Virus record (IMG/VR): IMGVR_UViG_2718218102_000002
DNA length: 42,917 nucleotides
Source of the DNA: a virus
Lineage: Duplodnaviria > Heunggongvirae > Uroviricota > Caudoviricetes
Strand: one strand, 5' to 3'
Shown here: piece after piece, positions 1-42,917 of the stretch
Position numbering within the stretch: position 1 is the first letter of the stretch
How the letters are laid out: each line of letters begins with the position of its first letter
Made by a program: the position numbers and the translations under genes
Notes under the pieces: generated by a model
Told to the model about the DNA's origin: nothing
What the model saw: the letters and a program-made list of their open reading frames with translations, nothing else
Databases searched by the model: none

Positions 1-854
1 TGGCATTATTACTGGAGCCACTGCAGTTCACCTTTATGAGTCACGCACTGCTGATTTCACTGGTAGTTTCCATACCCTGTGCGCTGCTGTCGGTCTTTCT
101 GGTCCTGAAAGGCTGGGCACTGATGGGTGACGCGATGAGTCATGCGGTTTTTCCTGGCATCGTGCTTGCCTGGATTCTGGGGTTACCTTTGGCTACAGGG
201 GCATTCGTCGCCGGAGTATTCTGCGCGGTGGCGACGGGATACCTGAAAGACAACAGCCGAATCAAGCAAGATACAGTGATGGGGATTGTTTTTTCTGGCA
301 TGTTTGCCGCAGGTCTGATTTTGTATATTGCAGTCAAACCAGACGTACATCTTGACCATATTCTTTTCGGCGACATGCTCGGGATAACCATCGGCGATAT
401 AATCCAGACGGTGATTATTGCTGGGCTGGTTACACTTGTTATTAGCGTAAAATGGCGAGATTTTTTGCTGTTCAGCTTTGATTATCAACAGGCGCAGGTA
501 AGCGGTTTGCATACGAGATGGCTGCATTATGGGCTGCTGTGCATGGTCTCTCTGACCATTGTGGCGACGCTGAAAGCGGTAGGTATCATTCTCTCCATTT
601 CTCTGCTCATTGCGCCTGGCGCCATTGCGGTACTCCTGACACAACGCTTTTATATTGCGCTCCTACTGGCGACTGGCATATCGGTAATAGTGTCAATGAC
701 CGGTGTCTGGCTGTCCTTTTTTATCGACAGCGCACCAGCTCCGACGATTGTCGTCTTATTCGCGGTCGCGTTCATCATGACGTTTACCGTTACCAGCATC
801 AACGCACGCACAAAGGGAAACGCCCATACACAGGATCTGTTATCACCCAATTAG
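1..854 (+). CDS. sitD: Metal (Mn/Fe) ABC transporter permease, ABC-3 family, SitD-like; 5' end cut by window edge
   Basis: Track ORF 36-854 is in frame 3 and stays open back to base 3, so the true start lies upstream of the window. Multi-pass hydrophobic protein whose N-terminal region matches SitD/MntB-type permeases as recalled. Family call is from memory. Confidence 0.65.
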   Translation, partial: ALLLEPLQFTFMSHALLISLVVSIPCALLSVFLVLKGWALMGDAMSHAVFPGIVLAWILGLPLATGAFVAGVFCAVATGYLKDNSRIKQDTVMGIVFSGMFAAGLILYIAVKPDVHLDHILFGDMLGITIGDIIQTVIIAGLVTLVISVKWRDFLLFSFDYQQAQVSGLHTRWLHYGLLCMVSLTIVATLKAVGIILSISLLIAPGAIAVLLTQRFYIALLLATGISVIVSMTGVWLSFFIDSAPAPTIVVLFAVAFIMTFTVTSINARTKGNAHTQDLLSPN

Positions 855-1517
855 CACAACATCCGAGGACATCATCGTCCGCCAGCCTACAGCAGTCCGG
901 AAAGTCATGGAAGGTCGTTGGGAGGAGGTACGAATTCTATCATGCAAAAAATACGTAAAATCGATAATAGCTGGAAATAATTCAATACATGCACTCTCGA
1001 AAGTGCATCAGCCAACCGTGGCACGTTTTTGCATACAACGAGCCACGGTTCTCTTTACGATTTATAGCTGTATTGGTGAACTATGAGCAATTTTCGCGTT
1101 ATATTCCAATCTTTAATCTCTTCACGGAACAAGTTGCGTGCATGACTATATCAAGACAACTTATAACTACCAAAACATTTGCTTTGCAAGCAAAAACGGG
1201 GACCATTGACTCTAAGAAAAATCCGATCTATTGTTAGGATTATTAAAGTTACTTAACAGTATTCCGAAATGAAAATACAAAGTAAGCTGATTGTCTTATT
1301 AAACATTATCATTGCATTTATACTATTTGAGCTTTTAGATCAAAAATTCGGTTTGAGTACATTATTTTAAAGCAAGATAAATAATATCGGGCACTCTAGT
1401 TTTTATAATTAACAATTAAACGCCCATAAAATGTTATTTACGTTTCTTCGCTATTGTAATAGCTTAATATAGTGGTTTACGCCACTCTACTTTCATCATA
1501 TTTTGTACGTTTATGTA

Positions 1518-1555
1518 ATCGCCATGAAACTCTTTCATGGCGATTTCTTATTCTT
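1518..1555 (+). terminator. Putative intrinsic terminator: 12-bp perfect inverted repeat plus T-rich tail
   Basis: atcgccatgaaa-ctc-tttcatggcgat followed by ttcttattctt. The T-run is only on the plus strand. Confidence 0.4.
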
Positions 1556-1634
1556 AATCCAAGAACATACTCCCTACCTATAGCAAAATTACTTTTGAAC
1601 AAAAGAATAACGTATTTAGGTAATCATTACGAAT

Positions 1635-2216
1635 TTACCCTATAGGTGCTACTGGCCACTCAATATCCGGTACTACTGATGTATCAACACGGTTCAGCAA
1701 CACCCGATACTTTTTCCAGGCTTCCAGCAACAAGGTTTCTTCCTCCGTTGCGATCTCCAGATCTACAGCATCCTGAAGCGGCGCTATATGCTCACTGGCT
1801 ACCTGCATCAGGCTGTTTTTTGTTTCTTCCGCCTCCCGGATCCGGAACAGTTTTTCTGCTTCCGTATCCTTCACCCAGGCTGTACCGTTCCACTTCTGAA
1901 ACTCCCCTTCCGGGGATAACCAGGTGACATTTTCCGGTAATGAGCCGAGTTCAGAAATAAATAACGCGTCGCCGGAAGCCACGTCATAGACCGTTTTTCC
2001 CCGATGGTCTTCAACGAGATGCCACGATGCCTCATCACTGTTGAAAACAGCCACGAAGCCAGCCGGAATATCTGGCGGTGCAATATCGGTACTGTTTGCT
2101 GGCAGACCTGTATGAGGCGGAATGTATGCGTCACCTTCACCAATAAATTCATTAGTTCCGGCCAGCAGATTATAAATTTTTATGGTCCGTGGTTGTTCAC
2201 TCATTCTGAATGCCAT
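1635..2216 (-). CDS. tfa: Tail fiber assembly protein Tfa (lambda Tfa-like)
   Basis: 193-aa ORF starting [20 protein letters not shown], directly downstream of stf with a 1-nt TAATG stop/start overlap. Confidence 0.9.
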
Positions 2217-5056
2217 TATGCAAGCCTCACAATATAGTTAAATGCGATGTTTTTGACGGTGTTTTCCGCGTTACCAGCAGCGTTAACGGTGATGGTGTGT
2301 CCATGTGAGCCAATCGCAACAGAGTGCGTATGAGCACCAATACCGACAGTATGCGCGTGTGCACCCGCAGATGCTGCTGTGCCGGACAGTGAGTGTGTAT
2401 GGTTTCCTTCTGAAGATGATTTACCTACCCATTGGGAGGTGCCACTGGTTAATGAGCCACTGATACCAACCTGATTAGTCCCGCTAACTTGAGTACTCCC
2501 TGCCGGAAACATTCCAGTAGGTTGACTCCCGCTATTCGTTCTGGGCCCAGTCTGACTATGTTGGTGGGCCCCAGCTGAACTTGTAGAGCCGCTCAGACTG
2601 TGCGTATGCGCCCCGGTGTTATTCGTGGATTTAGTGCCGTAATCAAACGACGATGTGGTTTTCGTACCCAAATCCGTACTGGATGCGCTGGCGCTGTGGG
2701 TGTGCGATTTAATGCCGTCCTGTTCCTGAGACAATACGGTACGACCACTGGCGGGCTTGCCCTTAATCGTCCAGCCACGCATATCAGGGATCACGCCTGA
2801 CGGATAAGCGACTGCAAGTTTCGGGTAGGCAGATTTGTCAAAAGTCTGCCCCTGCATCAGGGCATAACCAGACGGAACGGTATCCGATGGCCACGGGATT
2901 GGTGCGCCAGGCGGATAAAACTGCTCTGATGGCGTATAGAGTGAATAAACTGTACCGTCCGTTAACCCTTCCGGCTTATTAGCAGAATATGCTGGTGACG
3001 TATGAATCGTCACGCTGGCATTACTGGTATAATCCCATTGAATATTTACACCAGTCGCATAATTTCCGATTGCAACGTAAATATCGTAAGTATCACCAGA
3101 TGTATTGACCCAGGCAAAATTTGTAAACCCTGCCGAAGTGCGCTGCCATAAAGCACCAGTAATCCCCTTCGGGTTACCATTACCTGCACGCAAAACAAGT
3201 TCAGATATACCTGCCTGTTGAGGTGAACCGACGTTATATCCAGCCCCACCAATCAACGTAATTGAAACAACAGAACTCGCCTGCGGCATGGTTACCGTTG
3301 CTAATTTGAACCAACCAGCACCACCGCTAAATGACATAGTTGTTGAGTTAAGCGTACCAATATCTTTCGGTGTCAGTGTTATATCCGCTGAAAGCGCCTT
3401 ACCATTCACCTTACGGGCAGAAGGTACCCGACCATTCGCATTGTCATTAGCTGCTTTCACTGCTTTCGGTGTCGCAGCAAGCGTTTCAGATGCGCTGTTG
3501 GTTGCACTACTGAGCTGGACAATTCCTTTTTGTGCTGTCGTAGCGTCCTGAGCGGTATATTTCCCGCTAGCCAGGTCATACGCGGCCTTAACGGCTTTTG
3601 GCGTTGCCGCCAGTGACTCGGAAGTGCTGTTAGTCGCACTGCTGAGCTGTACTATCCCCTTTTTCGTCGTGCTCGCATCCTCAAGCGCCACGGCGGATGC
3701 AATATCCTCTGCCCGTTTTGCTGCTGTCTCGGCGCGCGTTGCCGCGGATTCCGCCGTACTTTTGCTCTGAGCTGCCGCCGTCGCACTGCCAGCTGCCTCT
3801 GTCGCCTTCGTGGATGCCGTCGTGGCGCTGCCCTTCGCTGCTGACGCTTGTCTGGTCGCCTCATCTTTTGAAGCAGACGCCGATGATGCCGATGACGCCG
3901 CCGAACTGGCTGACGATGCGGCAGCCGTTTTTGAGGATTCTGCGCTGGTTTCCGACGCTTTCGCGTTCGTTTCGGATGTCTTCGCTGCGGAAGCTGACCT
4001 CGCTGCTGCCGTGGCCTGTTCAGTGGCTTCGCCAGCCTTCGTTGTGGCTGTTGAAGCGGATGATGCGGCGCTTTCTGCCGACTTTCCGGCAGCGGTGGCA
4101 CTGGCTGAGGCCTGCCCGGCATTTGTTGACGCGGCGCTGGCAGATGAGGCAGCCGCTGTTTTTGAGTCTGCTGCTGCGGAGGCACTCTGTGCTGCTGCCG
4201 TCTCAGAAGACTTAGCGTTCGTCTCGGACGTTTTTGCCGCCTTCGCGGAATTGCCTGCCGCTGTTGCCGAGGAGGCTGCACTACTGGCGCTCGAGGCTGC
4301 GCTCGTTTCTGATGATTTTGCCGCCTCTTTTGAAGCCGACGCATCTCTGGCTGAGGTGGCAGCTTCTGACGCTTTCGTGGTCGCGGTGGATGCAGAAGTG
4401 GCGGCTGATTGTTGTGACGCTGAAGCATTCGTTTCTGACGTTTTCGCCGCACCGGCACTGGTGGCCGCCGCGCTTTTTGAGGACTCTGCAGCGGCAGCAC
4501 TTTTTGATGCTTCAGTGGCCTTTGTTGATGCCGTTACTGCGCTGGAAGACGCTGACTGAGCCGACGACGCGGCCTGTCCGGCTGACGTGCTGGCTGCGCG
4601 TGCGGAGTCCGCAGCATCAGTCGCATGGGTTGCCGCCTCACGGGCTGATGTGCTGGCATCGCTGGCTGACTTCTTCGCGGCTGCCGTGTTCTGTGCCACC
4701 GCGGACGCGTTACGCGCCACCTCTTCCACCATCAGCTCAAAACGGCGCAGTGCCTCCGGACGGACATCATCCTCAGTCATGGCACCAAGAAAATCATTCA
4801 GCGTACCGGGTTGAGAATCTTCATACACGGTGATGGTCCCGGCATGTGACGGCGGGAATCCCTCCACCAACAGAATAACGCTGTACTGACCGTACTCAAC
4901 GTCCATACTGTAACGCCCGGCTTCATCCGGATTTTCAGATGCCAGCGTGTTCACCACCACCGTGGTGCTGTTACGTTTTGCTTTCAGCTGGATTGTGCAG
5001 TTCTGTACCGGTTTTCCTGTGCCGTCTTTCAGTACACCTGAAATCTTTACTGCCAT
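2216..5056 (-). CDS. stf: Side tail fiber protein Stf, with Ala/Ser-rich repeat core and His-rich C-terminal repeats
   Basis: N-terminus [20 protein letters not shown] as recalled for lambda Stf. The track start at 5062 is a GTG; the ATG at 5056 is preferred. Duplicated [12 protein letters not shown]...[11 protein letters not shown] motif and HTHS/AHxH repeats near the C-terminus. Confidence 0.9.
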
Positions 5057-5065
5057 ATTCACCCC

Positions 5066-5096
5066 ACAAAAAAGCCCGCCTGAAACGGCGGGCTGT
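5066..5096 (-). terminator. Intrinsic terminator downstream of lom
   Basis: On the minus strand: gcccgcc-gtttca-ggcgggc followed by tttttt, in the lom-stf gap. Confidence 0.55.
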
Positions 5097-5120
5097 CATA
5101 ACACTGTGTTACCTGGCTAA

Positions 5121-5720
5121 TCAGAACTTATAACCGACACCCACGATGAAACCGTCAGTGCGCCAGTCACCACTGCCGGAACCTTCATAAGCAATATCAA
5201 TGGCCACGGATTCGGTCGGGTTAAACTGCACGCCAGCCCCCCACGCCAGAGACGTGTTGCTGTGGCGACCGTCATCACTTCCGGTCAGCACATCATGCGT
5301 TTTCCCCTTGTTGTCAGTTACGCGGAGATAATCCCCGGAAAAAGTCGACACACGGCTGTAAGCCACGCCCGCCATCGCATACGCACTGAACCATTCATTC
5401 ACGCGCACAGAGGGCCCCGCCATTACGCTGAACCAGCGGTTACGAACGGAATCTTCATGCCAGCGGGTATCGCTGTAACGGGTAAGCTGGCGATTCTTGT
5501 CTCCTGCATAGCTGAAAGACGTCACCATCCCCAGTGTGTCCGTAAACTCATAACGGTATTTCACGTTAATCCCGTTCAGATCATCGCTGCCGGGAACGTT
5601 CGTCGAGACATGAAGATACCCCGCGCTCAGCGTGGACTGATGTTCAGACGCCCATGCAGGCGTACCGGATACGGCCAGACAAATGGCTGCGGACAAAATG
5701 GCGGCATAAAGTTTACGCAT
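5121..5720 (-). CDS. lom: Outer membrane protein Lom (Ail/Lom family)
   Basis: 199 aa with signal peptide (…AVSGTPAWA) and C-terminal GYKF beta-barrel ending; sits between J and stf as in lambda. Confidence 0.9.
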
Positions 5721-5743
5721 AATTACCTCTCGCTTTTCTGCAA

Positions 5744-5769
5744 TAAAAAAGGCGTCATTTCTGACGCCC
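5744..5769 (-). terminator. Putative intrinsic terminator downstream of J
   Basis: Minus strand: ggcgtca-gaaa-tgacgcc followed by ttttttatt. Confidence 0.5.
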
Positions 5770-5786
5770 GTTATGGGTTATAAAAT

Positions 5787-9188
<3,402 letters not shown>

Positions 9189-9245
9189 TCATGCTCCATA
9201 AACGATAAAACCGCCCGGAGGCGGTTTCACATAAAACATTTTGCA

Positions 9246-9917
9246 TCAGCGACCAATCACCACAACCTGACCACCATCCCCTTCGTCTGCCGTGCTGATC
9301 TCCTGAGAAACCACGCGTGACCCCACGCGCATTTCACCGTACAGAACCGGCAGAACATTGCCCTGGGCAACCATGTTATCCAGTGAGGAGAAATAGGTGT
9401 TCTGTTTGCCGTTATCCGTTGTCTGTGTACGGGGAGTTCTGGCTTTCGGTGCCAGCATCTGCGCCACACCACCGAGCACCATACTGGCACCGAGAGAAAA
9501 CAGGATGCCGGTCATACCACCGGCCCCAATGGCTGCCCCCCATGCTGCAAGGGTGGCTCCGGCGGTAAAGAATGATCCGGCAATGGCGGCAGCCCCCAGG
9601 ACAATCTGGAATACGCCACCTGACTTGGCCCCGGCGACTCTGGGAACAATATGAATCACAGCGCCATCAGGCAGAGTCTCATGTAACTGCGCCGTTAACC
9701 CGGACGTGCTGACGTCCCGCCCGGCAATCCGTACCTGATACCAGCCGTCGCTCAGTTTCTGACGAAACACCGGGAGCTGTGTGGCCAGTGCGCGGATGGC
9801 TTCAGCCCCCGTTTTCACACGAAGGTCGATGCGGCGGCCAAATCGTTGCAAATCCCCGTAAAGGCAGATGCGCGCCATGCCCGGTGACGCCAGAGGGAGT
9901 GTGTGCGTCGCTGCCAT
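9246..9917 (-). CDS. I: Tail tip assembly protein I
   Basis: 223 aa, matching lambda I in length and position; 5' end overlaps the 3' end of K. Confidence 0.9.
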   Translation of the reverse strand: MAATHTLPLASPGMARICLYGDLQRFGRRIDLRVKTGAEAIRALATQLPVFRQKLSDGWYQVRIAGRDVSTSGLTAQLHETLPDGAVIHIVPRVAGAKSGGVFQIVLGAAAIAGSFFTAGATLAAWGAAIGAGGMTGILFSLGASMVLGGVAQMLAPKARTPRTQTTDNGKQNTYFSSLDNMVAQGNVLPVLYGEMRVGSRVVSQEISTADEGDGGQVVVIGR

Positions 9918-10558
9918 TTGTCGGTATACCTCTCTCGTTTGCTCAGTTGTTCAGGAATATGGTGCAGCAGCTCGCCATCACCACAGTAAATGGCGGCATG
10001 ATTCGGCACCGATGAACCAAAACAGCACAGCAGCACATCGCCCGGTTGTGCTGATGACAACGGCACCTGATACAGCCCTGTGGCCTCCAGATTATCCAGA
10101 TAGAGATTCTGACCGTTACGCCACCAGTCATCCTCGCGGTGAAAATCCGGCATCTCAATCCCCGCCAGATGGTAAGCATCCCGGAACAGCGTGTAACAGT
10201 CCGTCACCCCGTGCTCAAAGCGCCGCCCGGTAAGATGCGGCACACAGCGGAACTTGTGAATCGCCCCCCGGCAGACCAGCCACCACGGCAAATCACTCTG
10301 CACCTGCAGCCGCCGGTCAGCCTCACTCAGCCAGGGCAGACCACCGGGATGACTGTGGACCAGCGCCACAATCTCACCCTGCATTTCTGCCTGCAGCCAG
10401 TCCTCCGGAGCCATCCGGAAATAATCCTCCGGCTCACCGGAAATATTCACGCAGGGAAAATATCTTTCCCCCTCCGGCGTTCTCACCACGAAGCCGCACG
10501 ACTCCGCTGGCGCACATCGCCGGGCGTGCGCCAGAATCGCTGATTCTGTCTCTGTCAT
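9815..10558 (-). CDS. K: Tail tip assembly protein K (MPN/JAMM-like plus NlpC/P60-like regions)
   Basis: HSHP motif and Cys/His NlpC-like region. Start set at MTETES, 5 nt after the L stop; the track's upstream extension is rejected. The classical 199-aa form would start at the internal Met at 10414. Confidence 0.85.
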   Translation of the reverse strand: MTETESAILAHARRCAPAESCGFVVRTPEGERYFPCVNISGEPEDYFRMAPEDWLQAEMQGEIVALVHSHPGGLPWLSEADRRLQVQSDLPWWLVCRGAIHKFRCVPHLTGRRFEHGVTDCYTLFRDAYHLAGIEMPDFHREDDWWRNGQNLYLDNLEATGLYQVPLSSAQPGDVLLCCFGSSVPNHAAIYCGDGELLHHIPEQLSKRERYTDKWQRRTHSLWRHRAWRASAFTGICNDLAAASTFV

Positions 10559-10562
10559 GGGA

Positions 10563-11261
10563 TTACTGCGAAAGTTTGTTAATGGAAAGGAAGCCGCCAA
10601 AGTTGCCCACGTTATTGCGAAACTTACAGCCACTCAGGCATTTGCTGCATTTATCCTTCGTGATATCGGACGTCGGCTGGTCATATTCATCCGCGACAGC
10701 CGGACCGCTATAACCGCACTCGTCACCGCGATAGGTCCAGGTGCAGGTGTTGGCCAGCATGATACGTCCCGGAAAAACGGCACCATCCGTTTCAGTCGGC
10801 GTGGACAGTACAAAGGAGGCACTGACCGCGCTCAGTTCGCTGCACTGCTCGATGCGCCAGCGGCTGATCACCTCCTGCTCCGGATCGGCGTCGCTGTTTC
10901 CGTTGACGAAGTTCACCGCATCCAGAAAACGGGCATAAACCTTACGCCTGACCACCGTTCCGCCGACCAGACTCTGCAGATCTTCCGCCATCCCGGTGAC
11001 CATGCCATAGAGGTTAGAAACCGTCAGCGTGGGGCGCGTACTGGTGCCTTTGCCATTCAGTTCGAAACCACTCCCCTGAATGGGATACGCCTGATACTGT
11101 CGCCCCTGCCAGGTGACCGGCTCACCTTTTTCGTTCTGCTCATTACAGAAAAAATAACGTTCTCCACCAACCTCTGTCAGATCGATTTCCCAGAGCACCA
11201 CGCTGGCAGACTGCTCCGCACGGGTGCATTCATTCAGTGTTTCCTGTCGGATATCCTGCAT
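10563..11261 (-). CDS. L: Tail tip assembly protein L
   Basis: 232 aa as in lambda L, with a C-terminal Cys cluster (CSKCLSGC). Confidence 0.9.
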   Translation of the reverse strand: MQDIRQETLNECTRAEQSASVVLWEIDLTEVGGERYFFCNEQNEKGEPVTWQGRQYQAYPIQGSGFELNGKGTSTRPTLTVSNLYGMVTGMAEDLQSLVGGTVVRRKVYARFLDAVNFVNGNSDADPEQEVISRWRIEQCSELSAVSASFVLSTPTETDGAVFPGRIMLANTCTWTYRGDECGYSGPAVADEYDQPTSDITKDKCSKCLSGCKFRNNVGNFGGFLSINKLSQ

Positions 11262-11590
11262 CAGTTCACCACCTGTTCAAACTCTGCGCTGAACTCAACA
11301 CGCAGCATACTGACCCGCGACGACCATTTTGCGCAGGTCACCTTTATCTGCCGCCACTCATAAGGCGGCGTCCACAGAAAGGATTTCCAGCCCCCGTGCT
11401 CAGCCAGAAACGACTCCAGCGCCGTGGCCTCCCAACGGGGGACAGAAAGCGTCACGCTGTACGTTTTCAGGTTGGCATTCAGCCCGGCAGGCGCTCGCTG
11501 GGAATAGCCATCACCAAAGCGCACCTTTCTTACAGAAGGGGCCGAAGCCACATCCATACCGGGTTTCACTTTCCAGCGGAAGGTTTTCAT
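11261..11590 (-). CDS. M: Tail tip assembly protein M
   Basis: 109 aa as in lambda M. Confidence 0.9.
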   Translation of the reverse strand: MKTFRWKVKPGMDVASAPSVRKVRFGDGYSQRAPAGLNANLKTYSVTLSVPRWEATALESFLAEHGGWKSFLWTPPYEWRQIKVTCAKWSSRVSMLRVEFSAEFEQVVN

Positions 11591-14148
11591 CGTCCACCTC
11601 CGGAGAACAGGCCACCATCACGCATCTGTGTCTGAATTTCATCACGGGCACCCTTGCGGGCCATGTCATACACTGCCTTCATCATCTGTGGACCTGGCAG
11701 ACCATTCGTACCGTCGTTCTGAATCACCACGTGATTGTTCTGATTAAAATTAATGCCTTCAGCCCGCCGCATCTGCGCCGGACTTCCGGCACCGCCCACA
11801 TAACCACCTTCCGCATAGCCCCGCATTAGGCGGTACAGGTTGCCGACACCAATCCGGCTGGTTGCCTCCTTCGTGAAGACAAACTCACCACGGTGAACAA
11901 TCCCCGCTGGCTCATATTTGCCGCCGGTTCCCGTAAATCCTCCGGTTGCAAAATGGAATTTCGCCGCAGCGGCCTGAATGGCTGAACCGCCTGACGCGGA
12001 TGCGCCGCCACCAACAGCCCCGCCAATAGCGCTGCCGATACTCCCGACAATCCCCACCATTGCCTGCTTAAGCAGAATTTCTGTCATCATGGACAGCACG
12101 GAACGGGTGAAGCTGCGCCAGTTCTGTTCACTGCCGGTCAGCATCGCCGCCATATTCTGCGCAATACCATCAAAGGTCTGCGTGGCAGCACTTTTAACCT
12201 GCGACATACTGTCCGTGGCACTCTCTTTCCACTCGCTCCAGCCGGACCTGAGGCCTGCCATCCAGTTCCCGCGAAGCAGGTCTTCAGCCGCCCAGGTCTT
12301 TTTCTGCTCTGACATGACGTTATTCAGCGCCAGAGGATTATCGCCATACTGTTCCTTCAGGCGCTGTTCCGTGGCTTCCCGTTCTGCCTGCCGGTCAGTC
12401 AGCCCCCGGCTTTTCGCATCAATAGCGGCCCGTTTTGCCCGTTGCTGCTGTGCGAATTTATCCGCCTGCTGCGCCAGCGCGTTCAGGCGCTCCTGATACG
12501 TAACCTTGTCGCCAAGTGCAGCCAGCTGGCGTTTGTACTCCAGCGTCTCATCTTTATGCGCCAGCAGGGATTTCTCCTGTGCAGACAGCTGGCGACGTTG
12601 CGCCGCCTCCTCCAGTACCGCGAACTGACTCTCCGCCTTCCACAAATCCCGGCGCTGCTGGCTGATTTTCTCATTTGCTCCGGCATGCTTCTCCAGCGTC
12701 CGGAGTTCAGCCTGAAGCGTCAGCAGGGCAGCATGAGCACTGTCTTCCTGACGATCGCCCGCAGACACCTTCACGCCGGACTGCTTCGGCTTTTTCAGTG
12801 TCGTTTCATAGTCCTTTTTCGCTGCCGCCATCAGCGTGTTGTAATCTGCCTGCAGGATTTTTCCGTCTTTCAGGGCCTTATTCAGTTCTTCCTGACGGGC
12901 GGCATATTTCTCCAGCGGCGTCTGCAGCCGTTCGTAAGCCTTCTGCGCCTCTTCGGTATATTTCAGCCGTGACGCTTCGGTATCGCTCTGCTGCTGCGCA
13001 TTTTTGTCCTGTTGACTCTGCTGTTCAGCCTTCTTTCGGGCGGCTTCAAGCGCAAGACGGGCCTTTTCACGATCATCCCAGTAACGCGCCCGCGCTTCAT
13101 CGTTAACAAAATAATCATCCTTGCGCAGATTCCAGATATCGTCCGCTTTCTTAAACGCGGCCTCTGCCTTAATCAGCATCTCCTGCGCGGTATCAGGACG
13201 ACCAATATCCAGCACCGCATCCCACATAGATTTGAATGCCCGTGCTGTCCTCTCTGCCCAGGTCTCCAGCGTGCCCATGTTCTCTTTCAGGCGGCGGGTC
13301 TGGTCATCAAACCCTTTCGTCGCGGCCTCGTTCGCCGCCTGCAATGCCCCGGCTTCTTCGCCGGAACGCTGCAACTGAGCAACATACGCAATCTGCTCCG
13401 CCGTCACGTTATGGAACTGGCGCGCCATCGCTGTCAGCCCCGACGTCGGGTCAGTGGTCAGCTTCCCGAAGGCTTCAGCGACCTTGTCCACCTCCACGCC
13501 GGATGCAGAGGAGAAACGCGCCACACTCTGGCTGATGGACGCAATCTGAGCCTCACCGCTTACCCCCGCCTTAACCAGTGCGCTGAGTGACTCGCTGGTC
13601 TGGTTAAACGTCAGCCCTGCCGCCTGCCCGGCTCTGGACAGGACCAGCATACGATCTGCCGTCAGCCCCGACTGATTGCCGGAAAGGACCAGCGTTTTGT
13701 TGAAATCGGACAGGGTTGAGTTGCCCTGATACCAGGCATACGCCAGCGCACCGGTCGCCACCGCCAGCGAGGTGGCCCCGACCATCGGCAGGGTGATCGC
13801 ACCGGCAAGCCCCCGGAACATGGGGATCATCCCGCCGAAGGAGTCCTTCACCTGCCCCCCCTGTTGCAGCAGGATCAGCCACGGACTTTGCCCGCCTGCA
13901 AGCTGCGTGGCCACGTCGGTGAACTGTGCAGGCAGCATACGCATGGCGGCTTTATACTGCCCGACGGAAATCCCCGCTTTCTGTGCAGCCAGCGCCTGCC
14001 GGTTCATCGACTGTTCAACGACTGCCGCTGTTTTTTTCGCATCACTTTCCGTACCGGAAAAATGACGCCTGACTCTGGCCATCTGCTCGTCAAATCTGGC
14101 CGCATCCAGACTTAAATCAACGACCAGATCGCCTACCGGTTCAGCCAT
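11587..14148 (-). CDS. H: Tail tape measure protein H
   Basis: 853 aa as in lambda H; long coiled-coil central region. Confidence 0.9.
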   Translation of the reverse strand: MAEPVGDLVVDLSLDAARFDEQMARVRRHFSGTESDAKKTAAVVEQSMNRQALAAQKAGISVGQYKAAMRMLPAQFTDVATQLAGGQSPWLILLQQGGQVKDSFGGMIPMFRGLAGAITLPMVGATSLAVATGALAYAWYQGNSTLSDFNKTLVLSGNQSGLTADRMLVLSRAGQAAGLTFNQTSESLSALVKAGVSGEAQIASISQSVARFSSASGVEVDKVAEAFGKLTTDPTSGLTAMARQFHNVTAEQIAYVAQLQRSGEEAGALQAANEAATKGFDDQTRRLKENMGTLETWAERTARAFKSMWDAVLDIGRPDTAQEMLIKAEAAFKKADDIWNLRKDDYFVNDEARARYWDDREKARLALEAARKKAEQQSQQDKNAQQQSDTEASRLKYTEEAQKAYERLQTPLEKYAARQEELNKALKDGKILQADYNTLMAAAKKDYETTLKKPKQSGVKVSAGDRQEDSAHAALLTLQAELRTLEKHAGANEKISQQRRDLWKAESQFAVLEEAAQRRQLSAQEKSLLAHKDETLEYKRQLAALGDKVTYQERLNALAQQADKFAQQQRAKRAAIDAKSRGLTDRQAEREATEQRLKEQYGDNPLALNNVMSEQKKTWAAEDLLRGNWMAGLRSGWSEWKESATDSMSQVKSAATQTFDGIAQNMAAMLTGSEQNWRSFTRSVLSMMTEILLKQAMVGIVGSIGSAIGGAVGGGASASGGSAIQAAAAKFHFATGGFTGTGGKYEPAGIVHRGEFVFTKEATSRIGVGNLYRLMRGYAEGGYVGGAGSPAQMRRAEGINFNQNNHVVIQNDGTNGLPGPQMMKAVYDMARKGARDEIQTQMRDGGLFSGGGR

Positions 14149-14575
14149 ACCGGACTCCTCCTGCGATCCCTTCTGATACTGTCATCAGCATTACGTCATC
14201 CTCCGTCATGTCCGCCACATCCGGGGAAGCGGGGATAACTTCTTTCCCGTCCGGGCCAAAACGAACGCCTCCGGCAAGCCCTGCTGCTTTCTGCATCAGC
14301 ACATCATCTTCAGGCTCTTCGTCAGCCTCACGCCGGTTAAGCAGACTGAAATCCAGCGGATGCATATCCGGATCGCAGAAAAACAGGCTGAGCACGGTAT
14401 ATGTCAGCCCGGAAAAGTGCATATCCAGCAGAACATCATGAAAATAATGGGTACTGTAAAAGCGGCGCCAGTCGGCATACTCCGTGGATGACATCCCGGC
14501 AAGCATGGCACGCCAGTCGGGTCGCCCCATCTCACGCGCCAGTTTCAGGGCAAAACTCAGCTCACCGTCGAACAC
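14141..14575 (-). CDS. T: T segment of the G-T tail assembly chaperone, reached by programmed -1 frameshift from G
   Basis: Open frame in -1 register relative to G, beginning just past the slippery heptamer. The track 'start' is a GTG inside the slip region, not a true initiation codon. Confidence 0.8.
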   Translation of the reverse strand: MFDGELSFALKLAREMGRPDWRAMLAGMSSTEYADWRRFYSTHYFHDVLLDMHFSGLTYTVLSLFFCDPDMHPLDFSLLNRREADEEPEDDVLMQKAAGLAGGVRFGPDGKEVIPASPDVADMTEDDVMLMTVSEGIAGGVRYG

Positions 14576-14979
14576 TTTCCCGCAGAAACAGGCTCTGCAG
14601 GCCCGGCGTCATCTGCCTGTTCAGGAGCATCATTCACCACAAACTCATACATACCGGACAGCCGGTACACCACGTTTTCAGCATGAGAAATTGCCTCCGT
14701 GGGCCAGGTGGTAAGCACTTCCTGCTCAATCTGTTTAACGGCTTCATTCATGGAAGGCAGCTTTGTCTTCTGCGGATGGTTATGCCACAGGGACATCGCC
14801 ACCACAAAAGCGCCGGTTCTGATGGCGTCTTCCACAGTAAACTTCCGGTTGCTGTCTGACTCCGCCTGTTCTGCCTGTCGTTTCATCAGGGCGAGATGCT
14901 CAATACGCTGCAGGGCTGACAGTTCAGAAAGCGTGACGGTCACACCGTTATGTTCAAATGATTCGGTTTTCAGGAACAT
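14557..14979 (-). CDS. G: Tail assembly chaperone G
   Basis: 140 aa as in lambda G, immediately downstream of V. Confidence 0.9.
   Translation of the reverse strand: MFLKTESFEHNGVTVTLSELSALQRIEHLALMKRQAEQAESDSNRKFTVEDAIRTGAFVVAMSLWHNHPQKTKLPSMNEAVKQIEQEVLTTWPTEAISHAENVVYRLSGMYEFVVNDAPEQADDAGPAEPVSAGKCSTVS
14575..14581 (-). other. -1 ribosomal frameshift slippery heptamer G_GGA_AAG (G to G-T)
   Basis: Minus strand reads GCG GGA AAG in the G frame, six codons before the G stop; the -1 frame continues into the T ORF. Confidence 0.8.
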
Positions 14980-14994
14980 CGCTGACTCTCCGGA

Positions 14995-15735
14995 TTAACT
15001 GGCGGTAACGTTGATTTCTGCAACCGCAGCAAGTTCACCATTACCGGATACGACCGGAATGTTGACCTTGCCTGCAGCAACACCTTTCACGGTGATGGTC
15101 ATACCACTGACCGACACGGTGGCTTTTGTTTTATCCGCAGACACCGCACGGAAGCTCTTGTCGGTTGCGCCTTCCGGCTGGAATGCCACGGTCAGCGTGG
15201 TGCTCTGCCCTTTCACCACCGAGGTGCTGGCAGGCGTCACGGTCATGCCGGTTGCCGCTGTGACCGTGCTGCGATCTTCTGCCATTGACGGACGGCCCAC
15301 ATTGGTGACCTTCACCGTGCGGGTGATCACTTCCTTCGCCGTCACCGCTTTACCGATACTGCTGACCCAGCCACGGAACACATCGACCGTGCCGTTCGGG
15401 AAGCGGATTTTATAGGCACGGGTATCACCTTCATTAAACCACGCCAGCAGCGCCTGCTGCCCCTGCTCTCCGGGCATCCACGCCAGCGTGAAGCTGGTAT
15501 CTCCGGCTGATTTCTGCCCCTGCCCGGTCGCAGTCCAGTCCGCATCTTCATCATCGAGATAGCTGTCGTCATAGGACTCAGCGGTCAGTTCGCCGGGCGT
15601 CAGGTCTTTAACTTTTGCCAGACGCGACCAGTCCACGTCTGAAAGCGGGTTCGCATAAGGGTCACCGTTCCCCTTATAAACCCACAGTGTGGTCCCGGCA
15701 CCTTTCACCGGCATTGTAGGATTTGGTACAGGCAT
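14995..15735 (-). CDS. V: Major tail tube protein V with C-terminal Ig-like domain
   Basis: Start set at [14 protein letters not shown], giving 246 aa as in lambda V; the track's upstream extension is rejected. Confidence 0.9.
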
Positions 15736-15742
15736 ATCGTCC

Positions 15743-16138
15743 TCACATTTCATAGGTAATGACATAAGTCAGATCGGCTGAACTCCACAGGCCCGCATCA
15801 TCGTCGCGTCGGTAGTCATAGCCACTGGCCACCATACTGGTGATCAACTCTGACAGTGCCGGGATATCGCTCATCACCGGATAAATCCGGGACTCCATCC
15901 ACGAATCCAGCTCTGAATCCGGCACCTGAGCAGGCAGGAAAACTTCAATATGCAGCTCCGCCTGCCAGGTATCGCTGTCCAGCTCTTCGCCCGTGTATTC
16001 AGCGCCGGTGAGATAAACGGCAACTGCCGGAAAATCCTCCTCATCAAAAACAGCGGGGCGACCATCAAAAAGCGTCGCCCCGGTGTCATGTTTTTCCAGT
16101 GCATCCAGTACGGCTGCACGGAGTTCTGTATGTTTCAT
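15743..16138 (-). CDS. U: Tail terminator protein U
   Basis: 131 aa as in lambda U. Confidence 0.9.
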
Positions 16139-16713
16139 CGCTTTATTACCATCCTCAGTTGATGCTGCAGCGCATAGCCCAGCTCTTTCGGAAGACGTTC
16201 ACGCCGTATCCGCTCAATATTCTGTTTAAACGCCGTGGTCAGCGGCACTGCCATCGGGATTTTCACCACATCAATGGGGTAACGGTTTTTCCCGGCCACA
16301 CGCTGCATGACATGCCACCGGCCATTTTTCAGTTGCTGAATAAACGCGCCGGGAATACGACGGTTTCCCACCACAAGCACGCTGTCGCCACCTTTCAGGG
16401 ATGAACGCTGCCCCTTTTTACGACGCCTGCGTCGGGACAGGACAACCCGCGCGTTACCCAGCTTGATTACGGGCAAATCCCCCCGGTTAACCTTGATTCT
16501 GGCCTGCGGATTTTTAACTGTGGCCCTTTTCAGCCTGGCCCTTTCCTTTACCAGTTTCCGGCGTACCCTTGTCTCACGGGCAACCTGTGACGCAGACTGC
16601 GATATCGCGGATGAAGCAACGCGGTTAATGGCCATTGCGGCGGCACCGGGCACCGCCGTTCTGCTGATACGGCTGAGGTTTTCAACGGCCTGCTCAAGAC
16701 CCTGTATGGCCAT
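16135..16713 (-). CDS. Z: Tail completion protein Z
   Basis: Start set at MAIQGLEQ, giving 192 aa as in lambda Z. Confidence 0.85.
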   Translation of the reverse strand: MAIQGLEQAVENLSRISRTAVPGAAAMAINRVASSAISQSASQVARETRVRRKLVKERARLKRATVKNPQARIKVNRGDLPVIKLGNARVVLSRRRRRKKGQRSSLKGGDSVLVVGNRRIPGAFIQQLKNGRWHVMQRVAGKNRYPIDVVKIPMAVPLTTAFKQNIERIRRERLPKELGYALQHQLRMVIKR

Positions 16714-16724
16714 ACATCCCCCTT

Positions 16725-17078
16725 TCAGCGACGACGGCTGGCGGCAGGTGGTTGCCCCCGGTTGAGCCAGAGATAACAACTCCCTCCGTCATCCGGAGAA
16801 ACACGGTCCACCCAGAACATCTCGCCGTTAATGGTCAGCGTGTCACCACGCCGTACAGCACAAACCGTATCCGTAAGCACAAATAATGACGGGTTACTTC
16901 CTTCAATACGGATCCCACTACTGGCAAAACCCAGCGACTCCGGATCGTCAAAAACGCCATGAACCTCGCCGCCACGCTGTGCACCGGAGGTGAACTGCGC
17001 ACTGATGCCCATCACTTCAACAATCGTACTGTCCACCCCGGCAAGGGCGGCATCAAAGGCATTCTGAAAATCACGCAT
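16725..17078 (-). CDS. FII: Head-tail joining protein FII
   Basis: Start set at MRDFQNAFDAA, giving 117 aa as in lambda FII. Confidence 0.8.
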   Translation of the reverse strand: MRDFQNAFDAALAGVDSTIVEVMGISAQFTSGAQRGGEVHGVFDDPESLGFASSGIRIEGSNPSLFVLTDTVCAVRRGDTLTINGEMFWVDRVSPDDGGSCYLWLNRGQPPAASRRR

Positions 17079-17445
17079 AAACAGCCATTCCACCATCAAC
17101 GTGTGTTTTTGCATCTGAGGACATAATCAGAATCACCCGACCAACATCCGCAAGCTCAACGGATTCCCCCGTTTCACCATCAACGCCACAGAGATGGAGG
17201 CAGGTCAGAACTCTGATGCGCGTTAACGCGCCGGATGTTTCCTCACGAACATCATGAGCCGCGGTTTCCCGCTCCCGGATATCCATATTCATAACCTGTA
17301 CATCATCGCCGGATGACTGCATTTCCTCTTCCCATTCTGCCACCCGCTGCGCTATCTCTGCGGCACTCCCGGATATATCCGGCTCACGCCCCAGAATCAG
17401 GGCCAGTTCATCAAGCCGTTTCAGATTTTGCTCTTTCGTTGCCAT
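17071..17445 (-). CDS. Head assembly/DNA-packaging accessory protein in the FI position (sequence appears diverged)
   Basis: Acidic 124-aa ORF between E and FII, starting MATKEQNLKRL, with a GGGGG Shine-Dalgarno 6 nt upstream. The call is positional. Confidence 0.5.
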   Translation of the reverse strand: MATKEQNLKRLDELALILGREPDISGSAAEIAQRVAEWEEEMQSSGDDVQVMNMDIRERETAAHDVREETSGALTRIRVLTCLHLCGVDGETGESVELADVGRVILIMSSDAKTHVDGGMAVYA

Positions 17446-17459
17446 ATCAGCCCCCTGTG

Positions 17460-17487
17460 AAAAAAGACACGGGGGCATTTCGCCCCC
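17460..17487 (-). terminator. Putative leaky terminator/attenuator just downstream of the major capsid gene
   Basis: Minus-strand RNA: GGGGGC-GAAAU-GCCCCC then GUGUCUUUUUU, directly followed by the SD and AUG of the FI-position gene. Confidence 0.5.
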
Positions 17488-17496
17488 GCTCACGGA

Positions 17497-18525
17497 TTAT
17501 TTCACCTGTACCACCACAAACTCATCCGGGTCCGGCAACACCATCAGCGGCGCGGACTGCGTCATGGTAAATTCACGGGCGGGATCCCCTACCGTCAGCC
17601 AGTGTTTCGGATAACGGGAAGAGGCCACCACACCTTCGGACAACGCCTGAGCATCCTGAATGGCACCGTAACAACGGATCCCATCTGCAGCAGTATTCCC
17701 CAGAACCAGCATGCCATCTGGAAGATAACGTTTTTCGATACCGTCTTCTGCTATATAAGACGTTTTCGCCACCACAATGGCCAGATCGCCGTAATACCCC
17801 TTGAAGGACACCACTGCGCCCAGATCTTTCACTGCCGTTTCGAGTTGAGAATTTGAACCGCGACGGGTATCCAGTTTTTCGCGGAACAGCTTAAAACCAT
17901 TCAGAAGACGCCAGACGGTACCGTCCATAATGGCAATATTCACAAGACCGCTGGCCTGGTCGCAGTAGAGGTCAATATCATGTGTAGGATCGAACGTGTC
18001 ACGATCCTGTTTTGACCACTCCTTACCACTACCCTGAGTGATGTTATTCTTCGTCGACCTGCCAAAATCGACCTCAATTTTCTCGAACTGGTCTCCTTCC
18101 ATGGTGTATTTGCCATACAACACAGCATTTACCGCCTGCATTTCTTCCACCTGGACAATCGCGTGCTCTTCCTGTTTGAGGTTATCGGTAATGATACGCA
18201 GACGGCGGTAAGCCGGATCATTCAGTTGAGATGGATCTTCACCAGGAAGGCGCTCAACCGCCTGCTGGTAATTAAATTCGTGTTTCGGCTTGACGTAGCC
18301 CGGACGCAACACGCGGGTTTCACCACCACGATGACGCAGCACTTTTCCTTCAACAACCGGGGAGACATAGGCCGCCACCGGCGTTTTTCCGGTAATTTTG
18401 TCCAGCATCACCTCTTCGGTATGGAAATTCACCGTACGGCGGAAAAACAGTTCCAGAAACAGCGCACGAAATTTAACTTTTTGTTCGGTATAACCGAGTA
18501 ACTGGCGGGTCGTAAACAATCCCAT
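17497..18525 (-). CDS. E: Major capsid protein E
   Basis: 342 aa; shares many blocks with lambda E as recalled (e.g. PGYVKPKHE, KLDTRRGSNS, TGDPAREFTM). Confidence 0.9.
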   Translation of the reverse strand: MGLFTTRQLLGYTEQKVKFRALFLELFFRRTVNFHTEEVMLDKITGKTPVAAYVSPVVEGKVLRHRGGETRVLRPGYVKPKHEFNYQQAVERLPGEDPSQLNDPAYRRLRIITDNLKQEEHAIVQVEEMQAVNAVLYGKYTMEGDQFEKIEVDFGRSTKNNITQGSGKEWSKQDRDTFDPTHDIDLYCDQASGLVNIAIMDGTVWRLLNGFKLFREKLDTRRGSNSQLETAVKDLGAVVSFKGYYGDLAIVVAKTSYIAEDGIEKRYLPDGMLVLGNTAADGIRCYGAIQDAQALSEGVVASSRYPKHWLTVGDPAREFTMTQSAPLMVLPDPDEFVVVQVK

Positions 18526-18582
18526 AAATCAGTTCCTTTCATTCAGAAATCAGTCAGGCCACCGCGGTGGCCTGATAACGTG

Positions 18583-18930
18583 TTACGGCAGCGCCGCGTG
18601 ACTCAGGGCACTGCCAGCAAAGGCGTTGGCCTTTTTGTGTTCATCCACACTTTCAGGCCAGTGGATTGCCTCCGTCGCAAAGGTTCCCGACTTGTAATAC
18701 GTCAGCGCCGTCTCTGTGCCTTCAAGCGGCAGTACCAGTATGCCAACCGCACTACCGGCTTTCTGTCCGTCCCAGACCACCAGTTTCCCGGTGGCTTCAT
18801 CCAGCATCAGGGGCGTCAGAGCCGGTGTTGCAGAAGAAATCCCGCTGCTGCCTGTGGCGGTATGAGCCGGATCATTACCGGCAAAAATACGTACTTCCGC
18901 ACGCTGTTCAGTGATGGTTTTCGTCACCAT
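18583..18930 (-). CDS. D: Head decoration protein D
   Basis: 115 aa with the NDPAHTAT, TPLMLD and YKSGTF motifs recalled from lambda gpD. Confidence 0.85.
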   Translation of the reverse strand: MVTKTITEQRAEVRIFAGNDPAHTATGSSGISSATPALTPLMLDEATGKLVVWDGQKAGSAVGILVLPLEGTETALTYYKSGTFATEAIHWPESVDEHKKANAFAGSALSHAALP

Positions 18931-18966
18931 ATTGTAAAAACCTCCTATTGATGGTCAGCACTGGCT

Positions 18967-20472
18967 TCATGGCATGGCCATGAGCATTTTCACGTCCGCA
19001 TCACCGTCTGCTGACGTCTGTGGCACGCCACCCTGTACCGCTGCCGGTGAATGGTTCGCCATGAAATGTTCAAACATGGCGGTTGTGGATGCAGAGACCG
19101 GTTCTGCCTTACCTGATCCCGCAGCCAGCACAGCCCGGGCGCACTCCACAGTTATTCCCGGGCAGGCAGCCAGCTGTTCAGCCTGCACCTCAGCCCCTTT
19201 TGCCTCATCCAGTGCCATGATCTGATCACGGAGTGATGGTCCGGCATCCGCCTGCGGTGAAGCAGCCAGGATCGGGCGGGCTTTTTCCACCGTCATCTCC
19301 GGCATCGCCGCCAGCGTTGCCGCCAGTTGTTCACGACCGTTCGCTTCTTCACACGCCATAATGCGATCGGCTTCACTCTGCGTGGATGCCACCGGCTGCT
19401 GCGGTGCCGCCGCGGCCAGAATCGCCCGGGCCTGTTCAACGCTCATGCCCTGTTGTCCTGCCAGCATCGTGGCAAGCTGTTCACGTCCTTTCGCTTCCTG
19501 GCATGTCAGGATCCCCATCACTCGCTGGTTCTCCTGCGCGGCGGCTTCCGTTGCAGTTAATTGCGGCATAGTGCCTCCTCTGACATTACTGTTCAGCGCC
19601 GTGGCCATCACACTGATGGCATCCGACGCATTGATTAATTCATCCGCCAGCCCGGCCTCAATGCCGGACTGACCTTCAAAAACAGCGGCCTCTGTTCCCG
19701 TGACTGCATCAACAGACAGACCGGTAAACATCGCCACTTTTTCGGCAAACATCCGGCGCGCCGCATCAATCCGCTGCTGCATGTCCTGGCGAACCTCTGC
19801 CGGCAACGCTTCAAACTGATTGCCATCCACCTTGTGCGCCCCTGAGTAAATCAGCGTGATATCCACACCGGCCTGCGCCAGATGACCGGCATAGCTGACA
19901 TGGCTCATCATCACGCCAATGGAACCGATACGGGATGTCTGGGTAACCAGCCGTCGGGAGCAGGCCGACGCCAGCAGCATGGCTGCAGAACAGGCCGTGT
20001 CATTGCACAGTGCCCAGACCGGCTTCTGCTGACGGAGGCGGTAAATCATGTCAGCGCAGTCAAACGCGCCGGCGGCCTGCCCGCCCGGACTGTCAATGTC
20101 CAGCAGTACGCCCCGCACCTGGCTATCCGCCATTGCCTGCTGAAGACAGGAGACAATACCGTCATAGCCTGTCATTCCGGAAAATGGCCGCATACCACCC
20201 AGCCGGTGCACCAGCGTGCCGGTCACCGGCAGTACAGCAATACCGTTCACCACCCTGTAAACACGGGCCGGTCGTTTACCTCCGGCCATGTACTCGTCCG
20301 TTTCAGCCAGCATTCCGAGAGCATCAAACTGTACCTGCTGTTGTGGTACCGAAAGACTTGCTGCCCCCATCTCGCGCCCGAGCGCGCAAAAGAAAACCCG
20401 CGCATAGGCGGGCTCCAGAAGCAGCGGTTCATTGAATGCTGCGGCAATAATGTGTGAAAGATTACGTCTCAC
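18967..20472 (-). CDS. C: Head maturation protease C (S49/ClpP-like) with nested scaffold (Nu3-like) C-terminal region
   Basis: 501 aa. N-terminal two-thirds resembles lambda C; the C-terminal part carries three tandem ~48-aa repeats where lambda has one. Confidence 0.85.
   Translation of the reverse strand: MRRNLSHIIAAAFNEPLLLEPAYARVFFCALGREMGAASLSVPQQQVQFDALGMLAETDEYMAGGKRPARVYRVVNGIAVLPVTGTLVHRLGGMRPFSGMTGYDGIVSCLQQAMADSQVRGVLLDIDSPGGQAAGAFDCADMIYRLRQQKPVWALCNDTACSAAMLLASACSRRLVTQTSRIGSIGVMMSHVSYAGHLAQAGVDITLIYSGAHKVDGNQFEALPAEVRQDMQQRIDAARRMFAEKVAMFTGLSVDAVTGTEAAVFEGQSGIEAGLADELINASDAISVMATALNSNVRGGTMPQLTATEAAAQENQRVMGILTCQEAKGREQLATMLAGQQGMSVEQARAILAAAAPQQPVASTQSEADRIMACEEANGREQLAATLAAMPEMTVEKARPILAASPQADAGPSLRDQIMALDEAKGAEVQAEQLAACPGITVECARAVLAAGSGKAEPVSASTTAMFEHFMANHSPAAVQGGVPQTSADGDADVKMLMAMP
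19114..19524 (-). repeat. Three imperfect tandem ~145-bp repeats inside the C/Nu3 coding region
   Basis: Repeated DNA blocks (e.g. ccagttgttcacgaccgttcgcttc / caagctgttcacgtcctttcgcttc), corresponding to protein repeats at about aa 317-357, 367-406 and 415-453. Confidence 0.7.
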
Positions 20473-22054
20473 GTGGTGTTGTCTCCTCTTCCGGCCTACG
20501 ACTCTCCGCTATCTGCTGCTGATACGCCTGCGCTATCCACACCGGACGTGAGAGTCCGGCTTTTTGCCGCTCAGCAGATTCCCTGACCTGCTGGCGGAAA
20601 ATGTCCTGATAATCCTCGCCCATCAGCGCCAGCTCTTTCTCATACGTGCTCAGTCCGGCCTCAATGCGCATCACTGATTCCTGGACTTCCTTGAGCCCGT
20701 CAATGGCCATTCTTCCGGCACCAATCCACTCTGCCCGTGACCAGGCTGATCGCGCCTGATAAAAATCAAAACGTGCCCGTGGCGGACGAATAATCCCCCG
20801 AAGAAGTGCCTCTTCCAGCCAGCAGGAAAACATCTGCGTGGCCAGCCGGGCCGCAATAAATTTTCGCCGCCCCATAAAATAGCGCCACGACTCATTGGCG
20901 GAGGCGCGGGCACTTGAGTAACTGACCTTCGAGTAATCACGGGACAACTGTTCGTAGGAAACGCCAAGACCGGCGGCGATATACCGCAGCAGCGCCTGTT
21001 CAAGCGCAGAAAATCCATTGTCTGAATCCTGCGCAGTCTGTAGTTTCAGATCATCACCAGGGAAAAGGTGCGGAATTTTGACACCGCCCAGTGTCACGTT
21101 ATTCGTGTCATACCAGCTGGAAAACTTCTCCAGAATATTAATAAGCGGATTATCCTTCTGCTCCTGTGGCGCGCCGGCGATATATTCAAAGGCCTTTTCG
21201 GTATCAAGTTCACTTTCAATCGTCGCTGCATACATCGCCTTCACTATGGCCGACTGAAGCTGTGTTGCCTGCAGGGAATCGAGCATCTTCAGCCGTTCCA
21301 TGACGCTGTAAAACTGATTAGCCCCACGGGTCTGCCCGTCCTCCACCGGCTCGAAAATATGCAGCATGGCCGGACGCCCGGTGGGAAGTTCACGCGGGAT
21401 CCGTTCCCATCGTCCACTACCAGAGAACGGAAAATCATCCTCACAGATATGGTACGCGACGGCACGGCCATATCGATCGACCTCCACACCGGCCCGCAGA
21501 AAACGGTTCCCCATACCGTGTCCAGGCGTGTCCACCCGTTTCGGACTCACGGCTTTAAAACGCGTACGGAATAACTGCGTGGTTTCCGTATCCCAGACCG
21601 GCTGCACAAAGATTTCGCCGTTAAACGCATGAACGCCCACACCTTCACGGATAAATTCCGTGAACGTGCGTTTTCCTTCCACGTCGATCTCGCCAAACAT
21701 CCCTTCGGCGTATTCCGACCAGGCCGCCTCCACCTCATCGACAAAGCTTTTTGCTGCGGTCTCCCGCATCCCCAGCCAGCGCCAGTTCGGACGGTAGCTG
21801 ATCAGAAACATATGCCCGACAATGTGATCCTTATGCAGAGCCACCGCATTAGCCGCTATTCCGTTATTGCGCACCAGATCATCTGCCCGGGCATTCCCCA
21901 GACGCAACGCGGGCAGCAGGGCCGCATCGGCACTCTGCGCCGGTGGCAACCACTCAGCCATTTGCCCGCCAAATCCTGCACCGCCCCCGTTGTAGCTGAG
22001 ACTCTCACGAAGCGGAACGCCGTTCACATCAATCAGGACAGGCGTTCGTTTCAT
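20462..22054 (-). CDS. B: Portal protein B
   Basis: Conserved portal blocks (e.g. VEDGQTRGAN, SAIVKAMYAATIESELDT). Start set at MKRTPV, which forms an ATGA overlap with the W stop. Confidence 0.9.
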   Translation of the reverse strand: MKRTPVLIDVNGVPLRESLSYNGGGAGFGGQMAEWLPPAQSADAALLPALRLGNARADDLVRNNGIAANAVALHKDHIVGHMFLISYRPNWRWLGMRETAAKSFVDEVEAAWSEYAEGMFGEIDVEGKRTFTEFIREGVGVHAFNGEIFVQPVWDTETTQLFRTRFKAVSPKRVDTPGHGMGNRFLRAGVEVDRYGRAVAYHICEDDFPFSGSGRWERIPRELPTGRPAMLHIFEPVEDGQTRGANQFYSVMERLKMLDSLQATQLQSAIVKAMYAATIESELDTEKAFEYIAGAPQEQKDNPLINILEKFSSWYDTNNVTLGGVKIPHLFPGDDLKLQTAQDSDNGFSALEQALLRYIAAGLGVSYEQLSRDYSKVSYSSARASANESWRYFMGRRKFIAARLATQMFSCWLEEALLRGIIRPPRARFDFYQARSAWSRAEWIGAGRMAIDGLKEVQESVMRIEAGLSTYEKELALMGEDYQDIFRQQVRESAERQKAGLSRPVWIAQAYQQQIAESRRPEEETTPRET

Positions 22055-22257
22055 AATTTCACTCCCAGCGGACGACGGCGACACCGGGTTGTCCCCAGTA
22101 CCGACTCCGCATCATTGATCGCCCGGTTAAGCTCATCCAGAGAAGCCGCCGTATATTCAATTCTGCGACCATCTTTCTGGACAGACACCACCCGTTTACC
22201 GGTTAATAAATCAAGGCGCGCCTGACGCAGCGCCTGCAGTTCAGCGACTGTAACCAT
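22051..22257 (-). CDS. W: Head-tail connector protein W
   Basis: 68 aa as in lambda W; contains TGKRVVSVQKDGRRIE. Confidence 0.85.
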   Translation of the reverse strand: MVTVAELQALRQARLDLLTGKRVVSVQKDGRRIEYTAASLDELNRAINDAESVLGTTRCRRRPLGVKL

Positions 22258-24169
22258 TCACTCCTCCGGACAGCTTCGCTGCCAGTTCTTTAAGGGTTGG
22301 CCGGGTCGTCTCTTCTTCCCGGGATTTTGCCAGTACAGCCAGATCAAGCTGCCAGCGTTGCACGGACACACGTAATGCCGCGTAGGCATACACCAGGCAG
22401 TCCAGCGCTTCGTTACGCCGCTTTTTGTTATCCCACAGCAGACGCATCTTTCCTTTTTCCCACTTCTCCACAAGCTCTTCCGCGACCAGTTGCTGCGCCT
22501 CTGTCTGCGAAAAAATCTCCGGATCATCAGGAAAACGGATGGCATACGACGTGGCTTCATCCACAGGCGTGGGATCGGCTTTCATACGGGCATAGAGAAT
22601 TTCTTTTGCGGTGTCCGTCCCCACTTCACACAGATACACGCCCCGCTGATTGCGGGTTTTTGGCATGGTGATCACCGGCTTGCCATAGACAGATGCGCCT
22701 TTTACCGGCAGCACCCGGAAAACACCGTGTTTTTTTGACCTCTGATAAACGATTTCGCCATCGATCCCCCCGATGTCCCAGCAGACACGGGAAATAGTCA
22801 TTTCGGTTCCGTCTGCATGGCGGTATTTTTTGTTGATCGCCGCATCCACACGTAACAGCGTCTCTTCCTCATCGGGACGCCCCATAATGATGATTTTATC
22901 CACCAGAAAGGCTTCCTCTCCCGGAGCCCATCCCCAGACATACATCTCAAAACGGTTTCGCTGCGAGTCAATGCCCGCCGTCAGATAAACCACCCGGGCA
23001 GGCACCGCCGCCGTGTAACGCACAACCTTATCCATCAGCACCTGGTGATCGAGTTTTTCGCCCACAGCCTCTTCCCAGGTCTCGCCCAGCGTGGTGTTCA
23101 CAAAGGTTTTCAGGCCGTTGGGATCTTTCAGTGCATCCAGCCAGTCATAGACAATCTGTACCCAGGTGGTGAACGGACTGTACGCCGTCCAGATATGGAA
23201 AGTGATGGAGCGCGGCGGCGGAATTTCATCACCCCGGGCGCTGAAAAACATCAGGCCGTCACGGGTCCACATGCCCGTGTTTTCACAGATCCACCGCCCG
23301 TTACTCTGGTCAAGCTCAGACTGATGGATCACACAGCCATGATGCTCACAAAGGTAGAAAACACTTTCTGGCTTATTCTTCTCCCACTTAAGACCGAAAG
23401 GCGAGGCATCATCGCCAAATTTCAGATACTGCTCCTCCCCACAGTGCGGACAGGGCACATAAAAACGCATGAAGTGTGCCGACTCGTTAGCGGCTTTTTC
23501 GATCTGGCAGGAGCCTTTGATTTTAGGCGTCGAGCCGCGAATGGATTTTGGCCATACAGAGCCCTCAATACGTTTATCCCCCAGCAGGGTTGGCGAACCC
23601 TCTTTTTCAACATCCGGTTCGAACGAGGAAAGCTCGTCATAACAGACCACATCCACGGATTTTTCACGGTAGTTTTTTGCTGCCGCACCACCCAGACACC
23701 AGAACCCCACACCGGAGGAAAAACGCTTCAGGGTGAGCGTATTATCGCGGTGTTTTCTTCCGAACCATGGAGCCAGCTCCAGCAATGCAGGAACATCCCT
23801 TATCGTTGGCTCAACATGAGATTTCATAAAATCTTCAGCAGCTGAGTCCGTGGGCTGAAAAAGAAGGCTGTTGCGTGATTTATGCTCAATAAAATAAGCC
23901 TCCACTCCCAGCAACATCTTTGTATAACCAACACGGGCAGATTTAATCAGGTTAACCGTGCGAATCAGATCGTTGCCCATACAGTTCATGATGCCAACCT
24001 GAAACGGCAGTGTTTCCCACCGCCCCGGGGTATAAGACGACTCTTTAGGAAGGTAATAATGTTTATTGGCCCACTGAACTGTCGTCAGTGGAACAGGAAT
24101 AATGAGAGATAAAAGCCCTGTAGCTATCGCACCGGCTGCATTAGCTGCCTTCTGCGCGTCTGAAATCAT
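22241..24169 (-). CDS. A: Terminase large subunit A
   Basis: Blocks recalled from lambda gpA ([16 protein letters not shown], Walker-type region). Start set at MISDAQ, overlapping the Nu1 3' end by 29 nt. Confidence 0.9.
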
Positions 24170-24689
24170 CGATCCACCCGCCCACGTTTTCACCGGCCTT
24201 AGCTGCAACATTGGAGGCTTTCGCGATTTCAGTTTTCACCACATCAAGGTGTGATGGTGAAATGTCCGGATATTTACGCTGTAATGTCAACGGCACACGC
24301 ACAAGTATCCCCGAAATCTCCTGTGCCACACGTTGCAGAATGAAGGTAAACAGTTCAGTTTCCAGCACTACTCCGTCTTCACGGGCATTTTTCAGTTCCT
24401 GCGCATCTGCCTGCGCTTTTGTGAGCCGGTAGCGTTCATAGTCAATGGTGCCGGGTTGTAAATCTGACTCCGCTGCCGCACGCAAATCGTCCAGTTCTTT
24501 GCGGAGCTTTTCGTTTTCGATATCAGTTTCCCTCTGCGCATACCACTGAATTGCCATGGCAGTATCAAATACAGATTCAATGCCCTTACTACCTTTGGAG
24601 GCGCAAGGGAGTCCCTGAGACTGCCAGCGTTCAATCGTCCGCGGGTCCACGTTGAAAATTTCGGCAAGCCTCTTTTTATTAACCTTCAT
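24141..24689 (-). CDS. Nu1: Terminase small subunit Nu1
   Basis: 182 aa, starting [12 protein letters not shown] with a winged-helix N-terminus; sits about 170 bp downstream of cosN. Confidence 0.9.
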
Positions 24690-24856
24690 GAAAACAACCC
24701 ATTATCAAATACAAGGCCCGACATGAAAACGCCAGAAAAAGGCATTTTCGGACACTTTCATGTCGGACCTTTACGGATGCAATATTAAAAAAAAACAAAA
24801 AGTTATATTCGAGAAGTACCGACACGATTTTCCCTGAAAAATTTTCATAAATAGTG

Positions 24857-24868
24857 AAAAACCGCGAG
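24857..24868 (-). other. cos: cosN 12-nt cohesive end (GGGCGGCGACCT on the minus strand)
   Basis: Exact 12-mer, with flanking context CAGGTTACG|GGGCGGCGACCT|CGCGGTTTTTCACTATTTATGAAAAT matching the recalled lambda cos junction. Confidence 0.85.
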
Positions 24869-25026
24869 GTCGCCGCCCCGTAACCTGTTGGATCGACGGA
24901 AAGGACCCGAAAACGAGAATAATTATCACTTACAGCAAGAATCGAATCTGATCTATTATGGTGCTTGCTATTATGTGCCGGCACAAGTGCGTCGTTTACC
25001 GTCATTTCACACAGAGGCATCATCAA

Positions 25027-25278
25027 ATGAAAATCAGAAATATTCTCGCTATCTCCCTTGCGACATCATCCTTCAGTTGCCTGGCATTTAAATCCTCGCC
25101 CAATGTGCTACCAGGACCAACGAATCAACTAACTGCGGTAGAAAGTAAAATTATCGGACATTTTTATGCCCCACACAGTACATTACCCGGAACAACCATC
25201 ACAGGGACATGTGACGCCTCCCCCGTCCCGGGATGCACCTGCCCGTTTTGTACTATGCTGCGTAGCCAAAACCGATAA
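25027..25278 (+). CDS. Hypothetical small secreted Cys-containing protein
   Basis: Internal ATG of track ORF 24958-25278 gives an 83-aa product with a signal-peptide-like N-terminus (MKIRNILAISLATSSFSCLA) and a CxCPFC motif near the C-terminus. Confidence 0.3.
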   Translation: MKIRNILAISLATSSFSCLAFKSSPNVLPGPTNQLTAVESKIIGHFYAPHSTLPGTTITGTCDASPVPGCTCPFCTMLRSQNR

Positions 25279-25641
25279 CATCCGCATTTACCTGGTATTC
25301 CATGATGAGTTCACGCAGCGACTGATAGAGGAAGGAAAGATGGTTAGTAAAAGCAAGGCACATTGCCGCCGCATGCTGCAGGCATTGCAACAGACGAGAG
25401 CAGGTATTTTTGACCAGTTGGAAAACTGCCAGCATACTTTGCCCGAGTATATCGCCATCTCATCGGAAACCAGTGCAACTCTTATTCATCGGGTTCCACC
25501 AGAGAAAAAGAAGAAATGAACAGTGAGGCGTTGTGTGGCATACAACGCCTTCTTCCATCATTCCTCGTCAGCCATGACAAAAATATAACCGCTGGCTCTT
25601 TCATTTTTCTCCTGCTTCCAGCCCCTCTCTATCTGGAAGCA

Positions 25642-25968
25642 TCAAGGACGTGACGGCGTAAAGATAAATTGTCTCTTCACTCCCTGACAGGGGCGATTCT
25701 TTTCAAATCGCCATTTCGCCATGGCCTTCACCACTTCATCACGAAACAAATTATGAGGCTCTGAGCGGAGAAAAACGATCCGTGTCACAGTCCCATCAGC
25801 ACCAATATCGAACTTAACCTCAACCAGCCCCTTGATATAATTTGCTGCAGCATATTCCGGATATCGTGGATACACCGTCACTAATTGCCGGGGCTCATCA
25901 GCTTTTTGCTGCGAGCATCCCACTGCCAGGACAGATAACAGAAAAAGTAGTAAAAGGCGTCTTTTCAT
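25642..25968 (-). CDS. Lipoprotein with TonB C-terminal-like domain (accessory gene)
   Basis: Start set at MKRRLLLLFLLSVLAVGCSQ (lipobox LAVGC), with an AGGA Shine-Dalgarno. The mature part resembles the TonB_C fold pattern (YPRYPEYAAANYIKGLVEVKFDIGADGTV…AMAKWRFE). Confidence 0.55.
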   Translation of the reverse strand: MKRRLLLLFLLSVLAVGCSQQKADEPRQLVTVYPRYPEYAAANYIKGLVEVKFDIGADGTVTRIVFLRSEPHNLFRDEVVKAMAKWRFEKNRPCQGVKRQFIFTPSRP

Positions 25969-26448
25969 TTTTATTCCTACGGGTCTTATTCTGACAATAT
26001 ATCCTGTGTTCCAGACTGCCACATCACCACATCCTGTGCCATTATCTGACTCACATTACATACATCGCATCGGGATACAGTAGTAGCACTTTCTGTAATA
26101 CAGCTTCCTGTTTCTTCCACCATCGCACCGGGATAAACCCGCGAATCATTAACGCGGTAAAAACCCGGTGTGCATCGTTTTTAATTATTCCCGCACACTC
26201 ACGCAGAAGGAATTCCCCGTCGGGCTACGGTCATGGTTAATGCGGGAATACGGCGACGATACAGCGCAGCTAAAAGGGTAATGGACGGATAGACCGGTTT
26301 ATTTCATTCCACAGGATTCTGAGTGTCCCCAACTTCCTCCAATAGTCTGAGCCCACCTGTGTAGTTTTAATTTTCATCAATCCATTTAACTATCGTTTAA
26401 TTGTTGTCACATAGGATTCTGCCGTTTTTAACAATGCAGGATAATAAG

Positions 26449-26742
26449 ATGAAAAAAATGTTGTTTTCTGCCGCTCTGGCAATGCTTATTACAGGATGTG
26501 CTCAACAGACGTTTACTGTTGGAAACAAACCTACAGCAGTAACACCAAAGGAAACCATCACCCATCATTTCTTCGTTTCGGGAATTGGGCAGAAGAAAAC
26601 TGTCGATGCAGCAAAAATTTGTGGTGGTGCAGAAAATGTTGTTAAAACAGAAACCCAGCAAACATTCGTAAATGGATTGCTCGGTTTTATTACTTTAGGC
26701 ATTTATACTCCGCTGGAAGCGCGTGTGTATTGCTCACAATAA
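26449..26742 (+). CDS. bor: Bor lipoprotein (serum resistance)
   Basis: 97 aa, starting MKKMLFSAALAMLITGCAQQ; opposite strand to the late genes, between Rz and cos as in lambda. Confidence 0.9.
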   Translation: MKKMLFSAALAMLITGCAQQTFTVGNKPTAVTPKETITHHFFVSGIGQKKTVDAAKICGGAENVVKTETQQTFVNGLLGFITLGIYTPLEARVYCSQ

Positions 26743-26773
26743 TTGCATGAGTTGCCCATCGATATGGGCAGCT

Positions 26774-27235
26774 CTATCTGCACTGCTCATTAATATACTT
26801 CTGGGTTCCTTCCAGTTGTTTTTGCATAGTGATCAGCCTCTCTCTGAGGGTGAAATAATCCCGTTCAGCGGTGTCTGCCAGTCGGGGGGAGGCTGCATTA
26901 TCCACGCCGGAGGCGGTGGTGGCTTCACGCACTGACTGACAGACTGCTTTGATGTGCAACCGACGACGACCAGCGGCAACATCATCACGCAGAGCATCAT
27001 TTTCAGCTTTCGCATCAGCTAACTCCTTCGTGTATTTTGCATCGAGCGCAGCAACATCACGCTGACGCATCTGCATGTCAGTAATTGCCGCGTTCGCCAG
27101 CTTCAGTTCTCTGGCATTTTTGTCGCGCTGGGCTTTGTAGGTAATGGCGTTATTACGGTAATGATTAACAGCCCATGACAGGCAGACGATGATGCAGATA
27201 ACCAGAGCGGAGATAATCGCGGTTACTCTGTTCAT
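26774..27235 (-). CDS. Rz: Spanin inner-membrane subunit Rz
   Basis: 153 aa, starting [26 protein letters not shown]. Confidence 0.9.
26833..27015 (-). CDS. Rz1: Spanin outer-membrane lipoprotein Rz1, embedded in Rz in the +1 frame
   Basis: 60 aa with lipobox (VVVGC) and a proline run (PPPPP), lying wholly inside Rz. Confidence 0.85.
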
Positions 27236-27729
27236 TGCTGACCCCACAAACAGATTTCACGCTCAATCTCACGACGAGTCATGAGACCTTTCCATTGCTT
27301 ACCGCCAGCATATGTCCAGCGACGTAGCTGATCACATGAGCCTTTGATATCGCCCTGGTTTATTTTGCGAAGAAGCGTCGATGTTCTGAAATTACCAGCA
27401 CCCACGTTGTAAACGAATGAGTAAAGAGCGCCGCGCGTTGTTTCCGGTATATCGACTGTGATGTACGGGTTAATTTGTCTGGCGACAGTGGCAAGGTCTT
27501 TATTCAGGAGTGCTTTGCATTCTGCTTTGGTATACGTTTTACCGAGCATGATGTCTTTTCCTGTATGCCCGTGACATACAGTCCATACACCAACAATATC
27601 TTTGTATGGTATGTAGCTGACACCTTCCAGACCATCGTTACCACTTGGGCCAGTGATTAACACTGATGCTATAGCAATTGCTCCGCCACCAATAGCAGCA
27701 GCAACGGCTTTTCGTAATGATGGAGGCAT
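27232..27729 (-). CDS. R: SAR endolysin (T4-lysozyme fold, phage 21 R-like)
   Basis: Gly/Ala-rich signal-anchor-release N-terminus ([18 protein letters not shown]) followed by a lysozyme E…D…T catalytic pattern. Confidence 0.85.
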
Positions 27730-27944
27730 TATTCACCTCTCGCAGCCTTGCGCTTATCTTCTTTAATCTTGAAATAAAGGTTTGTCAGGTACGTCAGCAG
27801 GCCAAATACCAGGCTACCCAGCACACCTATTGCCGCCCACTGTGAGGGCGTGACTTTATCGAGCAACTGTAAAAACCAGTACCCGGCACTACCTGCTGAG
27901 GTACCATAGGCGACACCCGTTGTTAACTTATCCATGGATTTCAT
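27729..27944 (-). CDS. S: Pinholin (phage 21 S-like) with dual-start MKSM motif
   Basis: 71 aa with two TM segments; MKSMDK start allows the 71-aa antiholin and 68-aa holin forms. Confidence 0.85.
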
Positions 27945-28073
27945 AACCCCACCTCGCAGACAAAGCGGGTGTAAATTAAGGGGATACTACGTATCGCAAT
28001 AAAGGCAGAAACGTAACAGATTCGGAGTCAGTGAATAACTCAGGTATTGGGTTATCAGCTAATATCGAGACTC

Positions 28074-28106
28074 AAAAAATGGAAAAACCCGCTCGACGGC
28101 GGGTTT
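28074..28106 (-). terminator. Putative intrinsic terminator upstream of the lysis cassette (tR'-like position)
   Basis: Minus-strand hairpin aaacccgc-cgtcga-gcgggttt followed by ttccatttttt, about 130 bp upstream of the S start. Confidence 0.45.
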
Positions 28107-28532
28107 AAGCTGTGTGACGAAGTAACCACTCTTAACAGCATAACCAATTTTTTACGTACGTAAACTACTAAATGATATTTGTGAGAATGCCACCGAGTGT
28201 TCAAAACACCACCACAAATGCATAAGAAAACTTCAACAAATAACCAGTTAATAATTTCCGATGTTATTTTTAGTTTGTTTAAATTAAGCTAAAGAATTAT
28301 AGAGCACTTATAAATAAGTGCCATTAATATAAATTAGCTAATAGATTTATTTTTGTTCAGACAAGAGCCATGAATAGGATTAGATAGAAAAGGTTCCGAT
28401 AAAAATAGAGATCTACTTCACAAATTAAATGAGAAACTAAAACTTACATCTTGAAATAATCACATTGATTAGATGAATATTTATCGCGCAGTGACATCAT
28501 TTTTTAATAATAGTTCAAAAAAAGGGCGTACA

Positions 28533-29615
28533 ATGAAAAAATTAACAGTGGCAATTTCTGCTGTAGCTGCATCAGTACTGATGGCGATGTCTGCTCAGGC
28601 AGCTGAAATTTATAATAAAGACAGTAACAAGCTGGATCTATACGGGAAAGTTAATGCCAAGCACTACTTCTCCTCTAATGATGCAGATGATGGTGATACT
28701 ACTTATGCCCGTCTTGGCTTCAAAGGTGAAACCCAAATCAACGATCAACTGACTGGTTTCGGTCAGTGGGAATATGAATTCAAAGGCAACCGTGCTGAAT
28801 CTCAAGGTTCTTCCAAAGACAAAACCCGTCTTGCATTTGCAGGCCTGAAATTTGGTGATTACGGCTCAATCGATTACGGCCGTAACTACGGTGTAGCATA
28901 CGACATCGGTGCGTGGACTGACGTTCTGCCAGAATTCGGTGGTGATACCTGGACCCAAACAGATGTGTTCATGACTGGTCGCACTACTGGTGTTGCAACT
29001 TATCGTAACAACGACTTCTTTGGTCTGGTCGATGGCCTGAACTTTGCTGCTCAGTATCAGGGTAAAAATGACCGCACTGACGTAACTGAAGCCAATGGTG
29101 ATGGTTTCGGTTTCTCCACTACTTATGAGTATGAAGGATTCGGCGTGGGTGCAACCTATGCTAAATCAGATCGCACTGACGGTCAGGTCGCCTATGGTAA
29201 GAGCAAATTCAATGCCTCCGGCAAAAATGCGGAAGTATGGGCTGCAGGCCTGAAATATGATGCGAACAATATCTATCTGGCTACCACATATTCTGAAACT
29301 CAGAATATGACCGTTTTTGGTAATAACCATATTGCAAACAAAGCACAAAACTTTGAAGCAGTAGCACAATATCAGTTTGACTTCGGTCTGCGTCCATCTG
29401 TTGCTTACCTTCAGTCAAAAGGTAAAGACCTTGGTGTTCATGGTGACCGAGACTTAGTCAAGTATGTCGATGTCGGTGCTACTTACTACTTTAATAAAAA
29501 CATGTCCACTTTTGTTGATTACAAAATCAACTTAATTGACGATAGTAAGTTTACCAAAACAGCTGGTATTGATACCGACGACATCGTCGCTGTAGGTCTG
29601 GTTTATCAGTTCTAA
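28533..29615 (+). CDS. Outer membrane porin, OmpC/OmpF/NmpC (Lc-like) family
   Basis: Start set at MKKLTVAIS with a cleavable signal peptide; classic porin N-terminus [16 protein letters not shown] and C-terminal VGLVYQF. Confidence 0.85.
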
Positions 29616-29632
29616 TCTGACTTACGAAAAAG

Positions 29633-29668
29633 ATATGTTGCGGGAGGCTTTGCCTCCGCAACATATAA
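29633..29668 (+). terminator. Palindromic hairpin downstream of the porin gene
   Basis: atatgttgcgggaggc-ttt-gcctccgcaacatata; no clear U-tract. Confidence 0.4.
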
Positions 29669-29743
29669 GTGGAGCCCTCAAGCCACTTCCTTTAGAAGCA
29701 CTACCTTGCTTCTTACTATATAAACCTTCTGTTATATATTACC

Positions 29744-29769
29744 CTTTATTTTGGGGGCGTTTCCACGCC
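29744..29769 (+). terminator. Putative intrinsic terminator
   Basis: ggggcgt-ttcc-acgcccc followed by atttttaa. Confidence 0.45.
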
Positions 29770-29803
29770 CCATTTTTAATAACTTTTAGTAAACAATTGC
29801 ATA

Positions 29804-30187
29804 TCAATTAGAATTATTAGCAACGATATCCATATCTAACCGGATATCTAATGCCATTAACATCCCTTCAATTATGCCCTCAGCCTTCTGTAACCTTTTC
29901 CCGATATAACCATCCGAGCAGCAATGCTTACTTGCCAGTGACATGAATGTCATACCACATACATAATAATCTACTAATAAATCGTGTAAATCGCTGTTGT
30001 TCTTTTTCAGACGGGCCATGCACCCGCAAATGATCATCGCGTCATCGTCACAACATTGCGGGCGAGATTTTACTTTTGAAGGAATTAATCCCTTAAAACC
30101 GGCGGCAATGGACGACCAGGTCACATCTTCATGATTATTAGCCGCCCACGCACCCCAACGCTCAAGAACCATCTGAATATCACGCAT
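29804..30187 (-). CDS. Late-gene antiterminator Q, DLP12 QuuD/phage 82-type
   Basis: Start set at [18 protein letters not shown], giving 127 aa. Cys-rich ([18 protein letters not shown]) and sits just upstream of the late region. Confidence 0.75.
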
Positions 30188-30409
30188 CAACTTACTCCAC
30201 AAAAATCAGACCAGAACGCCAATTACAAGCAAAAATCAACAAAACAGTATTAGTTGATTGTTATCTCTGACTTCATACTCCTGTTCCTGTCAGGGTTTTG
30301 GCGTAATTCTTCAGTATTCGGTAATCGGTCAAAACAGAACCGGGGAAACGATATAAGCGCAGACGCCCCCAGCGGTGGCGAAGAAGTTCTGCCATATTAA
30401 ACTCAAACA

Positions 30410-30772
30410 TCATTCATTCCCCATTTCGGTGATGGTCAGTTCCAGCCTCCCACCTTTGGTAACAGGCATCTTCACAACGCGGTAATCAACGACCTGAGCA
30501 TCATCCAGCCAGAAACCTGCTTTAGTGAGTGCGTCAAAAGCGGCTTTTTGCAGATTATCCAGGTCACGGCGACGGCGATCCGGCATGTGGCACTCAATGC
30601 GGATTTTCACAGGCATAGCCAGGCCGATATCCAGCATTGCGTTTTTAATGATTCGGGCGACGTTATCGCGGTATGCCTGCCCCTCTGCGCTGACGTGCGT
30701 GCGCCCGCGATTATGGCGGTAATAGCGATTATTGCTCGGAGGCCAGGGTAATGTGATGCTGTAGGTATTCAC
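30410..30772 (-). CDS. rusA: Holliday junction resolvase RusA
   Basis: 120 aa, starting [18 protein letters not shown], matching the E. coli RusA as recalled. Confidence 0.9.
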
Positions 30773-31059
30773 GCCTTAATAACCCCCTCTTTCAGCCACA
30801 TAACCTGTGTTCTCGCCATACCTTCCAGCGCGCATTCTTTTGCATATGCAGCATCGACAAAATGTGTGCGGCGGTCGATTTCGTCGTGGCAGGCAGAACA
30901 TGCAATGGTGGCAATCAGGTCTGGCGGTTTGGTACCGGTGCCGCACAATCCAGTCAGCCGGATATGTGCCAGTACAGACGTTTCAGGGTTGCCATTACAT
31001 ACGCCAGGGATTCTTACCTGGCATTCCCGACCACGCGCTGCTTTTCTCAAATCAGCCAT
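30769..31059 (-). CDS. YbcO-like protein (DUF1364), putative nuclease
   Basis: Start set at [14 protein letters not shown] (AGGAGG Shine-Dalgarno 5 nt upstream), giving 96 aa with a Cys cluster. ATGA overlap with the rusA start. Confidence 0.65.
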
Positions 31060-31222
31060 GACTCCTCCTTGCTGCCAGTCGCAACCATTTTTTATCAACC
31101 AGGCTGGCGGTATATCCGAGCAGTGTTGGTATTTCGGATGGCTTCAGCTCAGGCTTACGCTTACGACGATTTGATACTCTGTAGATGTGTCCGTTCATGA
31201 CACGAATAAGCGGTGTAGCCAT
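31052..31222 (-). CDS. NinE-like small basic protein (below the track length cutoff)
   Basis: Hand-translated 56-aa [59 protein letters not shown]. Start overlaps the ninB stop (TAATG) and stop overlaps the ybcO-like start. Confidence 0.4.
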   Translation of the reverse strand: MATPLIRVMNGHIYRVSNRRKRKPELKPSEIPTLLGYTASLVDKKWLRLAARRSHG

Positions 31223-31677
31223 TACGCCTCCTGCTTGTCGCGGAGCAGCTGGAACTCGCAGCTCTGCGGAATAGTCAGGTGGCAGCCAATATTCACCGCC
31301 CAGGCTTCAACCTTACACAGGAAGACATACATCTCTCCGGTATCAAGATCGGAGGTATGGCGTAACGACTGGATAGTGGTGATATCACCGGTTACGACAT
31401 CAACCAGGTCTTTGGTTTCATAACCGAGATATGTGTGTTTGAGAGCATCTTTTACCCAAGCTGGAGTGGCGAACGTTTTACCCCTGCTGATGAGGTATTC
31501 ACTGATTTCGCTGTACCACATGTGGCTGAGTGCATTCTGGGAAAGACTGCGTCTCTCGCGCCACGGTTTAAGCACCATGCGAAAGCATTTGCCGTCTTCC
31601 AGATAAGTCTGGATCTGCTGACCGACAGCGGTGAAGTTACCGCGATGTAATTTGATGCCATCTTGTGGGAGGTTCAC
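31222..31677 (-). CDS. ninB: NinB/YbcN-family recombination protein
   Basis: 151 aa; contains the SLSQN…W pattern recalled for NinB. Confidence 0.7.
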
Positions 31678-31944
31678 GCTTCACCTCCGCAGAGATCAAA
31701 CGCTGGATGCAAGACATCGCAGGTGCATTTCTGCATCTGTGACAAGGTGATGAGTTCAGATTGTGGTCGCATTTAAGTCCCCTTAAATGCGCAGAAGTCA
31801 CCGGAGTTGTTCAGGCTCCGATGAGAGGATTATGGCGGATTGATTACGATAAATCAAAACTATCTTGAAGCCAAAACAGTGATCTTCGCTTTAAAAACCT
31901 TGTATACTTTCACCTAATCACAGCCAGAACTATGGATCTAACCA

Positions 31945-32322
31945 ATGACCAACAAAGAAAACAAAGATAAATATATTAACAAGTTCAAGAAAGAGCTTTC
32001 AAAATATATACAACCAACTGCTGGAGTGGACATTCAATTATTTAACTCTAAGGATGGTGGTGGTGTAATTAAAGCCACTTTGAATAGAAGTGGAAAAAGA
32101 AAATCATCTATTGCAGGTAATTTTACTAAATTAGGTGAGGCAATTACCTCGAGTGGGCAGAGGGTTTTTGGTGGTGATCTATCAAATGTAAATTTTTACG
32201 GAACAAATACGATTTTTGATGGAGATACAATATTTTTAATTAAATCACCTGATTCAGAGGAGTGGTCATCACAAAAAGCTTCCAAAGACGTAGAGGGAAT
32301 CGTATTTGGAGGGAAAAAATGA
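31945..32322 (+). CDS. Hypothetical soluble protein (AT-rich opposite-strand cassette, gene 1)
   Basis: 125 aa, Lys/Gly-rich, no predicted TM segment; very low GC compared with flanking phage genes. Confidence 0.5.
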   Translation: MTNKENKDKYINKFKKELSKYIQPTAGVDIQLFNSKDGGGVIKATLNRSGKRKSSIAGNFTKLGEAITSSGQRVFGGDLSNVNFYGTNTIFDGDTIFLIKSPDSEEWSSQKASKDVEGIVFGGKK

Positions 32323-32747
32323 TTAACATTACTACTAAGGATGGCACTCAAGTCAGTGGTGAAGTAAGAGATCTAGTAATTCTTCTTGAAACTGATGGAA
32401 AAACGGTGTCTGATTATTTGCAGCCAATCCCTCCCAAAAAAGATACACACTGGAGCATGATTTTCATTCCGGTAGCAATTTATATACTACTTAATCTTGT
32501 ATACATTATTGCTCACCCATTATTTCCTGAAAAATATCTAAAAACATCAACATCTATATTTCTATTCATTTCCTTCATATTAAGTGCAATAGTAGCATAT
32601 TTTGTTTTCCATAAGCATAAATCTGCCACTCTATCCATATGCAGCTTAGTGTTCTTAGTGTTAATTGTAGGTGCTAACGTAGGGTTTATCAGTTACAGCG
32701 ACCTAACACAAAAAGCGACGCAAAAATTAGATAGTTTGTCTAAATAA
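32319..32747 (+). CDS. Hypothetical membrane protein, about 3 TM helices (AT-rich cassette, gene 2)
   Basis: Start set at MINITTKDG, with GGAGGG Shine-Dalgarno and ATGA overlap with the gene 1 stop. Soluble N-terminal ~45 aa, then three hydrophobic segments. Confidence 0.5.
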   Translation: MINITTKDGTQVSGEVRDLVILLETDGKTVSDYLQPIPPKKDTHWSMIFIPVAIYILLNLVYIIAHPLFPEKYLKTSTSIFLFISFILSAIVAYFVFHKHKSATLSICSLVFLVLIVGANVGFISYSDLTQKATQKLDSLSK

Positions 32748-32825
32748 TTATGTTGCCATGCGAAGTATGCATGGCTGCATGTCTGCCTTCCATTTAAAAT
32801 GGGCTAAGACCTATAACCCTAAATA

Positions 32826-33539
32826 TTATTCTTTATTATCTTCTTTACCACTTCGCACCATCCCGTTCGACTTGTTGCGGTTGTACTTCGCCTGAAGCAG
32901 CTGGATTGGCGTCGGGCCATGCTCGGCAGCCGGTGCTGCAATCGCCCGGCGCACAGGCGGTACTGGTTTGCCCTCGGTGACGCGCCTCTCCCACATGTCC
33001 AGCAGATCGCCGGCTTCACGCGCCAGCTCACCATGCGTTAACTGGCGCTCTGTGCTGCGGTGGCGCAGTTCGACGCAGATGTGGTACATGACAGGCTGTG
33101 ACCACGGGAAATGCTCGCTGGAAGTGAATTCGAAGGAACGATTACGCCAATCCCAGTATTCGGTTATGACTTGGTCAACAGTGATACCTAACGCCCCGCC
33201 ACTCTGCTTACACCACGCTACGAACTGGCCGGGCGACGGCAGGAATGGTCGCTCCTGTCGGCGGGCCACGCGCATTCCGGCGTTAACCTGCTCCATAGTG
33301 GTAATTCCATTTTCACGGAAAGCCATAACCCACTGACGGCGGATTTCGTTCAGCTCGTTCTGGTCGCGGTTCGCGAGGCTTGCCGGAAATGTCGCAAGCA
33401 GCTGGCTGAACACACCGTTGATGATCTGCGCCACCTGCTGCACCTGCGGCTTTTCGTCGTATTGTTCCGGCATGTTGTTGGCGATTCGACGCATCTGCTC
33501 ACGGTCAAAGTTAATCATCTGCGCGGCAATATTTTTCAT
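32826..33539 (-). CDS. P: Replication protein P (DnaB helicase loader)
   Basis: N-terminal ~110 aa (MKNIAAQMINFDREQMRRIANNMPEQYDEKPQVQQ…) matches lambda P as recalled; C-terminal part differs. Confidence 0.85.
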   Translation of the reverse strand: MKNIAAQMINFDREQMRRIANNMPEQYDEKPQVQQVAQIINGVFSQLLATFPASLANRDQNELNEIRRQWVMAFRENGITTMEQVNAGMRVARRQERPFLPSPGQFVAWCKQSGGALGITVDQVITEYWDWRNRSFEFTSSEHFPWSQPVMYHICVELRHRSTERQLTHGELAREAGDLLDMWERRVTEGKPVPPVRRAIAAPAAEHGPTPIQLLQAKYNRNKSNGMVRSGKEDNKE

Positions 33540-34465
33540 AGCTCCACCCCGTAAATCCAGTCAGTGTTTGTCAGGTCGAGTTTTGGTTTGCTGGCAGTCA
33601 CACCAGCCTGTTGCTTGTTGCGGTTAATTTCGAGCTGAGTCCACTTGTCGCGGAGTTTTGCTGGACTCAGCACGTTACCGGACCAGAAGTTGTCCTGGCA
33701 GGCCCAGCGGAACAGAACGCACATGTCGCGATGGTTACGCCCGTCACGCTCACGCATCAGGCGGATGTCGTTGGCCCACCCTGCAAAATTCGGTTTTCTG
33801 GCTGATGGCGCGATGGTCTTCACCATGTCAAACATCCACTCTGCGGCGGTCAGGTCTTCTGCTGTCCCCCACTTGCTGCCGCTCTGAATTGCAGCATCCG
33901 GTTTCACCACAGGAAGATCGTTTTCTGGCTGGTCAGAGGATTCGCCAGAATTCTCGGACGAAAAAGGTTTTATATTGTCTTTTGTTAGTTTGTCTTTTGT
34001 GTTTACCTGATTCGGGTAAACGTCTTTACCTGATTTGGGTAAACTTTTCTTACCTGATTCAGGTAAATTTACCTCTTTCAGGTAAACTTTATTTTTCTTA
34101 CCTGATTCGGGTAATGTTGACCATTCACTGACCACATTATTAATGCCGATATTCCGCCCGCTCTGAATAAAAATCCCACGCTTTACCAGAACACTTTTTG
34201 CAGCAGAACACTTGTGCGGCAATATCCCGGTCAACTCGGAAAGTTGCTCGTTGCTCACCCAATCCAGTTTTTTATTAAAGCCATATGTTTTGCGCATGAC
34301 AGCCAGGAAGACCAGAAGCTGGTGCTGTGTTAATCCGGCCAGCATCACAGCTTCCAGCAACTCATTTGCAATGCGCGTATAACCATCATCGAGATCTGCC
34401 ACGCGCGGCTCCTTTTGTGCCACATCCGGCACTGGAAAATTGAATATCTCAGCAGTGTTTGCCAT
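33536..34465 (-). CDS. O: Replication initiator O
   Basis: Start set at MANTAEIFNF (GGGAGG Shine-Dalgarno). N-terminal domain resembles lambda O (VADLDDGY, RKTYG-N); the gene contains the iteron array. Confidence 0.85.
   Translation of the reverse strand: MANTAEIFNFPVPDVAQKEPRVADLDDGYTRIANELLEAVMLAGLTQHQLLVFLAVMRKTYGFNKKLDWVSNEQLSELTGILPHKCSAAKSVLVKRGIFIQSGRNIGINNVVSEWSTLPESGKKNKVYLKEVNLPESGKKSLPKSGKDVYPNQVNTKDKLTKDNIKPFSSENSGESSDQPENDLPVVKPDAAIQSGSKWGTAEDLTAAEWMFDMVKTIAPSARKPNFAGWANDIRLMRERDGRNHRDMCVLFRWACQDNFWSGNVLSPAKLRDKWTQLEINRNKQQAGVTASKPKLDLTNTDWIYGVEL
34002..34115. repeat. ori: Origin of replication: five ~18-19-bp palindromic iterons (TTTACCTGATTCGGGTAAA-like) inside O, next to an AT-rich stretch (33961-34000)
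   Basis: Iterons at 34002-34020, 34025-34043, 34050-34067, 34068-34086 and 34098-34115. Confidence 0.75.
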
Positions 34466-34551
34466 AATTCCTCCCGCAATGAGTGTGTTACGATTTGCAC
34501 CTGAAAGTCGGTTCTGTTCGCGCAGACCGGCTTTCGCCATTTCTGAACCTG

Positions 34552-35097
34552 TCATATTGCCCCCAGCATGGTGGTGACCATCGCCATCAATGGACCAGCC
34601 AGATCCGGGTCCACACGAAACATCGACACAATGCCTTCACTCATCTCCTTCAGTTTCTGGTGGCGTGGTGCGTTGAGAATGACAGCCTGTTTTGCCTCAC
34701 TGAGTTCCTTTTCCATTTCAGCCAGCCGAGCCATGTAGCTATCCTGCTCAACCAGGTGGCCGCGATATTCCAGCGGTAGTACCGCCAGAATTGCCGGGGT
34801 CAGTTCACGCACGTTATTTCGGTATTTTTCAGAATCGAATTTGTTATCGAGAAAGCGGAACAGCTTCTGGCGTGCACGGCTGACATCATCAGGGAAATCG
34901 ATGGTGCCGCCGCCCTGCTCCCGATACTCATTCACAATGAGTGCGGCAACAACATCCTGATTATCTGCAGCCGACCAGGCGCGAACGGCATCACGGATTT
35001 TTTCGTGGCCTGGCGCCTGTTTTGTTTGAGAACGATTTATCACCGCAGTCGGGCTAAATCCGCTAGTCTGTTGGTATGTAAGTGGTTGCATAGTCAT
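34552..35097 (-). CDS. Hypothetical regulator in the cII position (CII-like or YdaT-like); function uncertain
   Basis: 181-aa ORF between cro and O; no family confidently recognised by eye. Confidence 0.4.
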   Translation of the reverse strand: MTMQPLTYQQTSGFSPTAVINRSQTKQAPGHEKIRDAVRAWSAADNQDVVAALIVNEYREQGGGTIDFPDDVSRARQKLFRFLDNKFDSEKYRNNVRELTPAILAVLPLEYRGHLVEQDSYMARLAEMEKELSEAKQAVILNAPRHQKLKEMSEGIVSMFRVDPDLAGPLMAMVTTMLGAI

Positions 35098-35121
35098 TGC
35101 CTTATCAGTTAACGCCGCAGT

Positions 35122-35349
35122 TTAGGCGGCAGAATTACTCGCGTTAAACAATGGTGCGAGGTCGGGACGAATATCTGCTGGTTTAATCTTTCCACCAGTG
35201 GCTGAGACAATTTTCATTACATAGCGGGCATCAATTCCGCCACCGTGTAGCCAACGCCAAACTGTGGGTTGGGCTACACCGCATAGATCTGCCAGTCGTT
35301 TTTGACTACCTGTAATACTGATTGCGAGTTGAATGGTTTGATTTGTCAT
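35122..35349 (-). CDS. cro: Cro-like HTH repressor
   Basis: 75 aa from the ATG at 35349 (track start is a TTG). HTH motif QKRLADLCGVAQPTVWRW; divergent from cI across the operator region. Confidence 0.7.
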   Translation of the reverse strand: MTNQTIQLAISITGSQKRLADLCGVAQPTVWRWLHGGGIDARYVMKIVSATGGKIKPADIRPDLAPLFNASNSAA

Positions 35350-35459
35350 TATCAATTCCTATTGGTATTGCAATGAATAAATAATAGCAATGCGTATTAA
35401 TCCAAGCAATAGCAAAACGTGTTTTGACCATCAATACGCAAGCGTATAAATTAAAACTT
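35350..35459. promoter_or_regulatory. Right operator/promoter region (oR with divergent pR and pRM-like promoters)
   Basis: Three ATAGCAAT/ACCAATAG-type sites spaced about 22-23 bp apart (35359-35375, 35381-35398, 35404-35418). Plus strand: TTGACC (35424-35429) and TATAAA (35445-35450) just before the cI ATG. Minus strand: TTGCTT-17nt-TATTAT upstream of cro. Confidence 0.5.
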
Positions 35460-36152
35460 ATGAAAAAAGAAACTCTTGCTGATCGCTTAAACCTAGCGAT
35501 GGAACAATCTGGAATGTCTCAAGGCGCTCTTGCAAAGGCGTCTGGCGTAGCTCAACCCACAATCTGGAGACTGACAAGCGGCAACGCGCGCGGCTCAACA
35601 AAAATTGTTGAAATAGCTAATGCATTGGGTGTTCGAACAGAATGGCTCTCATCAGGCATAGGCCCGATGAGAAATGACGGTCAACAATCAGGGAAGCCTG
35701 CTGTCAGCTATTCCAAATACTTTAAAATTGACGTTCTTGATATAGAAGTGAGTGCCGGGCCGGGAGTCATCAACCGTGAGTTTGTAGAAGTTCTACGCTC
35801 GGTTGAGTACTCGTTTGACGATGCTCGTCACATGTTCGATGGTAGGAAGGCAGAAAATATCCGCATCATTAACGTACGCGGTGACAGCATGTCAGGAACG
35901 ATTGAACCTGGTGATCTTCTATTCGTTGATATCACGGTTAAATCTTTCGACGGTGATGGTATCTATGCGTTTCTGTACGACGACACAGCCCATGTAAAGC
36001 GCCTGCAAATGATGAAGGATAAGCTGCTGGTTATCTCTGATAACAAAAGCTACTCACCGTGGGACCCGATCGAGAAAGATGAGATGAACCGGGTATTTAT
36101 CTTCGGGAAAGTTATTGGGAGCATGCCGCAGACGTATAGGAAGCATGGATAG
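35460..36152 (+). CDS. cI: CI-type repressor (N-terminal HTH plus C-terminal S24 LexA-like autopeptidase)
   Basis: HTH motif QGALAKASGVAQPTIWRL; GDSM and a downstream Lys (HVKRL) typical of the S24 Ser-Lys dyad. The ATG at 35460 is preferred over the track TTG at 35424. Confidence 0.85.
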   Translation: MKKETLADRLNLAMEQSGMSQGALAKASGVAQPTIWRLTSGNARGSTKIVEIANALGVRTEWLSSGIGPMRNDGQQSGKPAVSYSKYFKIDVLDIEVSAGPGVINREFVEVLRSVEYSFDDARHMFDGRKAENIRIINVRGDSMSGTIEPGDLLFVDITVKSFDGDGIYAFLYDDTAHVKRLQMMKDKLLVISDNKSYSPWDPIEKDEMNRVFIFGKVIGSMPQTYRKHG

Positions 36153-36232
36153 TACCAATTAAAAATTATCAACCGGGCATTGTGCTCATTCAGTAAAACA
36201 ACTTAATTATTCATTTTAGAATGGAGAACTTA

Positions 36233-37294
36233 ATGGATACTTTAAAATATGAGAAATTCTCTGATTTTGATCACAATGACCCATTTTTTGACTCTTTAAA
36301 AAAAGATTATAAAGAGTTTCCTCTTTGGTTAGAAAAAAAAGCCAGAGAAGGAGAATCAGCTTATGTGCTCTATGATGACAAGCATAAAATCGAAGGTTTT
36401 ATGTATCTAAAAGAAAATGATGATGCAAATGACATTAATCCAGCGCTCCCACCAGGACGTCATCTAAAGATAGGAACATTCAAATTTGAATCTAAAGGCA
36501 CCCTTCGCGGACAACGATTTCTAAAAAAAGCGTTTGACCATGCATTTTCATCAAAATCTGATGATATTTATGTTACTGTTTTCGACAAACACGTCCATCT
36601 AATAAAACTTTTCCAAACGTACGGATTTTACATTCATGGTGAAAAAGAAACACATAACGGGAAAGAGTTTGTATATGCGAGGTCTTTGCATGAGCCTTAT
36701 GGTGATATTTTATTAGATTACCCTCGAATAATGACATCAAGGGCCAACAAATATTTACTGGCGATTTATCCCGAATATCACACTAGACTATTCCCTGATT
36801 CAAAACTTGTAAATGAATCACCAGATATTGTCAAAGATATATCCCATGCTAACAGCATTCATAAAATTTACATATGTGGAATGCGTTCTGTGATGGGAAT
36901 GAAAAGAGGAGATATCATTGTCATCTATAGAACCGGAGACAAAAAAGGGCCAGCTCGCTATCGTTCTGTAGCCAGTACATTATGTGTAGTTGAGAGCGTA
37001 AAAAATATTTCTGAATTTTTAAGCGAAGATAGTTTTGTAGACTATTGTATTCGTTTTAGCGTATTTTCTGAAGATGAACTCAGAAAAATCTATAAAGAAC
37101 GTCGATACCCTTTCATTATAAGATTCACATACAATCTGTCTTTGCCAAAGAGACCCAATCGTGCTATTTTAATAGATCATGTGGGGCTAAATGGTTCGCG
37201 TGCATTCCGATGGAGTCACTTTAAACTCACAAATGAGCAGTTCTTAAAGATCATCGAGTTAGGCAAGATAAATGAAAGTTTTATTATCCATTAA
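36233..37294 (+). CDS. Hypothetical two-domain protein: possible GNAT-like N-terminal half and ASCH/PUA-like C-terminal half
   Basis: 353 aa from the second ATG (GGAG Shine-Dalgarno). N-terminal segment LRGQRFLKKAF…IYVTVFD…LFQTYGFYIHG loosely resembles GNAT motifs A/B. Domain calls are by eye and tentative. Confidence 0.55.
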   Translation: MDTLKYEKFSDFDHNDPFFDSLKKDYKEFPLWLEKKAREGESAYVLYDDKHKIEGFMYLKENDDANDINPALPPGRHLKIGTFKFESKGTLRGQRFLKKAFDHAFSSKSDDIYVTVFDKHVHLIKLFQTYGFYIHGEKETHNGKEFVYARSLHEPYGDILLDYPRIMTSRANKYLLAIYPEYHTRLFPDSKLVNESPDIVKDISHANSIHKIYICGMRSVMGMKRGDIIVIYRTGDKKGPARYRSVASTLCVVESVKNISEFLSEDSFVDYCIRFSVFSEDELRKIYKERRYPFIIRFTYNLSLPKRPNRAILIDHVGLNGSRAFRWSHFKLTNEQFLKIIELGKINESFIIH

Positions 37295-37649
37295 GCCTGA
37301 GTTTGCAGAAAAAATATTGAACGGAACAAAGCGGTTCGAGTTTCGTAAAGGTATATTCAAAAATCCGCAAATTAGCACCGTTGTTATTTATGCCACGATG
37401 CCATTAGGTAAAGTTGTTGGTCAATTCCGTATTGAATCAATACTAAGTGACGAACCGGAATCTCTTTGGAAAAAGACGGAAAAGCACGCAGGTATTTCTA
37501 AGCAATTTTATGACTCATATTATTCAGGTAGAGAAAAGGCCTACGCAATAAAAATTGGTGAAGTGGAAAGATATAAAGAACCAATTCCTATCTCTGCTCT
37601 AGGTAGTAATATTAAGCCACCACAATCATATCTTTACCTACCTGCGTAA
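37272..37649 (+). CDS. ASCH-domain protein (PUA-like fold)
   Basis: 125 aa; N-terminus MKVLLSIKPEFAEKILNGTKRFEFRK is typical of ASCH proteins. Overlaps the upstream gene by 23 nt. Confidence 0.65.
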   Translation: MKVLLSIKPEFAEKILNGTKRFEFRKGIFKNPQISTVVIYATMPLGKVVGQFRIESILSDEPESLWKKTEKHAGISKQFYDSYYSGREKAYAIKIGEVERYKEPIPISALGSNIKPPQSYLYLPA

Positions 37650-37653
37650 GAAT

Positions 37654-37680
37654 CCCGGCCACCGTGCCGGGTTTTCTTTT
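37654..37680 (+). terminator. Intrinsic terminator closing the cI operon
   Basis: cccggc-caccgt-gccggg followed by ttttctttt, 5 nt after the ASCH gene stop. Confidence 0.65.
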
Positions 37681-37764
37681 GTCCCCTCATCACACAAACC
37701 GTTCGAAAAACCACCACATCCTCCCTTCAGTTATCGCTATGCGATGCAAGTCACAAAATTAATT

Positions 37765-37870
37765 CTTTTTGCTATCAAACATTTAATATCAAAACACATC
37801 AACCAATAGCAATAAGTATTGATATCACCAATAGCAATAGCTATTATCACCATATCGCAACAACACAACG
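37765..37870. promoter_or_regulatory. Putative left operator region (oL) with repeated CCAATAGCAAT motifs
   Basis: CCAATAGCAAT at 37803-37813 and 37829-37839, plus ATAGC-related sequence at 37769-37781; same motif family as the oR sites. Confidence 0.4.
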
Positions 37871-37920
37871 ATACGGCAACCACCTGATTCACCGTTGCGA
37901 TGACCGCTTAGATCCGCAGT

Positions 37921-38331
37921 TTGAATTTCAGCAGGCTTCGGGGAGTGCGAGGGGTGAAACGGACGCGTGAACGTCGGTGTGACCAGCTGAAATTAACTCA
38001 ACATTTCATACCTCAGTCGCTTCAACGAGGCGGTTTAGTTATGACAACCGGCGGCCATCCACCGCCTGAATACGCGCAGAAGTCTCTATATGTTCAGCAG
38101 CCCAGCTTACGGGCAGGAGTTTTTATGGTTCATCAACATTACGGAACACAGACCGTTAATCGCGGTGCGGTCATGCCAGGAATGCTGGTCAAACACAAAG
38201 ATGGTACCTGGACTGCATCAGCTAATTTACGCGGACGGCTTTATCTGCATCGCGGCATCGAGCGCACTTATACCCGTGACTTGCTCGTGGAAGTTTTTCT
38301 CGACGGACGCGGCAACGGCCTGAATCACTAA
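37921..38331 (+). CDS. Hypothetical protein in the N position; Arg-rich N-terminal stretch; start codon uncertain
   Basis: Track ORF starts with TTG; internal ATGs at 38041 (MTTGG…) and 38128 (MVHQH…, AGGAG Shine-Dalgarno). The stretch [10 protein letters not shown] loosely resembles an N-type arginine-rich motif. Higher GC than neighbours. Confidence 0.3.
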
Positions 38332-38405
38332 CCCCCTTTCCTGTTTTCCTAATCAGCCTGGCATTTCGCGGGCGATATTTTCACAGCTATTTCAGGAGTT
38401 CAGCC

Positions 38406-38702
38406 ATGAACGCTTATTACATTCAGGATCGTCTTGAGGCTCAGAGCTGGGTGCGTCACTACCAGCAGATCGCCCGTGAAGAGAAAGAGGCAGAACTGGC
38501 AGACGACATGGAAAAAGGCCTGCCCCAGCACCTGTTTGAATCGCTATGCATCGATCATTTGCAACGCCACGGGGCCAGCAAAAAAGCCATTACCCGTGCG
38601 TTTGATGACGATGTTGAGTTTCAGGAGCGCATGGCAGAACACATCCGGTACATGGTTGAAACCATTGCTCACCATCAGGTTGATATTGATTCAGAGGTAT
38701 AA
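38406..38702 (+). CDS. gam: Gam (RecBCD inhibitor), short form
   Basis: 98 aa, starting [15 protein letters not shown], matching lambda Gam as recalled. Confidence 0.9.
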
Positions 38703-38707
38703 AACGG

Positions 38708-39493
38708 ATGAGTACAGCACTCGCAACGCTGGCAGGGAAGCTGGCTGAACGTGTCGGCATGGATTCTGTCGACCCACAGGAACTGATCACCACTCTTCGC
38801 CAGACAGCATTTAAAGGTGATGCCAGCGATGCGCAGTTCATCGCATTGTTGATCGTCGCCAACCAGTACGGCCTTAATCCGTGGACGAAAGAAATTTACG
38901 CCTTCCCTGATAAGCAGAACGGCATCGTTCCGGTGGTGGGCGTTGATGGCTGGTCCCGCATCATCAATGAAAACCAGCAGTTTGATGGCATGGACTTTGA
39001 GCAGGACAATGAATCCTGTACATGCCGGATTTACCGCAAGGACCGTAATCATCCGATCTGCGTTACCGAATGGATGGATGAATGCCGCCGCGAACCATTC
39101 AAAACTCGCGAAGGCAGAGAAATCACGGGGCCGTGGCAGTCGCATCCCAAACGGATGTTACGGCATAAAGCCATGATTCAGTGTGCCCGTCTGGCCTTCG
39201 GATTTGCTGGTATCTATGACAAGGATGAAGCCGAGCGCATTGTCGAAAATACTGCATACACTGCAGAACGTCAGCCAGAACGCGACATCACTCCGGTTAA
39301 CGATGAAACCATGCAGGAGATTAACACTCTGCTGATCGCCCTGGATAAAACATGGGATGACGACTTATTGCCGCTCTGTTCCCAGATATTTCGCCGCGAC
39401 ATTCGCGCATCGTCAGAACTGACACAGGCCGAAGCAGTGAAAGCTCTTGGATTCCTGAAACAGAAAGCCACTGAGCAGAAGGTGGCAGCATGA
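38708..39493 (+). CDS. bet: Bet (Red-beta single-strand annealing protein)
   Basis: 261 aa, starting [21 protein letters not shown], essentially lambda Bet as recalled. Confidence 0.95.
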
Positions 39494-40170
39494 CACCGGA
39501 CATTATCCTGCAGCGTACCGGGATCGACGTGAGAGCTGTCGAACAGGGGGATGATGCATGGCACAAATTACGGCTCGGCGTCATCACCGCTTCAGAAGTT
39601 CACAACGTGATAGCAAAGCCCCGCTCAGGAAAGAAGTGGCCTGACATGAAAATGTCCTACTTCCACACCCTGCTGGCTGAGGTTTGCACCGGTGTGGCTC
39701 CGGAAGTTAATGCTAAGGCGCTGGCCTGGGGAAAACAGTACGAGAACGACGCCAGAACCCTGTTTGAATTCACTTCCGGCGTGAATGTTACTGAATCCCC
39801 GATCATCTATCGCGACGAAAGTATGCGCACCGCCTGCTCTCCCGATGGTTTATGCAGTGACGGCAACGGCCTTGAACTGAAATGCCCGTTTACCTCCCGG
39901 GATTTCATGAAGTTCCGGCTCGGTGGTTTCGAGGCCATAAAATCGGCTTACATGGCCCAGGTGCAGTACAGCATGTGGGTGACGCGAAAAGATGCCTGGT
40001 ACTTTGCCAACTATGACCCGCGTATGAAGCGTGAAGGCCTGCATTATGTCGTGATTGAGCGGAATGAAAAGTACATGGCGAATTTTGACGAGATGGTGCC
40101 GGAGTTCATCGAAAAAATGGACGTGGCACTGGCTGAAATTGGTTTTGTATTTGGGGAGCAATGGCGATGA
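39490..40170 (+). CDS. exo: Exo (Red-alpha 5'-3' exonuclease)
   Basis: 226 aa, starting [30 protein letters not shown], essentially lambda Exo as recalled; ATGA overlap with bet. Confidence 0.95.
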
Positions 40171-40349
40171 AGCATCCTCACGATAATATCCGGGTAGGCG
40201 CGATCACTTTCGTCTACTCCGTTACAAAGCGAGGCTGGGTATTTCCCGGCCTTTCTGTTATCCAAAATCCACTGAAAGCCCAGCGGCTGGCTGAGGAGAT
40301 AAATAATAAACGAGGGGCTGTATGCACAAAGCATCTCCCGTTGAGTTAA
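40167..40349 (+). CDS. Hypothetical small protein (lambda orf60a position)
   Basis: 60-aa ORF from MKHPHD, with ATGA overlap to the exo stop. Confidence 0.45.
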
Positions 40350-40513
40350 GAACGAGTATCGAGATGGCACATAGCCTCGCTCAAATTGGAGTCAGGTTTG
40401 TGCCAATACCAGTAGAAACAGACGAAGAATTTCATACGTTAGCCACATCCCTTTCACAAAAGCTGGAAATGATGGTGGCGAAAGCAGAAGCAGATGAGAG
40501 AGACCAGGTATGA
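40322..40513 (+). CDS. Hypothetical small protein
   Basis: 63-aa ORF with a GAGGGG Shine-Dalgarno. Confidence 0.45.
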   Translation: MHKASPVELRTSIEMAHSLAQIGVRFVPIPVETDEEFHTLATSLSQKLEMMVAKAEADERDQV

Positions 40514-40593
40514 CAACCACTGAATGCATTTTTCTGGCAGCGGGCTTCATATTCTGTGTGCTTATGCTTGCCGACATGGGACTTGTTCAATGA
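40510..40593 (+). CDS. Hypothetical 27-aa hydrophobic peptide (below the track length cutoff)
   Basis: MTTTECIFLAAGFIFCVLMLADMGLVQ; ATGA overlaps with the genes on both sides. Confidence 0.3.
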   Translation: MTTTECIFLAAGFIFCVLMLADMGLVQ

Positions 40594-40805
40594 CACCTCA
40601 GCAAGAAAACGCCCTTCGCAGTATTGCCCGTCAGGCTAATTATGAAATCAAAAAAGCCAGACAGCAGTTTCCGGATAAAAACGTCGATGACATTTGCCGT
40701 AGCGTACTGAAGAAGCACCGCGAAACGGTAACGCTGATGGGATTCACACCGACTCATTTAAGCCTGGCGATCGGCATGTTAAACGGCGTCTTTAAGGAAC
40801 GGTGA
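40590..40805 (+). CDS. Hypothetical small protein
   Basis: 71 aa from MTPQQENALR (internal start of track ORF 40524-40805), chosen for its ATGA coupling to the upstream peptide. Confidence 0.4.
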   Translation: MTPQQENALRSIARQANYEIKKARQQFPDKNVDDICRSVLKKHRETVTLMGFTPTHLSLAIGMLNGVFKER

Positions 40806-40903
40806 ACATGAAAAACAAAATCATCATGGAGCTACAGGCTCCTTTTTTATTATTCGCATTCACCCTCAAGCGTATTAACCAACAATTCAGGGATTAATGA
40901 AAG

Positions 40904-41122
40904 ATGGCAGACATCATTGATTCAGCATCAGAAATTGAAGAATTACAGCGCAACACAGCAATAAAAATGCGCCGCCTGAACCACCAGGCTATATCTGCCA
41001 CTCATTGTTGTGAGTGTGGCGATCCGATAGATGAACGAAGACGCCTGGCCGTTCAGGGTTGTCGGACTTGTGCAAGTTGCCAGGAGGAGATCGAACTTAA
41101 GAACAAACAATGGGGACTGTGA
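40904..41122 (+). CDS. C4-type zinc-finger protein (TraR/DksA-like)
   Basis: 72 aa with CCECGDPIDERRR…CRTCASC. Confidence 0.6.
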   Translation: MADIIDSASEIEELQRNTAIKMRRLNHQAISATHCCECGDPIDERRRLAVQGCRTCASCQEEIELKNKQWGL

Positions 41123-41169
41123 TGGCCTCAAAGCAGCAAATTTCAACATCGTCCAACTGAGGTGTAAAA

Positions 41170-41409
41170 ATGTTCAGAATCATTTTTCCTAACACCTGGT
41201 ACGTCGACCACCACGGCACTCCCTGCAAAATCCTGCGTTCTACCCACAACAAAGTTCACTACATCCGAAAAGGCAGAACATGTATCGCCAGCATGTTCCG
41301 CTTTAATCATGACTTTGAACCTGTGAATAAAGCTGATGCAGATCGGATAGCAGAAGAGATCGAAACGGCAGAACACATTAAGAAGTTACGTGCCATACGC
41401 AGGAAATAG
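41170..41409 (+). CDS. Hypothetical protein
   Basis: 79-aa ORF with a GAGGTG Shine-Dalgarno. Confidence 0.45.
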   Translation: MFRIIFPNTWYVDHHGTPCKILRSTHNKVHYIRKGRTCIASMFRFNHDFEPVNKADADRIAEEIETAEHIKKLRAIRRK

Positions 41410-41548
41410 AAAAATTGATAAATTCAATACTGCATTTCTCAGCATTAAATTTATCTCTATGACCAGTCAAGAGATGTACCTGCCATGAGCTTAATATCAT
41501 GTCAGATATATCGGTCACAAACTCCCTCAGCAGCTAAGAGGAGGACAA

Positions 41549-41785
41549 ATGTCTCGACTAATCACTTTACAGGACTGGGCTAAAGAAGAATTTGGGGACT
41601 TAGCACCAAGTGAGCGAGTTCTGAAAAAATACGCGCAAGGGAAAATGATGGCCCCACCCGCTATAAAAGTTGGTCGCTACTGGATGATTGACCGAAATTC
41701 CCGTTTTGTAGGAACGCTTGCAGAACCGCAACTCCCAATAAACGCAAACCCAAAACTCCAACGGATAATCGCTGATGGCTGCTAG
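41549..41785 (+). CDS. xis: Excisionase (Xis-like)
   Basis: 78 aa, starting MSRLITLQDW with …PPAIKVGRYW, resembling lambda Xis as recalled. AGGAGG Shine-Dalgarno; 3' end overlaps int. Confidence 0.7.
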   Translation: MSRLITLQDWAKEEFGDLAPSERVLKKYAQGKMMAPPAIKVGRYWMIDRNSRFVGTLAEPQLPINANPKLQRIIADGC

Positions 41786-42917
41786 ACCCCGATCTCACAA
41801 AATCTCTATACCCAATTTATATTGCAAATTAGATAAGCGAACCGGAAAGGTATATTGGCAATACAAACATCCACTATCCGGTCGTTTTCATAGCTTAGGA
41901 ACTGATGAGAATGAAGCAAAACAAGTTGCTACTGAAGCAAATACCATTATTGCTGAACAACGTACCCGACAAATATTAAGCGTCAATGAGCGTCTGGAAA
42001 GAATGAAAGGCAGGCGCTCAGACATTACGGTGACAGAATGGCTTGATAAATATATTTCTATCCAGGAGGACAGGCTGCAACATAATGAACTAAGACCCAA
42101 CTCCTATCGGCAAAAAGGCAAACCCATTCGTCTTTTCCGTGAGCATTGTGGAATACAACACCTCAAGGATATTACCGCACTTGATATTGCCGAAATAATT
42201 GATGCTGTAAAGGCTGAAGGTCATAACAGGATGGCGCAAGTCGTGAGAATGGTGTTAATCGACGTCTTCAAAGAAGCACAACACGCAGGACATGTTCCGC
42301 CAGGATTTAACCCAGCGCAGGCAACAAAACAACCGCGAAATCGAGTAAACCGCCAAAGATTATCACTGCCCGAATGGCAGGCAATATTTGACAGCGTAAG
42401 CAGACGGCAGCCCTATTTAAAATGCGGGATGCTACTTGCTCTTGTCACTGGACAACGTTTAGGCGATATCTGCAATTTGAAATTCTCTGATATCTGGGAC
42501 GACATGTTGCACATTACTCAGAAAAAAACCGGTTCAAAACTTGCTATTCCGCTTAACCTGAAATGCGATGCTCTGAATATTACCCTTCGTGAAGTTATAT
42601 CTCAGTGCAGGGATGCTGTTGTTAGTAAATATCTGGTCCATTACCGTCACACAACCTCTCAAGCAAACAGAGGAGACCAGGTTTCTGCGAATACTCTGAC
42701 AACGGCTTTTAAAAAGGCCAGGGAAAAATGTGGCATAAAATGGGAGCAAGGAACTGCGCCCACATTTCATGAGCAGCGATCTCTGTCAGAACGGTTATAT
42801 CGGGAACAGGGTCTGGATACGCAAAAGTTGTTAGGCCATAAATCCAGAAAAATGACCGACCGATACAATGATGATCGTGGTAAAGACTGGATTATCGTAG
42901 ATATCAAAACAGCATAG
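41775..42917 (+). CDS. int: Tyrosine integrase (lambda Int family)
   Basis: 380 aa with the C-terminal catalytic region (…HEQRSLSERLY…LLGHKS…). Stop codon is the last three bases of the window. Confidence 0.9.
   Translation: MAARPRSHKISIPNLYCKLDKRTGKVYWQYKHPLSGRFHSLGTDENEAKQVATEANTIIAEQRTRQILSVNERLERMKGRRSDITVTEWLDKYISIQEDRLQHNELRPNSYRQKGKPIRLFREHCGIQHLKDITALDIAEIIDAVKAEGHNRMAQVVRMVLIDVFKEAQHAGHVPPGFNPAQATKQPRNRVNRQRLSLPEWQAIFDSVSRRQPYLKCGMLLALVTGQRLGDICNLKFSDIWDDMLHITQKKTGSKLAIPLNLKCDALNITLREVISQCRDAVVSKYLVHYRHTTSQANRGDQVSANTLTTAFKKAREKCGIKWEQGTAPTFHEQRSLSERLYREQGLDTQKLLGHKSRKMTDRYNDDRGKDWIIVDIKTA

What the first reader, a model, noticed from the sequence alone, without database searches (positions are those of the whole stretch)
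1..1634. Metal-uptake permease gene abutting the prophage tail-fibre end, with a 780-bp AT-rich spacer
A SitD-like permease gene ends at 854, and tfa ends at 1635 on the other strand. The intervening AT-rich DNA carries a strong palindromic terminator-like hairpin (1518-1555). I recall the sit operon being phage-associated in some Enterobacteriaceae, so it may be cargo in this prophage's b-region equivalent rather than host core, with the true prophage boundary lying outside the window.
Basis: inference. Interest (0 to 1): 0.4.

Follow-up and report, generated by a model that had tools for sequence, protein, structure and literature searches.

The report
Phage-carried sit metal-uptake operon
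The metal-uptake gene next to the tail-fibre genes is cargo carried inside a lambda-like prophage of E. coli inserted in the icd gene, an arrangement already described for many coliphages, so the finding is correct but ordinary.

Summary
sitD ends at 854, tfa (minus strand) ends at 1635, and the 780-bp spacer has GC 0.35 against 0.51 for the window. A strong hairpin lies at 1517-1545 with a T-rich tail.

The interpretation also holds. The window is 99.99-100% identical to E. coli HB37 and BH100. There the order is icd-int-xis...J-lom-stf-tfa-spacer-sitDCBA-~0.9 kb-icd' fragment-ymgL-ycgX.

The only att repeat is a 215-bp copy of the icd 3' end. It lies 3.5 kb left of the window and 63 bp past its right end, and no copy lies in the spacer. 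The rebuilt empty site is contiguous in 2911 of 5426 E. coli genomes.

Virion DNA of isolated phages such as 4A7 joins the int side to the sit side through attP, at 98.6-99.3% identity. Published work already describes sitABCD as a common lambda-phage moron.

The spacer is a mosaic:
- a sit 3' tail that ends in a hairpin showing compensatory changes;
- a 545-bp AT-rich block that travels with tfa in about 815 genomes.

Verdict: already known, low interest.

The parts
1..854 (+). sitD, the last gene of sitABCD (iron/manganese ABC transporter permease). The gene starts 4 nt before the window.
   Evidence: ORF; RefSeq SitD WP_022296427.1; Pfam ABC-3 at 250 bits.
855..1050 (+). sit 3' tail. It travels with sitD in other sit-bearing prophages and ends in a hairpin.
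   Evidence: Homology with the Rac-site sit loci runs from 1 to 1040.
1014..1050 (+). Conserved hairpin at the end of the sit module, probably a 3'-end or terminator structure of the sit mRNA.
   Evidence: 14-nt arms, 93% complementary. Free energy -19 kcal/mol, z-score -3.5. Three stem pairs are changed on both sides in the Rac-type sit loci while pairing is kept. Rfam CssrB matches the hairpin only, below threshold.
1041..1089 (.). Mosaic joint between the sit module and the tfa-linked block.
   Evidence: sit-linked homology stops at about 1040, and tfa-linked homology (ev099, mEp332, PhiR70_1, Qin-like prophages) starts at 1090-1093.
1090..1634 (.). AT-rich block (GC 0.30) that travels with tfa in lambdoid prophages and phages, with or without sit.
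   Evidence: About 93-94% identical in about 815 E. coli genomes (chromosomes only) and in 4 phage records. Unannotated in the E. coli RefSeq records and in three of the four phage records; PhiR70_1 calls one hypothetical protein there.
1206..1234 (+). Sigma-70-like promoter, TTGACT-17-TATTGT.
   Evidence: The -35 hexamer is invariant across 31 distinct copies. This is a consensus match only, and the region has no excess of such sites.
1269..1370 (+). Unannotated 33-aa hydrophobic ORF, YncL-like (MKIQSKLIVLLNIIIAFILFELLDQKFGLSTLF).
   Evidence: NCBIfam YncL at E 7.5e-5 and 22.5 bits, below the cut-off of 35. 11 of 31 residues are identical in register with K-12 YncL, and 0 of 20000 shuffles reach the score. 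The ORF is intact at 33 aa in all 55 copies. Variable sites by codon position are 8/2/13, and pN/pS is 0.145 against an 80%-identical copy. There is no Shine-Dalgarno sequence.
1517..1555 (+).
   Evidence: The 10-bp core stem is invariant in all homologues, including the 80%-identical one.
1635..2216 (-). tfa, tail fibre assembly protein.
2216..5062 (-). stf, side tail fibre.
41549..41785 (+). Excisionase.
   Evidence: HB37 annotation mapped to the window with the coordinates.
41775..42917 (+). Integrase. The window ends at its stop codon, and attL (the icd 3' end) begins 63 bp further on.

Best explanation
Positions 1-1634 are the attR-proximal arm, the equivalent of the lambda b region, of a roughly 46.7-kb lambda-like prophage integrated into the 3' end of icd.

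The phage carries its own copy of the last ~215 bp of icd as attP. After integration icd therefore stays intact next to int, and the displaced host 3' end remains as a pseudogene beyond sitA.

sitABCD sits between the tail-fibre genes and attP. It is lysogenic-conversion cargo (a moron) that gives the lysogen an extra Mn2+/Fe2+ importer. It is transcribed from its own promoter, which carries a Fur box and an MntR-type palindrome. Its direction converges on the phage late (tail) operon.

The 780-bp spacer is a recombination mosaic with two parts:
- 855-1050 is the sit 3' tail, ending in a structurally conserved hairpin.
- 1090-1634 is an AT-rich block that belongs to the tfa module of Qin/ev099-type lambdoid phages. 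It contains a small plus-strand unit: a promoter-like site, a 33-aa YncL-like membrane-peptide ORF, a conserved 3' region and the strong hairpin with its T tail.

The hairpin most likely terminates this unit, together with any read-through from sit, before transcription would run antisense into tfa.

Shown: the gene identities, the att boundaries, the empty site, the presence of sit in virion DNA, and the mosaic block structure.
Taken from published work on related phages, not tested here: expression of sit in the lysogen.
Inferred: Fur/MntR control, translation of the small ORF, and terminator function.
For: - Identity: the window is 99.99% identical to HB37 over its whole length, and positions 1-2300 are 100% identical to BH100.
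- Gene order in both strains is icd-int...tfa-spacer-sitDCBA-icd'-ymgL-ycgX.
- The icd 3' end is duplicated once (215 bp, 94%). There is no copy in the spacer.
- The empty site is contiguous at 100% identity, and 2911 of 5426 genomes cover it at 80% or more.
- Phage 4A7 virion DNA is contiguous across attP. The sit side is 99.3% identical over 4598 bp, and the int side 98.6% over 5469 bp.
- Many isolated phages of 46-50 kb carry sitD. The rest of the prophage is 59-73% covered at 97-99% identity by isolated phages PhiR57_1, 4A7 and Perceval.
- The insert length of 46,704 bp is in the range of those phage genomes.
- Upstream of sitA there is a Fur box with 2 mismatches and a perfect MntR-type palindrome, with 0 expected by chance.
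- Literature: sitABCD is on 70% of infant-gut lambda phages and has a fur box (PMC6969025). It is cargo at the tail end of an EAEC 042 prophage (PMC2808357). Perceval is active and expresses sit in the lysogen (PMC9928086).
- Spacer mosaic.
- Small unit.
Against: - Excision and virion production of this particular prophage were not tested. HB37 has single-base frameshifts in the terminase and tape-measure genes, although the window and BH100N have them intact.
- The small ORF has no Shine-Dalgarno sequence. It scores below the NCBIfam YncL cut-off (22.5 against 35 bits). It is annotated in none of the E. coli RefSeq or phage records examined, and its nucleotide diversity is low, so the coding signal rests on few substitutions.
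- The promoter match is 9 of 12, and the region has no excess of promoter-like sites (2 found, 3.4 expected).
- The hairpin stem is invariant, so there is no covariation evidence for it.
Confidence: 0.93

Rival explanations
1. sitABCD is host core DNA and the prophage ends in the spacer between 854 and 1635. The hairpin would mark the junction.
For: The AT-rich spacer and the convergent genes look like a boundary when only the window is seen.
Against: - There is no icd/att sequence in the spacer.
- The empty site joins icd directly to ymgL-ycgX and contains no sit.
- sitD is present in only 2342 of 5426 genomes and is often on plasmids.
- Virion DNA of isolated phages contains sitABCD next to attP.
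- The right part of the spacer is itself phage DNA found in phages that have no sit.
Confidence: 0.01
2. Two elements lie in tandem. An older sit island or decayed prophage sits at icd, and a newer lambdoid phage later integrated beside it. On this view sit is within the att-bounded region but is not part of the mobile phage genome.
For: - 'PAI sit' is described as an island at several chromosomal sites (PMC7545054).
- The sit-tfa joint is mosaic and rare: only 18 genomes carry the full spacer.
Against: - There is no third icd fragment between the parts.
- The sit-side flank up to attP is 99.3% identical to packaged DNA of phage 4A7.
- The total length of 46.7 kb is within the genome sizes of the isolated sit phages.
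- All phage genes are intact in BH100N.
Confidence: 0.03
3. The hairpin at 1517-1545 is the terminator of the tail (late) operon after tfa, or a bidirectional terminator, and not the end of a separate small unit. On this view the 33-aa ORF is a chance ORF in conserved non-coding DNA.
For: - The perfect palindrome folds equally well on both strands (-24.9 against -25.6 kcal/mol for the 106-nt context).
- The ORF lacks a Shine-Dalgarno sequence and is sub-threshold for YncL.
- The flanking non-coding DNA is also about 93% conserved.
Against: - On the minus strand the stem is followed by ACAUAAACG, with no U tract. The pattern scan calls it on the plus strand only.
- It lies 90 nt beyond the tfa stop codon.
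- The ORF is intact at exactly 33 aa in 55 of 55 copies, including an 80%-identical one. Variable sites by codon position are 8/2/13 and pN/pS is 0.145.
- The YncL similarity is in register and was reached by 0 of 20000 shuffles.
Confidence: 0.25

Closest known systems
Lambda-like coliphages carrying sitABCD: phage Perceval of AIEC LF82, and the infant-gut phages 4A7, Lambda_2E9, ev207, 1H12, 1W/3W
   Same: - sitABCD lies between the tail genes and attP(icd')-int, with the sit segment and att flanks 98-99% identical.
- The other cargo genes are the same: porin, TonB fragment, iss/bor.
- They have a Fur box upstream of sit.
   Different: In those phages homology stops 20 bp after sitD, at 874. 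There sit abuts a tfa remnant, IS elements or other genes. Here it is joined to a complete stf-tfa module through the 545-bp AT-rich block. This joint is found in only 18 of 5426 genomes.
EAEC 042 prophage 042p3 (ROD21) and the 'PAI sit' of Shigella and E. coli
   Same: [quoted passage not shown]
   Different: The integration sites differ. 042p3 is bounded by a 15-bp direct repeat. Other strains seen here have sit beside tfaR at the uspF/ompN (Rac-type) site. Here the attachment site is icd.
e14 and phage 21 type integration into icd
   Same: The phage supplies a substitute icd 3' end, so icd stays intact, and the displaced host 3' end remains as a pseudogene (icdC) at the far end. The comparison with e14 and phage 21 comes from my own knowledge (Hill et al. 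1989; Campbell et al. 1992) and was not checked here.
   Different: e14 is a small defective element without sit. I did not compare the integrases or the exact crossover core.
Lambda b region and classical morons (lom, bor)
   Same: Non-essential cargo lies between the tail-fibre genes and att, with its own promoter, is expressed in the lysogen, and is bounded by hairpins.
   Different: The cargo is a four-gene ABC importer regulated by host metal repressors, not a single membrane-protein gene.
YncL, a 31-aa stress-response small membrane protein of E. coli K-12
   Same: The length is similar (33 against 31 aa), with a single hydrophobic helix and in-register similarity of 11/31 identities. 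The NCBIfam NF000537 hit has E 1e-5 to 7e-5. YncL overproduction depolarises the membrane and condenses the nucleoid (PMC12542507).
   Different: It scores below the family cut-off, lacks the Shine-Dalgarno sequence that yncL has, and is located in prophage DNA. Its expression and function are untested.

Membership tests
Prophage cargo (moron) in the b-region equivalent of a lambdoid phage | Lies between attL and attR of the prophage. | tested here: met
   The icd/icd' 215-bp repeat brackets int...tfa-spacer-sitDCBA, with no internal copy.
Prophage cargo (moron) in the b-region equivalent of a lambdoid phage | Absent, together with the phage, from the unoccupied site. | tested here: met
   The in-silico empty site ycgX-ymgL-icd is contiguous at 100% identity, and 2911 of 5426 genomes cover it at 80% or more.
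Prophage cargo (moron) in the b-region equivalent of a lambdoid phage | Present in packaged DNA of related phages, between the tail genes and attP. | tested here: met
   4A7, Perceval, Lambda_2E9 and others. attP joins both flanks.
Prophage cargo (moron) in the b-region equivalent of a lambdoid phage | Own promoter, independent of phage lytic control, and expression in the lysogen. | tested here: inconclusive
   A Fur box and an MntR-type palindrome lie upstream of sitA. Expression is shown only for Perceval in LF82 in the literature, not for this prophage.
Prophage cargo (moron) in the b-region equivalent of a lambdoid phage | Dispensable for the phage lytic and lysogenic cycles. | not testable with these tools
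   Supported indirectly: related phages ev099 and mEp332 lack sit.
SitD / ABC-3 metal-transporter permease | Pfam ABC-3 (PF00950) above the gathering score, and identity to the annotated SitD. | tested here: met
   250 bits against a cut-off of 20.1. Positions 1-2300 are 100% identical at the DNA level to the HB37 and BH100 loci where RefSeq annotates SitD WP_022296427.1.
icd-integrating lambdoid phage (e14 / phage 21 type) | Integration in the 3' end of icd, with a phage-borne replacement of the icd 3' end. | tested here: met
   Intact icd lies beside int, the displaced 168-bp pseudogene lies at the other end, and attP of 4A7 carries the icd fragment.
Rho-independent terminator (hairpin 1517-1555) | G+C-containing stem-loop followed directly by a U tract on the transcribed strand. 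| tested here: met
   13-bp stem with 5 GC pairs, tail TCTTATTCTT (TTTTTTATTCTT in homologues), plus strand only.
Rho-independent terminator (hairpin 1517-1555) | Transcripts end there in vivo. | not testable with these tools
   This needs term-seq or Northern data.
YncL family (NCBIfam NF000537, equivalog) | Score at or above the curated cut-off of 35 bits. | tested here: not met
   22.5-25 bits for the three variants, against 68.6 bits for K-12 YncL. It should be called YncL-like, not YncL.
YncL family (NCBIfam NF000537, equivalog) | Single-helix peptide of about 30 aa under purifying selection. | tested here: met
   33 aa in 55 of 55 copies, codon-position variability 8/2/13, pN/pS 0.145. 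The number of substitutions is small.
Rfam CssrB (RF02799) | Score at or above the gathering score of 76 bits. | tested here: not met
   34.4 bits. Only the terminal hairpin aligns, and about 100 model positions are missing.

The most novel reading that the evidence does not exclude
The 'empty' AT-rich spacer downstream of tfa may encode an unannotated, phage-borne YncL-like 33-aa membrane peptide. It would have its own promoter, a highly conserved 3' region and a terminator. The unit is carried by about 15% of complete E. coli genomes (Qin-type and related lambdoid prophages) and by isolated phages. It could be a small depolarising or stress peptide, or a dual mRNA/sRNA unit, that acts as a further moron.
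Probability: 0.4. Interest if true: 0.3.

Novelty: already known. Interest (0 to 1): 0.12.

Why it matters
The result confirms that a virulence-associated Mn/Fe importer is here part of a complete, apparently intact temperate phage genome. It can therefore move between E. coli strains by lysogeny, which matters for how fitness and virulence traits spread. This is already established in the literature for Perceval, the infant-gut lambda phages and EAEC 042, so the present case adds only another mosaic variant of the sit-tail joint.

The one modest new lead is the conserved YncL-like small ORF and terminator unit in the tfa-downstream block. Genome annotation misses it.

Tried and rejected
- Third att/icd fragment inside the window: I searched with blastn at word size 7. 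The only hit was the 37-nt icd-downstream flank at the window's right end.
- Rfam on 600-2400 at permissive E-values: it returned only IS009, which lies inside the tfa CDS, and a sub-threshold CssrB hit that is limited to the 1014-1050 hairpin. The rseX, Phe_leader and other hits are noise with E above 0.1. According to the source paper, cssrB in S. flexneri lies between SF2021 and SF2022, not at sit.
- Other spacer ORFs (907-1086, 989-1237, 1472-1645): no family hits apart from an insignificant PHROG match at E 0.012. PhiR70_1 annotates a 114-nt ORF that overlaps 1124-1237. I treat it as an unsupported gene call.
- The exact-sequence look-up found only two unnamed copies.
- The search of 1.84 billion representative proteins found only the peptide's own cluster and a frameshifted variant.
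- A degenerate-pattern scan of one genome per species found nothing. The same scan of viral contigs found 48 loci, all close relatives.
- Covariation support for the 1517-1545 stem: none is possible, because the core stem is invariant.
- Two early scripts failed for file-handling reasons and one timed out. They were repeated successfully.
Full report
**Observation.**
- An ORF at 36..854 (+) is the 3' part of sitD. RefSeq annotates SitD from 4 nt before the window start to 854 in identical chromosomes, and it matches Pfam ABC-3 at 250 bits.
- The ORF at 1635..2216 (-) is a tail fibre assembly protein, matching PHROG 105 at E 1e-98 and Pfam Caudo_TAP at 149 bits.
- The 780-bp spacer has GC 0.346 against 0.507 for the window. 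The low GC is concentrated in 1090-1634 (0.303), while 855-1089 has 0.447.
- The hairpin is a 13-bp stem at 1517-1529/1533-1545 with a 3-nt loop, followed by TCTTATTCTT. Its free energy is -17.8 kcal/mol and its z-score -6.7. It is the only terminator-like site in 700-1800 and is called on the plus strand only.

**Where the window comes from.** Positions 1-2300 are 100% identical to E. coli BH100/BH100N (a urine isolate) and to HB37 (a chicken isolate). The whole window is 99.99% identical to HB37. Their flanks can therefore stand in for what lies outside the window.

**Prophage boundaries.** In HB37 and BH100N the gene order is icd (intact)-int-xis-...-J-lom-stf-tfa-spacer-sitD-sitC-sitB-sitA-~0.9 kb of AT-rich DNA-a 168-bp annotated icd pseudogene that lacks its N-terminus-ymgL-ycgX-bluR.
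- The end of icd next to int and the pseudogene beyond sitA share 215 bp at 94% identity. The shared stretch runs from the icd terminator hairpin to ...CATATGGCGCAGCA.
- In window terms, attR lies at about -3726 to -3512, and attL lies 63-277 bp past the right end. The window ends exactly at the int stop codon.
- A sensitive blastn search with icd finds no other fragment in the window, and none in 855-1634.
- The insert is 46,704 bp in HB37 (coordinates).

**Empty site.** I joined the DNA to the left of attR to the DNA to the right of attL, 800 bp on each side, and searched 5426 complete E. coli genomes. The junction is contiguous at 100% identity in several strains, with the features ycgX, ymgL and icd. 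In all, 2911 genomes cover the query at 80% or more. It places the boundary at icd', not between 854 and 1635.

**Virion DNA.**
- Many isolated temperate coliphages of 46-50 kb carry sitD, including 4A7, Lambda_2E9, ev207, 1H12, 1W/3W, Perceval and PhiR47_2.
- In phage 4A7 the order is exo-...-xis-int-icd fragment-sitABCD-...-tail genes.
- Its attP has the int-side flank of this prophage on one side and the sit-side flank on the other.
- HB37 DNA from attR through sitD plus 17 bp is 99.3% identical to 4A7 over 4598 bp, and the int side is 98.6% identical over 5469 bp.
- The rest of the prophage is a mosaic relative of isolated phages: PhiR57_1 covers 73% at 98.9%, and 4A7 and Perceval cover about 60% at 97-98%.
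- In BH100N none of the prophage genes is flagged as a pseudogene. HB37 has single-base frameshifts in the terminase and tape-measure genes.

**Is sit core or accessory?** sitD occurs in 2342 of 5426 genomes, at 1645 chromosomal and 1012 plasmid places. It is also found beside tfaR at the uspF/ompN (Rac-type) site in other strains. It is therefore an accessory, mobile module.

**Regulation.** Upstream of sitA, inside the prophage but outside the window, two motifs occur with none expected by chance:
- a Fur box, GTTAATGATAATCATTTTC, with 2 mismatches to the consensus;
- a perfect AAACATAGC-N4-GCTATGTTT palindrome.

That the palindrome is the MntR operator type comes from my own knowledge of the mntH and sitA promoters. 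It was not tested here.

**Literature.**
- Mathieu et al. 2020 found sitABCD on 70% of lambda phages from infant-gut E. coli, each with a fur box, and counted it as a moron (PMC6969025).
- Chaudhuri et al. 2010 list sitABCD as cargo 'at the tail end' of an EAEC 042 prophage (PMC2808357).
- Misson et al. 2023 show that Perceval of LF82 is an active prophage. Its sit genes, NmpC porin and TonB fragment are expressed in the lysogen (PMC9928086). The same cargo set is present in this window.
- A review describes 'PAI sit' at several chromosomal sites (PMC7545054).

**Anatomy of the spacer.** The spacer is a recombination mosaic.

*Part one, 855 to about 1050.* This part travels with sitD in other sit prophages. 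It ends in a hairpin at 1014-1050 with free energy -19 kcal/mol and z-score -3.5. In the Rac-type sit loci the same hairpin has three stem pairs changed on both sides with pairing kept: CCGTGGC.ACGTT/AACG.GCCACGG becomes CCGCAGAACGTT/AACGTTTCTGCGG. That argues for a selected structure at the 3' end of the sit transcript. The U tract is poor, so it may act more as a 3' stabiliser than as an efficient terminator (inference). Rfam's CssrB matches only this hairpin, at 34 bits against a gathering score of 76. I do not file it as CssrB.

*Part two, 1090-1634.* This part is about 93-94% identical to DNA downstream of tfa in about 815 E. coli genomes, which are mostly Qin-type prophages at ydfJ. It is also found in phages ev099, mEp332 and PhiR70_1, which have no sit.

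*The joint.* It lies at 1041-1089, and the complete spacer occurs in only 18 genomes. Other sit phages show other joints:
- 4A7 goes from 874 straight to a tfa remnant (window 1695-1751).
- The Rac type goes from 1040 through 45 bp to tfa.
- Strain GF54 has an MFS efflux gene and tfa fragments in between.

**A small unit inside the AT-rich block.** Four elements lie in order on the plus strand:
- a sigma-70-like site at 1206-1234, TTGACT-17-TATTGT;
- a 33-aa ORF at 1269-1370;
- a strongly conserved 3' region at 1455-1555 with a small hairpin;

*Evidence that the ORF codes.* The ORF product, MKIQSKLIVLLNIIIAFILFELLDQKFGLSTLF, hits NCBIfam YncL (NF000537) at E 7.5e-5. Its 22.5 bits are below the cut-off of 35, and the two other variants score 23.5-25 bits.
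- K-12 YncL is MNVSSRTVVLINFFAAVGLFTLISMRFGWFI. The two align in register with 11 of 31 identities, and 0 of 20000 composition-preserving shuffles reach that score.
- In 55 copies from the window, fetched loci and 48 viral contigs, the ORF is always intact at 33 aa. There are four protein variants.
- Variable alignment columns by codon position are 8/2/13.
- Against the 80%-identical copy in strain GF54, the differing codons are 10 synonymous and 6 non-synonymous, giving pN/pS 0.145. An indel and faster divergence begin right after the stop codon.

*Evidence against.* There is no Shine-Dalgarno sequence, unlike yncL. Diversity is low. No RefSeq or phage annotation calls this ORF. The big protein searches find only its own tiny cluster.

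*Assessment.* I rate a real expressed YncL-like peptide gene at about 0.4. Published work shows that YncL overproduction causes sublethal membrane depolarisation and nucleoid condensation (PMC12542507). That suggests what such a peptide could do, but nothing here tests it.

*Role of the hairpin.* On this reading the hairpin ends this unit and any sit read-through before transcription would run antisense into tfa. The alternative is that it serves the late operon. That is less likely, because the minus strand has no U tract after the stem.

**Verdict.** The prophage boundary on this side lies outside the window at the icd' pseudogene, and sitABCD is phage cargo in the b-region equivalent. This is an already known arrangement, so interest is low. 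The only lead beyond the known is the unannotated YncL-like small ORF and terminator unit in the tfa-downstream block.

Noticed in passing
window 1206-1555 (+): A conserved small unit sits in the 'empty' spacer: a promoter-like site, an unannotated 33-aa YncL-like hydrophobic ORF (1269-1370), a very conserved 3' block and a terminator hairpin. It is present in about 815 of 5426 E. coli genomes and in phages ev099, mEp332 and PhiR70_1. The ORF itself is not annotated in any E. coli RefSeq or phage record examined.
   Followed up: partly
window 1014-1050 (+): The hairpin at the end of the sit 3' tail keeps its pairing through three double (compensatory) changes in the sit loci at the Rac-type site (L005 7477-7512, L059). 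Rfam CssrB matches this hairpin only, on the minus strand and below threshold.
   Followed up: partly
window 1675-1873 (-): Rfam IS009 (RF02111) matches at 221 bits, above its gathering score of 117. The match lies wholly inside the tfa coding sequence and in the sense orientation. The 'RNA family' looks like a conserved tfa gene fragment and not a separate sRNA (my inference).
   Followed up: no
window 25642-25968 (-), 26449-26742 (+), 28533-29615 (+): The same prophage carries further cargo-type genes: a TonB-family fragment, iss/bor (serum-survival lipoprotein) and an OmpC/NmpC-type porin. This is the same set reported as expressed morons of phage Perceval in LF82.
   Followed up: no
L010 (E. 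coli GF54) 1582-4607: This is another variant of the same slot. Between sitD and stf lie a Bcr/CflA MFS efflux gene, two tfa fragments and an 80%-identical copy of the AT-rich YncL-like unit. The sit-tail joint therefore looks like a hot spot for cargo exchange.
   Followed up: partly
L005 (ON032529.1, 'Salmonella phage SPF_0923') 195-3280: This 35-kb 'phage' record carries ydbK-like pyruvate-flavodoxin oxidoreductase, OmpN and UspF next to sitABCD. That is the host flank of the Rac-type attachment site in E. coli. The record looks like a prophage region cut from a chromosome and not a virion genome.
   Followed up: no
window 11587-14148 (-) and 22241-24211 (-): The tape-measure and large-terminase ORFs are intact in the window and in BH100N. 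In the otherwise 99.99%-identical HB37 prophage they are annotated as frameshifted (single-base gaps). Either the HB37 copy is freshly inactivated or these are assembly errors.
   Followed up: no

Follow-up and report, generated by a model that had tools for sequence, protein, structure and literature searches.

The gene for the side tail fiber (stf) in this viral DNA has at its center a low-complexity stretch rich in Ala, Ser, and Thr whose DNA is open in several reading frames, and the question is what this stretch is: a repeat array that recombines, a place where more than one gene is encoded, or a structural part of the fiber. We analyzed the whole 42,917-nucleotide sequence in which the gene lies (here, the window). 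The analysis makes it very probable that the stretch (here, the core) is the proximal coiled-coil shaft of the fiber, a conserved spacer, that specificity is swapped downstream of it, and that the extra open reading frames (ORFs) are by-products of its composition.

The DNA concerned lies in the middle of a lambda-type stf gene on the minus strand, and its context is a complete lambdoid prophage of uropathogenic Escherichia coli (Table 1). The gene had been called a side tail fiber from the sequence alone, and this was borne out by the PF08400 profile, the match to PDB 9E7M, and the gene order. The RefSeq call for the coding sequence is identical (WP_024179053.1), and the Pfam domains in the protein are PF08400 (phage_tail_N), two copies of Phage_fiber_2, Collar, and Phage_fiber. 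PF08400 extends over residues 1 to 134 (E value, 4.3e-72), and residues 1 to 94 match the collar domain of Ur-lambda Stf (PDB 9E7M/9MGH; E value, 3.9e-52), differing from it at 5 positions. The order J-lom-stf-tfa, with all four genes on the minus strand and tfa overlapping the stf stop codon, is the position of a lambda-type Stf gene. The protein carries the marks of this type, that is, the collar domain, the gene position, a long coiled coil, and a gp37-like C terminus.

TABLE 1 Features of the side tail fiber locus (positions in the window)
Feature	Position	Strand	Basis or remark
tfa, tail fiber assembly chaperone	1635..2216	-	PF02413, E value 8.8e-44; phrog_105; RefSeq annotation
stf, side tail fiber gene	2216..5056	-	ATG at 5056, 946 aa plus stop; ORF and translation
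T4 gp37-like distal receptor-binding domain, aa 700-946, 7 HxH	2219..2959	-	PDB 2XGF, E value 1.4e-82; Pfam Collar, Phage_fiber
Hypervariable tip cassette between HxH motifs 3 and 4, aa 834-885	2402..2557	-	
Exchangeable middle module, aa 547-699	2960..3418	-	phrog_3299 and phrog_21552 matches
Phage_fiber_2 repeat 2, aa 506-546	3419..3541	-	PF03406; direct repeat
Phage_fiber_2 repeat 1, aa 462-502	3551..3673	-	PF03406; direct repeat family, 132-nt spacing
A/S/T-rich heptad core, aa 105-460, ~50 heptads xAxxSAx	3677..4744	-	Composition, lag-7 autocorrelation, heptad columns, 21-nt spacings
N-terminal collar/anchor domain plus linker, aa 1-104	4745..5056	-	PF08400, PDB 9E7M/9MGH; limits after PMC12617516
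Shadow ORF, +1 frame of the stf strand, 282 aa	3652..4500	-	Within shuffle length expectation
Antisense shadow ORF, 249 aa	3810..4559	+	Frame and locus of lambda orf206b; phrog_560 member
Second antisense open frame, split 3697..4215 and 4234..4833	3697..4833	+	ORF list
lom	5121..5720	-	Upstream of stf
J	5787..9185	-	Upstream of lom

The initial annotation had placed the Ala/Ser/Thr core at positions 2600 to 4700. Such a core is real, with these three residues making up 70 to 80% of the protein in 50-aa blocks, compared with 18 to 46% elsewhere in Stf, but it is confined to 3677-4744. The two kinds of unit described for it could be counted: KTSETNA occurs three times (residues 205, 275, and 359 of Stf) and AAxSAS eight times, and K[ST]SET recurs five times. 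The periodicity is a property of the protein. Identity autocorrelation gave z scores of 7.7 to 10.6 at each multiple of 7 residues up to a lag of 56, with values at or under background at other lags, and the heptad phase is not broken anywhere across ca. 350 residues. When the 51 heptads are aligned, 47 have Ala in column 2 (92%), 36 have Ser in column 5 (71%), and 35 have Ala in column 6 (69%), so that the core positions of the heptad hold small residues, and large hydrophobic residues are almost absent. At the DNA level, repeats with 60 to 77% identity are mostly spaced by multiples of 21 nt.

Repeats of this kind had been put forward as substrates for recombinational host-range variation. 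In its strongest form, this would make the core an active repeat array resembling a contingency locus, in which unequal crossing-over alters the length or specificity of the fiber and hence the host range. The five K[ST]SET units are what such an array might contain, but the DNA does not behave like one. Tandem Repeats Finder (minimum score, 30) detected in the core only a 25-nt array with a period of 9, which led us to abandon a tandem repeat of the DNA for a periodicity of the protein. There are no exact internal repeats of more than 11 nt in the core, the number of 10-mer pairs equals the codon-shuffle expectation, and the best internal duplicate shares 71% identity as protein and only 58% as DNA.

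The comparison of alleles bears on the same question, as close homologs had been expected to vary in repeat length. Core length turned out to be essentially constant by three independent sampling routes, being identical in >90% of alleles. The first fiber repeat begins at residue 467 in 74 of the 80 IMG/VR viral loci sampled, across which the complete Stf protein has between 388 and 1252 aa; the core is unchanged in length in 115 of a sample of 120 protein-cluster representatives; and 48 of 50 sampled full-coverage matches in complete E. coli genomes span the base count of the query, down to 88% identity. At least 80% of the core is present in 3591 of 5426 complete E. coli genomes, in which core-containing places number roughly 6700. 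Between the landmarks EEV and AEDIA, there are 48 heptads in most E. coli prophages and 33 in lambda.

The shaft length is not absolutely fixed, and some recombination does occur inside the core. Large indels are rare, and those found measured 28, 105, 112, and 119 aa, that is, 4, 15, 16, and 17 heptads. For instance, in one allele (L052) the missing 112 aa are exactly those that separate two K[ST]SET-type motifs, and lambda lacks 105 aa, both of which would suit a recombining array. The same can be said of a recurrent allele class (mEp460, Ayreon, L066, and several genomes), in which the sequence switches at core nt 527-530, in the KTSETNA near residue 281, and of the sharing of part of the core with fibers of 100- to 115-kb phages and plasmids. 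Chimeric junctions within the core preserve the heptad phase; a minority of alleles have junctions in register, or have lost whole heptads, within the core, in some cases at K[ST]SET. There are also rare alleles with core indels of +3, -3, +4, or +9 aa, which are out of heptad phase. Against this, 71 of 80 junctions were mapped outside the core, to downstream positions where Phage_fiber_2 repeats end. The reading of the core as a recombinational repeat array is largely refuted by these data, and we regard it as very improbable. What stands of the original proposal is that the number of 44-aa Phage_fiber_2 units varies from 0 to 4 among alleles and that a minority of junctions fall within the core.

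The junction map is in keeping with the preferred reading, a conserved shaft followed by exchangeable parts. The commonest allele junction is the end of Phage_fiber_2 repeat 1, at gene nt 1482 (41 alleles), and the second commonest is the end of repeat 2, at gene nt 1614-1625. Further clusters were found at gene nt 2135-2149, 2468-2493, and 2645-2660, the last two flanking the tip cassette. The middle module is replaced in most alleles; the fiber of phage Cyrano carries the same one. Among 49 alleles with seven HxH motifs, the tip cassette was represented by 20 distinct sequences of 32 to 53 aa, belonging to ca. 8 visibly unrelated types. Specificity would then change by swaps of modules downstream of the conserved shaft, for which the 44-aa Phage_fiber_2 repeats and the HxH blocks of the gp37-like needle around the tip cassette may serve as homology anchors.

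The C terminus had been described as carrying His-rich HTHS repeats. It has seven HxH motifs, four of which are H[ST]HS, at residues 785 to 920; in the window, they occupy 2297-2704, partly outside the interval given for the core in that description. The C-terminal 247 aa align with the tip of T4 gp37, with all seven HxH motifs in register. Stf differs from T4 gp37 in its head, or tip (the segment from HxH motif 3 to motif 4), which is unrelated and longer, and the remaining protein is not T4-like. In the T4 gp37 structure of 2010, Bartual and colleagues reportedly found seven iron ions bound by the HxH motifs along a needle of six strands.

Other fibers share individual modules with this one. 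The Mu S, P2 H, and P1 S fibers (PF03406; PDB 5YVQ) have in common with it the 44-aa GIVQLSSA...LAATPKAVK unit, and PDB 5YVQ (Mu fiber S) matches Stf residues 491 to 551. Those three belong to contractile-tail phages and have N-terminal anchors other than that of Stf. The unit is a junction between modules, and engineered lambda-P2 chimeras were joined at it (PMC11338833). In phage Cyrano, an N terminus annotated as P1 S-like is combined with the coiled-coil segment found here. The StfR fiber of the Rac prophage of E. coli K-12 and related "prophage tail fiber N-terminal domain-containing" proteins have the same N-terminal domain and a core of equal length, 1068 nt, at ca. 95% DNA identity; they differ distally, beyond the first Phage_fiber_2 repeat, with a region of ca. 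3369 nt versus 2847 nt for the query. Fibers of the StfR type predominate in E. coli genomes. A search with the core alone returned 932 matches, including proteins of 2000 to 6200 aa with many matching stretches, whose homology we did not take as shown beyond a shared coiled-coil composition. One large protein among the matches is a giant J-like tail tip protein.

The core DNA had been reported to be open in two plus-strand frames and in one more minus-strand frame, and the ORFs 3810..4559 and 3697..4215/4234..4833 on the plus strand and 3652..4500 on the minus strand confirm it. These ORFs had also been taken for spurious. Core codons are nearly all GCN, TCN, ACN, AGY, AAR, or GAR, so few stops occur in three of the other five frames, and long meaningless ORFs result. 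The longest open run in the frame of 3810..4559 is 262 codons, compared with 251 ± 75 when codon order is shuffled, and the corresponding values in the remaining two alternative frames are 285 versus 210 ± 67 and 178 versus 112 ± 39 codons. The alternative ORFs are most probably spurious, being as long as the composition predicts; the stops scattered among alleles in the second antisense frame agree with this.

That one of these frames is nevertheless a real overlapping gene seems to us very improbable, though not as improbable as the last reading considered below. The best candidate is ORF 3810..4559, the counterpart of orf206b, an annotated ORF of lambda (lambdap90), with which it shares frame and locus; both match phrog_560 (E values, 2e-118 and 1.7e-59), a full-length family built up around the ORF. 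The lambda ORF has 206 aa versus 249 aa here, the starts differ, and both are putative genes. A translated gene in this frame would be kept almost for free via wobble positions shared with stf. At codon positions 1, 2, and 3, the diversity among stf alleles is 0.028, 0.024, and 0.136, respectively, and the excess at position 3 is compatible with such an ORF, because the wobble positions of the two frames coincide and the measure is blind to it. Intactness of the orf206b frame among alleles is equally uninformative, given that only ca. 1.5 stops are expected. Transversion diversity was 0.032 at sites fourfold degenerate in stf and twofold in the antisense frame versus 0.083 at sites fourfold in both (one-sided P = 0.03), a weak deficit that a constrained ORF might produce and the sole hint in favor of this one, but transitions are also reduced at these sites and the trend recurs outside the ORF, which points to an effect of sequence context. 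Besides its shuffle-like length, other properties of the ORF speak against a gene. Its N terminus differs between lambda and this allele, with an upstream stop in only 39 of 66 alleles; the product is acidic and of low complexity, with PHROG matches only to families of unknown function from the same locus; PGAP makes no call for 3810..4559; and CRISPRi knockdown of orf206b in lambda caused no plaque defect (PMC10695390).

In the case of the second antisense frame, a single stop was found where 8.1 ± 2.2 were expected by synonymous permutation, a depletion that could likewise suggest a gene. CT|A is avoided throughout the prophage, at 0.60 of expectation (41 NCT|A junctions observed versus 68.6 expected over all window genes), and this explains the depletion only in part. 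The frame contains 0 to 4 stops per allele, at 18 different positions among 66 alleles. A hidden gene here was rejected on the grounds of the NCT|A avoidance, the scattered stops, and the fact that positions 1/2 of this frame include the variable position 3 of stf. The N terminus of ORF 3697..4215 matches phrog_3324; ORF 3652..4500 had no PHROG match.

With regard to structure, helix was predicted throughout the core. The AlphaFold2 model, a single-sequence monomer of residues 90 to 560 (mean pLDDT, 67; pTM, 0.26) that we read for secondary structure only, has helices at residues 95 to 382 and 398 to 475, with block-mean pLDDT values mostly between 72 and 89 and two low-confidence dips. The model folds back into a hairpin, bending at the two low-confidence points, which is unrealistic. 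In Ur-lambda Stf (UniProt P03764; orf-401 plus orf-314 in lambda PaPa), residues 102 to 393 were modeled as a proximal trimeric coiled coil on the basis of cryo-EM, cryo-electron tomography (cryo-ET), and AlphaFold3 (PMC12617516). Lambda Stf aligns colinearly with this allele, residues 102 onward included, save for one 105-aa gap. Least probable of all, and hardly credible, is that the core is an intrinsically disordered, possibly modified, low-complexity tether that is flexible instead of a folded rod, for although its composition, with large hydrophobic residues so scarce, and the only moderate confidence of the monomer model would fit, the strict and unbroken 7-residue register, the large indels in heptad multiples, the phase kept in chimeras, the predicted helix, and the proximal fiber of Ur-lambda, which in cryo-ET is a rod rotating as a rigid body (PMC12617516), all argue against it.

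For the coiled-coil shaft, we propose that the small residues at column 2 (Ala) and at columns 5 and 6 (Ser or Ala) would form the center of a parallel alpha-helical coiled coil that is long and thin. Three such chains, a number suggested by the Ur-lambda cryo-EM and AlphaFold3 model, would form a rigid proximal shaft keeping the receptor-binding tip away from the tail. At a rise of ca. 0.15 nm per residue, it would be ca. 52 nm long, probably ca. 15 nm (15 heptads) longer than that of Ur-lambda. A coiled coil almost without large hydrophobic core residues is unusual, and its stability is assumed from the work on lambda.

Beyond the collar, the Ur-lambda fiber has in common with this one the linker and the heptad coiled coil, both colinear, a Phage_fiber_2 unit, the gp37-like HxH C terminus, and the gene order, with ca. 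86 to 87% DNA identity in the aligned parts of the gene. It differs in its coiled coil, which is shorter by the 105 aa of the gap, in having one Phage_fiber_2 unit versus two here, in the absence of the middle module, where lambda has a distal segment of its own, and in the tip cassette. Ur-lambda Stf is a homotrimer that binds OmpC and is present as four fibers per virion (PMC12617516, PMC11338833). Working engineered chimeras of lambda Stf were fused at R393 or S528, with the coiled coil kept (PMC11338833).

The feature is of an already known kind, and the current understanding of side tail fibers is unchanged by it. Low-complexity Ala/Ser/Thr coiled coils of fibers yield long ORFs on both strands, which is a matter of annotation hygiene: lambda orf206b, PHROG 560 and 3324, and the "hypothetical proteins" of phage ev099 are shadow ORFs now in databases, to be treated as stf shadows. 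The very strongly conserved length of the shaft, together with large changes by whole heptads, suggests a spacer whose length is defined, as opposed to a variable element. Modules of the fiber are naturally swapped where each Phage_fiber_2 unit ends, where the gp37-like domain starts, and at the HxH blocks on either side of the tip cassette. These points coincide with the fusion points of engineered lambda fibers and provide a practical map for retargeting.

The window corresponds to NZ_CP025703.1 1286094-1329010 (E. coli BH100N substr. MG2017, a urine isolate) in reverse complement and contains an entire lambdoid prophage (int through tfa) that adjoins sitD. The gene studied here had been named stf in the initial annotation, and an identical CDS is found in RefSeq as "phage tail protein." Besides the Pfam domains listed in the table, the product matched three solved structures, namely, the Ur-lambda Stf collar domain 9E7M at aa 1-94 (E 4e-52), the Mu fibre S 5YVQ at aa 491-551, and the T4 gp37 tip 2XGF at aa 700-946 (E 1.4e-82). 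The name is therefore correct, in keeping also with J and lom upstream and tfa downstream, and the gene is intact and unexceptional within the lambda/Rac-type side tail fibre family. Three close homologues (P0005, P0014, and P0017) bear the database name "short-chain fatty acid transporter, partial," an evident misannotation. The label "partial" is attached to most entries for close homologues, suggesting that stf is a usual break point for short-read assemblies.

Features of the side tail fibre gene, its product, and its neighbors
Feature	Position	Strand	Remarks
stf	2216..5056	-	946 aa; contains the interval flagged by the initial annotation
PF08400	aa 1-134 of Stf		Pfam
Phage_fiber_2 units (two)	aa 462-502, aa 506-546 of Stf		Pfam
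Collar domain	aa 717-764 of Stf		Pfam
GxHxH "Phage_fiber" match	aa 812-825 of Stf		Pfam
J	5787..9185	-	upstream of stf, same strand
lom	5121..5720	-	upstream of stf; Ail/Lom outer-membrane family
tfa	1635..2216	-	downstream of stf, overlaps the stf stop codon

Ala/Ser/Thr repeats had been placed at 2600-4700. They are present but take up only about half of that interval: the A/S/T-rich core corresponds to Stf aa 105-460 (window 3677-4744), with 70 to 80% A+S+T per 50-aa block, and includes the KTSETNA-like units (KTSETNA three times) and AAxSAS stretches (eight times) described before. Residue identity within the core was 0.37 to 0.42 at all multiples of lag 7 (z 7.7 to 10.6) and did not exceed background at other lags. 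Written in sevens, the core reads xAxxSAx for ca. 50 heptads with no phase break (Ala in 47/51 at column 2, Ser in 36/51 at column 5, and Ala in 35/51 at column 6), and the spacings of its degenerate DNA repeat families are mostly multiples of 21 nt. A tandem repeat at the DNA level was rejected, as TRF detected no array in the core except one of 25 nt, the longest exact internal repeat was 11 nt, shared 10-mers were as numerous as expected from shuffling, and the best internal duplicate (aa 264-298 versus aa 348-382) was 71% identical in protein but 58% in DNA. Thus, the core is a protein heptad repeat and not a DNA tandem repeat.

An AF2 monomer model of aa 90-560 was helical at aa 95-382 and 398-475 (block-mean pLDDT mostly 72 to 89). 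In Ur-lambda Stf, residues 1-91 form the collar domain, 92-101 the linker, and 102-393 the proximal trimeric coiled coil, which is followed by a hinge and a distal domain; each virion carries four fibres (12 Stf copies), which bind OmpC (PMC12617516). Lambda orf-401 is colinear with our Stf except for 105 aa missing from lambda, equivalent to aa 304-408 here, or exactly 15 heptads. Based on the heptads, the modeled helices, the Ur-lambda parts, and this colinearity, we read the core as the probable proximal coiled-coil shaft of the fibre. At ca. 0.15 nm per residue, the shaft would measure ca. 52 nm, versus ca. 43 nm in lambda.

The comparison of stf alleles that the initial annotation had proposed for detecting repeat-length variation gave a near-constant core length in three independent samples (IMG/VR loci, protein clusters, and complete E. 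coli genomes). The first sample consisted of 80 loci with an N-domain at least 98% identical. Stf ranged from 388 to 1,252 aa in the 64 with a complete gene, and the first fibre repeat began at aa 467 in 74 of the 80 as well as in the window's own allele. The exceptions were L019 (−105 aa, as lambda), L052 (−112 aa, the deletion falling between two AAK[ST]SET motifs), L018 (+4 aa), L079 (+9 aa), and L066, a chimera joined at gene nt 842. Among 120 cluster representatives (90% identity), 115 had the same core length, and the other five comprised +3 aa, −3 aa (two clusters), −28 aa, and one without the landmark motif. At least 80% of the core was present in 3,591 of 5,426 complete E. coli genomes. 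In a sample taken at even intervals along the ranked matches, 50 covered at least 98% of it; 48 of these had a span equal to the query at 88 to 100% identity, and the remaining two were shorter by 3 nt and 1 nt. One further match lacked 357 nt (17 heptads). All four distinct large indel sizes were multiples of 7 aa (4, 15, 16, and 17 heptads), for which the chance among in-frame indels is ca. (1/7)^4. Most core diversity fell at the third position of stf codons (0.136, versus 0.028 and 0.024 at the other two), so the Stf reading frame is under purifying selection. We take the core to be a length-conserved coiled-coil spacer.

Recombination within the core does occur but is rare relative to downstream junctions. 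One class of alleles that recurs (mEp460, Ayreon, vB_EcoS-640R1, PhiR70_1, L066, and several genomes) departs from our sequence at core nt 527-530, inside KTSETNA, and fibres of ca. 100- to 115-kb phages and plasmids (Cyrano and CMS-2020a) carry the core from nt 222 onward behind another N-terminus, annotated as P1 S-like. The heptad phase was unbroken across both kinds of junction. The 1,341-aa fibre of phage Cyrano (108 kb; L084 2969-6994; also in matches H100, H182, and H183) shares with this stf the coiled-coil DNA (ca. 90% identity), the fibre repeat, and the middle module. Seven database proteins of 2,800 to 6,200 aa (P0147, P0149, P0150, P0159, P0191, P0195, and P0243) contain 6 to 16 separate Ala-rich xAxx[ST]Ax heptad stretches, and one of them, P0147, has J-type tail tip domains at its N-terminus. 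It appears that such giant proteins are commonly extended by modules of very long Ala-rich coiled coil.

Mapping stf from all 80 IMG/VR loci against our allele by BLASTN showed where alleles differ. In 41 alleles, the 5' colinear block stopped at gene nt 1482, where the first Phage_fiber_2 unit ends, and in 30 alleles, it stopped at the end of the second unit (nt 1614-1625). Similarity returned where the gp37-like domain starts (nt 2135-2149), broke again at nt 2468-2493, and resumed at nt 2645-2660. The 44-aa Phage_fiber_2 unit was found in 0, 1, 2, 3, or 4 copies in 1, 34, 21, 8, and 1 alleles, respectively, at a fixed spacing of 44 aa. Therefore, a copy-number-variable repeat does exist in the flagged interval, and it is this unit, not the A/S/T heptads. 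The His-rich C-terminus noted before was confirmed as seven HxH motifs at aa 785-920 (window 2297-2704), all of which align with those of T4 gp37 (2XGF). In 2XGF, these motifs reportedly (Bartual et al., 2010) coordinate seven iron ions along a six-stranded needle, and by analogy, those of our Stf may bind metal. Between motifs 3 and 4, we found 20 distinct segments among 49 alleles, of about 8 visibly unrelated types (32 to 53 aa); by homology with gp37, this segment is the distal tip. The A/S/T repeats had been proposed as the substrate for host-range recombination, a role that these data do not support: core length is conserved, and variation is concentrated in the middle module, the tip cassette, and the Phage_fiber_2 units. 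Working engineered lambda Stf chimeras were fused at R393, just past the fibre repeat, or at S528, both retaining the whole coiled coil (PMC11338833).

Three other frames are indeed open across the core, at 3810..4559 (+), 3697..4215 and 4234..4833 (+), and 3652..4500 (−). Core codons are almost exclusively GCN, TCN, ACN, AGY, AAR, and GAR. Codon-order shuffling in these three frames revealed no openness beyond chance, with longest stop-free runs of 262, 285, and 178 codons against 251 ± 75, 210 ± 67, and 112 ± 39 expected. A coding role could be argued from one antisense frame (3697-4833, + frame 1), with 1 stop versus 8.1 ± 2.2 under synonymous permutation. The sense trinucleotide behind this depletion, CTA spanning a codon junction (NCT|A), is also scarce in all the prophage's other genes (41 versus 68.6 expected); the depletion in the core (1 versus 7.4) exceeds that bias. 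Among 66 distinct alleles, this frame had 0 to 4 stops at 18 different positions. The 249-aa ORF 3810..4559 is the counterpart of the lambda antisense ORF orf206b (lambdap90), both being in phrog_560, and phrog_3324 matches the N-terminus of ORF 3697..4215. Codon-position diversity is blind to the orf206b frame because it shares its wobble position with stf. Sites fourfold in stf and twofold in the orf206b frame had a weak transversion deficit (P = 0.03), for which a context effect is likelier, since transitions were also reduced and the trend extended outside the antisense ORF. Knockdown of orf206b by CRISPRi left lambda plaques without a phenotype (PMC10695390), and PGAP called none of the alternative-frame ORFs. 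We treated all of these ORFs as shadows of stf, in agreement with the initial annotation. The stf of phage ev099 is fragmented, and its annotation is given as antisense "hypothetical proteins." These and lambda orf206b are included in PHROG 560, 3324, and 24241 ("unknown function"; L081 2004-2624 and L082 1504-2366), which appear to have been assembled from shadow ORFs antisense to the coiled-coil part of stf. A 564-aa ORF antisense within J (6561-8255, +), in its 60 to 64% GC part, is probably another composition-driven shadow.

Elsewhere in the prophage, Rfam IS009 (RF02111) had a full-length match at 1675-1873 (−; 221 bits), wholly within the tfa CDS, and may be just conserved tfa coding DNA. 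Between tfa and the chromosomal sitD, positions 1050-1650 have 28 to 32% GC (surroundings, ca. 50%) and are presumably the prophage end, or attachment-site junction. The serum resistance gene iss (26449-26742, +; RefSeq) and lom are typical lysogenic-conversion cargo for extraintestinal E. coli. A porin gene (28533-29615, +; RefSeq "ompC") lies between the Q-type antiterminator (quuD) and the lysis genes. It is noteworthy because lambda-type Stf binds OmpC, and a porin borne by the prophage might conceivably affect superinfection.

What the first reader, a model, noticed from the sequence alone, without database searches (positions are those of the whole stretch)
19114..19524. Triplicated ~48-aa module in the C protease / scaffold region
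The C-terminal (Nu3-equivalent) part of the C gene contains three tandem copies of a motif (ILTCQEAKGREQLATMLAGQQGMSVEQARAILAAAAP and two variants), whereas lambda, as I recall it, has one. Scaffold repeat expansion could affect capsid assembly or be a recombination hotspot. The DNA repeats are imperfect, so this is not a recent slippage artefact.
Basis: partly seen in the sequence, partly recalled or inferred. Interest (0 to 1): 0.45.

Follow-up and report, generated by a model that had tools for sequence, protein, structure and literature searches.

The report
Phage 21 scaffold "Tri box" triplication
The head protease/scaffold gene of this phage-21-like lambdoid phage carries three old tandem copies of a small helical module that lambda has once; this was already annotated in phage 21 in the early 1990s and occurs in about a third of complete E. 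coli genomes, so it is real but ordinary.

Summary
The 501-aa C-like gene (window 18967-20472, minus strand) has an S49 protease domain followed by three tandem modules of about 38-40 aa, spaced 47-50 aa apart (cores at 19399-19512, 19252-19362 and 19111-19221). Pairwise scores are 10-15 SD above shuffles. Lambda, N15 and phi80 have one module.

It is not new. The gene is 99% identical to phage 21 gene 5/6, and GenBank record M81255 already marks these segments as "Tri1 box / Tri box / Tri3 box, function unknown".

The same three-unit allele is in 1,863 of 5,426 complete E. coli genomes, and Salmonella Gifsy-1 also has three units. A four-unit allele is in 104 genomes, and two-unit in-register deletion variants exist.

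The duplication is old:
- DNA identity between units is 56-69%.
- Third codon positions are 32-43% identical.
- The longest exact run is 8 nt.
- Each unit is closer to the unit at the same position in Gifsy-1 than to its sister units.

The array is therefore neither a slippage artefact nor a good substrate for homologous recombination.

AlphaFold2 models each unit as an independent three-helix mini-domain with no specific solved relative and no Pfam or NCBIfam model. The most likely role, by inference only, is multivalent contact that brings both scaffold and protease into the procapsid.

The parts
18967..20472 (-). Gene 5 / lambda C homologue: S49 prohead protease fused to the scaffold region (501 aa)
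   Evidence: ORF. Pfam Peptidase_S49 matches aa 146-293 with E=1.5e-34. phrog_53 'head maturation protease' matches full length. 99.0% nt identity to phage 21 gene 5 and 99.8% to phage 4A7.
18967..19569 (-). Nested in-frame gene 6 / Nu3 homologue (scaffolding protein, 200 aa, starting at Met302)
   Evidence: Annotated as gene 6 with an RBS in phage 21 records M81255 and OL657228. The start context AGGAGGCACTATG is present in the window and aligns with lambda Met309 and N15 gene 6. Expression was not tested here.
19574..19579 (-). Shine-Dalgarno AGGAGG for the internal gene 6 start
   Evidence: Read directly from the sequence. Corresponds to the RBS annotated in M81255 and OL657228.
19399..19512 (-). 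Unit 1 core (aa 321-358), equivalent to phage 21 'Tri1 box'
   Evidence: HMM hit of 74 bits. Coordinates. The M81255 repeat_region maps to window 19399-19502. AF2 models helices at gp6 residues 6-21, 30-37 and 44-53, with pLDDT about 96 in the single-unit model.
19252..19362 (-). Unit 2 core (aa 371-407), equivalent to phage 21 'Tri box'
   Evidence: HMM hit of 81 bits. Coordinates. The M81255 repeat_region maps to exactly 19252-19362. 80% identical to Gifsy-1 unit 2.
19111..19221 (-). Unit 3 core (aa 418-454), equivalent to phage 21 'Tri3 box'; the most diverged unit (GAE instead of GRE)
   Evidence: HMM hit of 75 bits. Coordinates. The M81255 repeat_region maps to 19108-19221. Motif deviation seen.
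18970..19110 (-). C-terminal tail after the array (F-x-x-F-M helix, acidic stretch, LMAMP end), homologous to the lambda gpC/Nu3 tail
   Evidence: Alignment A2 shows the tail conserved among orthologues. Tail comparison with lambda and the four-unit allele. AF2 gives low confidence here.

Best explanation
This is the phage 21-type allele of the lambda C/Nu3 head-assembly gene. An S49 prohead protease is followed by a scaffolding region, which is also translated on its own from an internal SD-preceded start at Met302 (gp6). In this allele the conserved core of the scaffolding region is a roughly 38-40-residue three-helix module with consensus I(L/M)xCxEAKGRExLAxxLAxxPGMTVEQAKxxLAAAP. It is present three times in tandem, joined by short flexible linkers, where lambda, N15 and phi80 have it once. 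The triplication is ancient and each copy is under purifying selection. Inferred mechanism: the module is the contact element through which both the scaffold and the protease are recruited into the assembling procapsid, since they share this C-terminus. The contact could be with the major capsid protein, with other scaffold chains, or both. On this view three copies in one chain make the scaffold multivalent. The identity and anatomy are shown. The binding partner and the effect of copy number are inferred.
For: Identity: 99.0% nt to phage 21 gene 5/6, where M81255 annotates Tri1/Tri/Tri3 boxes at the same positions. Gene order is portal, C, decoration protein, major capsid protein.

Repeat significance: z = 10.6-15.3 against shuffles.

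Age and selection: third codon positions are 32-43% identical while first and second positions are 65-84% identical. Core motif positions are invariant in each of the three units across orthologues of 45-97% identity. Units are positional orthologues with Gifsy-1 and Salmonella alleles: 0.60-0.80 identity across phages against 0.51-0.60 within the protein.

Module as a family: the unit profile finds 1,222 representative proteins at E<=1e-3. Of the best 150, 136 have one unit, lying a median 51 aa from the C-terminus. 61 of 116 scanned carry Peptidase_S49, and the others are short Nu3-like ORFs.

Structure: the single-unit model has pLDDT 90.3 and pTM 0.73 with three helices. In the full gp6 model the three units fold separately (pLDDT about 80 each), with low-confidence linkers and pTM 0.28.

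Scaffold role of the homologous lambda region: Nu3 is the scaffolding protein. It interacts with E, C and itself and is needed for B incorporation (PMC3224144).
Confidence: 0.55

Rival explanations
1. The modules are scaffold-scaffold self-association elements. Three copies in one chain would replace or strengthen the oligomerisation that single-unit Nu3 achieves between chains, and capsid contact would be made by the C-terminal tail.
For: Lambda Nu3 self-interacts and forms dimers (PMC3224144). A conserved tail follows the array in all alleles. Lambda has a 50-aa segment before its single unit, against about 12 aa in the 21 type, so overall architecture differs beyond copy number.
Against: In the AF2 gp6 model the units do not pack on one another (pTM 0.28), though that is weak evidence. 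There are no direct data.
Confidence: 0.25
2. The modules bind the portal (gp4/B) and act in nucleating the portal-protease-scaffold initiator complex.
For: Nu3 is required for B incorporation, and B-C-Nu3 complexes are reported (PMC3224144 Table 2).
Against: Scaffold is present in far more copies than the portal. Nothing links this module specifically to the portal. Not tested here.
Confidence: 0.1
3. The extra units are tolerated spacer with no function of their own; only one unit matters.
For: Two-unit in-register deletion alleles exist in databases (P0022, P0018, P0016). Unit 3 has lost the conserved Arg. Single-unit phages assemble homologous capsids.
Against: All three units keep the core motif across orthologues even though synonymous sites are saturated. 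The three-unit state is retained in positional orthology between E. coli and Salmonella phages, and it is the form found in 1,863 genomes. Whether the two-unit alleles sit in functional phages is unknown.
Confidence: 0.08
4. The feature acts at DNA level, as a recombination hotspot or a regulatory site such as a CII-binding site.
For: OL657228 marks two CII-site pattern matches inside gene 6. Copy-number variants exist.
Against: No DNA repeat is detectable and the longest shared run is 8 nt. Conservation follows the protein pattern, with codon positions 1 and 2 far more conserved than position 3. The CII sites are degenerate pattern matches only.
Confidence: 0.02

Closest known systems
Phage 21 gene 5/gene 6 with Tri1/Tri/Tri3 boxes (GenBank M81255, 'Bacteriophage 21 head gene operon'; also OL657228)
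   Same: 99.0% nt identity over the whole gene, with 8 amino-acid differences. The three repeat segments are at the same positions, the nested gene 6 start and RBS are the same, and so are the flanking genes.
   Different: Only point substitutions, for example V429 for A, I440 for M and C444 for S in unit 3. The window is closest to phages 4A7, Lambda_4C10, 1W and 3W (99.8%).
Lambda gpC / Nu3 (S49 prohead protease with nested scaffolding protein); also N15 gp5/gp6 and phi80 gpC
   Same: Same gene position and same S49 domain (60% aa identity over the protease part). The same module and the same C-terminal tail are present, as is an internal SD-preceded start at the equivalent Met.
   Different: Lambda, N15 and phi80 have one module, not three, and a longer (about 50 aa) low-complexity segment before it.
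Salmonella phage Gifsy-1 gpC homologue (STM2605.Gifsy1)
   Same: Three modules in the same order. Each is most similar to the unit at the same position in the window protein.
   Different: About 71% nt identity. Its unit 3 keeps the GRE motif that the phage 21 type has changed to GAE.
C-terminal helix-turn-helix coat-binding domains of other scaffolding proteins (P22 gp8 and, by analogy, phi29 gp7)
   Same: A small helical element near the C-terminal end of a scaffolding protein. This is the precedent for such elements binding the coat protein N-arm (PMC11922011).
   Different: No sequence or fold match was found. The module here has three helices, is followed by a roughly 45-aa tail, and is repeated. 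The likeness is a working analogy, not membership.

Membership tests
Lambda C/Nu3-type S49 prohead protease-scaffold (phage 21 gp5/gp6 allele) | N-terminal Peptidase_S49 (SppA-like) domain | tested here: met
   PF01343 matches aa 146-293 with E=1.5e-34. SppA structures 3rst and 4kwb match with E about 3e-16.
Lambda C/Nu3-type S49 prohead protease-scaffold (phage 21 gp5/gp6 allele) | Gene located between the portal gene and the decoration/major capsid genes | tested here: met
   ORF order in the window is 20462-22084 (portal-like), 18967-20472, 18583-18930 (D/shp-like), 17497-18525 (E-like). This matches the phage 21 annotation.
Lambda C/Nu3-type S49 prohead protease-scaffold (phage 21 gp5/gp6 allele) | Nested in-frame scaffold gene with its own ribosome-binding site | tested here: met
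   AGGAGG lies 4 nt before the Met302 ATG. The same arrangement is found at lambda Met309 and in N15 gene 6. This is sequence evidence only; translation was not tested.
Lambda C/Nu3-type S49 prohead protease-scaffold (phage 21 gp5/gp6 allele) | Three 'Tri box' repeats at the positions annotated in M81255 | tested here: met
   The repeat_regions map to window 19399-19502, 19252-19362 and 19108-19221 and coincide with the HMM-defined units.
Lambda C/Nu3-type S49 prohead protease-scaffold (phage 21 gp5/gp6 allele) | Proteolytic activity and removal of scaffold during maturation | not testable with these tools
   Needs biochemistry. Catalytic residues were not examined individually.
P22-type scaffolding C-terminal helix-turn-helix coat-binding domain | Sequence or fold similarity to the solved P22 (or phi29) scaffold domain | tested here: not met
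P22-type scaffolding C-terminal helix-turn-helix coat-binding domain | Direct binding to the major capsid protein | not testable with these tools
   No multimer prediction or experiment was available.

The most novel reading that the evidence does not exclude
Copy number of the three-helix Nu3 module (1 in lambda/N15/phi80, 3 in phage 21/Gifsy-1, 4 in another E. coli lineage, occasional 2) may be a tunable valency parameter of lambda-type scaffolds. One chain with three modules would bridge several capsid subunits, for example around a local threefold. This would change scaffold stoichiometry or assembly fidelity and would compensate for the short N-terminal segment of the 21 type. The module itself is an undescribed domain family: no Pfam or NCBIfam model, no solved structure, and at least 1,222 clusters at 50% identity.
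Probability: 0.25. Interest if true: 0.4.

Novelty: already known. Interest (0 to 1): 0.15.

Why it matters
As a discovery it matters little. The triplication has been in the phage 21 GenBank record for about three decades, marked 'function unknown', and it is one of the commonest head-gene alleles among E. coli prophages.

Its remaining value is as a natural experiment on scaffold design. Closely related T=7 lambdoid heads use 1, 2, 3 or 4 copies of the same mini-domain. That offers a simple genetic handle on a still-open question: how lambda-type scaffolds and proteases are recruited into procapsids. It also flags a widespread module that has no domain model.

Tried and rejected
- **DNA-level repeat detection.** TRF and the repeat finder found no real DNA repeat. 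The short families listed are chance-level 12-22-mers.
- **BLASTP self-comparison.** It returned only the full-length diagonal. I replaced it with explicit unit-by-unit alignments against shuffles.
- **First protein database search.** The gp6 query returned mainly fragments of close relatives. It was useful for finding variants but not for a census, so I ran a unit-profile search of representatives instead.
- **Fold search with the whole gp6 model.** The result was meaningless because the model is beads on a string. Searching with the single-unit model gave only generic helical-bundle hits.
- **Counting units per phage with tblastn.** This did not work, because the tool reports one place per record. 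I counted units in named phages with an HMM on fetched loci instead.
- **Literature.** The 1993 phage 21 head-gene paper and the two Catalano-lab gpC/gpNu3 papers are not in the held library. What is 'already known' therefore rests on the GenBank annotation, not on the paper's text.
- **Rejected readings.** The antisense ORFs across the array have no support. The CII-site annotation in OL657228 is a degenerate pattern match.

Full report
**What is there**

The finding lies inside a 501-aa minus-strand ORF, window 18967-20472. Residues 146-293 match Pfam Peptidase_S49 (E=1.5e-34) and solved SppA proteases. PHROGs calls the whole protein a head maturation protease.

The gene sits between a portal-like ORF (20462-22084) and decoration-like (18583-18930) and major-capsid-like (17497-18525) ORFs, all on the minus strand. 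This is the lambda B-C/Nu3-D-E arrangement.

The left 25 kb of the window is collinear, in reverse orientation, with the left arm of phage 21, 4A7, Lambda_4C10 and related genomes.

**Check of the observation**

The quoted peptide is exact at aa 321-357. I defined three units: U1 aa 313-366, U2 367-413, U3 414-463.

- Pairwise local alignments give 44-60% identity.
- Scores are 10.6-15.3 SD above 2000 composition-preserving shuffles, and no shuffle reached the observed score.
- A profile built from the units hits this protein three times (74-81 bits each) and lambda gpC once, at aa 359-400.
- Core starts are 50 and 47 aa apart.
- In window coordinates the cores are 19399-19512, 19252-19362 and 19111-19221.

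The coordinates, the copy number and the statement that lambda has one copy are all correct.

**DNA level**

Tandem Repeats Finder finds nothing. No direct repeat of 20 nt or more exists in 19050-19580.

Codon-aligned unit DNAs are 56-69% identical. Identity is 65-84% at codon positions 1 and 2 but only 32-43% at position 3. The longest exact run between any two units is 8 nt.

This is the signature of an old duplication held by selection on the protein. It also makes the array a poor substrate for homologous recombination.

**Already known**

The gene is 99.0% identical in DNA to phage 21 gene 5 (M81255 and OL657228) and 99.8% identical to phages 4A7, Lambda_4C10, 1W and 3W. There are eight amino-acid differences from phage 21 gp5.

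The M81255 record ("Bacteriophage 21 head gene operon") carries three repeat_region features inside gene 6, named "Tri1 box", "Tri box" and "Tri3 box", each noted "function unknown; putative". Mapped to the window they fall at 19399-19502, 19252-19362 and 19108-19221, which are the three units.

Both phage 21 records also annotate a nested gene 6, the Nu3 analogue, starting at Met302 with its own ribosome-binding site. In the window that start reads AGGAGGCACTATG. The aligned lambda Met309 has AGGAGGGCGAATG, and N15 gene 6 is annotated at the equivalent position.

I could not read the original 1993 paper or the Catalano-lab gpC/gpNu3 papers, because they are not in the held library. The claim of prior knowledge therefore rests on the database annotation.

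**How common it is, and how copy number varies**

| State | Where found |
|---|---|
| 1 unit | lambda, N15, phi80 |
| 2 units | in-register deletion variants P0022, P0018, P0016 |
| 3 units | phage 21, Salmonella Gifsy-1, 1,863 of 5,426 complete E. coli genomes |
| 4 units | separate E. coli lineage (P0027, locus L004), 104 of 5,426 genomes |

- The 600-nt gp6 region matches at >=80% coverage and >=90% identity in those 1,863 genomes, with up to five copies per genome.
- In the four-unit lineage the units are 74-91% identical to each other. The DNA repeat is visible there, with period 138 nt and 76-78% identity.
- Among the two-unit variants, P0022 has a hybrid unit made of the head of U1 and the tail of U2. 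P0018 and P0016 have lost all or part of U2.

Each unit of the window protein is closer to the unit at the same position in Gifsy-1 and Salmonella alleles (0.80, 0.80, 0.60-0.63) than to its sister units (0.51-0.60). The triplication therefore predates the split of the E. coli and Salmonella head modules.

All three units keep the core motif positions across orthologues of 45-97% identity. One exception: unit 3 of the phage 21 type has GAE where 90% or more of units have GRE.

**The module as a family**

A 39-position profile of 22 units was searched against 1.84 billion representative proteins. It found 1,222 proteins at E<=1e-3, 94 at E<=1e-10 and 5 at E<=1e-30.

- Of the best 150, 136 have one unit, 11 have two and 3 have three. 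Scores add over units, so multi-unit proteins should be concentrated at the top of the list. Arrays of three or more units thus appear confined to a handful of 50%-identity clusters.
- In long proteins the unit lies a median 51 aa before the C-terminus.
- 61 of 116 scanned members carry Peptidase_S49. The rest are short proteins with no Pfam domain, consistent with separately called Nu3-like ORFs or fragments.
- Independent two-unit proteins occur in unrelated lineages, for example P0135 and P0105.
- In the annotated phage collection the unit is found in 173 records, from Escherichia, Proteus, Vibrio, Aeromonas, Burkholderia, Stenotrophomonas, Clavibacter and other phages. In nearly all of the 60 listed rows it lies under head or prohead protease genes.
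- No Pfam or NCBIfam model covers the unit. Only PHROG families do, named head scaffolding or capsid assembly protein, and they match in 3-4 stretches.

**Structure**

AlphaFold2 on gp6 (200 aa, 15-sequence alignment) gives three separately folded helical modules with pLDDT about 80. The linkers and tail have low confidence, and pTM is 0.28. This is beads on a string.

A single unit with its preceding helix (63 aa, 80-sequence alignment) gives pLDDT 90.3 and pTM 0.73, with helices at 6-21, 30-37 and 44-53.

**Mechanism**

These points are shown: the anatomy, the age of the duplication, selection on each unit, the nested scaffold gene, and the module's consistent position at the shared C-terminal end of S49 prohead proteases and Nu3-like scaffolds.

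These points come from the literature on the lambda homologue. Nu3 is the scaffolding protein. It interacts with E, with C and with itself, and is needed for portal incorporation (PMC3224144). In other phages, small helical elements of scaffolds bind the coat protein N-arm (PMC11922011).

What follows is inferred. The module is the contact element that recruits both the scaffold and the protease, which carries the same C-terminus, into the procapsid. Three copies would make each chain multivalent.

The main rival is that the modules mediate scaffold self-association and the conserved C-terminal tail (FxxFM ... LLxxxP) makes the capsid contact.

The major capsid and decoration proteins of 1-, 3- and 4-unit phages are clear homologues: E is 59-83% identical and D is 53-77% identical. 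Copy number is therefore not tied to a different capsid protein family.

**Verdict**

The feature is real, correctly located and correctly counted, and it is not an artefact. It is also an already annotated feature of phage 21 and a very common prophage allele.

The recombination-hotspot suggestion is not supported for this array. An effect on assembly remains an untested but reasonable hypothesis.

What this analysis adds:
- the copy-number series of 1, 2, 3 and 4 units;
- positional orthology of the units with Gifsy-1;
- a confident three-helix model of the unit;
- the observation that the module is a widespread domain with no existing domain model.

Noticed in passing
L003 (lambda NC_001416 4300-6200): nu3 CDS at record 5132-5737, compared with gpC Met309 (record about 5342): RefSeq lambda annotates nu3 from gpC residue 239, which has no Shine-Dalgarno upstream (CTGCAGTCCCGGATG). 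Met309 has AGGAGG 5 nt upstream and aligns with the annotated phage 21 gene 6 start (window Met302) and with N15 gene 6 (137 aa). The lambda RefSeq start therefore looks too far upstream.
   Followed up: partly
L004:410-922 (E. coli contig ABNWJB010000046.1) and cluster of P0027: A four-unit allele has a visible 138-nt DNA tandem repeat at 76-78% identity. It is present in 104 of 5,426 complete E. coli genomes. Most database members of this cluster are 'partial' S49 peptidases, which would fit short-read contigs breaking inside the repeat; contig ends were not examined.
   Followed up: partly
Proteins P0022, P0018, P0016 (relatives of window 19084-19536): These are two-unit variants produced by in-register deletions. 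P0022 carries a hybrid of the head of U1 and the tail of U2, with the junction at ...EQAR|PILAAS.... Whether they belong to functional phages is unknown.
   Followed up: no
window 19111-19221 (unit 3, aa 418-454): Unit 3 has GAE where 90% or more of units in the family have GRE, and it is the most diverged unit. Gifsy-1 and other Salmonella alleles keep GRE in unit 3.
   Followed up: partly
L002 (OL657228) locus 2409-2422 and 2643-2656, equivalent to window about 19551-19564 and 19317-19330: The complete phage 21 record annotates two 'CII binding site' matches to ttgynnnnnnttgy inside gene 6, on the opposite strand. They appear to be pattern matches only.
   Followed up: no
window about 24875: Collinearity with the left ends (base 1) of phage 21, 4A7 and Lambda_4C10 genomes stops at about window position 24875. 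The cos site or genome end of the related phages therefore maps there, and the window continues beyond it, as in a prophage or a permuted record. The relatives 4C10, 4A7, 1W and 3W carry transposase genes ('mobile element protein' x3) under the matched region, and the match is split into 3 pieces with about 80% coverage.
   Followed up: no
Protein P0135 (469 aa, JGI 'ClpP class serine protease') and P0105, P0146, P0151: There are independent two-unit versions of the module in distant, non-enterobacterial S49 protease or scaffold proteins. One has a PTPPTPPTPP linker. Duplication of this module has therefore happened more than once.
   Followed up: no

What the first reader, a model, noticed from the sequence alone, without database searches (positions are those of the whole stretch)
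24780..24880. Lambda-type cos site marks the packaging boundary
The 12-nt cohesive end GGGCGGCGACCT (minus strand, 24857-24868) with lambda-like flanks lies about 170 bp upstream of Nu1. Genes at higher coordinates (lysis, Q, nin, replication, immunity, int) are therefore the right arm of the phage genome, and genes at lower coordinates (Nu1 to tfa) the left arm.
Basis: partly seen in the sequence, partly recalled or inferred. Interest (0 to 1): 0.4.

Follow-up and report, generated by a model that had tools for sequence, protein, structure and literature searches.

The report
Phage 21-type cos packaging site
This is the well-known DNA-packaging (cos) site of a phage 21-like lambdoid prophage of uropathogenic E. 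coli, almost base-for-base identical to the experimentally mapped cos of phage 21, so it is real but ordinary.

Summary
The 12-nt cohesive-end sequence GGGCGGCGACCT is present once in the window, on the minus strand. It lies at 24867-24878, not 24857-24868 as written, a 10-bp slip.

It is part of a complete cos of about 220 bp (about 24690-24910). From -166 to +400 this cos matches the cos of phage 21 at every base except one extra T in a T-run at the IHF site I1. cosQ, the 12-nt end and the flanks are lambda-like: 31 of 32 bp match lambda across cosN.

cosB and the small terminase subunit are 21-specific, not lambda-specific:
- R3 bp 56/59 are G/G, against T/C in lambda.
- TerS residues 20/24 are E/S, against Q/E in lambda.
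- Both terminase subunits are 100% identical in protein sequence to phage 21 gp1 and gp2.

The window is an exact stretch of E. coli BH100N, a prophage inserted at icd, which is the phage 21 attachment site. Int to lysis, iss and tonB lie at higher coordinates. Terminase to tfa lie at lower coordinates.

The window is cut at both prophage ends. The full unit is 46,706 bp and carries sitABCD as cargo.

The feature is already known. Whether this particular prophage is inducible, and whether the +1 bp R3-R2 spacing is tolerated, was not tested.

The parts
24902..24908 (-). cosQ heptamer GGGTCCT, the packaging-termination subsite. It lies within the older 'R4' box at 24898-24909.
   Evidence: Identical to phage 21 cosQ (annotated at OL657228 42902-42908) and to lambda positions -30..-24. 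R4 was mapped from M81255.
24857..24888 (-). cosN, the nicking site with partial two-fold symmetry. This span is positions -10..+22 of the mature genome.
   Evidence: 31/32 identical to lambda and 100% identical to phage 21.
24867..24878 (-). 12-nt cohesive-end sequence GGGCGGCGACCT. Window 24878 is base 1 of the mature phage chromosome.
   Evidence: Unique exact match. Phage 21 records OL657228 and X02501 begin at this base.
24835..24849 (-). I2, an IHF-site-like sequence between cosN and cosB.
   Evidence: Mapped from the M81255 annotation, 100% identical.
24814..24829 (-). cosB R3, a TerS (gp1) binding box: AATCGTGTCGGTACTT.
   Evidence: Identical to the annotated R3 of phage 21. Specificity bp 56/59 are G/G, against T/C in lambda (PMC4669245).
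24792..24807 (-). cosB I1, the IHF binding and bending site. It includes the T-run with one extra T (T9 against T8 in phage 21).
   Evidence: This is the only difference from phage 21 cos. The T9 form is found in 33 of 576 E. coli records and in none of 13 phage records.
24756..24771 (+). cosB R2, a TerS binding box inverted relative to R3 and R1: TTTCATGTCGGACCTT on the + strand.
   Evidence: It forms a 27-nt inverted repeat with R1.
24713..24728 (-). cosB R1, a TerS binding box: TTTCATGTCGGGCCTT.
24692..24706 (-). I0, an IHF-like site that overlaps the ribosome-binding site of gene 1 (24697-24700).
   Evidence: Mapped from M81255 and OL657228.
24141..24689 (-). Terminase small subunit (phage 21 gp1, the Nu1 homologue), 182 aa.
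   Evidence: Pfam Phage_Nu1, E = 1.9e-81. 100% identical to phage 21 gp1 and 51.6% to lambda Nu1.
22241..24169 (-). Terminase large subunit (phage 21 gp2, the gpA homologue), 642 aa. The real start is 14 codons inside the mechanical ORF.
   Evidence: Pfam GpA_ATPase and GpA_nuclease. 100% identical to phage 21 gp2 and 64.5% to lambda gpA.

Best explanation
The site is the cos of a phage 21-like lambdoid prophage.

After induction and excision from icd, the genome replicates into concatemers. The prophage's own small terminase subunit (gp1) binds the three R boxes of cosB. IHF bends the DNA at I1, which brings R3 and inverted R2 together. That positions the large subunit (gp2) to make staggered nicks 12 nt apart in cosN.

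The end carrying cosB then docks on the portal. DNA is pumped in from Nu1 toward tfa, which is toward lower window coordinates. It continues around through attP, int, immunity, replication and lysis. At the next cos, cosQ plus cosN trigger the terminating cut.

The result is a linear genome of about 46.7 kb with 5' GGGCGGCGACCT overhangs. Its base 1 is window 24878.

Shown here: sequence identity of every subsite and of both terminase subunits to phage 21, gene order, and the att duplication.

Inferred: that this particular prophage is inducible and that its cos is actually cut.
For: Identity to phage 21:
- cos region is 99.6-99.8% identical to three independent phage 21 records.
- From -166 to +400 there is a single difference, one extra T.
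- All annotated subsites (cosQ/R4, cosN, I2, R3, I1 core, R2, R1, I0) map with identical sequence.
- TerS and TerL are 100% identical to phage 21 gp1 and gp2.

Specificity and repeats:
- Specificity determinants are of 21 type: R3 bp 56/59 are G/G, and TerS residues 20/24 are E/S (PMC4669245).
- Exact 16-mer R boxes occur only in cosB. At up to 3 mismatches there are 4 matches, against 0.61 expected.
- R1 and R2 form an inverted repeat.

Context:
- Gene order is that of a lambda prophage with cos between the lysis module and the terminase genes.
- No pseudogene flags appear across the prophage in BH100N.
- A 215-bp icd duplication gives a 46,706-bp unit.
- Isolated phages with the same head module have genomes of 47-50 kb, so 46.7 kb should fit.
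- There is only one such cos in the BH100N record.

Mechanism is taken from the lambda/21 literature (PMC4669245).
Against: - No experimental data were found here for this prophage, whether induction, virion ends or plaques.
- The extra T lengthens the R3-R2 spacing by 1 bp.
- That form is absent from all 13 sequenced phages with a 21-type cosB. It is a minority among prophages, 33 of 576 records. Its effect on the IHF-bent TerS-cosB complex is untested.
- No N antiterminator is annotated, and the immunity region is Rac-like. Competence for lytic growth is therefore assumed, based on about 97% similarity of most of the right arm to viable phages.
Confidence: 0.93

Rival explanations
1. The cos is an intact-looking relic in a prophage that can no longer make particles. 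It would then be a historical boundary that is never cut today.
For: - The related UTI89 copy has several pseudogenes: a frameshifted zapA-like gene, a partial DUF1364 gene and a truncated tail fibre.
- The T9 spacing variant is not seen in any isolated phage.
- No induction data were found.
Against: - The BH100N copy, which is identical to the window, shows no pseudogene flags in any head, tail, lysis, replication or integration gene.
- Terminase proteins are 100% identical to those of viable phage 21.
- Both att copies are present.
- The genome length is packageable (compared).
Confidence: 0.2
2. The cos belongs to a satellite, a phage-inducible chromosomal island that borrows a helper phage's terminase, and not to an autonomous phage.
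For: Enterobacterial PICIs do carry lambda-like cosN and cosQ (PMC9026076, title and abstract only).
Against: - The element is 46.7 kb with a full set of terminase, head, tail, lysis and replication genes.
- Its cosB matches its own TerS exactly as in phage 21.
- These are not the features of a PICI, which from my own knowledge is about 10-15 kb with no structural genes and a redirected TerS.
Confidence: 0.01
3. The 12-mer is a chance match and has no packaging role.
For: None, beyond the fact that a 12-mer alone is short.
Against: - It is a unique match, with 0.14 expected at up to 1 mismatch.
- It sits within 566 bp that differ from the mapped phage 21 cos at one base.
- It is in the canonical position between the lysis and terminase genes.
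Confidence: 0.005

Closest known systems
cos of Escherichia phage 21 (records OL657228, M81255, X02501)
   Same: - cosQ, cosN, I2, R3, R2, R1 and I0 are identical.
- The I1 core is identical.
- TerS and TerL proteins are 100% identical.
- The last 2 kb of the right end is 99.85% identical.
- The integration site (icd) is the same.
   Different: - One extra T in the T-run at I1, so R3-R2 spacing is +1 bp.
- The rest of the genome is mosaic. The left arm is about 97% identical over 79% of its length.
- Phage 21 was not among the eight listed best matches for the right arm.
- The unit is 46.7 kb against 42.9 kb, and it carries sitABCD.
cos of phage lambda (NC_001416)
   Same: - The 12-nt cohesive end and the cosQ heptamer are identical.
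- cosN matches 31/32.
- The overall architecture is the same: cosQ, cosN, I2, R3, I1, inverted R2, R1, then Nu1 about 190 bp in.
   Different: - cosB R boxes differ (core TGTCGG here, against CGTTTCC in lambda).
- R3 bp 56/59 are G/G, against T/C in lambda.
- TerS is only 51.6% identical, with recognition residues E20/S24 against Q20/E24.
- Lambda terminase would therefore initiate poorly here (PMC4669245).
NC-SV and other icd-integrated lambdoid prophages of ExPEC/AIEC (UTI89, NU14, NC101)
   Same: - Lambdoid gene order and insertion at the phage 21 att site in icd (PMC12803456).
- The UTI89 copy has a 100% identical cos.
- It is 98.3% identical to the window from J to Q.
   Different: - The immunity and replication modules and the tail-fibre modules differ from UTI89.
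- Identity to NC-SV itself was not tested.

Membership tests
Lambda-like cos (12-nt 5' cohesive ends; cosQ-cosN-cosB) | [quoted passage not shown] | tested here: met
   12/12 identical. Positions -10..+22 match 31/32.
Lambda-like cos (12-nt 5' cohesive ends; cosQ-cosN-cosB) | Conserved 7-bp cosQ about 30 bp upstream of the cohesive end. | tested here: met
   GGGTCCT at -30..-24, which is window 24902-24908.
Lambda-like cos (12-nt 5' cohesive ends; cosQ-cosN-cosB) | Complex cosB: three R boxes with R2 inverted, and an IHF site between R3 and R2, directly upstream of the TerS gene. | tested here: met
   R3, I1, R2 (inverted) and R1 were mapped. Nu1-family and gpA-family genes follow.
Lambda-like cos (12-nt 5' cohesive ends; cosQ-cosN-cosB) | Virion DNA actually ends in staggered 12-nt overhangs at this site. 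| not testable with these tools
   This needs virion DNA from an induced lysogen. It is supported only by identity to phage 21, whose records begin at this base.
Phage 21 packaging-specificity group | 21-type R-box sequence, including specificity bp 56 and 59 of R3. | tested here: met
   R3, R2 and R1 are identical to phage 21. Bp 56/59 are G/G, against T/C in lambda (PMC4669245).
Phage 21 packaging-specificity group | TerS recognition helix of 21 type (residues 20 and 24). | tested here: met
   TerS is 100% identical to phage 21 gp1, with E20 and S24.
Phage 21 packaging-specificity group | Native R3-I1-R2 spacing. | tested here: not met
   One extra T (T9 against T8) gives +1 bp. All 13 phage records have T8. 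The functional consequence is unknown. This is a spacing difference only and does not change the recognition sequences.
Lambda packaging-specificity group (cosB-lambda / Nu1) | Lambda-type R boxes and Nu1 recognition residues Q20/E24. | tested here: not met
   cosB matches lambda at only 76/142 positions ungapped. TerS is 51.6% identical, with E20/S24.

The most novel reading that the evidence does not exclude
The +1 bp R3-R2 spacing (the T9 allele) is seen only in prophages and in none of the 13 phage-collection records with a 21-type cosB. It might change how terminase assembles on cosB. It could alter IHF dependence, or weaken initiation so that the sitABCD- and iss-carrying prophage is packaged poorly and is effectively domesticated. 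Alternatively the prophage is fully active, and cos packaging of this 46.7-kb unit is a route by which the sit iron/manganese transporter spreads among ExPEC.
Probability: 0.15. Interest if true: 0.3.

Novelty: already known. Interest (0 to 1): 0.1.

Why it matters
This result matters mainly for annotation:
- It fixes base 1 of the mature phage genome at window 24878.
- It fixes the packaging direction, toward lower window coordinates.
- It sets the packaging specificity as phage 21, not lambda. That tells anyone planning helper-packaging, cosmid-like or transduction experiments which terminase would act on this prophage.
- It shows the window is a truncated view of a 46.7-kb icd-integrated prophage. 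That prophage carries the virulence-associated cargo genes sitABCD and iss, plus a lom-family (Ail/Lom) gene and an ompC-like porin gene, all of which would travel with the virion genome.

None of this changes current understanding of cos packaging.

Tried and rejected
- **att repeat between tfa and sitD:** I looked here for the prophage end and found only 9-11-nt chance matches. The true attR is the icd remnant beyond sitA.
- **RNA genes:** Rfam and tRNA scans were run in case an RNA gene explained conservation near cos. Nothing was found near cos. The only hit was IS009, inside tfa.
- **Promoter and terminator scan of 24600-25700:** the counts were no higher than in shuffled sequence. A 'terminator-like' hit at 24880-24865 is just the GC-rich cosN followed by its T-run.
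- **The 115-aa ORF spanning cos (24679-25026):** I considered whether it is a gene. Its only PHROG hit covers exactly the conserved cos DNA, so I regard it as a spurious call.
- **PICI and chance-match explanations:** both rejected on gene content and on identity to phage 21.
- **Literature searches for induction of this prophage:** nothing specific was found.

Full report
**1. Observation**

Reading the minus strand and an exact search show GGGCGGCGACCT once in the window, at 24867-24878 (-). That interval reads CTCGCGGTTTTT.

With one mismatch allowed, 0.14 matches are expected by chance.

The Nu1-family ORF starts at 24689. The gap between the 12-mer and the ATG is therefore 177 bp, so 'about 170 bp' is fair.

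**2. What it is**

A 501-bp query around the site is 99.6-99.8% identical to phage 21 records. These are M81255 (head operon), X02501 ('bacteriophage 21 cos segment') and OL657228 (complete genome). X02501 and OL657228 both begin at query position 223, which is window 24878, the first G of the 12-mer.

From -166 to +400 the only real difference from M81255 and OL657228 is one extra T in a T-run at about window 24795, giving T9 against T8. A second mismatch reported at the last column is an end-of-alignment artefact.

I transferred the curated annotations through that alignment. All sites are on the minus strand except R2, which is inverted.

| Subsite | Window coordinates |
|---|---|
| cosQ GGGTCCT | 24902-24908 |
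| Cohesive end | 24867-24878 |
| I2 | 24835-24849 |
| R3 | 24814-24829 |
| I1 | 24792-24807 |
| R2 (inverted) | 24756-24771 |
| R1 | 24713-24728 |
| I0 / ribosome-binding site | 24692-24706 |
| Gene 1 ATG | 24689 |

Independent checks agree. R1 and R2 form a 27-nt inverted repeat. Exact 16-mer R boxes occur only in cosB.

**3. Lambda or 21?**

Against lambda:
- cosQ matches 7/7.
- The cohesive end matches 12/12.
- Positions -10..+22 match 31/32.
- cosB is diverged, at 76/142 ungapped.
- R3 specificity positions 56/59 are G/G here and T/C in lambda.

For the proteins:
- The small subunit is 100% identical to phage 21 gp1 and 51.6% to lambda Nu1.
- The large subunit is 100% identical to phage 21 gp2 and 64.5% to lambda gpA.
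- TerS residues 20/24 are E/S here and Q/E in lambda.

Feiss et al. (PMC4669245) state three relevant points. [quoted passage not shown] Each packages its own DNA more than 1000-fold better than the other's. The discrimination lies in the recognition helix (residues 20 and 24) and the R sites (bp 56 and 59).

So the site is lambda-like in architecture and ends, but of phage 21 packaging specificity.

**4. Context and the 'arms'**

The window is the exact reverse complement of E. coli BH100N NZ_CP025703.1:1286094-1329010.

RefSeq annotation, read from high to low window coordinates, runs:
- int, xis, exo, bet, gam
- repressor, cro-like gene, YdaT-domain gene
- replication O and P
- nin genes, rusA, quuD
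- ompC-like porin
- essD, rrrD, rzpD
- iss (bor-like), a TonB-family gene and a small hypothetical gene
- **cos**
- terminase S and L, W, portal, S49 protease, decoration protein, major capsid protein, FI
- tail genes, J, lom, stf, tfa
- sitD

The phage Perceval record also ends at window 24879.

**5. Prophage limits**

icd lies just outside the window's high end, and the window stops at the int stop codon.

A 215-bp, 94.4%-identical copy of the icd 3' end lies beyond sitA. This is the phage 21/e14-type integration. A lambdoid prophage at the phage 21 att site in icd has also been described for AIEC strain NC101 (PMC12803456).

The att-to-att unit is 46,706 bp and includes sitABCD. The window therefore lacks attL, sitCBA and attR. 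In the virion, the left arm would run Nu1...tfa-sitDCBA-attP.

Isolated phages that share this head module have 47-50 kb genomes, so 46.7 kb should be packageable. That last step is an inference.

**6. Mechanism**

This follows the established lambda/21 model (PMC4669245), applied by homology:
1. gp1 binds R3, R2 and R1.
2. IHF bends the DNA at I1.
3. gp2 nicks cosN 12 nt apart.
4. The end carrying cosB docks on the portal.
5. DNA is translocated toward lower window coordinates.
6. cosQ plus cosN at the next cos terminate packaging.

While the prophage is integrated there is only one such cos in the chromosome. Productive cos-to-cos packaging therefore requires excision and concatemer formation.

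**7. Caveats**

- No induction data for this prophage were found.
- The T9 allele adds 1 bp between R3 and R2.
- The 21-type R3-I1-R2 segment occurs in 575 of 5,426 complete E. coli genomes.
- Only 33 of those 576 records carry the exact T9 form, and none of 13 phage records does.
- The IHF core (AAACAAAAAGTTA on the other strand) is unchanged. I expect the extra base to be tolerated, but this is untested.

**8. Novelty**

None. This is the textbook phage 21 cos in a common ExPEC prophage. A cos-like sequence is found in 2,021 of 5,426 complete E. coli genomes.

The useful output is a corrected and complete coordinate map, the specificity assignment and the true prophage boundaries.

Noticed in passing
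window 24787-24795 (T-run at I1): T9 here against T8 in phage 21 and in all 13 phage records that carry a 21-type cosB. The exact T9 form occurs in 33 of 576 E. coli genome records. It adds 1 bp between the R3 and R2 terminase-binding boxes.
   Followed up: partly
window 24679-25026 (-): A mechanical 115-aa ORF spans cos. It hits phrog_11159 ('unknown function') only over aa 37-66, which is nt 24829-24918, the conserved cosQ-cosN-I2-R3 DNA. That PHROG family is probably built from spurious ORF calls across cos sites. PhiR57_1 and 4A7 annotate a 'hypothetical protein' there.
   Followed up: partly
window 36-854 (+); BH100N NZ_CP025703.1 1328157-1332737: sitD, with sitCBA beyond the window, lies inside the prophage att boundaries, between tfa and the icd 3' remnant. 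The sit iron/manganese transporter is therefore phage cargo. The prophage unit is 46,706 bp.
   Followed up: yes
window 26401-26742 (+), 28473-29615 (+), 5121-5720 (-): Three lysogenic-conversion-type cargo genes. One is iss (increased serum survival, bor-like), between the lysis genes and cos. One is an ompC-like porin, between Q and the holin. One is an Ail/Lom-family outer-membrane protein, after J.
   Followed up: no
window 25642-26022 (-): A small ORF has a Pfam TonB_C domain (E = 1.1e-12) and an N-terminal lipoprotein-like signal. It is conserved in phage 21. PHROGs labels its family 'Rz-like spanin', which looks like a mis-annotation. Its function is unknown.
   Followed up: no
window 1675-1873 (-): Rfam IS009 (RF02111) matches at 221 bits over its full length, inside the tail fibre assembly gene.
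   Followed up: no
window about 33500-36200: The immunity and replication region is Rac-like: an XRE-family repressor, an HTH cro-like gene and a YdaT-domain protein. No N antiterminator gene is annotated, unlike in lambda.
   Followed up: no
window 22241-24211 (-): The mechanical ORF for the large terminase subunit starts 14 codons upstream of the real start. The real start is 24169, by identity with phage 21 gp2. It overlaps the end of gene 1, as A overlaps Nu1 in lambda.
   Followed up: yes

What the first reader, a model, noticed from the sequence alone, without database searches (positions are those of the whole stretch)
25642..25968. Accessory lipoprotein with TonB C-terminal-like domain next to cos and bor
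A 108-aa lipoprotein (lipobox LAVGC) whose mature part looks like the C-terminal domain of TonB sits between bor and cos, a region that holds lysogenic-conversion genes in lambdoid phages. A periplasmic TonB-C mimic could compete for TonB boxes of outer membrane receptors, blocking TonB-dependent phages or colicins (functionally like Cor-type exclusion) or altering iron uptake. That role is hypothesis only.
Basis: partly seen in the sequence, partly recalled or inferred. Interest (0 to 1): 0.6.

Follow-up and report, generated by a model that had tools for sequence, protein, structure and literature searches.

The report
Phage lipoprotein copy of TonB's C-terminal domain
A phage-21-like prophage of E. 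coli encodes a small outer-membrane lipoprotein that is a stand-alone copy of the receptor-docking end of the host protein TonB; it probably jams TonB-powered uptake gates, but the gene is already annotated and this role has not been tested.

Summary
Window 25642..25968 (minus strand) encodes a 108-aa protein with a conserved lipoprotein signal (…LAVGC) and a TonB C-terminal domain. Support: Pfam PF03544 at E=7e-13; a gapless alignment to E. coli TonB 151-230 at about 40% identity; and a confident AlphaFold model lying 0.9-1.0 Å from TonB in its BtuB and FhuA complexes.

The gene is real and under purifying selection (dN/dS about 0.12 between two variants that are 70% identical). It occurs in phage 21, Stx1 phages and about 30% of complete E. 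coli genomes. More distant relatives are in Klebsiella, Serratia, Erwinia and Rahnella.

In four diverged lineages it sits just downstream of the lysis cassette, on the late-operon strand. I found no promoter or terminator of its own.

It lacks TonB's membrane anchor and proline-rich rod, so it cannot transduce energy. It also lacks the C-terminal strand that occludes TonB's TonB-box-binding edge.

Best reading: a dominant-negative TonB decoy. This is inferred, not shown. Databases already name it "TonB family protein". I found no paper on its function.

In passing: a conserved structured RNA lies 135 nt upstream. It is shared by more than 430 lambdoid phage records, including lambda, and is absent from Rfam.

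The parts
25642..25968 (-). Gene for the 108-aa TonB C-terminal-domain lipoprotein (RefSeq WP_000830178.1 'TonB family protein'; phage 21 CPT_21_73)
   Evidence: ORF; annotation; Pfam, NCBIfam and PDB matches; dN/dS 0.12 against variant B
25915..25968 (-). Lipoprotein signal peptide, residues 1-17, plus the lipid-modified Cys18 (lipobox A-V-G-C; +2 Ser)
   Evidence: Sequence; lipobox conserved in variants A and B and in the P0037, P0042 and P0043 types
25657..25893 (-). TonB_C domain, residues 26-104, equivalent to E. coli TonB 153-231. Topology beta1 28-30, alphaI 38-42, beta2 47-55, beta3 61-70, alphaII 76-83, beta4 87-88, beta5 94-103
   Evidence: Gapless alignment; AlphaFold model; Foldseek hits to 1u07, 2gsk_B and 2grx_C
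25975..25978 (-). Ribosome-binding site AGGA, 7-10 nt upstream of the ATG
   Evidence: Sequence; annotated in phage 21
26106..26262 (-). Conserved structured RNA candidate with six helices on the late-operon sense strand, ending 135-147 nt upstream of the gene in every variant A and B locus. It also occurs in lambdoid phages that lack the gene
   Evidence: Alignments A4, A6 and A9; RNAalifold; pair counts with controls; 432 phage records; no Rfam match; coordinates
25986..26123 (-). Small upstream ORF (45 aa; phage 21 CPT_21_72). Only its first ~10 codons are conserved; variant B has a stop after 17 codons. Probably not a gene; it overlaps the last RNA hairpin
25482..25604 (-). Small downstream ORF (40 aa; phage 21 CPT_21_74) on the same strand, not characterised
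25253..25435 (-). Small downstream ORF (60 aa; WP_000881607.1, CPT_21_75) on the same strand, not characterised
26449..26742 (+). bor/iss serum-resistance lipoprotein gene on the opposite strand (neighbouring moron)
26774..27944 (-). Lysis cassette upstream on the same strand: pinholin S 27729..27944, SAR endolysin R 27232..27729, Rz 26774..27235, embedded Rz1 26833..27015
24867..24878 (.). cosN cohesive-end site. The junction of the phage 21 genome ends falls at 24878/24879
24141..24689 (-). Terminase small subunit (nu1), the first packaging gene downstream on the same strand

Best explanation
The gene encodes an exported, outer-membrane-anchored, stand-alone copy of TonB's C-terminal domain that acts as a non-energised decoy of TonB. 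The proposed steps are as follows. [quoted passage not shown] A linker of only about 7 residues (SQQKADE) holds the domain at the periplasmic mouth of TonB-dependent transporters. There its exposed beta5 edge (residues 99-104, equivalent to TonB 226-231) pairs with the transporters' TonB boxes by beta-strand addition, as TonB itself does. The protein has no transmembrane anchor, no proline-rich rod and no link to ExbB/ExbD, so it cannot pull on the plug. It occupies the docking site and competes with TonB. The expected result is a general dampening of TonB-dependent entry: TonB-dependent phages of the T1 and phi80 type, group B colicins, microcins and siderophores. This would protect the infected or lysogenic cell. 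Shown here: the ORF, the export signal, the domain identity, the fold, purifying selection, the distribution and the conserved position in the late operon. Inferred: lipidation and sorting, binding to TonB boxes, inhibition, the time of expression and the benefit to the phage.
For: Domain identity: with the alignment offset query residue i = TonB residue i+127. The YP motif (Y36, P37) is kept, as are the aromatic residues F53, F75, W86, F88 and F103, which correspond to TonB F180, F202, W213, Y215 and F230. Fold: the model lies closest to TonB as seen bound to BtuB (2gsk_B, TMt 0.92, 1.0 Å) and to FhuA (2grx_C, TMt 0.91, 0.9 Å). Docking edge: PMC6118199 states that EcTonB 226-231 pairs in parallel with the TonB box, with F230 next to the conserved Val10. 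It also states that TonB 235-239 can form an extra strand that blocks this edge and must be exchanged. The phage protein ends at the equivalent of T235 with the tail T-P-S-R-P, so that blocking strand cannot form. Not an energy transducer: it is 108 aa long, and it scores 45-69 bits against full-length TonB equivalog models whose cut-offs are 265-448. [quoted passage not shown] 2001, as cited in PMC9841981), and proteolytic TonB fragments competitively inhibit energy transduction (bioRxiv 10.1101/2022.09.26.509584). Precedent for the strategy: the T5 Llp and Cor lipoproteins sit on the inner leaflet of the outer membrane and bind the periplasmic plug face of FhuA to exclude phages (bioRxiv 10.64898/2026.03.26.714494). 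Functional constraint: dN/dS 0.12-0.13 at dS about 1.4. All family members have export signals, either a lipobox or a signal-peptidase-I site. Spread: variant A in 1224 and variant B in 415 of 5426 complete E. coli genomes, and in inducible phages.
Against: There is no direct evidence of binding or inhibition. TonB Q160 and R166, which I recall (not checked here) as implicated in contacts with transporters, are replaced: Y33 in variant A and L in variant B for Q160, Y39 for R166. No promoter of its own was detected, so expression in lysogens, where exclusion would pay most, is unproven. If it is made only late in lytic growth, the benefit of blocking TonB is less obvious. General inhibition of siderophore and B12 uptake would be costly to a lysogen. 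I could not determine the receptor used by this prophage's own J protein, so self-exclusion cannot be assessed. PADLOC has no matching defence family.
Confidence: 0.5

Rival explanations
1. It inhibits the Ton system by titrating TonB itself rather than the transporters. The tethered domain would form a heterodimer with the C-terminal domain of host TonB and hold it unproductively at the outer membrane. The phenotype would be the same as for the decoy, but the target would differ.
For: Isolated TonB C-terminal domains crystallise as dimers; the best structural match, 1u07, has two chains. [quoted passage not shown] From my own knowledge, TonB is far scarcer than its transporters, so titrating it would need less protein.
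Against: About 40% identity to E. coli TonB may not preserve a dimer interface. PMC6118199 reports that the transporter-bound form of TonB is monomeric. Nothing here was tested directly.
Confidence: 0.15
2. It is an envelope protein with a role unrelated to blocking TonB. Examples: a virulence or iron-related conversion factor like its neighbour Bor/Iss; a peptidoglycan- or protein-binding anchor; or a factor that acts around lysis because it is co-expressed with the lysis genes.
For: It sits in the classic moron spot next to bor/iss. It follows the lysis cassette in four diverged lineages. All seven phage records that carry variant A also carry the sitABCD Fe/Mn transporter. Some TonB contact residues differ.
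Against: The closest relative by far is the TonB-box-docking domain of enterobacterial TonB, with the docking strand kept and unblocked. No other ligand is suggested by any search.
Confidence: 0.2
3. It is an o-spanin (an Rz1-type lysis lipoprotein), as the label of its PHROG family suggests.
For: Best PHROG hit is phrog_1267 'Rz-like spanin', E=5e-43. It is an outer-membrane lipoprotein encoded just after the spanin genes.
Against: A canonical embedded Rz1 is present here (26833..27015) and in phage 21. A separate lipoprotein that looks like Rz1 or an o-spanin was also found in the four distant-lineage loci where one could be identified: L092, L105, L118 and L128. The mature protein is a 90-residue globular TonB fold, not a short proline-rich peptide. 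The PHROG label is best explained as annotation carried over from position.
Confidence: 0.03
4. It is an inert fragment of a captured host tonB gene, as the old labels 'partial' or 'truncated tonB-like' imply.
For: Legacy annotations such as 'Partial tonB-like membrane protein encoded within prophage CP-933N' and 'TonB fragment'.
Against: dN/dS is 0.12 with saturated synonymous divergence. The protein has acquired a lipoprotein signal peptide that is conserved, and its own ribosome-binding site. Intact copies are present in 1224 and 415 genomes. The family extends down to about 30% identity in other genera with the same architecture.
Confidence: 0.03

Closest known systems
C-terminal domain of E. 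coli TonB (residues ~150-239; PDB 1U07, 1XX3, 2GSK chain B, 2GRX chain C)
   Same: About 40% identity over 80 residues with no gaps. Same fold, 0.9-1.4 Å rmsd. YP motif, core aromatic residues and the TonB-box-pairing strand are retained.
   Different: No N-terminal transmembrane anchor, no proline-rich rod and no coupling to ExbB/ExbD. Instead it has a cleavable lipoprotein signal that should place it on the outer membrane. It lacks the last four residues and the occluding terminal strand. Q160 and R166 are replaced. It is encoded by phages.
Cor (phi80, N15, HK022, mEp167) and Llp (T5) superinfection-exclusion lipoproteins
   Same: Small phage-encoded lipoproteins on the inner leaflet of the outer membrane that act on the periplasmic face of a TonB-dependent transporter. 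This is the closest analogue of how I think the protein works.
   Different: Unrelated in sequence and fold: no Cor or Llp family among the Pfam, NCBIfam or PHROG matches, and no BFVD structural match at E<=0.001. Cor and Llp are specific to FhuA and work allosterically on its outer loops. A TonB-domain decoy would in principle address every transporter that has a TonB box.
Engineered periplasmic TonB fragments (Howard, Herrmann, Stratilo and Braun 2001) and proteolytic TonB fragments
   Same: A TonB C-terminal part delivered to the periplasm without its energy-coupling N-terminus is reported to inhibit TonB-dependent import.
   Different: Those are laboratory constructs or breakdown products of the host protein and are soluble. 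This is a natural, selected, lipid-anchored version carried by phages. I could not read the original paper here.
Bor/Iss lipoprotein of lambdoid phages
   Same: A small outer-membrane lipoprotein encoded in the same interval between the lysis genes and cos.
   Different: Unrelated protein on the opposite strand. From my own knowledge, lambda bor is expressed in lysogens; the bor/iss promoter was not examined in this window. The gene studied here is co-oriented with the late operon and has no detectable promoter.
Rz1 o-spanins (the label of PHROG 1267)
   Same: An outer-membrane lipoprotein encoded next to the lysis genes.
   Different: A canonical Rz1 coexists with it in this window and in phage 21, and Rz1/o-spanin-like lipoproteins are present in the distant-lineage loci checked. 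It has a globular TonB fold.

Membership tests
TonB_C domain (Pfam PF03544 / TIGR01352) | Profile match above the curated threshold | tested here: met
   PF03544 49.2 bits against 24.6, E=7.3e-13; TIGR01352 47.4 bits against 27.1
TonB_C domain (Pfam PF03544 / TIGR01352) | [quoted passage not shown] | tested here: met
   AlphaFold mean pLDDT 85.9, above 95 over residues 31-100. Foldseek: 1u07_A E=4e-8; 2gsk_B TMt 0.92 at 1.0 Å; 2grx_C TMt 0.91 at 0.9 Å
TonB_C domain (Pfam PF03544 / TIGR01352) | Conserved YP motif and core aromatic and glycine residues | tested here: met
   Y36-P37 = Y163-P164. F53, F75, W86, F88 and F103 = F180, F202, W213, Y215 and F230. G47 and G59 = G174 and G186
TonB energy transducer (NCBIfam PRK10819 equivalogs, 'TonB system transport protein TonB') | Full-length match above the equivalog cut-off | tested here: not met
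   45-69 bits against cut-offs of 265-448; only the last ~85 profile positions are matched
TonB energy transducer (NCBIfam PRK10819 equivalogs, 'TonB system transport protein TonB') | N-terminal uncleaved transmembrane anchor that couples to ExbB/ExbD, and a proline-rich periplasmic spacer | tested here: not met
   The protein is 108 aa. Residues 1-18 are a lipoprotein signal, and only 7 residues separate Cys18 from the domain
Bacterial lipoproteins (signal peptidase II substrates) | Basic n-region, hydrophobic h-region, lipobox [LVI..][ASTVI][GAS]C with Cys at position 15-35 | tested here: met
   MKRR-LLLLFLLSVL-AVG-C18 by inspection. The Cys and lipobox are kept in variants A and B and in the P0037, P0040, P0042, P0043, P0049 and P0062 types. 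A minority of distant members instead have a signal-peptidase-I site
Bacterial lipoproteins (signal peptidase II substrates) | Actual lipidation and outer-membrane localisation | not testable with these tools
   Only the +2 rule applies: Ser19, or Ala/Thr in variants, and never Asp. This predicts Lol sorting to the outer membrane
Cor/Llp superinfection-exclusion lipoproteins | Sequence or fold of the Llp/Cor family | tested here: not met
   No Cor or Llp family among the Pfam, NCBIfam or PHROG hits. No BFVD match at E<=0.001. The fold is that of the TonB C-terminal domain
Cor/Llp superinfection-exclusion lipoproteins | Blocks infection by phages that use a TonB-dependent transporter | not testable with these tools
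   Needs plating assays
o-spanin (Rz1) / PHROG 1267 label | Is the outer-membrane partner of the i-spanin, i.e. the only lipoprotein of the lysis cassette; short and proline-rich | tested here: not met
   A canonical Rz1 is embedded in Rz at 26833..27015. Separate Rz1/o-spanin-like lipoproteins are present in L092, L105, L118 and L128. The mature protein is globular
Moron (autonomous transcription unit in a phage genome) | Own promoter upstream and terminator downstream | tested here: inconclusive
   The consensus scan finds no sigma-70-like site on the gene's strand between bor and the gene, and no terminator after it. The stem-loop right after the stop codon has no T run. Non-consensus or activator-dependent promoters cannot be excluded

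The most novel reading that the evidence does not exclude
Lambdoid phages carry a natural, lipid-anchored TonB decoy that closes all TonB-dependent gates of the cell at once. That would be a single small protein giving broad exclusion of TonB-dependent phages, group B colicins and microcins, by a mechanism different from the receptor-specific Cor and Llp proteins. In the phage 21 lineage, the TonB-independent Fe/Mn importer sitABCD on the same genome would offset the loss of siderophore iron.
Probability: 0.3. Interest if true: 0.75.

Novelty: new variant of a known kind. Interest (0 to 1): 0.55.

Why it matters
If the decoy reading is right, it would be a new way for phages to exclude competitors. 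The phage would imitate the host's energy-coupling protein and disable a whole class of outer-membrane gates, rather than blocking one receptor.

That would affect phage therapy and colicin or microcin sensitivity, because many therapeutic phages and bacteriocins enter through TonB-dependent transporters. It would also affect iron physiology in the roughly 30% of sequenced E. coli that carry the gene, which include uropathogenic strains and Stx1 phages.

It would also give TonB researchers a naturally optimised inhibitor of the TonB-TonB-box interaction, which has been proposed as an antibiotic target (PMC9841981).

The test is simple: one cloned 327-bp gene plus standard plating and uptake assays. 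If the result is negative, the gene remains a widespread, strongly conserved envelope protein of unknown role in one of the classic phages.

Tried and rejected
1. The first AlphaFold run, with a 6-sequence alignment, gave a poor model (pLDDT 60.8). It was replaced by a run with 30 sequences.

2. A locus search with the 16-sequence alignment failed because no stretch was conserved enough. It was split into two narrower alignments.

3. Receptor of the prophage. The C-terminal 270 aa of J matches phages 2H10, Turner and long-tailed Stx phages. No lambda record is among the 30 best-scoring matches. I could not assign a receptor, so self-exclusion cannot be assessed.

4. Own promoter or Fur box. 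The consensus scan found nothing on the gene's strand. By eye, a conserved GATAAT about 70 nt upstream matches only 10-11 of 19 positions of the Fur-box consensus and has no -35 element. I rejected it as evidence.

5. The o-spanin reading suggested by the PHROG label was rejected.

6. The pseudogene reading was rejected.

7. The scan of species genomes for the RNA motif returned only Escherichia plus evident lambda control-DNA contamination, so it added no diversity.

8. Literature. Eight of the nine full-text searches looked for work on a phage-encoded TonB-domain protein or on the RNA element, and found none (one search gave only the precedent). Howard et al. 2001 is not held, and the phage 21 genome announcement does not mention the gene.

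9. No PADLOC defence family matches.

10. The afdb50 structure library was not available.

Full report
**What is there**

Window 25642..25968 on the minus strand holds an ATG-initiated ORF of 108 codons. An AGGA ribosome-binding site lies 7-10 nt upstream. The product begins MKRRLLLLFLLSVLAVGC|SQQK, a textbook lipoprotein signal: a basic n-region, a hydrophobic core, and the lipobox A-V-G-C with Cys18. Residue +2 is Ser, so the established +2 rule predicts sorting to the outer membrane.

The window is a lambdoid prophage. Window 24000..42917 is 100% identical to the chromosome of uropathogenic E. coli BH100N, and the annotation of the corresponding 42,917-bp BH100N stretch fits the window's genes. 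The window is about 98% identical to phage 21 over the head-tail, cos and lysis regions. It differs in the end of J and the side fibres, in immunity and replication, and in the Q-porin segment.

The gene lies between bor/iss (26449..26742, opposite strand) and cosN (junction at 24878/24879). It is on the same strand as the lysis genes S-R-Rz/Rz1 upstream and nu1-A downstream.

**Is it a TonB C-terminal domain?**

Yes, by three independent lines.

- Profiles. Pfam PF03544 scores E=7.3e-13, 49.2 bits against a gathering score of 24.6. TIGR01352 scores 47.4 bits against 27.1. The best NCBIfam hits are the enterobacterial TonB models, matched only over their last ~85 positions.
- Solved structures by sequence. 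Residues 24-103 align without a single gap to E. coli TonB 151-230 (E=1.4e-14), so residue i corresponds to TonB residue i+127. The YP motif (Y36-P37) is kept, as are the aromatic residues F53, F75, W86, F88 and F103 (TonB F180, F202, W213, Y215, F230). TonB Q160 and R166 are replaced by Y33 and Y39.
- Fold. A first AlphaFold run on six sequences was poor. With 30 family members the model reached pLDDT above 95 across the domain. Its closest PDB neighbours are all TonB C-terminal domains: 1u07 (E=4e-8), TonB bound to BtuB (2gsk_B, TM 0.92, 1.0 Å) and TonB bound to FhuA (2grx_C, TM 0.91, 0.9 Å).

**Is it a working gene?**

Two E. coli variants exist. Variant A is this window's form. Variant B is about 70% identical in protein and 73% in DNA. 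Between them dN/dS is 0.12-0.13 with synonymous sites near saturation (dS about 1.4), both for the signal peptide and for the mature part. The lipobox and its Cys are invariant.

Variant A is present in 1224 of 5426 complete E. coli genomes, with up to three copies. Variant B is present in 415, with up to four copies. In the curated phage collection the gene is in phage 21, ev017, Perceval, three ECOR-derived phages, four Stx1a phages, Lys8385Vzw, JLK-2012 and a Klebsiella phage.

An exhaustive profile search found a wider family of proteins about 110 aa long, down to roughly 30% identity, with the same plan: an export signal, a short linker and a TonB_C domain. Named members come from Rahnella, Erwinia and Serratia. 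Most have a lipobox. Some have an ordinary signal-peptidase-I site instead, such as ASA|Q or ALA|L. The constant feature is export of a bare TonB C-terminal domain to the periplasm.

**Context**

In four diverged lineages (A, B, P0037-type, P0042-type) the gene lies on the late strand, downstream of holin, endolysin and, where these could be identified, Rz/Rz1, and upstream of the packaging genes where the locus reaches them (terminase in A, B and the P0042-type). These phages have different endolysins (SAR lysozyme or GH19-like) and different packaging modules (lambda nu1/A or HNH plus terS).

The PHROG that holds the protein is labelled 'Rz-like spanin'. However, a canonical Rz1 is present here and in phage 21, and a separate Rz1/o-spanin-like lipoprotein is present in the four distant-lineage loci where one could be found. 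That label is an annotation artefact.

A consensus scan finds no sigma-70-like promoter on the gene's strand between bor and the gene, and no terminator after it. The hairpin just after the stop codon has no T run. The simplest reading is co-transcription with the late operon. Expression in lysogens is neither shown nor excluded.

**How it most likely works**

The protein keeps the part of TonB that docks onto transporters and has lost everything that transmits force. PMC6118199 summarises the structural knowledge. [quoted passage not shown] Residues 235-239 can fold back as an extra strand that blocks this edge and must be exchanged for the TonB box.

In the phage protein the docking strand is residues 99-104 (RQFIFT; F103 = F230, present in at least 90% of the 16 family members aligned in A3). 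The chain ends four residues early with T-P-S-R-P, so the blocking strand cannot form. Only about seven residues separate the lipid anchor from the domain, which would hold it at the periplasmic mouth of outer-membrane barrels.

There is experimental precedent. [quoted passage not shown] 2001, as cited in PMC9841981). TonB fragments competitively inhibit energy transduction. Phages already use inner-leaflet lipoproteins (T5 Llp, Cor) that bind the periplasmic plug face of FhuA to exclude other phages.

I therefore commit to a dominant-negative TonB decoy that damps TonB-dependent entry of phages, colicins, microcins and siderophores, with confidence about 0.5. The identity, export signal, fold, selection and synteny are shown. 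Binding, inhibition, timing and benefit are inferred.

**Rivals**

- The tethered domain might titrate TonB itself through a heterodimer. The phenotype would be the same but the target different.
- It might serve another envelope role tied to lysis, iron or virulence.
- The o-spanin reading and the 'partial tonB' pseudogene reading are contradicted by the data above.

**What weakens the decoy idea**

- Q160 and R166 are changed.
- No promoter was found.
- Constitutive TonB blockade would be costly to a lysogen.
- I could not assign the prophage's own receptor.

One observation fits a compensated iron budget. All seven phage records that carry variant A also carry the TonB-independent Fe/Mn importer sitABCD, which only 27 of 50,697 phage records have. 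Common descent of a phage-21-like lineage could explain this equally well.

**Comparison with what is known, and novelty**

The domain similarity is not new. RefSeq calls the protein 'TonB family protein' (WP_000830178.1). The phage 21 record calls it 'TonB C-terminal domain protein'. Older records call it a 'partial tonB-like membrane protein' of prophage CP-933N.

What appears to be undescribed is its function. Eight full-text searches found no paper on a phage-encoded TonB-domain protein. The phage 21 genome note does not mention it. PADLOC has no such family. No viral structure in BFVD resembles it.

It is a member of the TonB_C domain family. It is not a TonB energy transducer, not a Cor/Llp family member and not a spanin. 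I rate it a new variant of a known kind: a TonB domain in a new architecture and setting, probably working like Cor/Llp but by molecular mimicry of TonB.

**Noticed in passing: a structured RNA upstream**

The 157 nt at 26106..26262 on the late-sense strand are more conserved between variants A and B (about 88-90%) than the coding sequence is (73%). The same element occurs in 432 phage records, including lambda (about 46.88-47.04 kb), HK629, 933W-type and long-tailed Stx phages, ES18 and other Salmonella phages. It always lies between the lysis cassette and terS, cos or the genome end, whether or not the TonB-domain gene or bor is present.

On an alignment of 14 phages, six helices are supported.

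- 95.5% of cells form pairs, against 29-57% when the 3' partners are slid by 1-3 columns.
- Ten pairs show changes on both sides, against 2-5 in the slid controls and 0 of 500 shuffles.
- Invariant U-G pairs fit only this strand.
- The sense strand folds better than the antisense strand: -60.3 kcal/mol (z -2.1) against -51.1 (z -1.55).

No Rfam family matches. Its function is unknown. The candidates, all speculative, are a processing or stabilising element of the late transcript, or a leader for the packaging genes.

Noticed in passing
window 26106..26262 (minus strand): A conserved, apparently undescribed structured RNA candidate with six helices in the late transcript, 135-147 nt upstream of the TonB-domain gene. 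It is present in 432 phage records, including lambda itself (about 46.88-47.04 kb), Stx phages and Salmonella ES18, always between the lysis cassette and the packaging genes. Covariation exceeds both controls, and U-G pairs indicate the late-sense strand. No Rfam family matches. This may deserve a finding of its own.
   Followed up: partly
window 1..854 (sitD) and phage records: The prophage ends in the sitABCD Fe/Mn ABC importer, which lies inside the phage 21 genome. All 7 phage records with the variant-A TonB-domain gene also carry sitA, while only 27 of 50,697 phage records carry sitA at all. A TonB-independent metal importer might compensate for a TonB blocker, or the two may simply be inherited together.
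   Followed up: partly
window 28533..29615 (+): An OmpC-like porin gene (Lc/NmpC type) sits between the Q antiterminator and the lysis genes on the opposite strand. With Bor/Iss, Lom (5121..5720, minus strand) and the TonB-domain lipoprotein, this prophage carries four genes for outer-membrane proteins.
   Followed up: no
residue 94 of the protein (window 25687..25689): Position 94 (aligned to TonB G221) is Cys in this window and in some variant-B loci, but Arg in other members of both variants. This is a recurrent CGT/TGT polymorphism that gives the mature periplasmic protein a single free Cys.
   Followed up: no
PHROG phrog_1267: The PHROG family holding this protein is labelled 'Rz-like spanin' (E=5e-43). 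The members examined are TonB_C lipoproteins that coexist with Rz1 or other o-spanin-like lipoproteins, so the label looks wrong and will spread into phage annotations.
   Followed up: yes
family alignment A8: Some distant family members (Erwinia and Serratia types) have an ordinary signal-peptidase-I signal (…TASA|Q, …ALA|L) instead of a lipobox. They are predicted to be soluble periplasmic TonB domains, like the engineered inhibitory fragments.
   Followed up: no
loci L169-L206: Exact matches to the lambda version of the RNA motif appear in assemblies of Kitasatospora, Cohnella, Brevibacillus, Flavobacterium and others, on contigs of about 3.5 kb or about 48.4 kb. These look like lambda control-DNA contamination of public genomes.
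   Followed up: no
window 1675..1873 (minus strand): The only Rfam match above threshold in the window is IS009 (RF02111, 221 bits), at the 5' end of the tail-fibre-assembly gene (1635..2216, minus strand).
   Followed up: no
window 25614..25640 (minus strand): An 8-bp stem (GCTTCCAG…CTGGAAGC) with an 11-nt loop lies directly after the stop codon, with no T run. It is absent from variant B. It is not a terminator by the consensus scan.
   Followed up: no
HK629 record NC_019711.1 45479..45505 (locus L086 1218..1244, minus strand): In HK629 a sigma-70 promoter (TTGACA-N15-17-TATAAT consensus, two mismatches) is annotated on the bor strand inside the conserved element. By eye, the corresponding hexamers are degenerate in this window (CGGTCA … TACGGC), so bor/iss here may use another promoter.
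   Followed up: partly

Follow-up and report, generated by a model that had tools for sequence, protein, structure and literature searches.

A predicted phage 21-type lysis cassette in a lambdoid prophage, with a mosaic joint inside its endolysin gene

The lysis genes and their products

Four lysis genes, S, R, Rz and Rz1, are confirmed on the minus strand between positions 26774 and 27944 of the window, by which we mean the whole 42,917-nucleotide stretch of viral DNA that was analysed (IMG/VR record IMGVR_UViG_2718218102_000002). Each of them lies where a preliminary description of this DNA had placed it (Table 1), and the Pfam matches of all four are far beyond chance. The stop codon of S and the start codon of R have one base in common (TAATG), the R stop and the Rz start overlap in ATGA, and Rz1 is contained wholly within Rz, beginning 220 nt past the Rz start, i.e. 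in the +1 frame (offset 1). A mechanical list of open reading frames extends Rz upstream to a GTG at 27247; the ATG was taken here, which is the start used by lambda, phage 21, DLP12 and the annotation of E. coli 536. The reference sequences compared were those of lambda, the complete phage 21 genome (GenBank OL657228) and DLP12 from E. coli K-12.

Table 1. Positions of the lysis genes, their neighbours and associated signals in the window
Feature	Position	Strand	Description
S	27729-27944	-	71 aa, N-terminus MKSMDKL; essD allele; predicted antipinholin form
S short product from Met4	27729-27935	-	68 aa; in-frame ATG is codon 4; predicted pinholin proper
R	27232-27729	-	165 aa; predicted SAR endolysin, GH24-type lysozyme; contains the DLP12-type/21-type crossover
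Rz	26774-27235	-	153 aa counted from ATG; predicted i-spanin
Rz1	26833-27015	-	60 aa; predicted o-spanin lipoprotein; embedded, +1 frame of Rz
Shine-Dalgarno sequence, GAGGTGGGG	27948-27956	-	Upstream of the S starts; aligns with the annotated phage 21 S RBS; identical in DLP12
Terminator-like hairpin and T tract	28085-28106	-	Late strand, between porin gene and S; -12 kcal/mol, z -2.55
Intact OmpC/NmpC-type porin gene (context)	28473-29615	+	PF00267, E 2.2e-151; NCBIfam OmpC subfamily
Strong hairpin and T tract, tR'-like	29627-29666	-	Just downstream of Q, 12 nt past the porin stop; -21.9 kcal/mol, z -6.1
Late antiterminator Q (context)	29804-30187	-	QuuD (DLP12) type; annotated quuD in E. 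coli 536
bor/iss lipoprotein gene (context)	26449-26742	+	PF06291, E 1.1e-30; convergent with Rz; annotated iss in E. coli 536
cos junction	24867-24890		Phage 21 genome ends join at 24878/24879; phage 21 annotates cos at nt 1-12

The S product matches the Pfam family PF04971, 'Bacteriophage P21 holin S', over residues 5-67 (E 2e-35; bit score 121, cutoff 26). Its amino acid sequence is 100% identical to that of DLP12 EssD and 86% identical to that of phage 21 S, the corresponding nucleotide identities being 97.7% and 76.9%. The exact S protein occurs in 41 phage records, at an identity of at least 99%. Relative to S21, 10 of the 71 residues differ (I7L, S8T, I11V, W27L, Q30K, S32T, L47F, F49L, R61K and R64K), and the timing of lysis could therefore differ as well. 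The dual-start motif of S21, Met1-Lys2-Ser3-Met4, is present in S with the ribosome-binding site at the equivalent position. In the phage 21 record the 71-aa product is annotated as the antiholin and S21-68 as 'pinholin class II', and both starts are probably in use here too. A 71-nt segment round the dual start folds no better than its shuffled versions (z -0.48), and no claim is made for a regulatory RNA structure like lambda sdi at this place.

In pinholins of the S21 type the first membrane segment is releasable, while the second lines the hole and has conserved Gly, Ser and Thr positions that are functional there. Residues 8-27 of S are weakly hydrophobic and fall under the hydropathy threshold, 12 of these 20 being Ala, Gly, Ser or Thr; residues 31-60 are strongly hydrophobic. 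Within the second segment G40, G43, S44, G48, T51, T54 and N55 are all invariant with respect to S21. The S21 pinholin makes holes on the nanometre scale that depolarise the membrane and do not pass a soluble endolysin (PMC6116005). S is most probably a pinholin of this type, for which pinhole size and timing are predicted by homology to S21.

R belongs to the phage lysozymes of PF00959 (E 7.6e-45) and is 98% identical both to R21 and to DLP12 RrrD. It matches over its full length the structures PDB 3HDE (E 4.9e-110) and, for RrrD, 4ZPU (E 1.3e-110), with 3 differences in each case, as well as 3HDF (98%), which like 3HDE is a structure of R21. Residues 1-90 are identical to those of R21. The N-terminus is weakly hydrophobic, with Ala, Gly, Ser or Thr at 13 of the 20 positions between residues 8 and 27, and a pattern search finds the lysozyme triad E35-X8-D44-X5-T50. 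An E-X8-D-X5-T triad together with a SAR-like N-terminus forms the sequence criteria for SAR endolysins, whose definitive test consists of Sec-dependent export without cleavage, followed by release and activation upon depolarisation by the pinholin (PMC9239132). R thus described is probably a SAR endolysin of the R21 type, with SAR release predicted from its homologues.

Direct BLASTP comparison rules out lambda-type S and R. Lambda S (107 aa) gives no alignment with S at E<=100, and the best match between R and the lambda R transglycosylase has an E value of 4.1 over 11 residues. The preliminary description had held that the lysis genes are not lambda S and R but a 71-aa pinholin with an MKSM dual start and an endolysin of the phage 21 kind. 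Each part of this stands, R in particular being 98% identical to R21 as represented by 3HDE.

Rz matches PF03245 (E 2.6e-54) and comprises a hydrophobic stretch at residues 1-27, the N-terminal membrane anchor, and a periplasmic domain, with cysteines at positions 99 and 152. Rz1 matches PF06085 (E 2.9e-20), carries a VVGC lipobox with Cys20, has a further cysteine at position 29 and is proline-rich, with 10 Pro in the mature part. These are the sequence features of a two-component spanin, and the pair is predicted to be one, with the embedded architecture of lambda Rz/Rz1. Identities amount to 99% (lambda), 97% (phage 21) and 96% (DLP12 RzpD) for Rz, and to 100% (phage 21), 98% (lambda) and 98% (DLP12) for Rz1. 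The earlier designation, a lambda-like Rz with Rz1 embedded in the +1 frame, is accurate as to likeness and frame, but the label cannot tell the references apart, given that identities of 96-100% are found for Rz and Rz1 in lambda, phage 21 and DLP12 alike.

Affinities of the surrounding DNA and the joint within R

The DNA upstream of S has its counterpart in DLP12. The block ybcN-ninE-ybcO-rusA-ylcG-quuD is 96.1% identical to that of DLP12, the porin gene is 87.7% identical at the nucleotide level to the IS5-disrupted nmpC of DLP12, and the spacer between S and the porin gene is 89.8% identical. The Q protein is 96% identical to QuuD, 22% to Q21 and 11% to lambda Q, in agreement with its earlier assignment to the DLP12 type. 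The porin gene lies between Q/pR' and S, antisense to late transcription; judging from this order, late transcripts would have to cross it in antisense, and DLP12 has the same layout. Promoter and terminator assignments in this region are pattern-based. The hairpin at 29666-29627 is conserved in DLP12 and in phage PhiR57_1 and, by its position, is a likely late terminator of the tR' type. The whole window is devoid of tRNA genes, and phage 21-like tRNA genes upstream of S are accordingly rejected. An Rfam scan of the whole window returned a single match, IS009 at 1675-1873, and nothing in the lysis region.

The place where DLP12-type DNA gives way to phage 21-type DNA was mapped by sliding-window identity and by a three-way alignment with 137 informative sites. 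Between 27959 and 27664 DLP12 is favoured by 58 informative sites and phage 21 by 1; between 27568 and 26400 phage 21 is favoured by 72 and DLP12 by 6. The switch between 27664 and 27568 therefore places a crossover inside R, at about codons 22-54, in a conserved stretch of the gene. It is the sole joint near the cassette, and it coincides neither with a gene border nor with the border of the cassette. Farther on, phage 21 sequence continues at 99.6-100% identity through bor and a TonB-like gene as far as cos; the nucleotide identity of bor is 100% to phage 21 bor, as against 93.5% to lambda and 92.9% to DLP12 borD. Relative to the reference genomes, the cassette is chimeric, with Q, porin, S and the 5' part of R of the DLP12 type, and the 3' part of R, Rz, Rz1, bor, cos and the head genes of the phage 21 type. 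A joint within the endolysin gene is a small, typical case of lambdoid recombination at conserved intragenic stretches.

The correspondence with phage 21 extends over most of the late region and beyond. In BLASTN comparisons, window positions 6688-24878, with the tail and head genes, align with phage 21 nt 18189-1 at 97.9% identity, and positions 24879-27945, the right end from cos to S, with nt 42931-39865 at 97.8%. Three further segments also match phage 21: 38325-41126 with the recombination genes (97.0%), 41166-42917 with xis and int (98.2%) and 1-874 with the cargo gene sitD (98.2%). Of the sit cargo, the window contains sitD alone. Window and phage 21 agree at 98-100% in the head proteins Nu1, A, W, B, C, D, E, FI and FII; with FI set apart, the identity of these proteins to their lambda counterparts is 52-67%. 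The tail proteins Z-H are 96-98% identical to lambda and phage 21 alike.

These comparisons alter the earlier picture of a phage 21-type cassette in an otherwise lambda-like late region. The description of the tail and recombination genes as near-lambda is borne out, since identities to lambda of about 96-98% are found for the tail genes Z-J and for the recombination genes, but these genes are equally close to phage 21. The head half of the late region was misjudged, as was the DNA from cos to S, and the gene in the FI position, said to be diverged, is phage 21 FI itself (100% identity) and has no lambda match. The immunity region at 34000-38400, which had been called novel, matches phages 4A7, Lambda_4C10, 1W and 3W along its entire length at 98.9% identity. 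As for the cassette being a module of the phage 21 type, this holds for the kind of S and R, but the S allele is DLP12 essD and the boundary runs through R. The observation made in the preliminary description is therefore confirmed, and its interpretation is supported in part. The prophage is a relative of phage 21, in reverse orientation, rather than a relative of lambda. It is a genome of the phage 21 type in which the nin/Q/porin/S block is of the DLP12 type and the immunity region is one that known phages also have. As a correction of annotation, 21-type sequence covers the heads, cos, the 3' part of R, Rz/Rz1, bor, int and sitD.

A proposed lysis pathway and competing explanations

Most probably a lambdoid prophage resembling phage 21 uses these four genes as its lysis cassette, which acts through a pinholin, a SAR endolysin and a two-component spanin; we put the probability of this reading at roughly 0.9. 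Gene identities, near-identity to studied proteins, motifs and architecture are what was observed here. For the mechanism we draw on work done with phage 21 and lambda, and infer it from the 86-100% identity of the products to proteins that have been studied. The pinholin/SAR-endolysin/spanin pathway has been reviewed (PMC6116005); PMC9239132 and the annotation of the phage 21 record are further sources.

Late transcription would start just downstream of Q, be rendered terminator-resistant by the QuuD-type Q protein, cross the porin gene in antisense and then reach S, R and Rz/Rz1. From the MKSM dual start two S products would be made, namely the 68-aa pinholin and a 71-aa form whose additional Lys would make it an antipinholin that delays triggering. 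R would be exported by the Sec system and, tethered through the weakly hydrophobic SAR domain at its N-terminus, stay inactive in the inner membrane. When a set time is reached, the pinholin would make nanometre-scale holes and the membrane would depolarise. Depolarisation would free R, which would refold into an active lysozyme with E35, D44 and T50 and degrade the murein. A complex of Rz, in the inner membrane, and Rz1, an outer-membrane lipoprotein, would then disrupt the outer membrane.

An alternative, which seems improbable, sees in the cassette a module domesticated by the host, as has been proposed for DLP12 of K-12, serving low-level cell-wall turnover or vesicle control and not the lysis of a live phage. 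The complete identity of S with K-12 EssD could be understood in this way, as could the terminator-like hairpin just upstream of S and the presence of similar sequence in 5289 of 5426 complete E. coli genomes. Moreover, the DLP12 lysis module is reported to modulate the production of outer-membrane vesicles and to be transcribed although that prophage is defective (PMC7918800). The cassette described here, however, is part of a prophage that carries full-length int/xis, recombination, replication, Q, head and tail genes, and its late block agrees throughout with phage genome records at 99.7% identity. Besides, a host role and a lysis role are compatible with each other.

It is less probable still that S makes large holes as a canonical holin and that R is an ordinary soluble endolysin passing through them, as in lambda. 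Hole size cannot be read from a sequence, and some phages with exported endolysins do use such holins (PMC6116005), a support that is of a generic kind. Against this, neither S nor R is similar to its lambda namesake, S is 86% identical to an experimentally defined pinholin and has the second membrane segment conserved, and R has a SAR-type N-terminus besides being 98% identical to R21. The earlier framing, in which a foreign phage 21 module was inserted whole into a lambda-type late operon, can be practically dismissed. The near-lambda tail genes Z-J and recombination genes (about 96-98%) that would speak for it are just as close to phage 21. Rz and Rz1 are likewise 98-99% identical to lambda, but Nu1-FII and cos, together with all the DNA between cos and the middle of R, have the sequence of phage 21, with an identity of no more than 52-67% between the head proteins and those of lambda. 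The one joint near the cassette lies within R, between DLP12-type and 21-type DNA.

Returning to the pinholin/SAR-endolysin/spanin pathway, a speculative extension, to which we would attach little weight, concerns what the joint may have brought together. It pairs the essD-type pinholin and its porin/terminator context with the 21-type 3' part of the endolysin gene and the spanins. In the lysogen, the hairpin at 28106-28085 could serve to insulate S and the lysis genes after it, an intact and inducible prophage might then also provide the low-level, host-beneficial expression of the DLP12 kind (vesicle formation, cell-wall turnover), and the 10 differences from S21 might set another lysis clock.

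Relation to known lysis systems

Of the systems compared, the cassette of phage 21 has the same gene order, overlaps and product lengths (71, 165, 153 and 60 aa), the MKSM dual start, the SAR N-terminus and the catalytic triad. In the phage 21 record the homologues are annotated as antiholin, pinholin, SAR endolysin, i-spanin and o-spanin. R (98%), Rz (97%) and Rz1 (100%) are close to identical in the two, and the downstream DNA with bor, the TonB-like gene, cos and the heads is 99-100% identical. The differences lie in S, for which identity is only 86% (aa) and 76.9% (nt), and in the DNA upstream of the S ribosome-binding site, which is unrelated; there phage 21 has Q21, pR' and tRNA-Asn/Thr, whereas the window has the QuuD-type Q and the porin gene.

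DLP12, with its genes essD, rrrD (ybcS), rzpD and rzoD, shares the layout quuD-porin-S-R-Rz/Rz1-bor (S 100%, Q 96% and R 98% identical), and the intergenic region between Q and the porin gene, with its hairpin, is conserved as well. The porin gene is IS5-disrupted in K-12 but intact in the window, from mid-R onwards the window follows phage 21 instead, and DLP12 is without the head and tail genes present here. The lambda cassette occupies the same position in the late operon and obeys the same three-step logic, and its Rz (99%), Rz1 (98%) and bor (93.5%, nt) are near those of the window; in contrast, its S and R have no detectable similarity to S and R described here.

Close relatives are also found among deposited phage genomes and in E. 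coli genomes. The late block at 16900-30300 is present over 100% of its length, at 99.7% identity, in PhiR57_1 (PV340572) and PhiR63_2 (PV340574), which we presume to be plaque-forming from their deposition as phage genomes with a named host. PhiR57_1 differs in having another immunity and nin region. A 3.3-kb region, 26400-29700, recurs at 100% identity in E. coli 536 and in many other complete genomes, where its genes are annotated essD, rrrD, rzpD, iss and ompC, and related sequence is the rule among complete E. coli genomes, as noted above. The 536 prophage, which adjoins icd, has IS100 inserted in int and gives no megablast match to the head region of the window (16853-24384), its head genes having the lengths of those of lambda. 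The occurrence of a sister prophage with a differing head block shows that the head module is freely exchanged.

A five-gene lysis module of the phage 21 type has also been described in another lambdoid phage (PMC12315714). To judge by these similarities, the cassette is the well-studied lysis system of phage 21 and DLP12, already known, and it can be regarded as ordinary because it is well studied and identical in many E. coli genomes. Its import beyond correct annotation is small, since this is a textbook lysis system that is already annotated in thousands of E. coli genomes and in several phage records.

The late operon and a crossover in the endolysin gene

The endolysin gene R contains a recombination crossover, which the informative sites place between 27568 and 27664. 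Upstream of it these sites resemble DLP12, a cryptic prophage of E. coli K-12, and downstream of it they resemble phage 21. The late operon also carries an intact porin gene in antisense orientation, lying between quuD, the late antiterminator gene, with the late promoter pR' on one side and S on the other. It is only 87.7% identical in nucleotide sequence to nmpC, the K-12 counterpart in DLP12, and identity falls to about 78% in its 3' half (about 29100-29500), possibly reflecting variation in the surface loops.

Two hairpins followed by T tracts, both terminator-like, occur on the late-transcript strand. The one following quuD is also kept in DLP12 and in the phage record PhiR57_1. The other, next to S, could insulate the lysis genes in a lysogen. 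No tRNA genes were found in the whole window; in phage 21, by contrast, the stretch from pR' to S includes tRNA-Asn and tRNA-Thr.

Features located in the window
Feature	Position	Strand	Remarks
sitD, partial	1-874		98.2% identity to phage 21
IS009 (RF02111)	1675-1873	-	Rfam match, 221 bits (gathering score 117); inside tail-fibre-assembly region
Small TonB C-terminal-domain protein gene	25642-26022	-	between bor and cos
bor	26449-26742	+	phage 21 bor, 100% nucleotide identity
Hairpin with T tract	28085-28106	-	immediately upstream of S; -12 kcal/mol
OmpC/NmpC-type porin gene	28473-29615	+	intact
Hairpin with T tract	29627-29666	-	directly after quuD; -21.9 kcal/mol, z -6.1
Immunity and early-replication region	34000-38400		gene content from E. 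coli 536 annotation

The sit cargo region, the tail-fibre patch and genes near cos

The first base of the window falls inside the sit cargo region, and the sitD piece has its counterpart in the phage 21 cargo operon sitABCD, which encodes an iron/manganese ABC transporter. Between sitD and the shared part of J, the interval 874-6688 departs from phage 21; lambda stf/tfa pieces match it at 79-93% and tfaD of DLP12 matches one part. This interval is a separate mosaic patch, and it probably affects host range. On the Rz side of cos, bor is annotated in E. coli 536 as iss, a serum-survival gene. The TonB-like gene is 100% identical in nucleotide sequence to CPT_21_73 of phage 21. Its start is ambiguous: the annotations of phage 21 and E. 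coli 536 give a product of 108 aa, and reading from a GTG gives one of 126 aa.

Immunity region and comparison with related prophages

By the E. coli 536 annotation, the immunity and early-replication region encodes an XRE/CI-like repressor and a small HTH protein, and a YdaT-domain gene occupies the cII position. The region is common to phages 4A7, Lambda_4C10, 1W and 3W at 98.9%, and differs from the immunity regions of both lambda and phage 21.

The E. coli 536 prophage adjoining icd is near-identical elsewhere, but gives no megablast match to 16853-24384 of the window. Its head genes have the lengths of those of lambda, whereas the heads of the window are 21-type. Its int carries an IS100 insertion, while that of the window (41775-42917) is uninterrupted.

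Follow-up and report, generated by a model that had tools for sequence, protein, structure and literature searches.

The stretch of DNA analysed here (the window; 42,917 nucleotides, IMG/VR record IMGVR_UViG_2718218102_000002) reads as an E. coli lambdoid prophage, and the features of the region between its antiterminator and lysis genes are collected in Table 1. The antiterminator gene Q forms the end of the early right operon, where it is preceded on the same strand by ybcO, rusA and ylcG. Its product is distantly homologous to Q21 (structures 6p18 and 6jnx; E = 4e-8), and DNA identical to the window Q is annotated as quuD in RefSeq. Beyond Q lies an intact porin gene, which shows 91% identity to Lc of PA-2 and 81% identity to NmpC of P7, and then the late genes, starting with the pinholin gene (S).

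Table 1. Features of the Q-porin-S region of the window. Positions refer to the whole window; entries for pR' and tR' are predictions.
Feature	Position	Strand	Remarks
SAR-type lysozyme gene	27232-27729	-	followed by Rz
S21-type pinholin gene essD	27729-27944	-	first late gene; PF04971, E = 2e-35
Putative tR', intrinsic terminator of the short pR' leader	28074-28106	-	stem-loop AAACCCGCCGTCGAGCGGGTTT (28106-28085), then TTCCATTTTTT to 28074 (pattern scan)
Inverted repeat GTGGTTACTTCGTCAC	28114-28129	-	+2 to +17; candidate pause element, qut or RNA hairpin
Predicted late transcription start (A)	~28130	-	by homology to Sp5, 7 nt after the -10 hexamer
Putative pR' -10 hexamer TATGCT	28142-28137	-	16 nt after the -35 hexamer
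Putative pR' -35 hexamer TTTACG	28164-28159	-	inside the perfect palindrome TTTACGTACGTAAA (28151-28164)
AT-rich region upstream of the porin gene	28165-28532	+	forms a divergent control region with pR'; GC 0.24-0.32 (28125-28574)
Porin gene, OmpC/NmpC/Lc type	28533-29615	+	opposite to phage genes; PF00267, E = 1.9e-151
Long hairpin just 3' of the porin stop	29625-29670		T-run CTTTTTCG on the minus strand only; -22.3 kcal/mol, z = -4.25 (minus strand)
Intrinsic terminator of the porin cassette	29754-29780	+	GGGGCGTTTCCACGCCCC, then ATTTTTAAT; -13.8 kcal/mol, z = -3.15
Q antiterminator gene, quuD type	29804-30187	-	127 aa; Pfam PF06530, E = 6.7e-54

By comparison with other genomes, this layout is ordinary and common. 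Of 5426 complete E. coli genomes, 2392 contained the 2.6-kb stretch from Q through the porin gene to S at a coverage of at least 80%, with the annotations quuD, an ompC-type porin, essD and rrrD. The same region is present in viable or isolated temperate phages (ev017, 2G7b, ev207, mEp332, the PhiR series and 434B), and the qsr' region of DLP12, with IS5 inside the porin gene, was captured by a viable derivative of phage 434. Its presence in isolated temperate phages and in the viable 434 derivative indicates that the Q-porin-S layout works in living phages.

Other reversed genes occur in the window as well. A Bor lipoprotein gene (26449-26742, plus strand; PF06291, E = 1e-30) lies directly after Rz, as in lambda. 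Two plus-strand ORFs at 31945-32747, encoding 125 aa and a predicted membrane protein of 161 aa, are reversed in the nin region upstream of Q; neither matched a significant Pfam family, and the pair may be another cargo cassette. The only Rfam match of the window was a full-length match to IS009 (RF02111; 221 bits, E = 3.7e-54) at 1675-1873 on the minus strand, and the search returned no family in the Q-porin-S region.

The earlier note on this DNA had asked where the late promoter pR' lies relative to the porin insertion. It had pointed to a terminator-like hairpin on the minus strand upstream of the pinholin gene, with Q 1.7 kb away on the far side of the porin gene, and had offered two options: namely a pR' next to Q, with late transcripts running antisense through the porin gene, or a promoter in the AT-rich spacer at 28110-28530. 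The hairpin proved to be real: it was recovered by the scan and, folded alone, reached -12.0 kcal/mol (z = -2.55), with 3 of 200 shuffled sequences folding as well. The distance from the Q stop to the hairpin agreed with the note, and the spacer is indeed AT-rich (Table 1). It should be noted that three terminator-like sites were found within 27700-30300 versus 2.2 +/- 1.7 in shuffled sequences. As this count is not above chance, the case for a tR' function depends on conservation among relatives.

For this, relatives of Q were gathered by Q protein homology alone (68-87% identity), with one genome per species. They came from Citrobacter, Trabulsiella, Pantoea, Xenorhabdus, Providencia, Morganella, Shigella and O157. 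Thirty loci had an intact Q and sufficient flanking sequence, and each of them contained exactly one copy of the 15-mer TTTACGWWCGTAAAA downstream of Q and on the same strand. Outside these 30, the 15-mer was missing from P7, from two short contigs, from a locus interrupted by IS1, and from two loci whose Q either belongs to another family or is only 37% identical. Measured from the Q stop, the 15-mer starts at -13 to +28 nt in 24 loci, at +139 in one, at +2337 in one and at +2855 in the DLP12-type loci with IS5. The window has a single exact copy, at 28164-28150 of the minus strand; it starts at +1639, in the spacer that separates the pinholin gene from the porin start.

The 15-mer is the beginning of a longer block, which in almost all relatives has the order TTTACG(T/A)(A/T)CGTAAAA, about seven variable bases, TAnnnT, G(T/A)TAAGAGTGG…CAC and a GC-rich hairpin with a T-run. 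When 21 divergent sequences were aligned, TTTACG and CGTAAAA proved invariant, as did T1, A2 and T6 within the -10 hexamer, and all of these positions are intact in the window. There, the whole block extends from 28164 to 28074 on the minus strand, so that it ends with the flagged hairpin. From the -35 hexamer through the terminator it is nearly identical to the block that adjoins Q in a porin-less E. coli/Shigella prophage, and the match stops no more than 10 nt upstream of the -35 hexamer.

The second option of the earlier note is thus the one that the data favour, as the block in the spacer at 28164-28137 is the same one that adjoins Q in porin-less relatives. TTTACG and TATGCT agree with the consensus at only 8 of 12 positions, and the candidate fell below the threshold of the generic promoter scan, which missed it and gave only chance-level sites; the homologous block was what located it. 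By homology alone, the window would have a sigma-70 late promoter with a candidate Q-binding element, and the palindrome TTTACGTACGTAAA over the -35 hexamer is likely to be the site at which Q binds.

The block has an annotated counterpart in phage 933W. In the GenBank record of this phage, the homologous stretch TTTACG…TATCAT is labelled "pR'; putative late promoter", with TATCAT as the -10 hexamer. The record also contains two possible terminators, one of which is the hairpin homologous to the window tR', and calls its own Q "similar to Q protein of bacteriophage H19B and DLP12".

For the nearly identical prophage Sp5, the primary start of pR' and the 3' end of its transcript were mapped 258 nt apart (Sy et al. 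2020, PMC7547250). An A stands 7 nt after TATCAT in the Sakai sequence, and its distance to the final T of the second terminator is exactly 258 nt; this TATCAT, the homologue of the window -10 hexamer, was found by the scan. The placement of the start uses the 258-nt spacing and is free of the genome-version offset of Sakai, which we take to be 142 nt. Because the block is homologous to the annotated pR' of 933W and the Sp5 mapping fits, pR' of the window should lie at 28164-28137 and start at about 28130, with the flagged hairpin as its tR'. The start site, the sigma factor, the binding of Q and the efficiency of the terminator in the window are all predicted from these homologues. The positions, the conservation and the borders of the insertion were established by the sequence comparisons themselves.

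933W and Sp5 carry a Q of the Q933 type, whose N-terminal 120 residues are about 84% identical to those of the window Q. The shared elements include the TTTACG -35 hexamer, the palindrome TTTACG-WW-CGTAAA, the 16-nt spacing, a TAnnnT -10 hexamer, the start region AAGAGTGGTTAC and, from about +24 to +52, a GC hairpin followed by its T-run. The two systems differ in that the -35 hexamer of 933W and Sp5 overlaps the end of a 144-aa Q gene (gap -13), whereas the window Q has 127 aa and is separated from the block by 1639 nt. A second terminator is present at +258 in these phages, while the window has only one. Their tRNA and stx cargo is located downstream of pR' and tR', where it is read by Q-modified polymerase, whereas the cargo of the window lies upstream of pR'.

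Two tandem terminators were seen after pR' in the Stx phages, at 869-896 and 1073-1103 in Sp5 (sequence L037) and at 664-686 and 867-895 in 933W (sequence L158). The published 3' end of Sp5 is at the second of them, and the first hairpin, at +24 to +52, is homologous to the hairpin of the window. This first hairpin may be leaky, or its short product may escape capture.

The comparison with DLP12 that the earlier note had called for gave the same answer. The DLP12 qsr' region (quuD-nmpC::IS5-essD-rrrD-rzpD) and the lc region of PA-2 have the same gene order and orientation as the window at 88-94% identity, with an identical promoter block and the terminator in the same position. The DLP12 region of K-12 differs in that IS5 interrupts the porin gene and widens the gap to 2855 nt. 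A paper on DLP12 (PMC7918800) cites work that attributes Q-dependent control to the DNA preceding essD, and its authors employed this DNA as an active reporter. A literature search for quuD together with essD yielded nothing useful.

The conservation among relatives also supports the terminator. A hairpin with a T-run was found in about 24 of 27 distinct relatives, ending between about +42 and +116, in most cases at +42 to +64 and in a few at about +95 to +116. The stems themselves differ, and at least five are unrelated, namely AAACCCGCC/GGCGGGTTT, AACCTTGC/GCAAGGTT, GACCTCGCC/GGCGGGGTT, GAAACCCCG/CGGGGTTTT and AGCCTCAC/GTGGGGCT. The fact that structure and position are kept while the stem sequence varies indicates a working terminator. 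As in a Q-dependent cassette, an intrinsic terminator thus lies between the promoter and the first late gene, at 28106-28074. The pattern scan detected no second terminator before S in the window. A single terminator, possibly a leaky one, fits the low-level expression of the DLP12 lysis genes mentioned in PMC7918800. In the PA-2 sequence, the 3' arm of the tR' stem reads GCTGG versus GCGGG in the window and in DLP12, which would weaken the hairpin; this may be a real variant or a sequencing error of 1986.

The leader between the predicted start and this terminator would be about 51-57 nt long, and the start codon of S lies 186 nt after the predicted start. The earlier note had likened the hairpin to tR' after the lambda 6S leader. 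The tR'-type terminator stands, as its position is kept in relatives, whereas the 6S-like leader does not, since lambda has one of about 194 nt. The whole leader does not fold unusually well (z = -1.38). Nor does it resemble the StxS or lambda 6S type of leader sRNA, as the window has neither the second terminator nor the segment of about 200 nt that gives the 74-nt StxS fragment.

Within the leader, the inverted repeat at +2 to +17 is present in most relatives, where 83% of the cells pair. Covariation within it did not reach significance (138 of 500 shuffles scored no lower). The repeat has been labelled in different ways: "qut" lies inside this early transcribed repeat in the 933W record, and a CRP site is placed on it in the PA-2 record. 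In the latter (J02580, of 1986; sequence L005), the CRP-binding site at 1730-1750 corresponds to window positions 28130-28110, which is exactly +1 to +21 of the predicted leader, and it coincides with the GTGG…CCAC inverted repeat. No conserved TAnnnT that could serve as a sigma-dependent pause element stood out at +1 to +20 across the family alignment.

The borders of the porin insertion were determined by comparison with relatives. On the left, nucleotide homology to other Q genes ends at about 29828-29827, in codon 120, and the Q tail diverges after residue 120 (…MDIVANNSN in the window versus …MDRYV… in relatives). On the right, the border lies at 28165-28175, no more than about 10 nt upstream of the -35 hexamer. 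These borders delimit what appears to be a porin cassette of 1.66 kb (about 28165-29827), inserted between Q codon 120 and the -35 hexamer. Like a moron, it has its own terminator and is present or absent between the same two flanks in related phages. In every porin-bearing locus examined, the porin gene lies between Q and the block, which upholds the suggestion of the earlier note that the insertion split the original Q-pR' unit.

The part of the cassette upstream of the porin gene, 28165-28532, is not homologous to the sequence between Q and pR' in relatives that lack the porin gene. The PA-2 record places one or more CRP sites in this region, and no plus-strand promoter above the scan threshold was found in it. 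A segment of about 370 bp (28204-28573), comprising the porin 5' region and first codons, shows 82-84% identity to unannotated places in some E. coli chromosomes.

The 3' flank of the porin gene bears on the first option of the earlier note, according to which pR' and the Q-utilisation site would lie within 29616-29803 on the minus strand, late transcripts would run antisense through the porin gene and 28106-28074 would be a secondary terminator. This flank does contain something resembling a promoter, leader and terminator: a weak -10-like TAATAT at 29741-29736, TATAGT 15 nt further on, and the strong hairpin with its minus-strand T-run at 29670-29625. However, the sequence from 29616 to about 29790 is homologous to the nmpC 3' flank in the plasmid prophage P7, which has neither Q nor the motif. 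As it travels with the porin gene in the Q-less P7, we assign this sequence to the porin cassette, which removes the sole candidate for a Q-adjacent promoter. The apparent unit at 29741-29625 (TAATAT, TATAGT and the hairpin with CTTTTTCG) was dropped for this reason. Moreover, no copy of the family motif was present in 29616-29790 even with two mismatches allowed, the scan showed no minus-strand promoter-like site there, and the block that trails Q in all relatives sits at 28164-28074 instead. We therefore regard a pR' adjacent to Q as scarcely credible in this phage.

The hairpins of this flank have counterparts elsewhere. The terminator at 29754-29780 is kept 3' of nmpC in P7 with a different loop. 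PA-2 and DLP12 share the stem of the long hairpin at 29625-29670; P7 retains it in part, with a degenerate T-run. This long hairpin could stop early transcripts leaving Q, which would otherwise run antisense into the porin gene.

Taken together, the results make it highly likely that the late regulatory unit of the window is intact but displaced, with pR' and tR' just upstream of the lysis genes and cut off from Q by the porin cassette. In the lysogen, pR' would fire with sigma-70 polymerase and, without Q, the short leader would stop at tR'. Q made from the early operon 1.6 kb away would act in trans at the palindrome and promoter. On induction, polymerase loaded with Q at pR' would pass tR' and continue into S, R, Rz and the morphogenesis genes. 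The reversed porin gene, with its own AT-rich upstream region and terminator, would stay outside the late unit and be transcribed divergently from the shared spacer. Since pR' is placed downstream of the porin cassette, late transcripts are not expected to cross the porin gene in antisense. In a textbook cassette Q adjoins pR'; as Q is expected to act in trans, its separation here would be a variant of layout and not a functional failure.

Two other proposals keep the late control region upstream of essD and interpret it differently. According to the first, the promoter lies at the same site and is used mainly by RpoE together with Q, not by sigma-70. According to PMC7918800, which refers to Rueggeberg et al. 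(2013, 2015), the SRRz operon of DLP12 is controlled by RpoE as well as by a Q-type antiterminator. The conserved hexamers are nevertheless of the sigma-70 type, TTTACG-16-TAnnnT, with T1, A2 and T6 invariant across genera, and the homologous promoter of Sp5 reads as an ordinary late promoter that starts 7 nt after the -10 hexamer. In addition, known Q proteins load onto sigma-70-paused complexes, and a genomic SELEX screen (PMC5493296) lists the essD spacer in its RpoS table and not in its RpoE table. We consider the predominant use of RpoE unlikely.

The second proposal is that the block is a decayed relic, that S is no longer controlled by Q and is driven by other promoters of the spacer, and that the hairpin is incidental or a leaky attenuator. 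The nmpC/essD spacer of K-12, which corresponds to 28165-28532 of the window, has been classed as a "promoter island" in which many starts are possible (PMC3661553), and a SELEX peak of the sigma-S holoenzyme lies between insH and essD in K-12 (PMC5493296). A second promoter-like site, ATGGCA-17-TATAAT, is present at 28324-28296 on the minus strand of the window, and the A-rich tract found upstream of the -35 hexamer in relatives has been lost. Against decay, the same block, identical or one base off, is carried by plaque-forming or inducible phages with the Q-porin-S layout, and not one of the family-invariant positions has changed in the window. A relic is accordingly very improbable, and an intact but displaced pR'-tR' unit under the control of Q remains the preferred reading.

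With this reading, the window would be a member of the 933W/DLP12-type Q-pR' system that differs from the textbook cassette only by the cargo between Q and pR'. In lambda, pR' lies close behind Q. Like lambda pR'-6S RNA-tR', the window would have a promoter with a short, terminated leader and would rely on Q for readthrough into S, whereas the lambda Q belongs to an unrelated protein family and its leader of about 194 nt compares with one of about 55 nt in the window. The Q21-pR' system (6P18, 6JNX) is closer in its protein, a distant homologue that binds between or over the promoter elements, loads on paused polymerase and suppresses terminators. Its binding element is a direct repeat, TGAGCA at -21 and -13, whereas the candidate element of the window is a 14-bp palindrome over the -35 hexamer.

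The arrangement is essentially known for the DLP12, PA-2 and 933W family: the 933W record already annotates the block, the lysis operon of DLP12 is reportedly under Q control from its own upstream region, and many database entries have the identical sequence. The result thus clarifies a system that is already known and is no discovery, and only the survey of the Q-to-pR' junction described below and the palindromic candidate Q site are mildly new. The position of pR' matters because it decides which prophage cargo Q switches on at induction. The Shiga toxin genes lie downstream of pR' and are switched on in this way, while cargo upstream of pR', such as the porin gene, would be expressed independently in the lysogen. 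Correct placement of pR' also avoids the mis-annotation of antisense late transcription over the porin gene, and it predicts that a short leader RNA is made constitutively wherever E. coli strains carry the Q-porin-S module, as many do.

To describe the junction more widely, 120 IMG/VR viral contigs with the promoter block were surveyed. A Q homologue was located upstream of the block and on the same strand in 106 of the 106 contigs with upstream DNA. The gap from the Q stop to the block was -13 to +46 nt in 36 loci, where Q and pR' are contiguous, and 779-1061 nt in 11 loci with same-strand cargo. In 64 loci, the gap of 1521-1675 nt held a reverse-oriented porin gene, in three variants down to 61% identity. 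Four loci with gaps of 1700-3308 nt were various, one of them having the porin gene plus IS5. Contiguity of Q and pR' was thus seen in 24 of 30 loci of the protein-homology set and in 36 of 106 of the IMG/VR set, and the rest carried the porin gene or other cargo. At least six non-porin kinds of cargo were seen in all, among them an Rce1-like CAAX protease, a P22-type antirepressor, and proteins of the DnaD_N/HTH and ORF6N types.

As varied cargo occupies it across the surveyed contigs, the Q-to-pR' junction is a recurrent insertion site. The range of its cargo may include the three porin variants, ORF6N and antirepressor-like proteins, a CAAX-type protease, DnaD-like proteins, membrane proteins and a large ATPase pair. 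A broader proposal combines two claims: that the junction is a dedicated cargo slot of the Q933/QuuD lineage, which holds cargo outside the Q-driven late operon, and that TTTACGWWCGTAAA is a two-fold symmetric Q site. We put this joint proposal forward only tentatively and consider it rather doubtful as a whole. If it were true, reversed genes in the slot would escape head-on late transcription, in contrast to the stx and tRNA cargo downstream of pR'-tR'. The invariant 14-bp palindrome TTTACGWWCGTAAA over the -35 hexamer would then imply a loading geometry unlike that of the Q21 direct-repeat site.

Two of the inserts are of separate note. In the Citrobacter braakii locus (L016), positions 3891-6227 contain three reverse-oriented ORFs without a Pfam match, including one for a membrane protein of 345 aa. 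The 3.3-kb insert of the IMG/VR contig L055 encodes a pair of proteins of 517 aa and 370 aa, which looks like an ATPase-based defence system.

Follow-up and report, generated by a model that had tools for sequence, protein, structure and literature searches.

The window, that is, the whole 42,917-nt stretch of DNA analysed here, is a lambdoid prophage. In its structural genes it shows ~97% identity to phage 21, and in its right half 99.5% identity to the prophage that adjoins icd in E. coli 536; it lacks the IS100 that breaks the integrase of the 536 prophage. The genes and features at and around its porin gene are as follows (window coordinates; basis of each call in brackets):

26449-26742, + strand: Bor/Iss lipoprotein gene (ORFs, Pfam)
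26774-27944, - strand: lysis cassette (ORFs, Pfam), with the next four genes
26774-27247, - strand: Rz (ORFs, Pfam)
26833-27015, - strand: Rz1 (ORFs, Pfam)
27232-27729, - strand: SAR-type endolysin (lysozyme) with a Gly/Ala-rich N-terminal anchor (ORFs, Pfam)
27729-27944, - strand: S21-type pinholin (P21-type holin), 71 aa, dual Met1/Met4 start (PF04971)
28080-28106, - strand: candidate tR' hairpin and U-run, +25 to +51 of the predicted late transcript (folding)
28130-28164, - strand: predicted late promoter pR' (homology to Stx2 phage II)
28168-29827, strand not applicable: porin cassette, 1.66 kb (stop of Q homology at codon 120, DNA alignment to Stx2 phage II, composition)
28407-28480, + strand: candidate porin promoter region (CRP-like site and weak sigma-70-like pair; hexamers inferred)
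28533-29615, + strand: porin gene of the NmpC/Lc/OmpD type, 360 aa (ORF listing, Pfam, NCBIfam, alignments)
29633-29666, strand not applicable: 15-bp hairpin, 18 nt past the porin stop codon (folding: dG -22.8 kcal/mol, z -3.7)
29754-29778, + strand: intrinsic-terminator-like hairpin, GGGGCG..CGCCCC followed by ATTTTT (scan, folding)
29804-30187, - strand: Q antiterminator of the QuuD type, 127 aa (PF06530, E 7.7e-54)

The product of 28533-29615 is a general bacterial porin of the OmpC/OmpF/PhoE family, a membership that points to general diffusion across the outer membrane as its biochemical role. The + strand frame is open from 28473 to 29615; its start was taken as the ATG at 28533, as in annotated homologues (MKKLTVAIS...), with a ribosome-binding site (AGGG) 6 nt upstream, and its stop codon occupies 29613-29615, with zero frameshifts and zero internal stops in the ORF listing. 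Pfam Porin_1 (PF00267) covers the protein end to end (profile positions 1-337 of 337; E 1.9e-151; 504.7 bits vs. a cut-off of 23.7). At the level of NCBIfam, the porin passed the cut-off of the OmpC subfamily (521 bits vs. 484) and scored below the equivalog cut-offs of both PhoE and OmpF. From residue 24 to the C-terminal YQF it aligned with the solved chains of OmpC, OmpK36, PhoE and OmpF (E ~1e-137 to 1e-111). Because these solved mature chains start aligning at residue 24, cleavage was placed after AQA23, giving a signal peptide of residues 1-23 (28533-28601) and a mature N-terminus of AEIYNK. Moreover, the PEFGG motif of the constriction loop L3 (VLPEFGGD, residues 131-138) and the aromatic C-terminus (YQF, the assembly signal) are both present. 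The precursor would be exported and cleaved after residue 23, and the mature protein is predicted, from its alignment to solved porins, to insert as a 16-strand trimeric barrel in the manner of OmpC, OmpF and PhoE. The sequence-only reading had described a complete classical porin gene with a signal peptide, antisense between the Q antiterminator and the pinholin gene; ORFs and Pfam matched this exactly in coordinates, strand and description, and the reading frame, for which frameshifts or stops had been considered, is intact.

The same reading had likened the locus to DLP12 nmpC and phage PA-2 lc, and alignment to NmpC, Lc and OmpC bore the resemblance out: protein identity was 91% in each of the first two cases (331/365 to NmpC and 331/365 to Lc), solved OmpC aligned from residue 24 to the end, the gene order matched, and the flanks were 93-96% identical. 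Four comparisons place the porin among its relatives: i) Lc (protein 2) of the lambdoid phage PA-2 (GenBank J02580) is 365 aa long vs. 360 aa for the window porin, carries an annotated 23-aa signal peptide identical to that of the window porin, and is encoded at the corresponding place and on the corresponding strand, with ORF1 (Q) on one side and the lysis genes on the other, and with a Q-porin spacer 93% identical to that of the window; ii) NmpC of the K-12 prophage DLP12 (qsr'), whose protein was rebuilt from its two IS5-split fragments before alignment, lies in the gene order quuD-nmpC-essD-rrrD-rzpD-borD, which is that of the window, within a module of 91-96% DNA identity, but in the K-12 copy an IS5 insertion follows codon 346, and the prophage around it, at argU, is decayed, whereas the window copy is intact and sits in an apparently complete lambdoid prophage; iii) the porin-holin spacer shows 95% identity among the window, PA-2 and K-12; iv) chromosomal OmpC, OmpF and PhoE and Salmonella OmpD belong to one Pfam/NCBIfam family with the window porin, with full-length alignment to the solved trimers, but the window porin, unlike chromosomal OmpC, is phage-borne and not at the ompC locus, and it lacks the long L4 insertion of OmpC (an 11-residue gap). 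Thus by family profile, signal peptide, motifs, identity and synteny the window porin is a member of the NmpC/Lc group of prophage porins.

Copies of this locus are widespread. The 3.9 kb from Bor to Q are 100% identical to the E. coli 536 prophage and to many other strains, and the RefSeq names in the matching region are iss, rzpD, rrrD, essD, “porin OmpC” and quuD. The isolated temperate phages ev017, 2G7b, ev207, Perceval and the PhiR series encode a 100% identical porin together with an identical Q-porin spacer; no difference from the window was found at the porin locus of these phages (Perceval being that of LF82), while elsewhere, for example in the J tips, they do differ. In a survey of complete E. 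coli genomes, close copies of the porin gene (at least 80% of its length) were found in 2,502 of 5,426, and 1,224 records were at least 99% identical. Since identical annotated copies exist, in hundreds of genomes and several phage isolates, the porin gene is already known, and its locus in the window is an ordinary one, of the type carried antisense between Q and the lysis genes by many E. coli lambda-like prophages.

Differences between the window porin and its closest relatives are clustered and unevenly spread along the protein. Residues 1-148 are those of K-12 NmpC with no differences, and relative to Lc the substitutions and two small deletions are grouped at residues 182-187, 218-231, 263-267, 303-306 and 335-344; the clusters at 182-187 and 218-231 fall on indel sites of the OmpC alignment. 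By the structures of OmpC and OmpF, we take these clusters to be the surface loops L4 to L8. Such indel-prone segments form surface loops in OmpC and OmpF, and a clustering there of the allele differences from NmpC and Lc would agree with selection acting on the cell surface; it speaks for superinfection exclusion as the selected role of the porin, by which it would displace the OmpC/OmpF receptor of the carrying phage rather than bring a general permeability or stress benefit. The sequence-only reading had proposed that a prophage porin can replace host porins and alter receptor availability for other phages. The picture from PA-2 points the same way: in the work of Schnaitman and colleagues in the 1970s-80s, PA-2 reportedly adsorbs to OmpC, and its lysogens are said to make protein 2 (Lc) and to have reduced OmpC and OmpF. 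Exclusion nevertheless seems to us possible but rather unlikely as the selected role: the porin-bearing phages have several unrelated J tips, 55-100% identical to that of the window, whose J is 55% identical to lambda J, and since several J tail tips travel with the porin, it is not tied to one receptor specificity; moreover, the other phenotypes reported are thermal regulation and heat resistance (PMC12890032). Over its C-terminal 200 aa (5790-6389, - strand), the window J tail tip shares 55% identity with lambda J, 83% with phage 21 and ~96% with the long-tailed Stx1/Stx2 phages of O157, values from which no receptor could be assigned.

Upstream of the porin lies an AT-rich control region (30-37% GC in the composition profile), which is homologous to the K-12 region that holds PnmpC. 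It contains a CRP-like site, AGAGATCTACTTCACA, at 28407-28422, where the PA-2 record J02580 annotates a CRP site, and a weak sigma-70-like pair, predicted from inferred hexamers: TTGAAA (28451-28456), 18 nt, and GAATAT (28475-28480). In K-12 the nmpC promoter lies at most 199 bp upstream of the ATG, is active, and is the main driver of the IS5 transposase (PMC11677980). In lysogens of the LF82 prophage Perceval, the identical NmpC gene was expressed 10-fold above the local background (PMC9928086), and in CFT073 two nmpC genes gave more mRNA and more protein at 37 C (PMC12890032). The porin would be transcribed from its own promoter in this AT-rich upstream spacer, on the strand opposite the phage late genes, and, judging by the identical Perceval gene, would be expressed in the lysogen as a lysogenic-conversion (“moron”) gene.

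A silent gene is the other way to read this locus: a relic like K-12 nmpC::IS5, passively carried with the Q-S-R module and yielding no protein. Both K-12 and phage 434B have an IS5-broken gene without a growth defect (PMC11677980), and the candidate porin promoter hexamers are weak. Four lines of evidence make this reading very improbable, however: i) the window ORF is intact and is identical across many genomes and free phages; ii) transcription of the identical Perceval gene is reported from LF82 lysogens (PMC9928086); iii) NmpC proteins were detected in CFT073 (PMC12890032); iv) the K-12 promoter is active enough to drive the IS5 transposase (PMC11677980). A lack of expression in lysogens, which the sequence-only reading had named as what would count against its view of the porin, was not what these reports found, given the Perceval transcription and the CFT073 mRNA and protein.

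On the far side of the porin, the window Q has a distant match to the solved Q21 (E 4e-8) and shares 81% identity with the Q of Stx2 phage II (hereafter Stx2 II; Q933 type), over residues 1-120 only. The same limit divides the phage collection: 35 porin-bearing phages match the window Q over all 127 residues (96-100%), whereas in ~300 porin-less phages, 933W and numerous Stx1 and Stx2 phages among them, the match (80-87%) is confined to residues 1-120. At the DNA level, Stx2 II aligns with the window Q up to ...ATGGAT (codon 120, window 29828) and then departs, to re-align at window 28167, 1.66 kb further on along the late strand, as TAGTTTACGtaCGTAAAAA; in Stx2 II these bases are the last codons and the stop codon of Q. 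The boundaries of the cassette relative to Stx2 II are thus 29827/29828 and 28167/28168. Within these 1.66 kb lie a new 7-codon Q tail, terminators, the porin and its AT-rich control region, and the 215-nt Q-porin spacer is confined to porin-bearing phages (36/36 records). As read from these alignments, the cassette appears to have displaced the greater part of the 3' end in a Q gene of the Q933 type: it would have replaced the last ~24 codons of such a gene and given Q a new 7-codon tail. A core late promoter of ~35 bp would be all that remained after the insertion; it lies just before the holin, and its -35 falls within what would have been the final codons of the ancestral Q. What is new here is modest, namely these breakpoints, by which the cassette would begin after codon 120 of Q and stop short of the core late promoter.

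The predicted pR' consists of a -35 TTTACG (28164-28159), a 16-nt spacer and a -10 TATGCT (28142-28137), with a predicted start at A 28130. Its hexamers match the consensus at 8/12 positions, below the detection of the consensus promoter scan; this element and a bulged hairpin discussed below, both missed by the consensus promoter/terminator scan, were read and folded by hand. The window, Stx2 II and SfII share the same arrangement (TTTACG, 16 nt, TAT(C/G)(A/C)T, then the motif AAGAGTGGTTAC, then a GC hairpin with a T-run), the 12-mer AAGAGTGGTTAC occurs a single time in the window, and no base of the pR' segment differs among the window, PA-2 and K-12, in contrast to its variable surroundings. 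In SfII, too, the pR'-like element adjoins the holin, with other antisense genes between the element and Q. For the Stx promoter, Sy et al. (PMC7547250) used dRNA-seq to locate the primary start and Term-seq to locate the 3' end, 258 nt downstream, and they mapped an RNase E cut GU|AUU to +173. With a start 7 nt after TATCAT in Stx2 II (position 1547 of the record used here, L004), the terminator has its final T at 1290, and the U in GU|AUU is at 1375, which gives 258 nt and +173 exactly. Because this implied start reproduces both published distances, TTTACG-16-TATCAT of Stx2 II can be identified as the true Stx pR'. Another pair, the “putative -35/-10” of the AP005154 record, was rejected, since it disagrees with the same dRNA-seq and Term-seq distances, which TTTACG-16-TATCAT fits.

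Two other elements near the late promoter were noted. A perfect 8+8 palindrome, GCACTTAT-AA-ATAAGTGC, lies at 28296-28324 in the porin-holin spacer and overlaps a - strand pair, ATGGCA-17-TATAAT (10/12 matches); neither the palindrome nor the ATGGCA -35 is conserved in PA-2 or K-12. The pair itself (28324-28296) was considered as pR' and dropped, its -35 being unconserved in PA-2 and K-12 and its site lying upstream of the Q relic. At 28110-28130, over +1 to +20 of the predicted pR' transcript, lies a CRP-like half-site, TGTGAcgaagtAACCA, for which the PA-2 record has a CRP-site annotation.

Downstream of pR' the candidate tR' (stem 28106-28085) is the sole terminator-like element before the holin, whose ATG lies 135 nt beyond its T-run. 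Stx phages, arranged as Q933-pR'-tR'(StxS)-stx, show 78% homology to the window in the core pR', in the initial ~50 leader nucleotides and in the first hairpin. They carry the stx cargo downstream of pR', on the same strand and Q-dependent, whereas in the window the cargo is upstream of pR' and on the opposite strand. Neither the StxS-forming 3' portion of the Stx leader nor the second terminator of the Stx phages is present in the window: a second, Stx-type tR' was sought in the window with none found, and no other was found before the holin. In Stx phages the homologous hairpin passes RNA polymerase on to the mapped 3' end at +258. Since this counterpart is leaky and the window has no second terminator, the efficiency of the 28106-28080 hairpin as tR' is uncertain: either it stops polymerase more efficiently in the window than in Stx phages, or some transcription from pR' enters the lysis genes. 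For DLP12, leaky lysis-gene expression is on record, and a passage of PMC7918800 cites work that places a Q-dependent promoter region of the DLP12 lysis operon upstream of essD.

Between Q and the porin, two hairpins bear on the question of whether transcription crosses the porin. The 15-bp hairpin at 29633-29666, which none of 200 shuffles folded as well as, contains a one-base bulge, owing to which the terminator scanner missed it. On the - strand CTTTTT (29632-29627) comes next, with no T-run on the + strand, and the element at 29666-29627 looks like a terminator for transcription arriving from Q. The + strand hairpin at 29754-29778 is likely, as judged from its sequence, to be the end of the porin mRNA. 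Consensus scanning and hand reading found no promoter-like site with at least 9/12 matches on the - strand between Q and the porin. In K-12, an extra terminator inserted between nmpC and quuD left IS5 transposition unchanged, and a promoter inserted there increased it (PMC11677980); this fits little native transcription from the Q side and is compatible with a late promoter on either side of the porin.

A late promoter directly after Q would reverse this picture. With pR' at 29803-29700 on the - strand and the hairpin and T-run at 29666-29627 as tR', Q-modified polymerase would run antisense through the porin and its promoter to the holin. The - strand hairpin was considered as tR' and is kept in that role only within this alternative. 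Several features are consistent with a promoter next to Q: i) Q and its promoter are adjacent in lambda, Stx phages and Lambda_ev066; ii) a strong - strand terminator-like hairpin lies ~140 nt past the Q stop; iii) two weak pairs, TGGAAA-18-TAATAT and GTAATA-16-TATAGT, each 8/12, fall within 140 nt of Q; iv) Lambda_ev066, whose Q is 87% identical, has a promoter and a terminator directly after Q and an antisense lipocalin gene downstream. The Lambda_ev066 layout means that cargo inside the late unit also exists, so both layouts occur in nature. On the other hand, the 215-nt spacer is unlike any pR' of porin-less phages and was found only together with the porin; the homologue of the mapped pR' of the closest Q relatives adjoins the holin and is perfectly conserved among the window, PA-2 and K-12; and the conserved initial-transcribed motif AAGAGTGGTTAC occurs at that one place only. 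A pR' next to Q is in our judgement unlikely here.

The preferred reading is instead a moron porin cassette, with a candidate promoter of its own and terminator-like hairpins on either side, between Q and pR' and outside the Q-dependent late transcript, to which we would assign a probability of roughly 0.8 on the basis of the sequence comparisons. The order on the late strand would be Q, the + strand porin terminator, the - strand hairpin, the antisense porin, its control region, pR', the leader hairpin and S-R-Rz. Q would act in trans on pR' 1.66 kb away, and the porin would be shielded from transcription leaving Q by the strong - strand terminator, whose function is predicted. The sequence-only reading had asked where the late promoter sits relative to the porin and had proposed a check for antisense late read-through across it. 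By homology to the mapped Stx pR', the promoter is most likely downstream of the porin, beside the holin; as the porin lies upstream of this pR' it would be outside the Q-dependent transcript, so that such Q-dependent read-through is not expected. Phage 434B is annotated with a DLP12-like Q-nmpC::IS5-S region replacing 434 DNA; we read 434B as a recombinant with DLP12, which would make the module a working late-control unit.

Beyond the porin itself, the gap between a Q933-type Q and its late promoter would probably be a recurrent landing site for antisense cargo, the porin being one that was spliced into the 3' end of Q, insulated and expressed in the lysogen, with Q working over 1.66 kb. SfII appears by sequence to be a case of a second, unrelated cargo in the slot that the porin cassette fills here: SfII_49 and SfII_50 (the latter without a Pfam family) lie antisense between Q and the pR'-like element (1772-3214 of L003). 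Different antisense cargo was seen at other sites near Q as well. Lambda_ev066 carries a Blc lipocalin gene antisense after pR'/tR' (3035-3559 of L007), and phage 434B a gene for the lipid A deacylase LpxR upstream of Q (4137-5096 of L005).

NmpC/Lc-type prophage porins change the outer-membrane make-up in roughly half of sequenced E. coli, and such porins have been associated with the adsorption of phages, with resistance to heat and, in uropathogens, with expression that depends on temperature. It follows that an intact, expressed copy matters for strain phenotype, though it is not new. The added value of the present analysis is structural: the cassette would lie upstream of the late promoter and not inside the late operon, whereas one would naturally expect lytic induction to bring antisense transcription over the porin, an expectation that this placement would correct. 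The breakpoints, in turn, define how the cassette would have entered the Q gene.

Several other features of the prophage were recorded. Directly after the cI-like repressor gene (35424-36152), two overlapping genes at 36221-37649 (+ strand) match the PADLOC candidate defence pair PDC-M11A/PDC-M11B (E 2e-133 and 7e-52), the second with an ASCH domain. Antisense in the nin region, two low-GC (~34%) ORFs of 125 and 142 aa at 31945-32747 (+ strand) are hypothetical in E. coli 536, and no Pfam or PADLOC family was found for them. In an Rfam scan of the whole window the sole match was IS009 at 1675-1873 (- strand; 221 bits, full length), inside the tail-fibre-assembly ORF at 1635-2216 (Caudo_TAP), with nothing at the porin locus or the late leader. 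Besides Bor/Iss (26449-26742), further envelope-related cargo comprises a SitD-like ABC-3 permease at the window edge (36-854, + strand), Lom/Ail (5121-5720, - strand) and a TonB C-terminal fragment (25642-26022, - strand); in the LF82 Perceval prophage, the TonB fragment and sitABCD are reported to be expressed in the lysogen.
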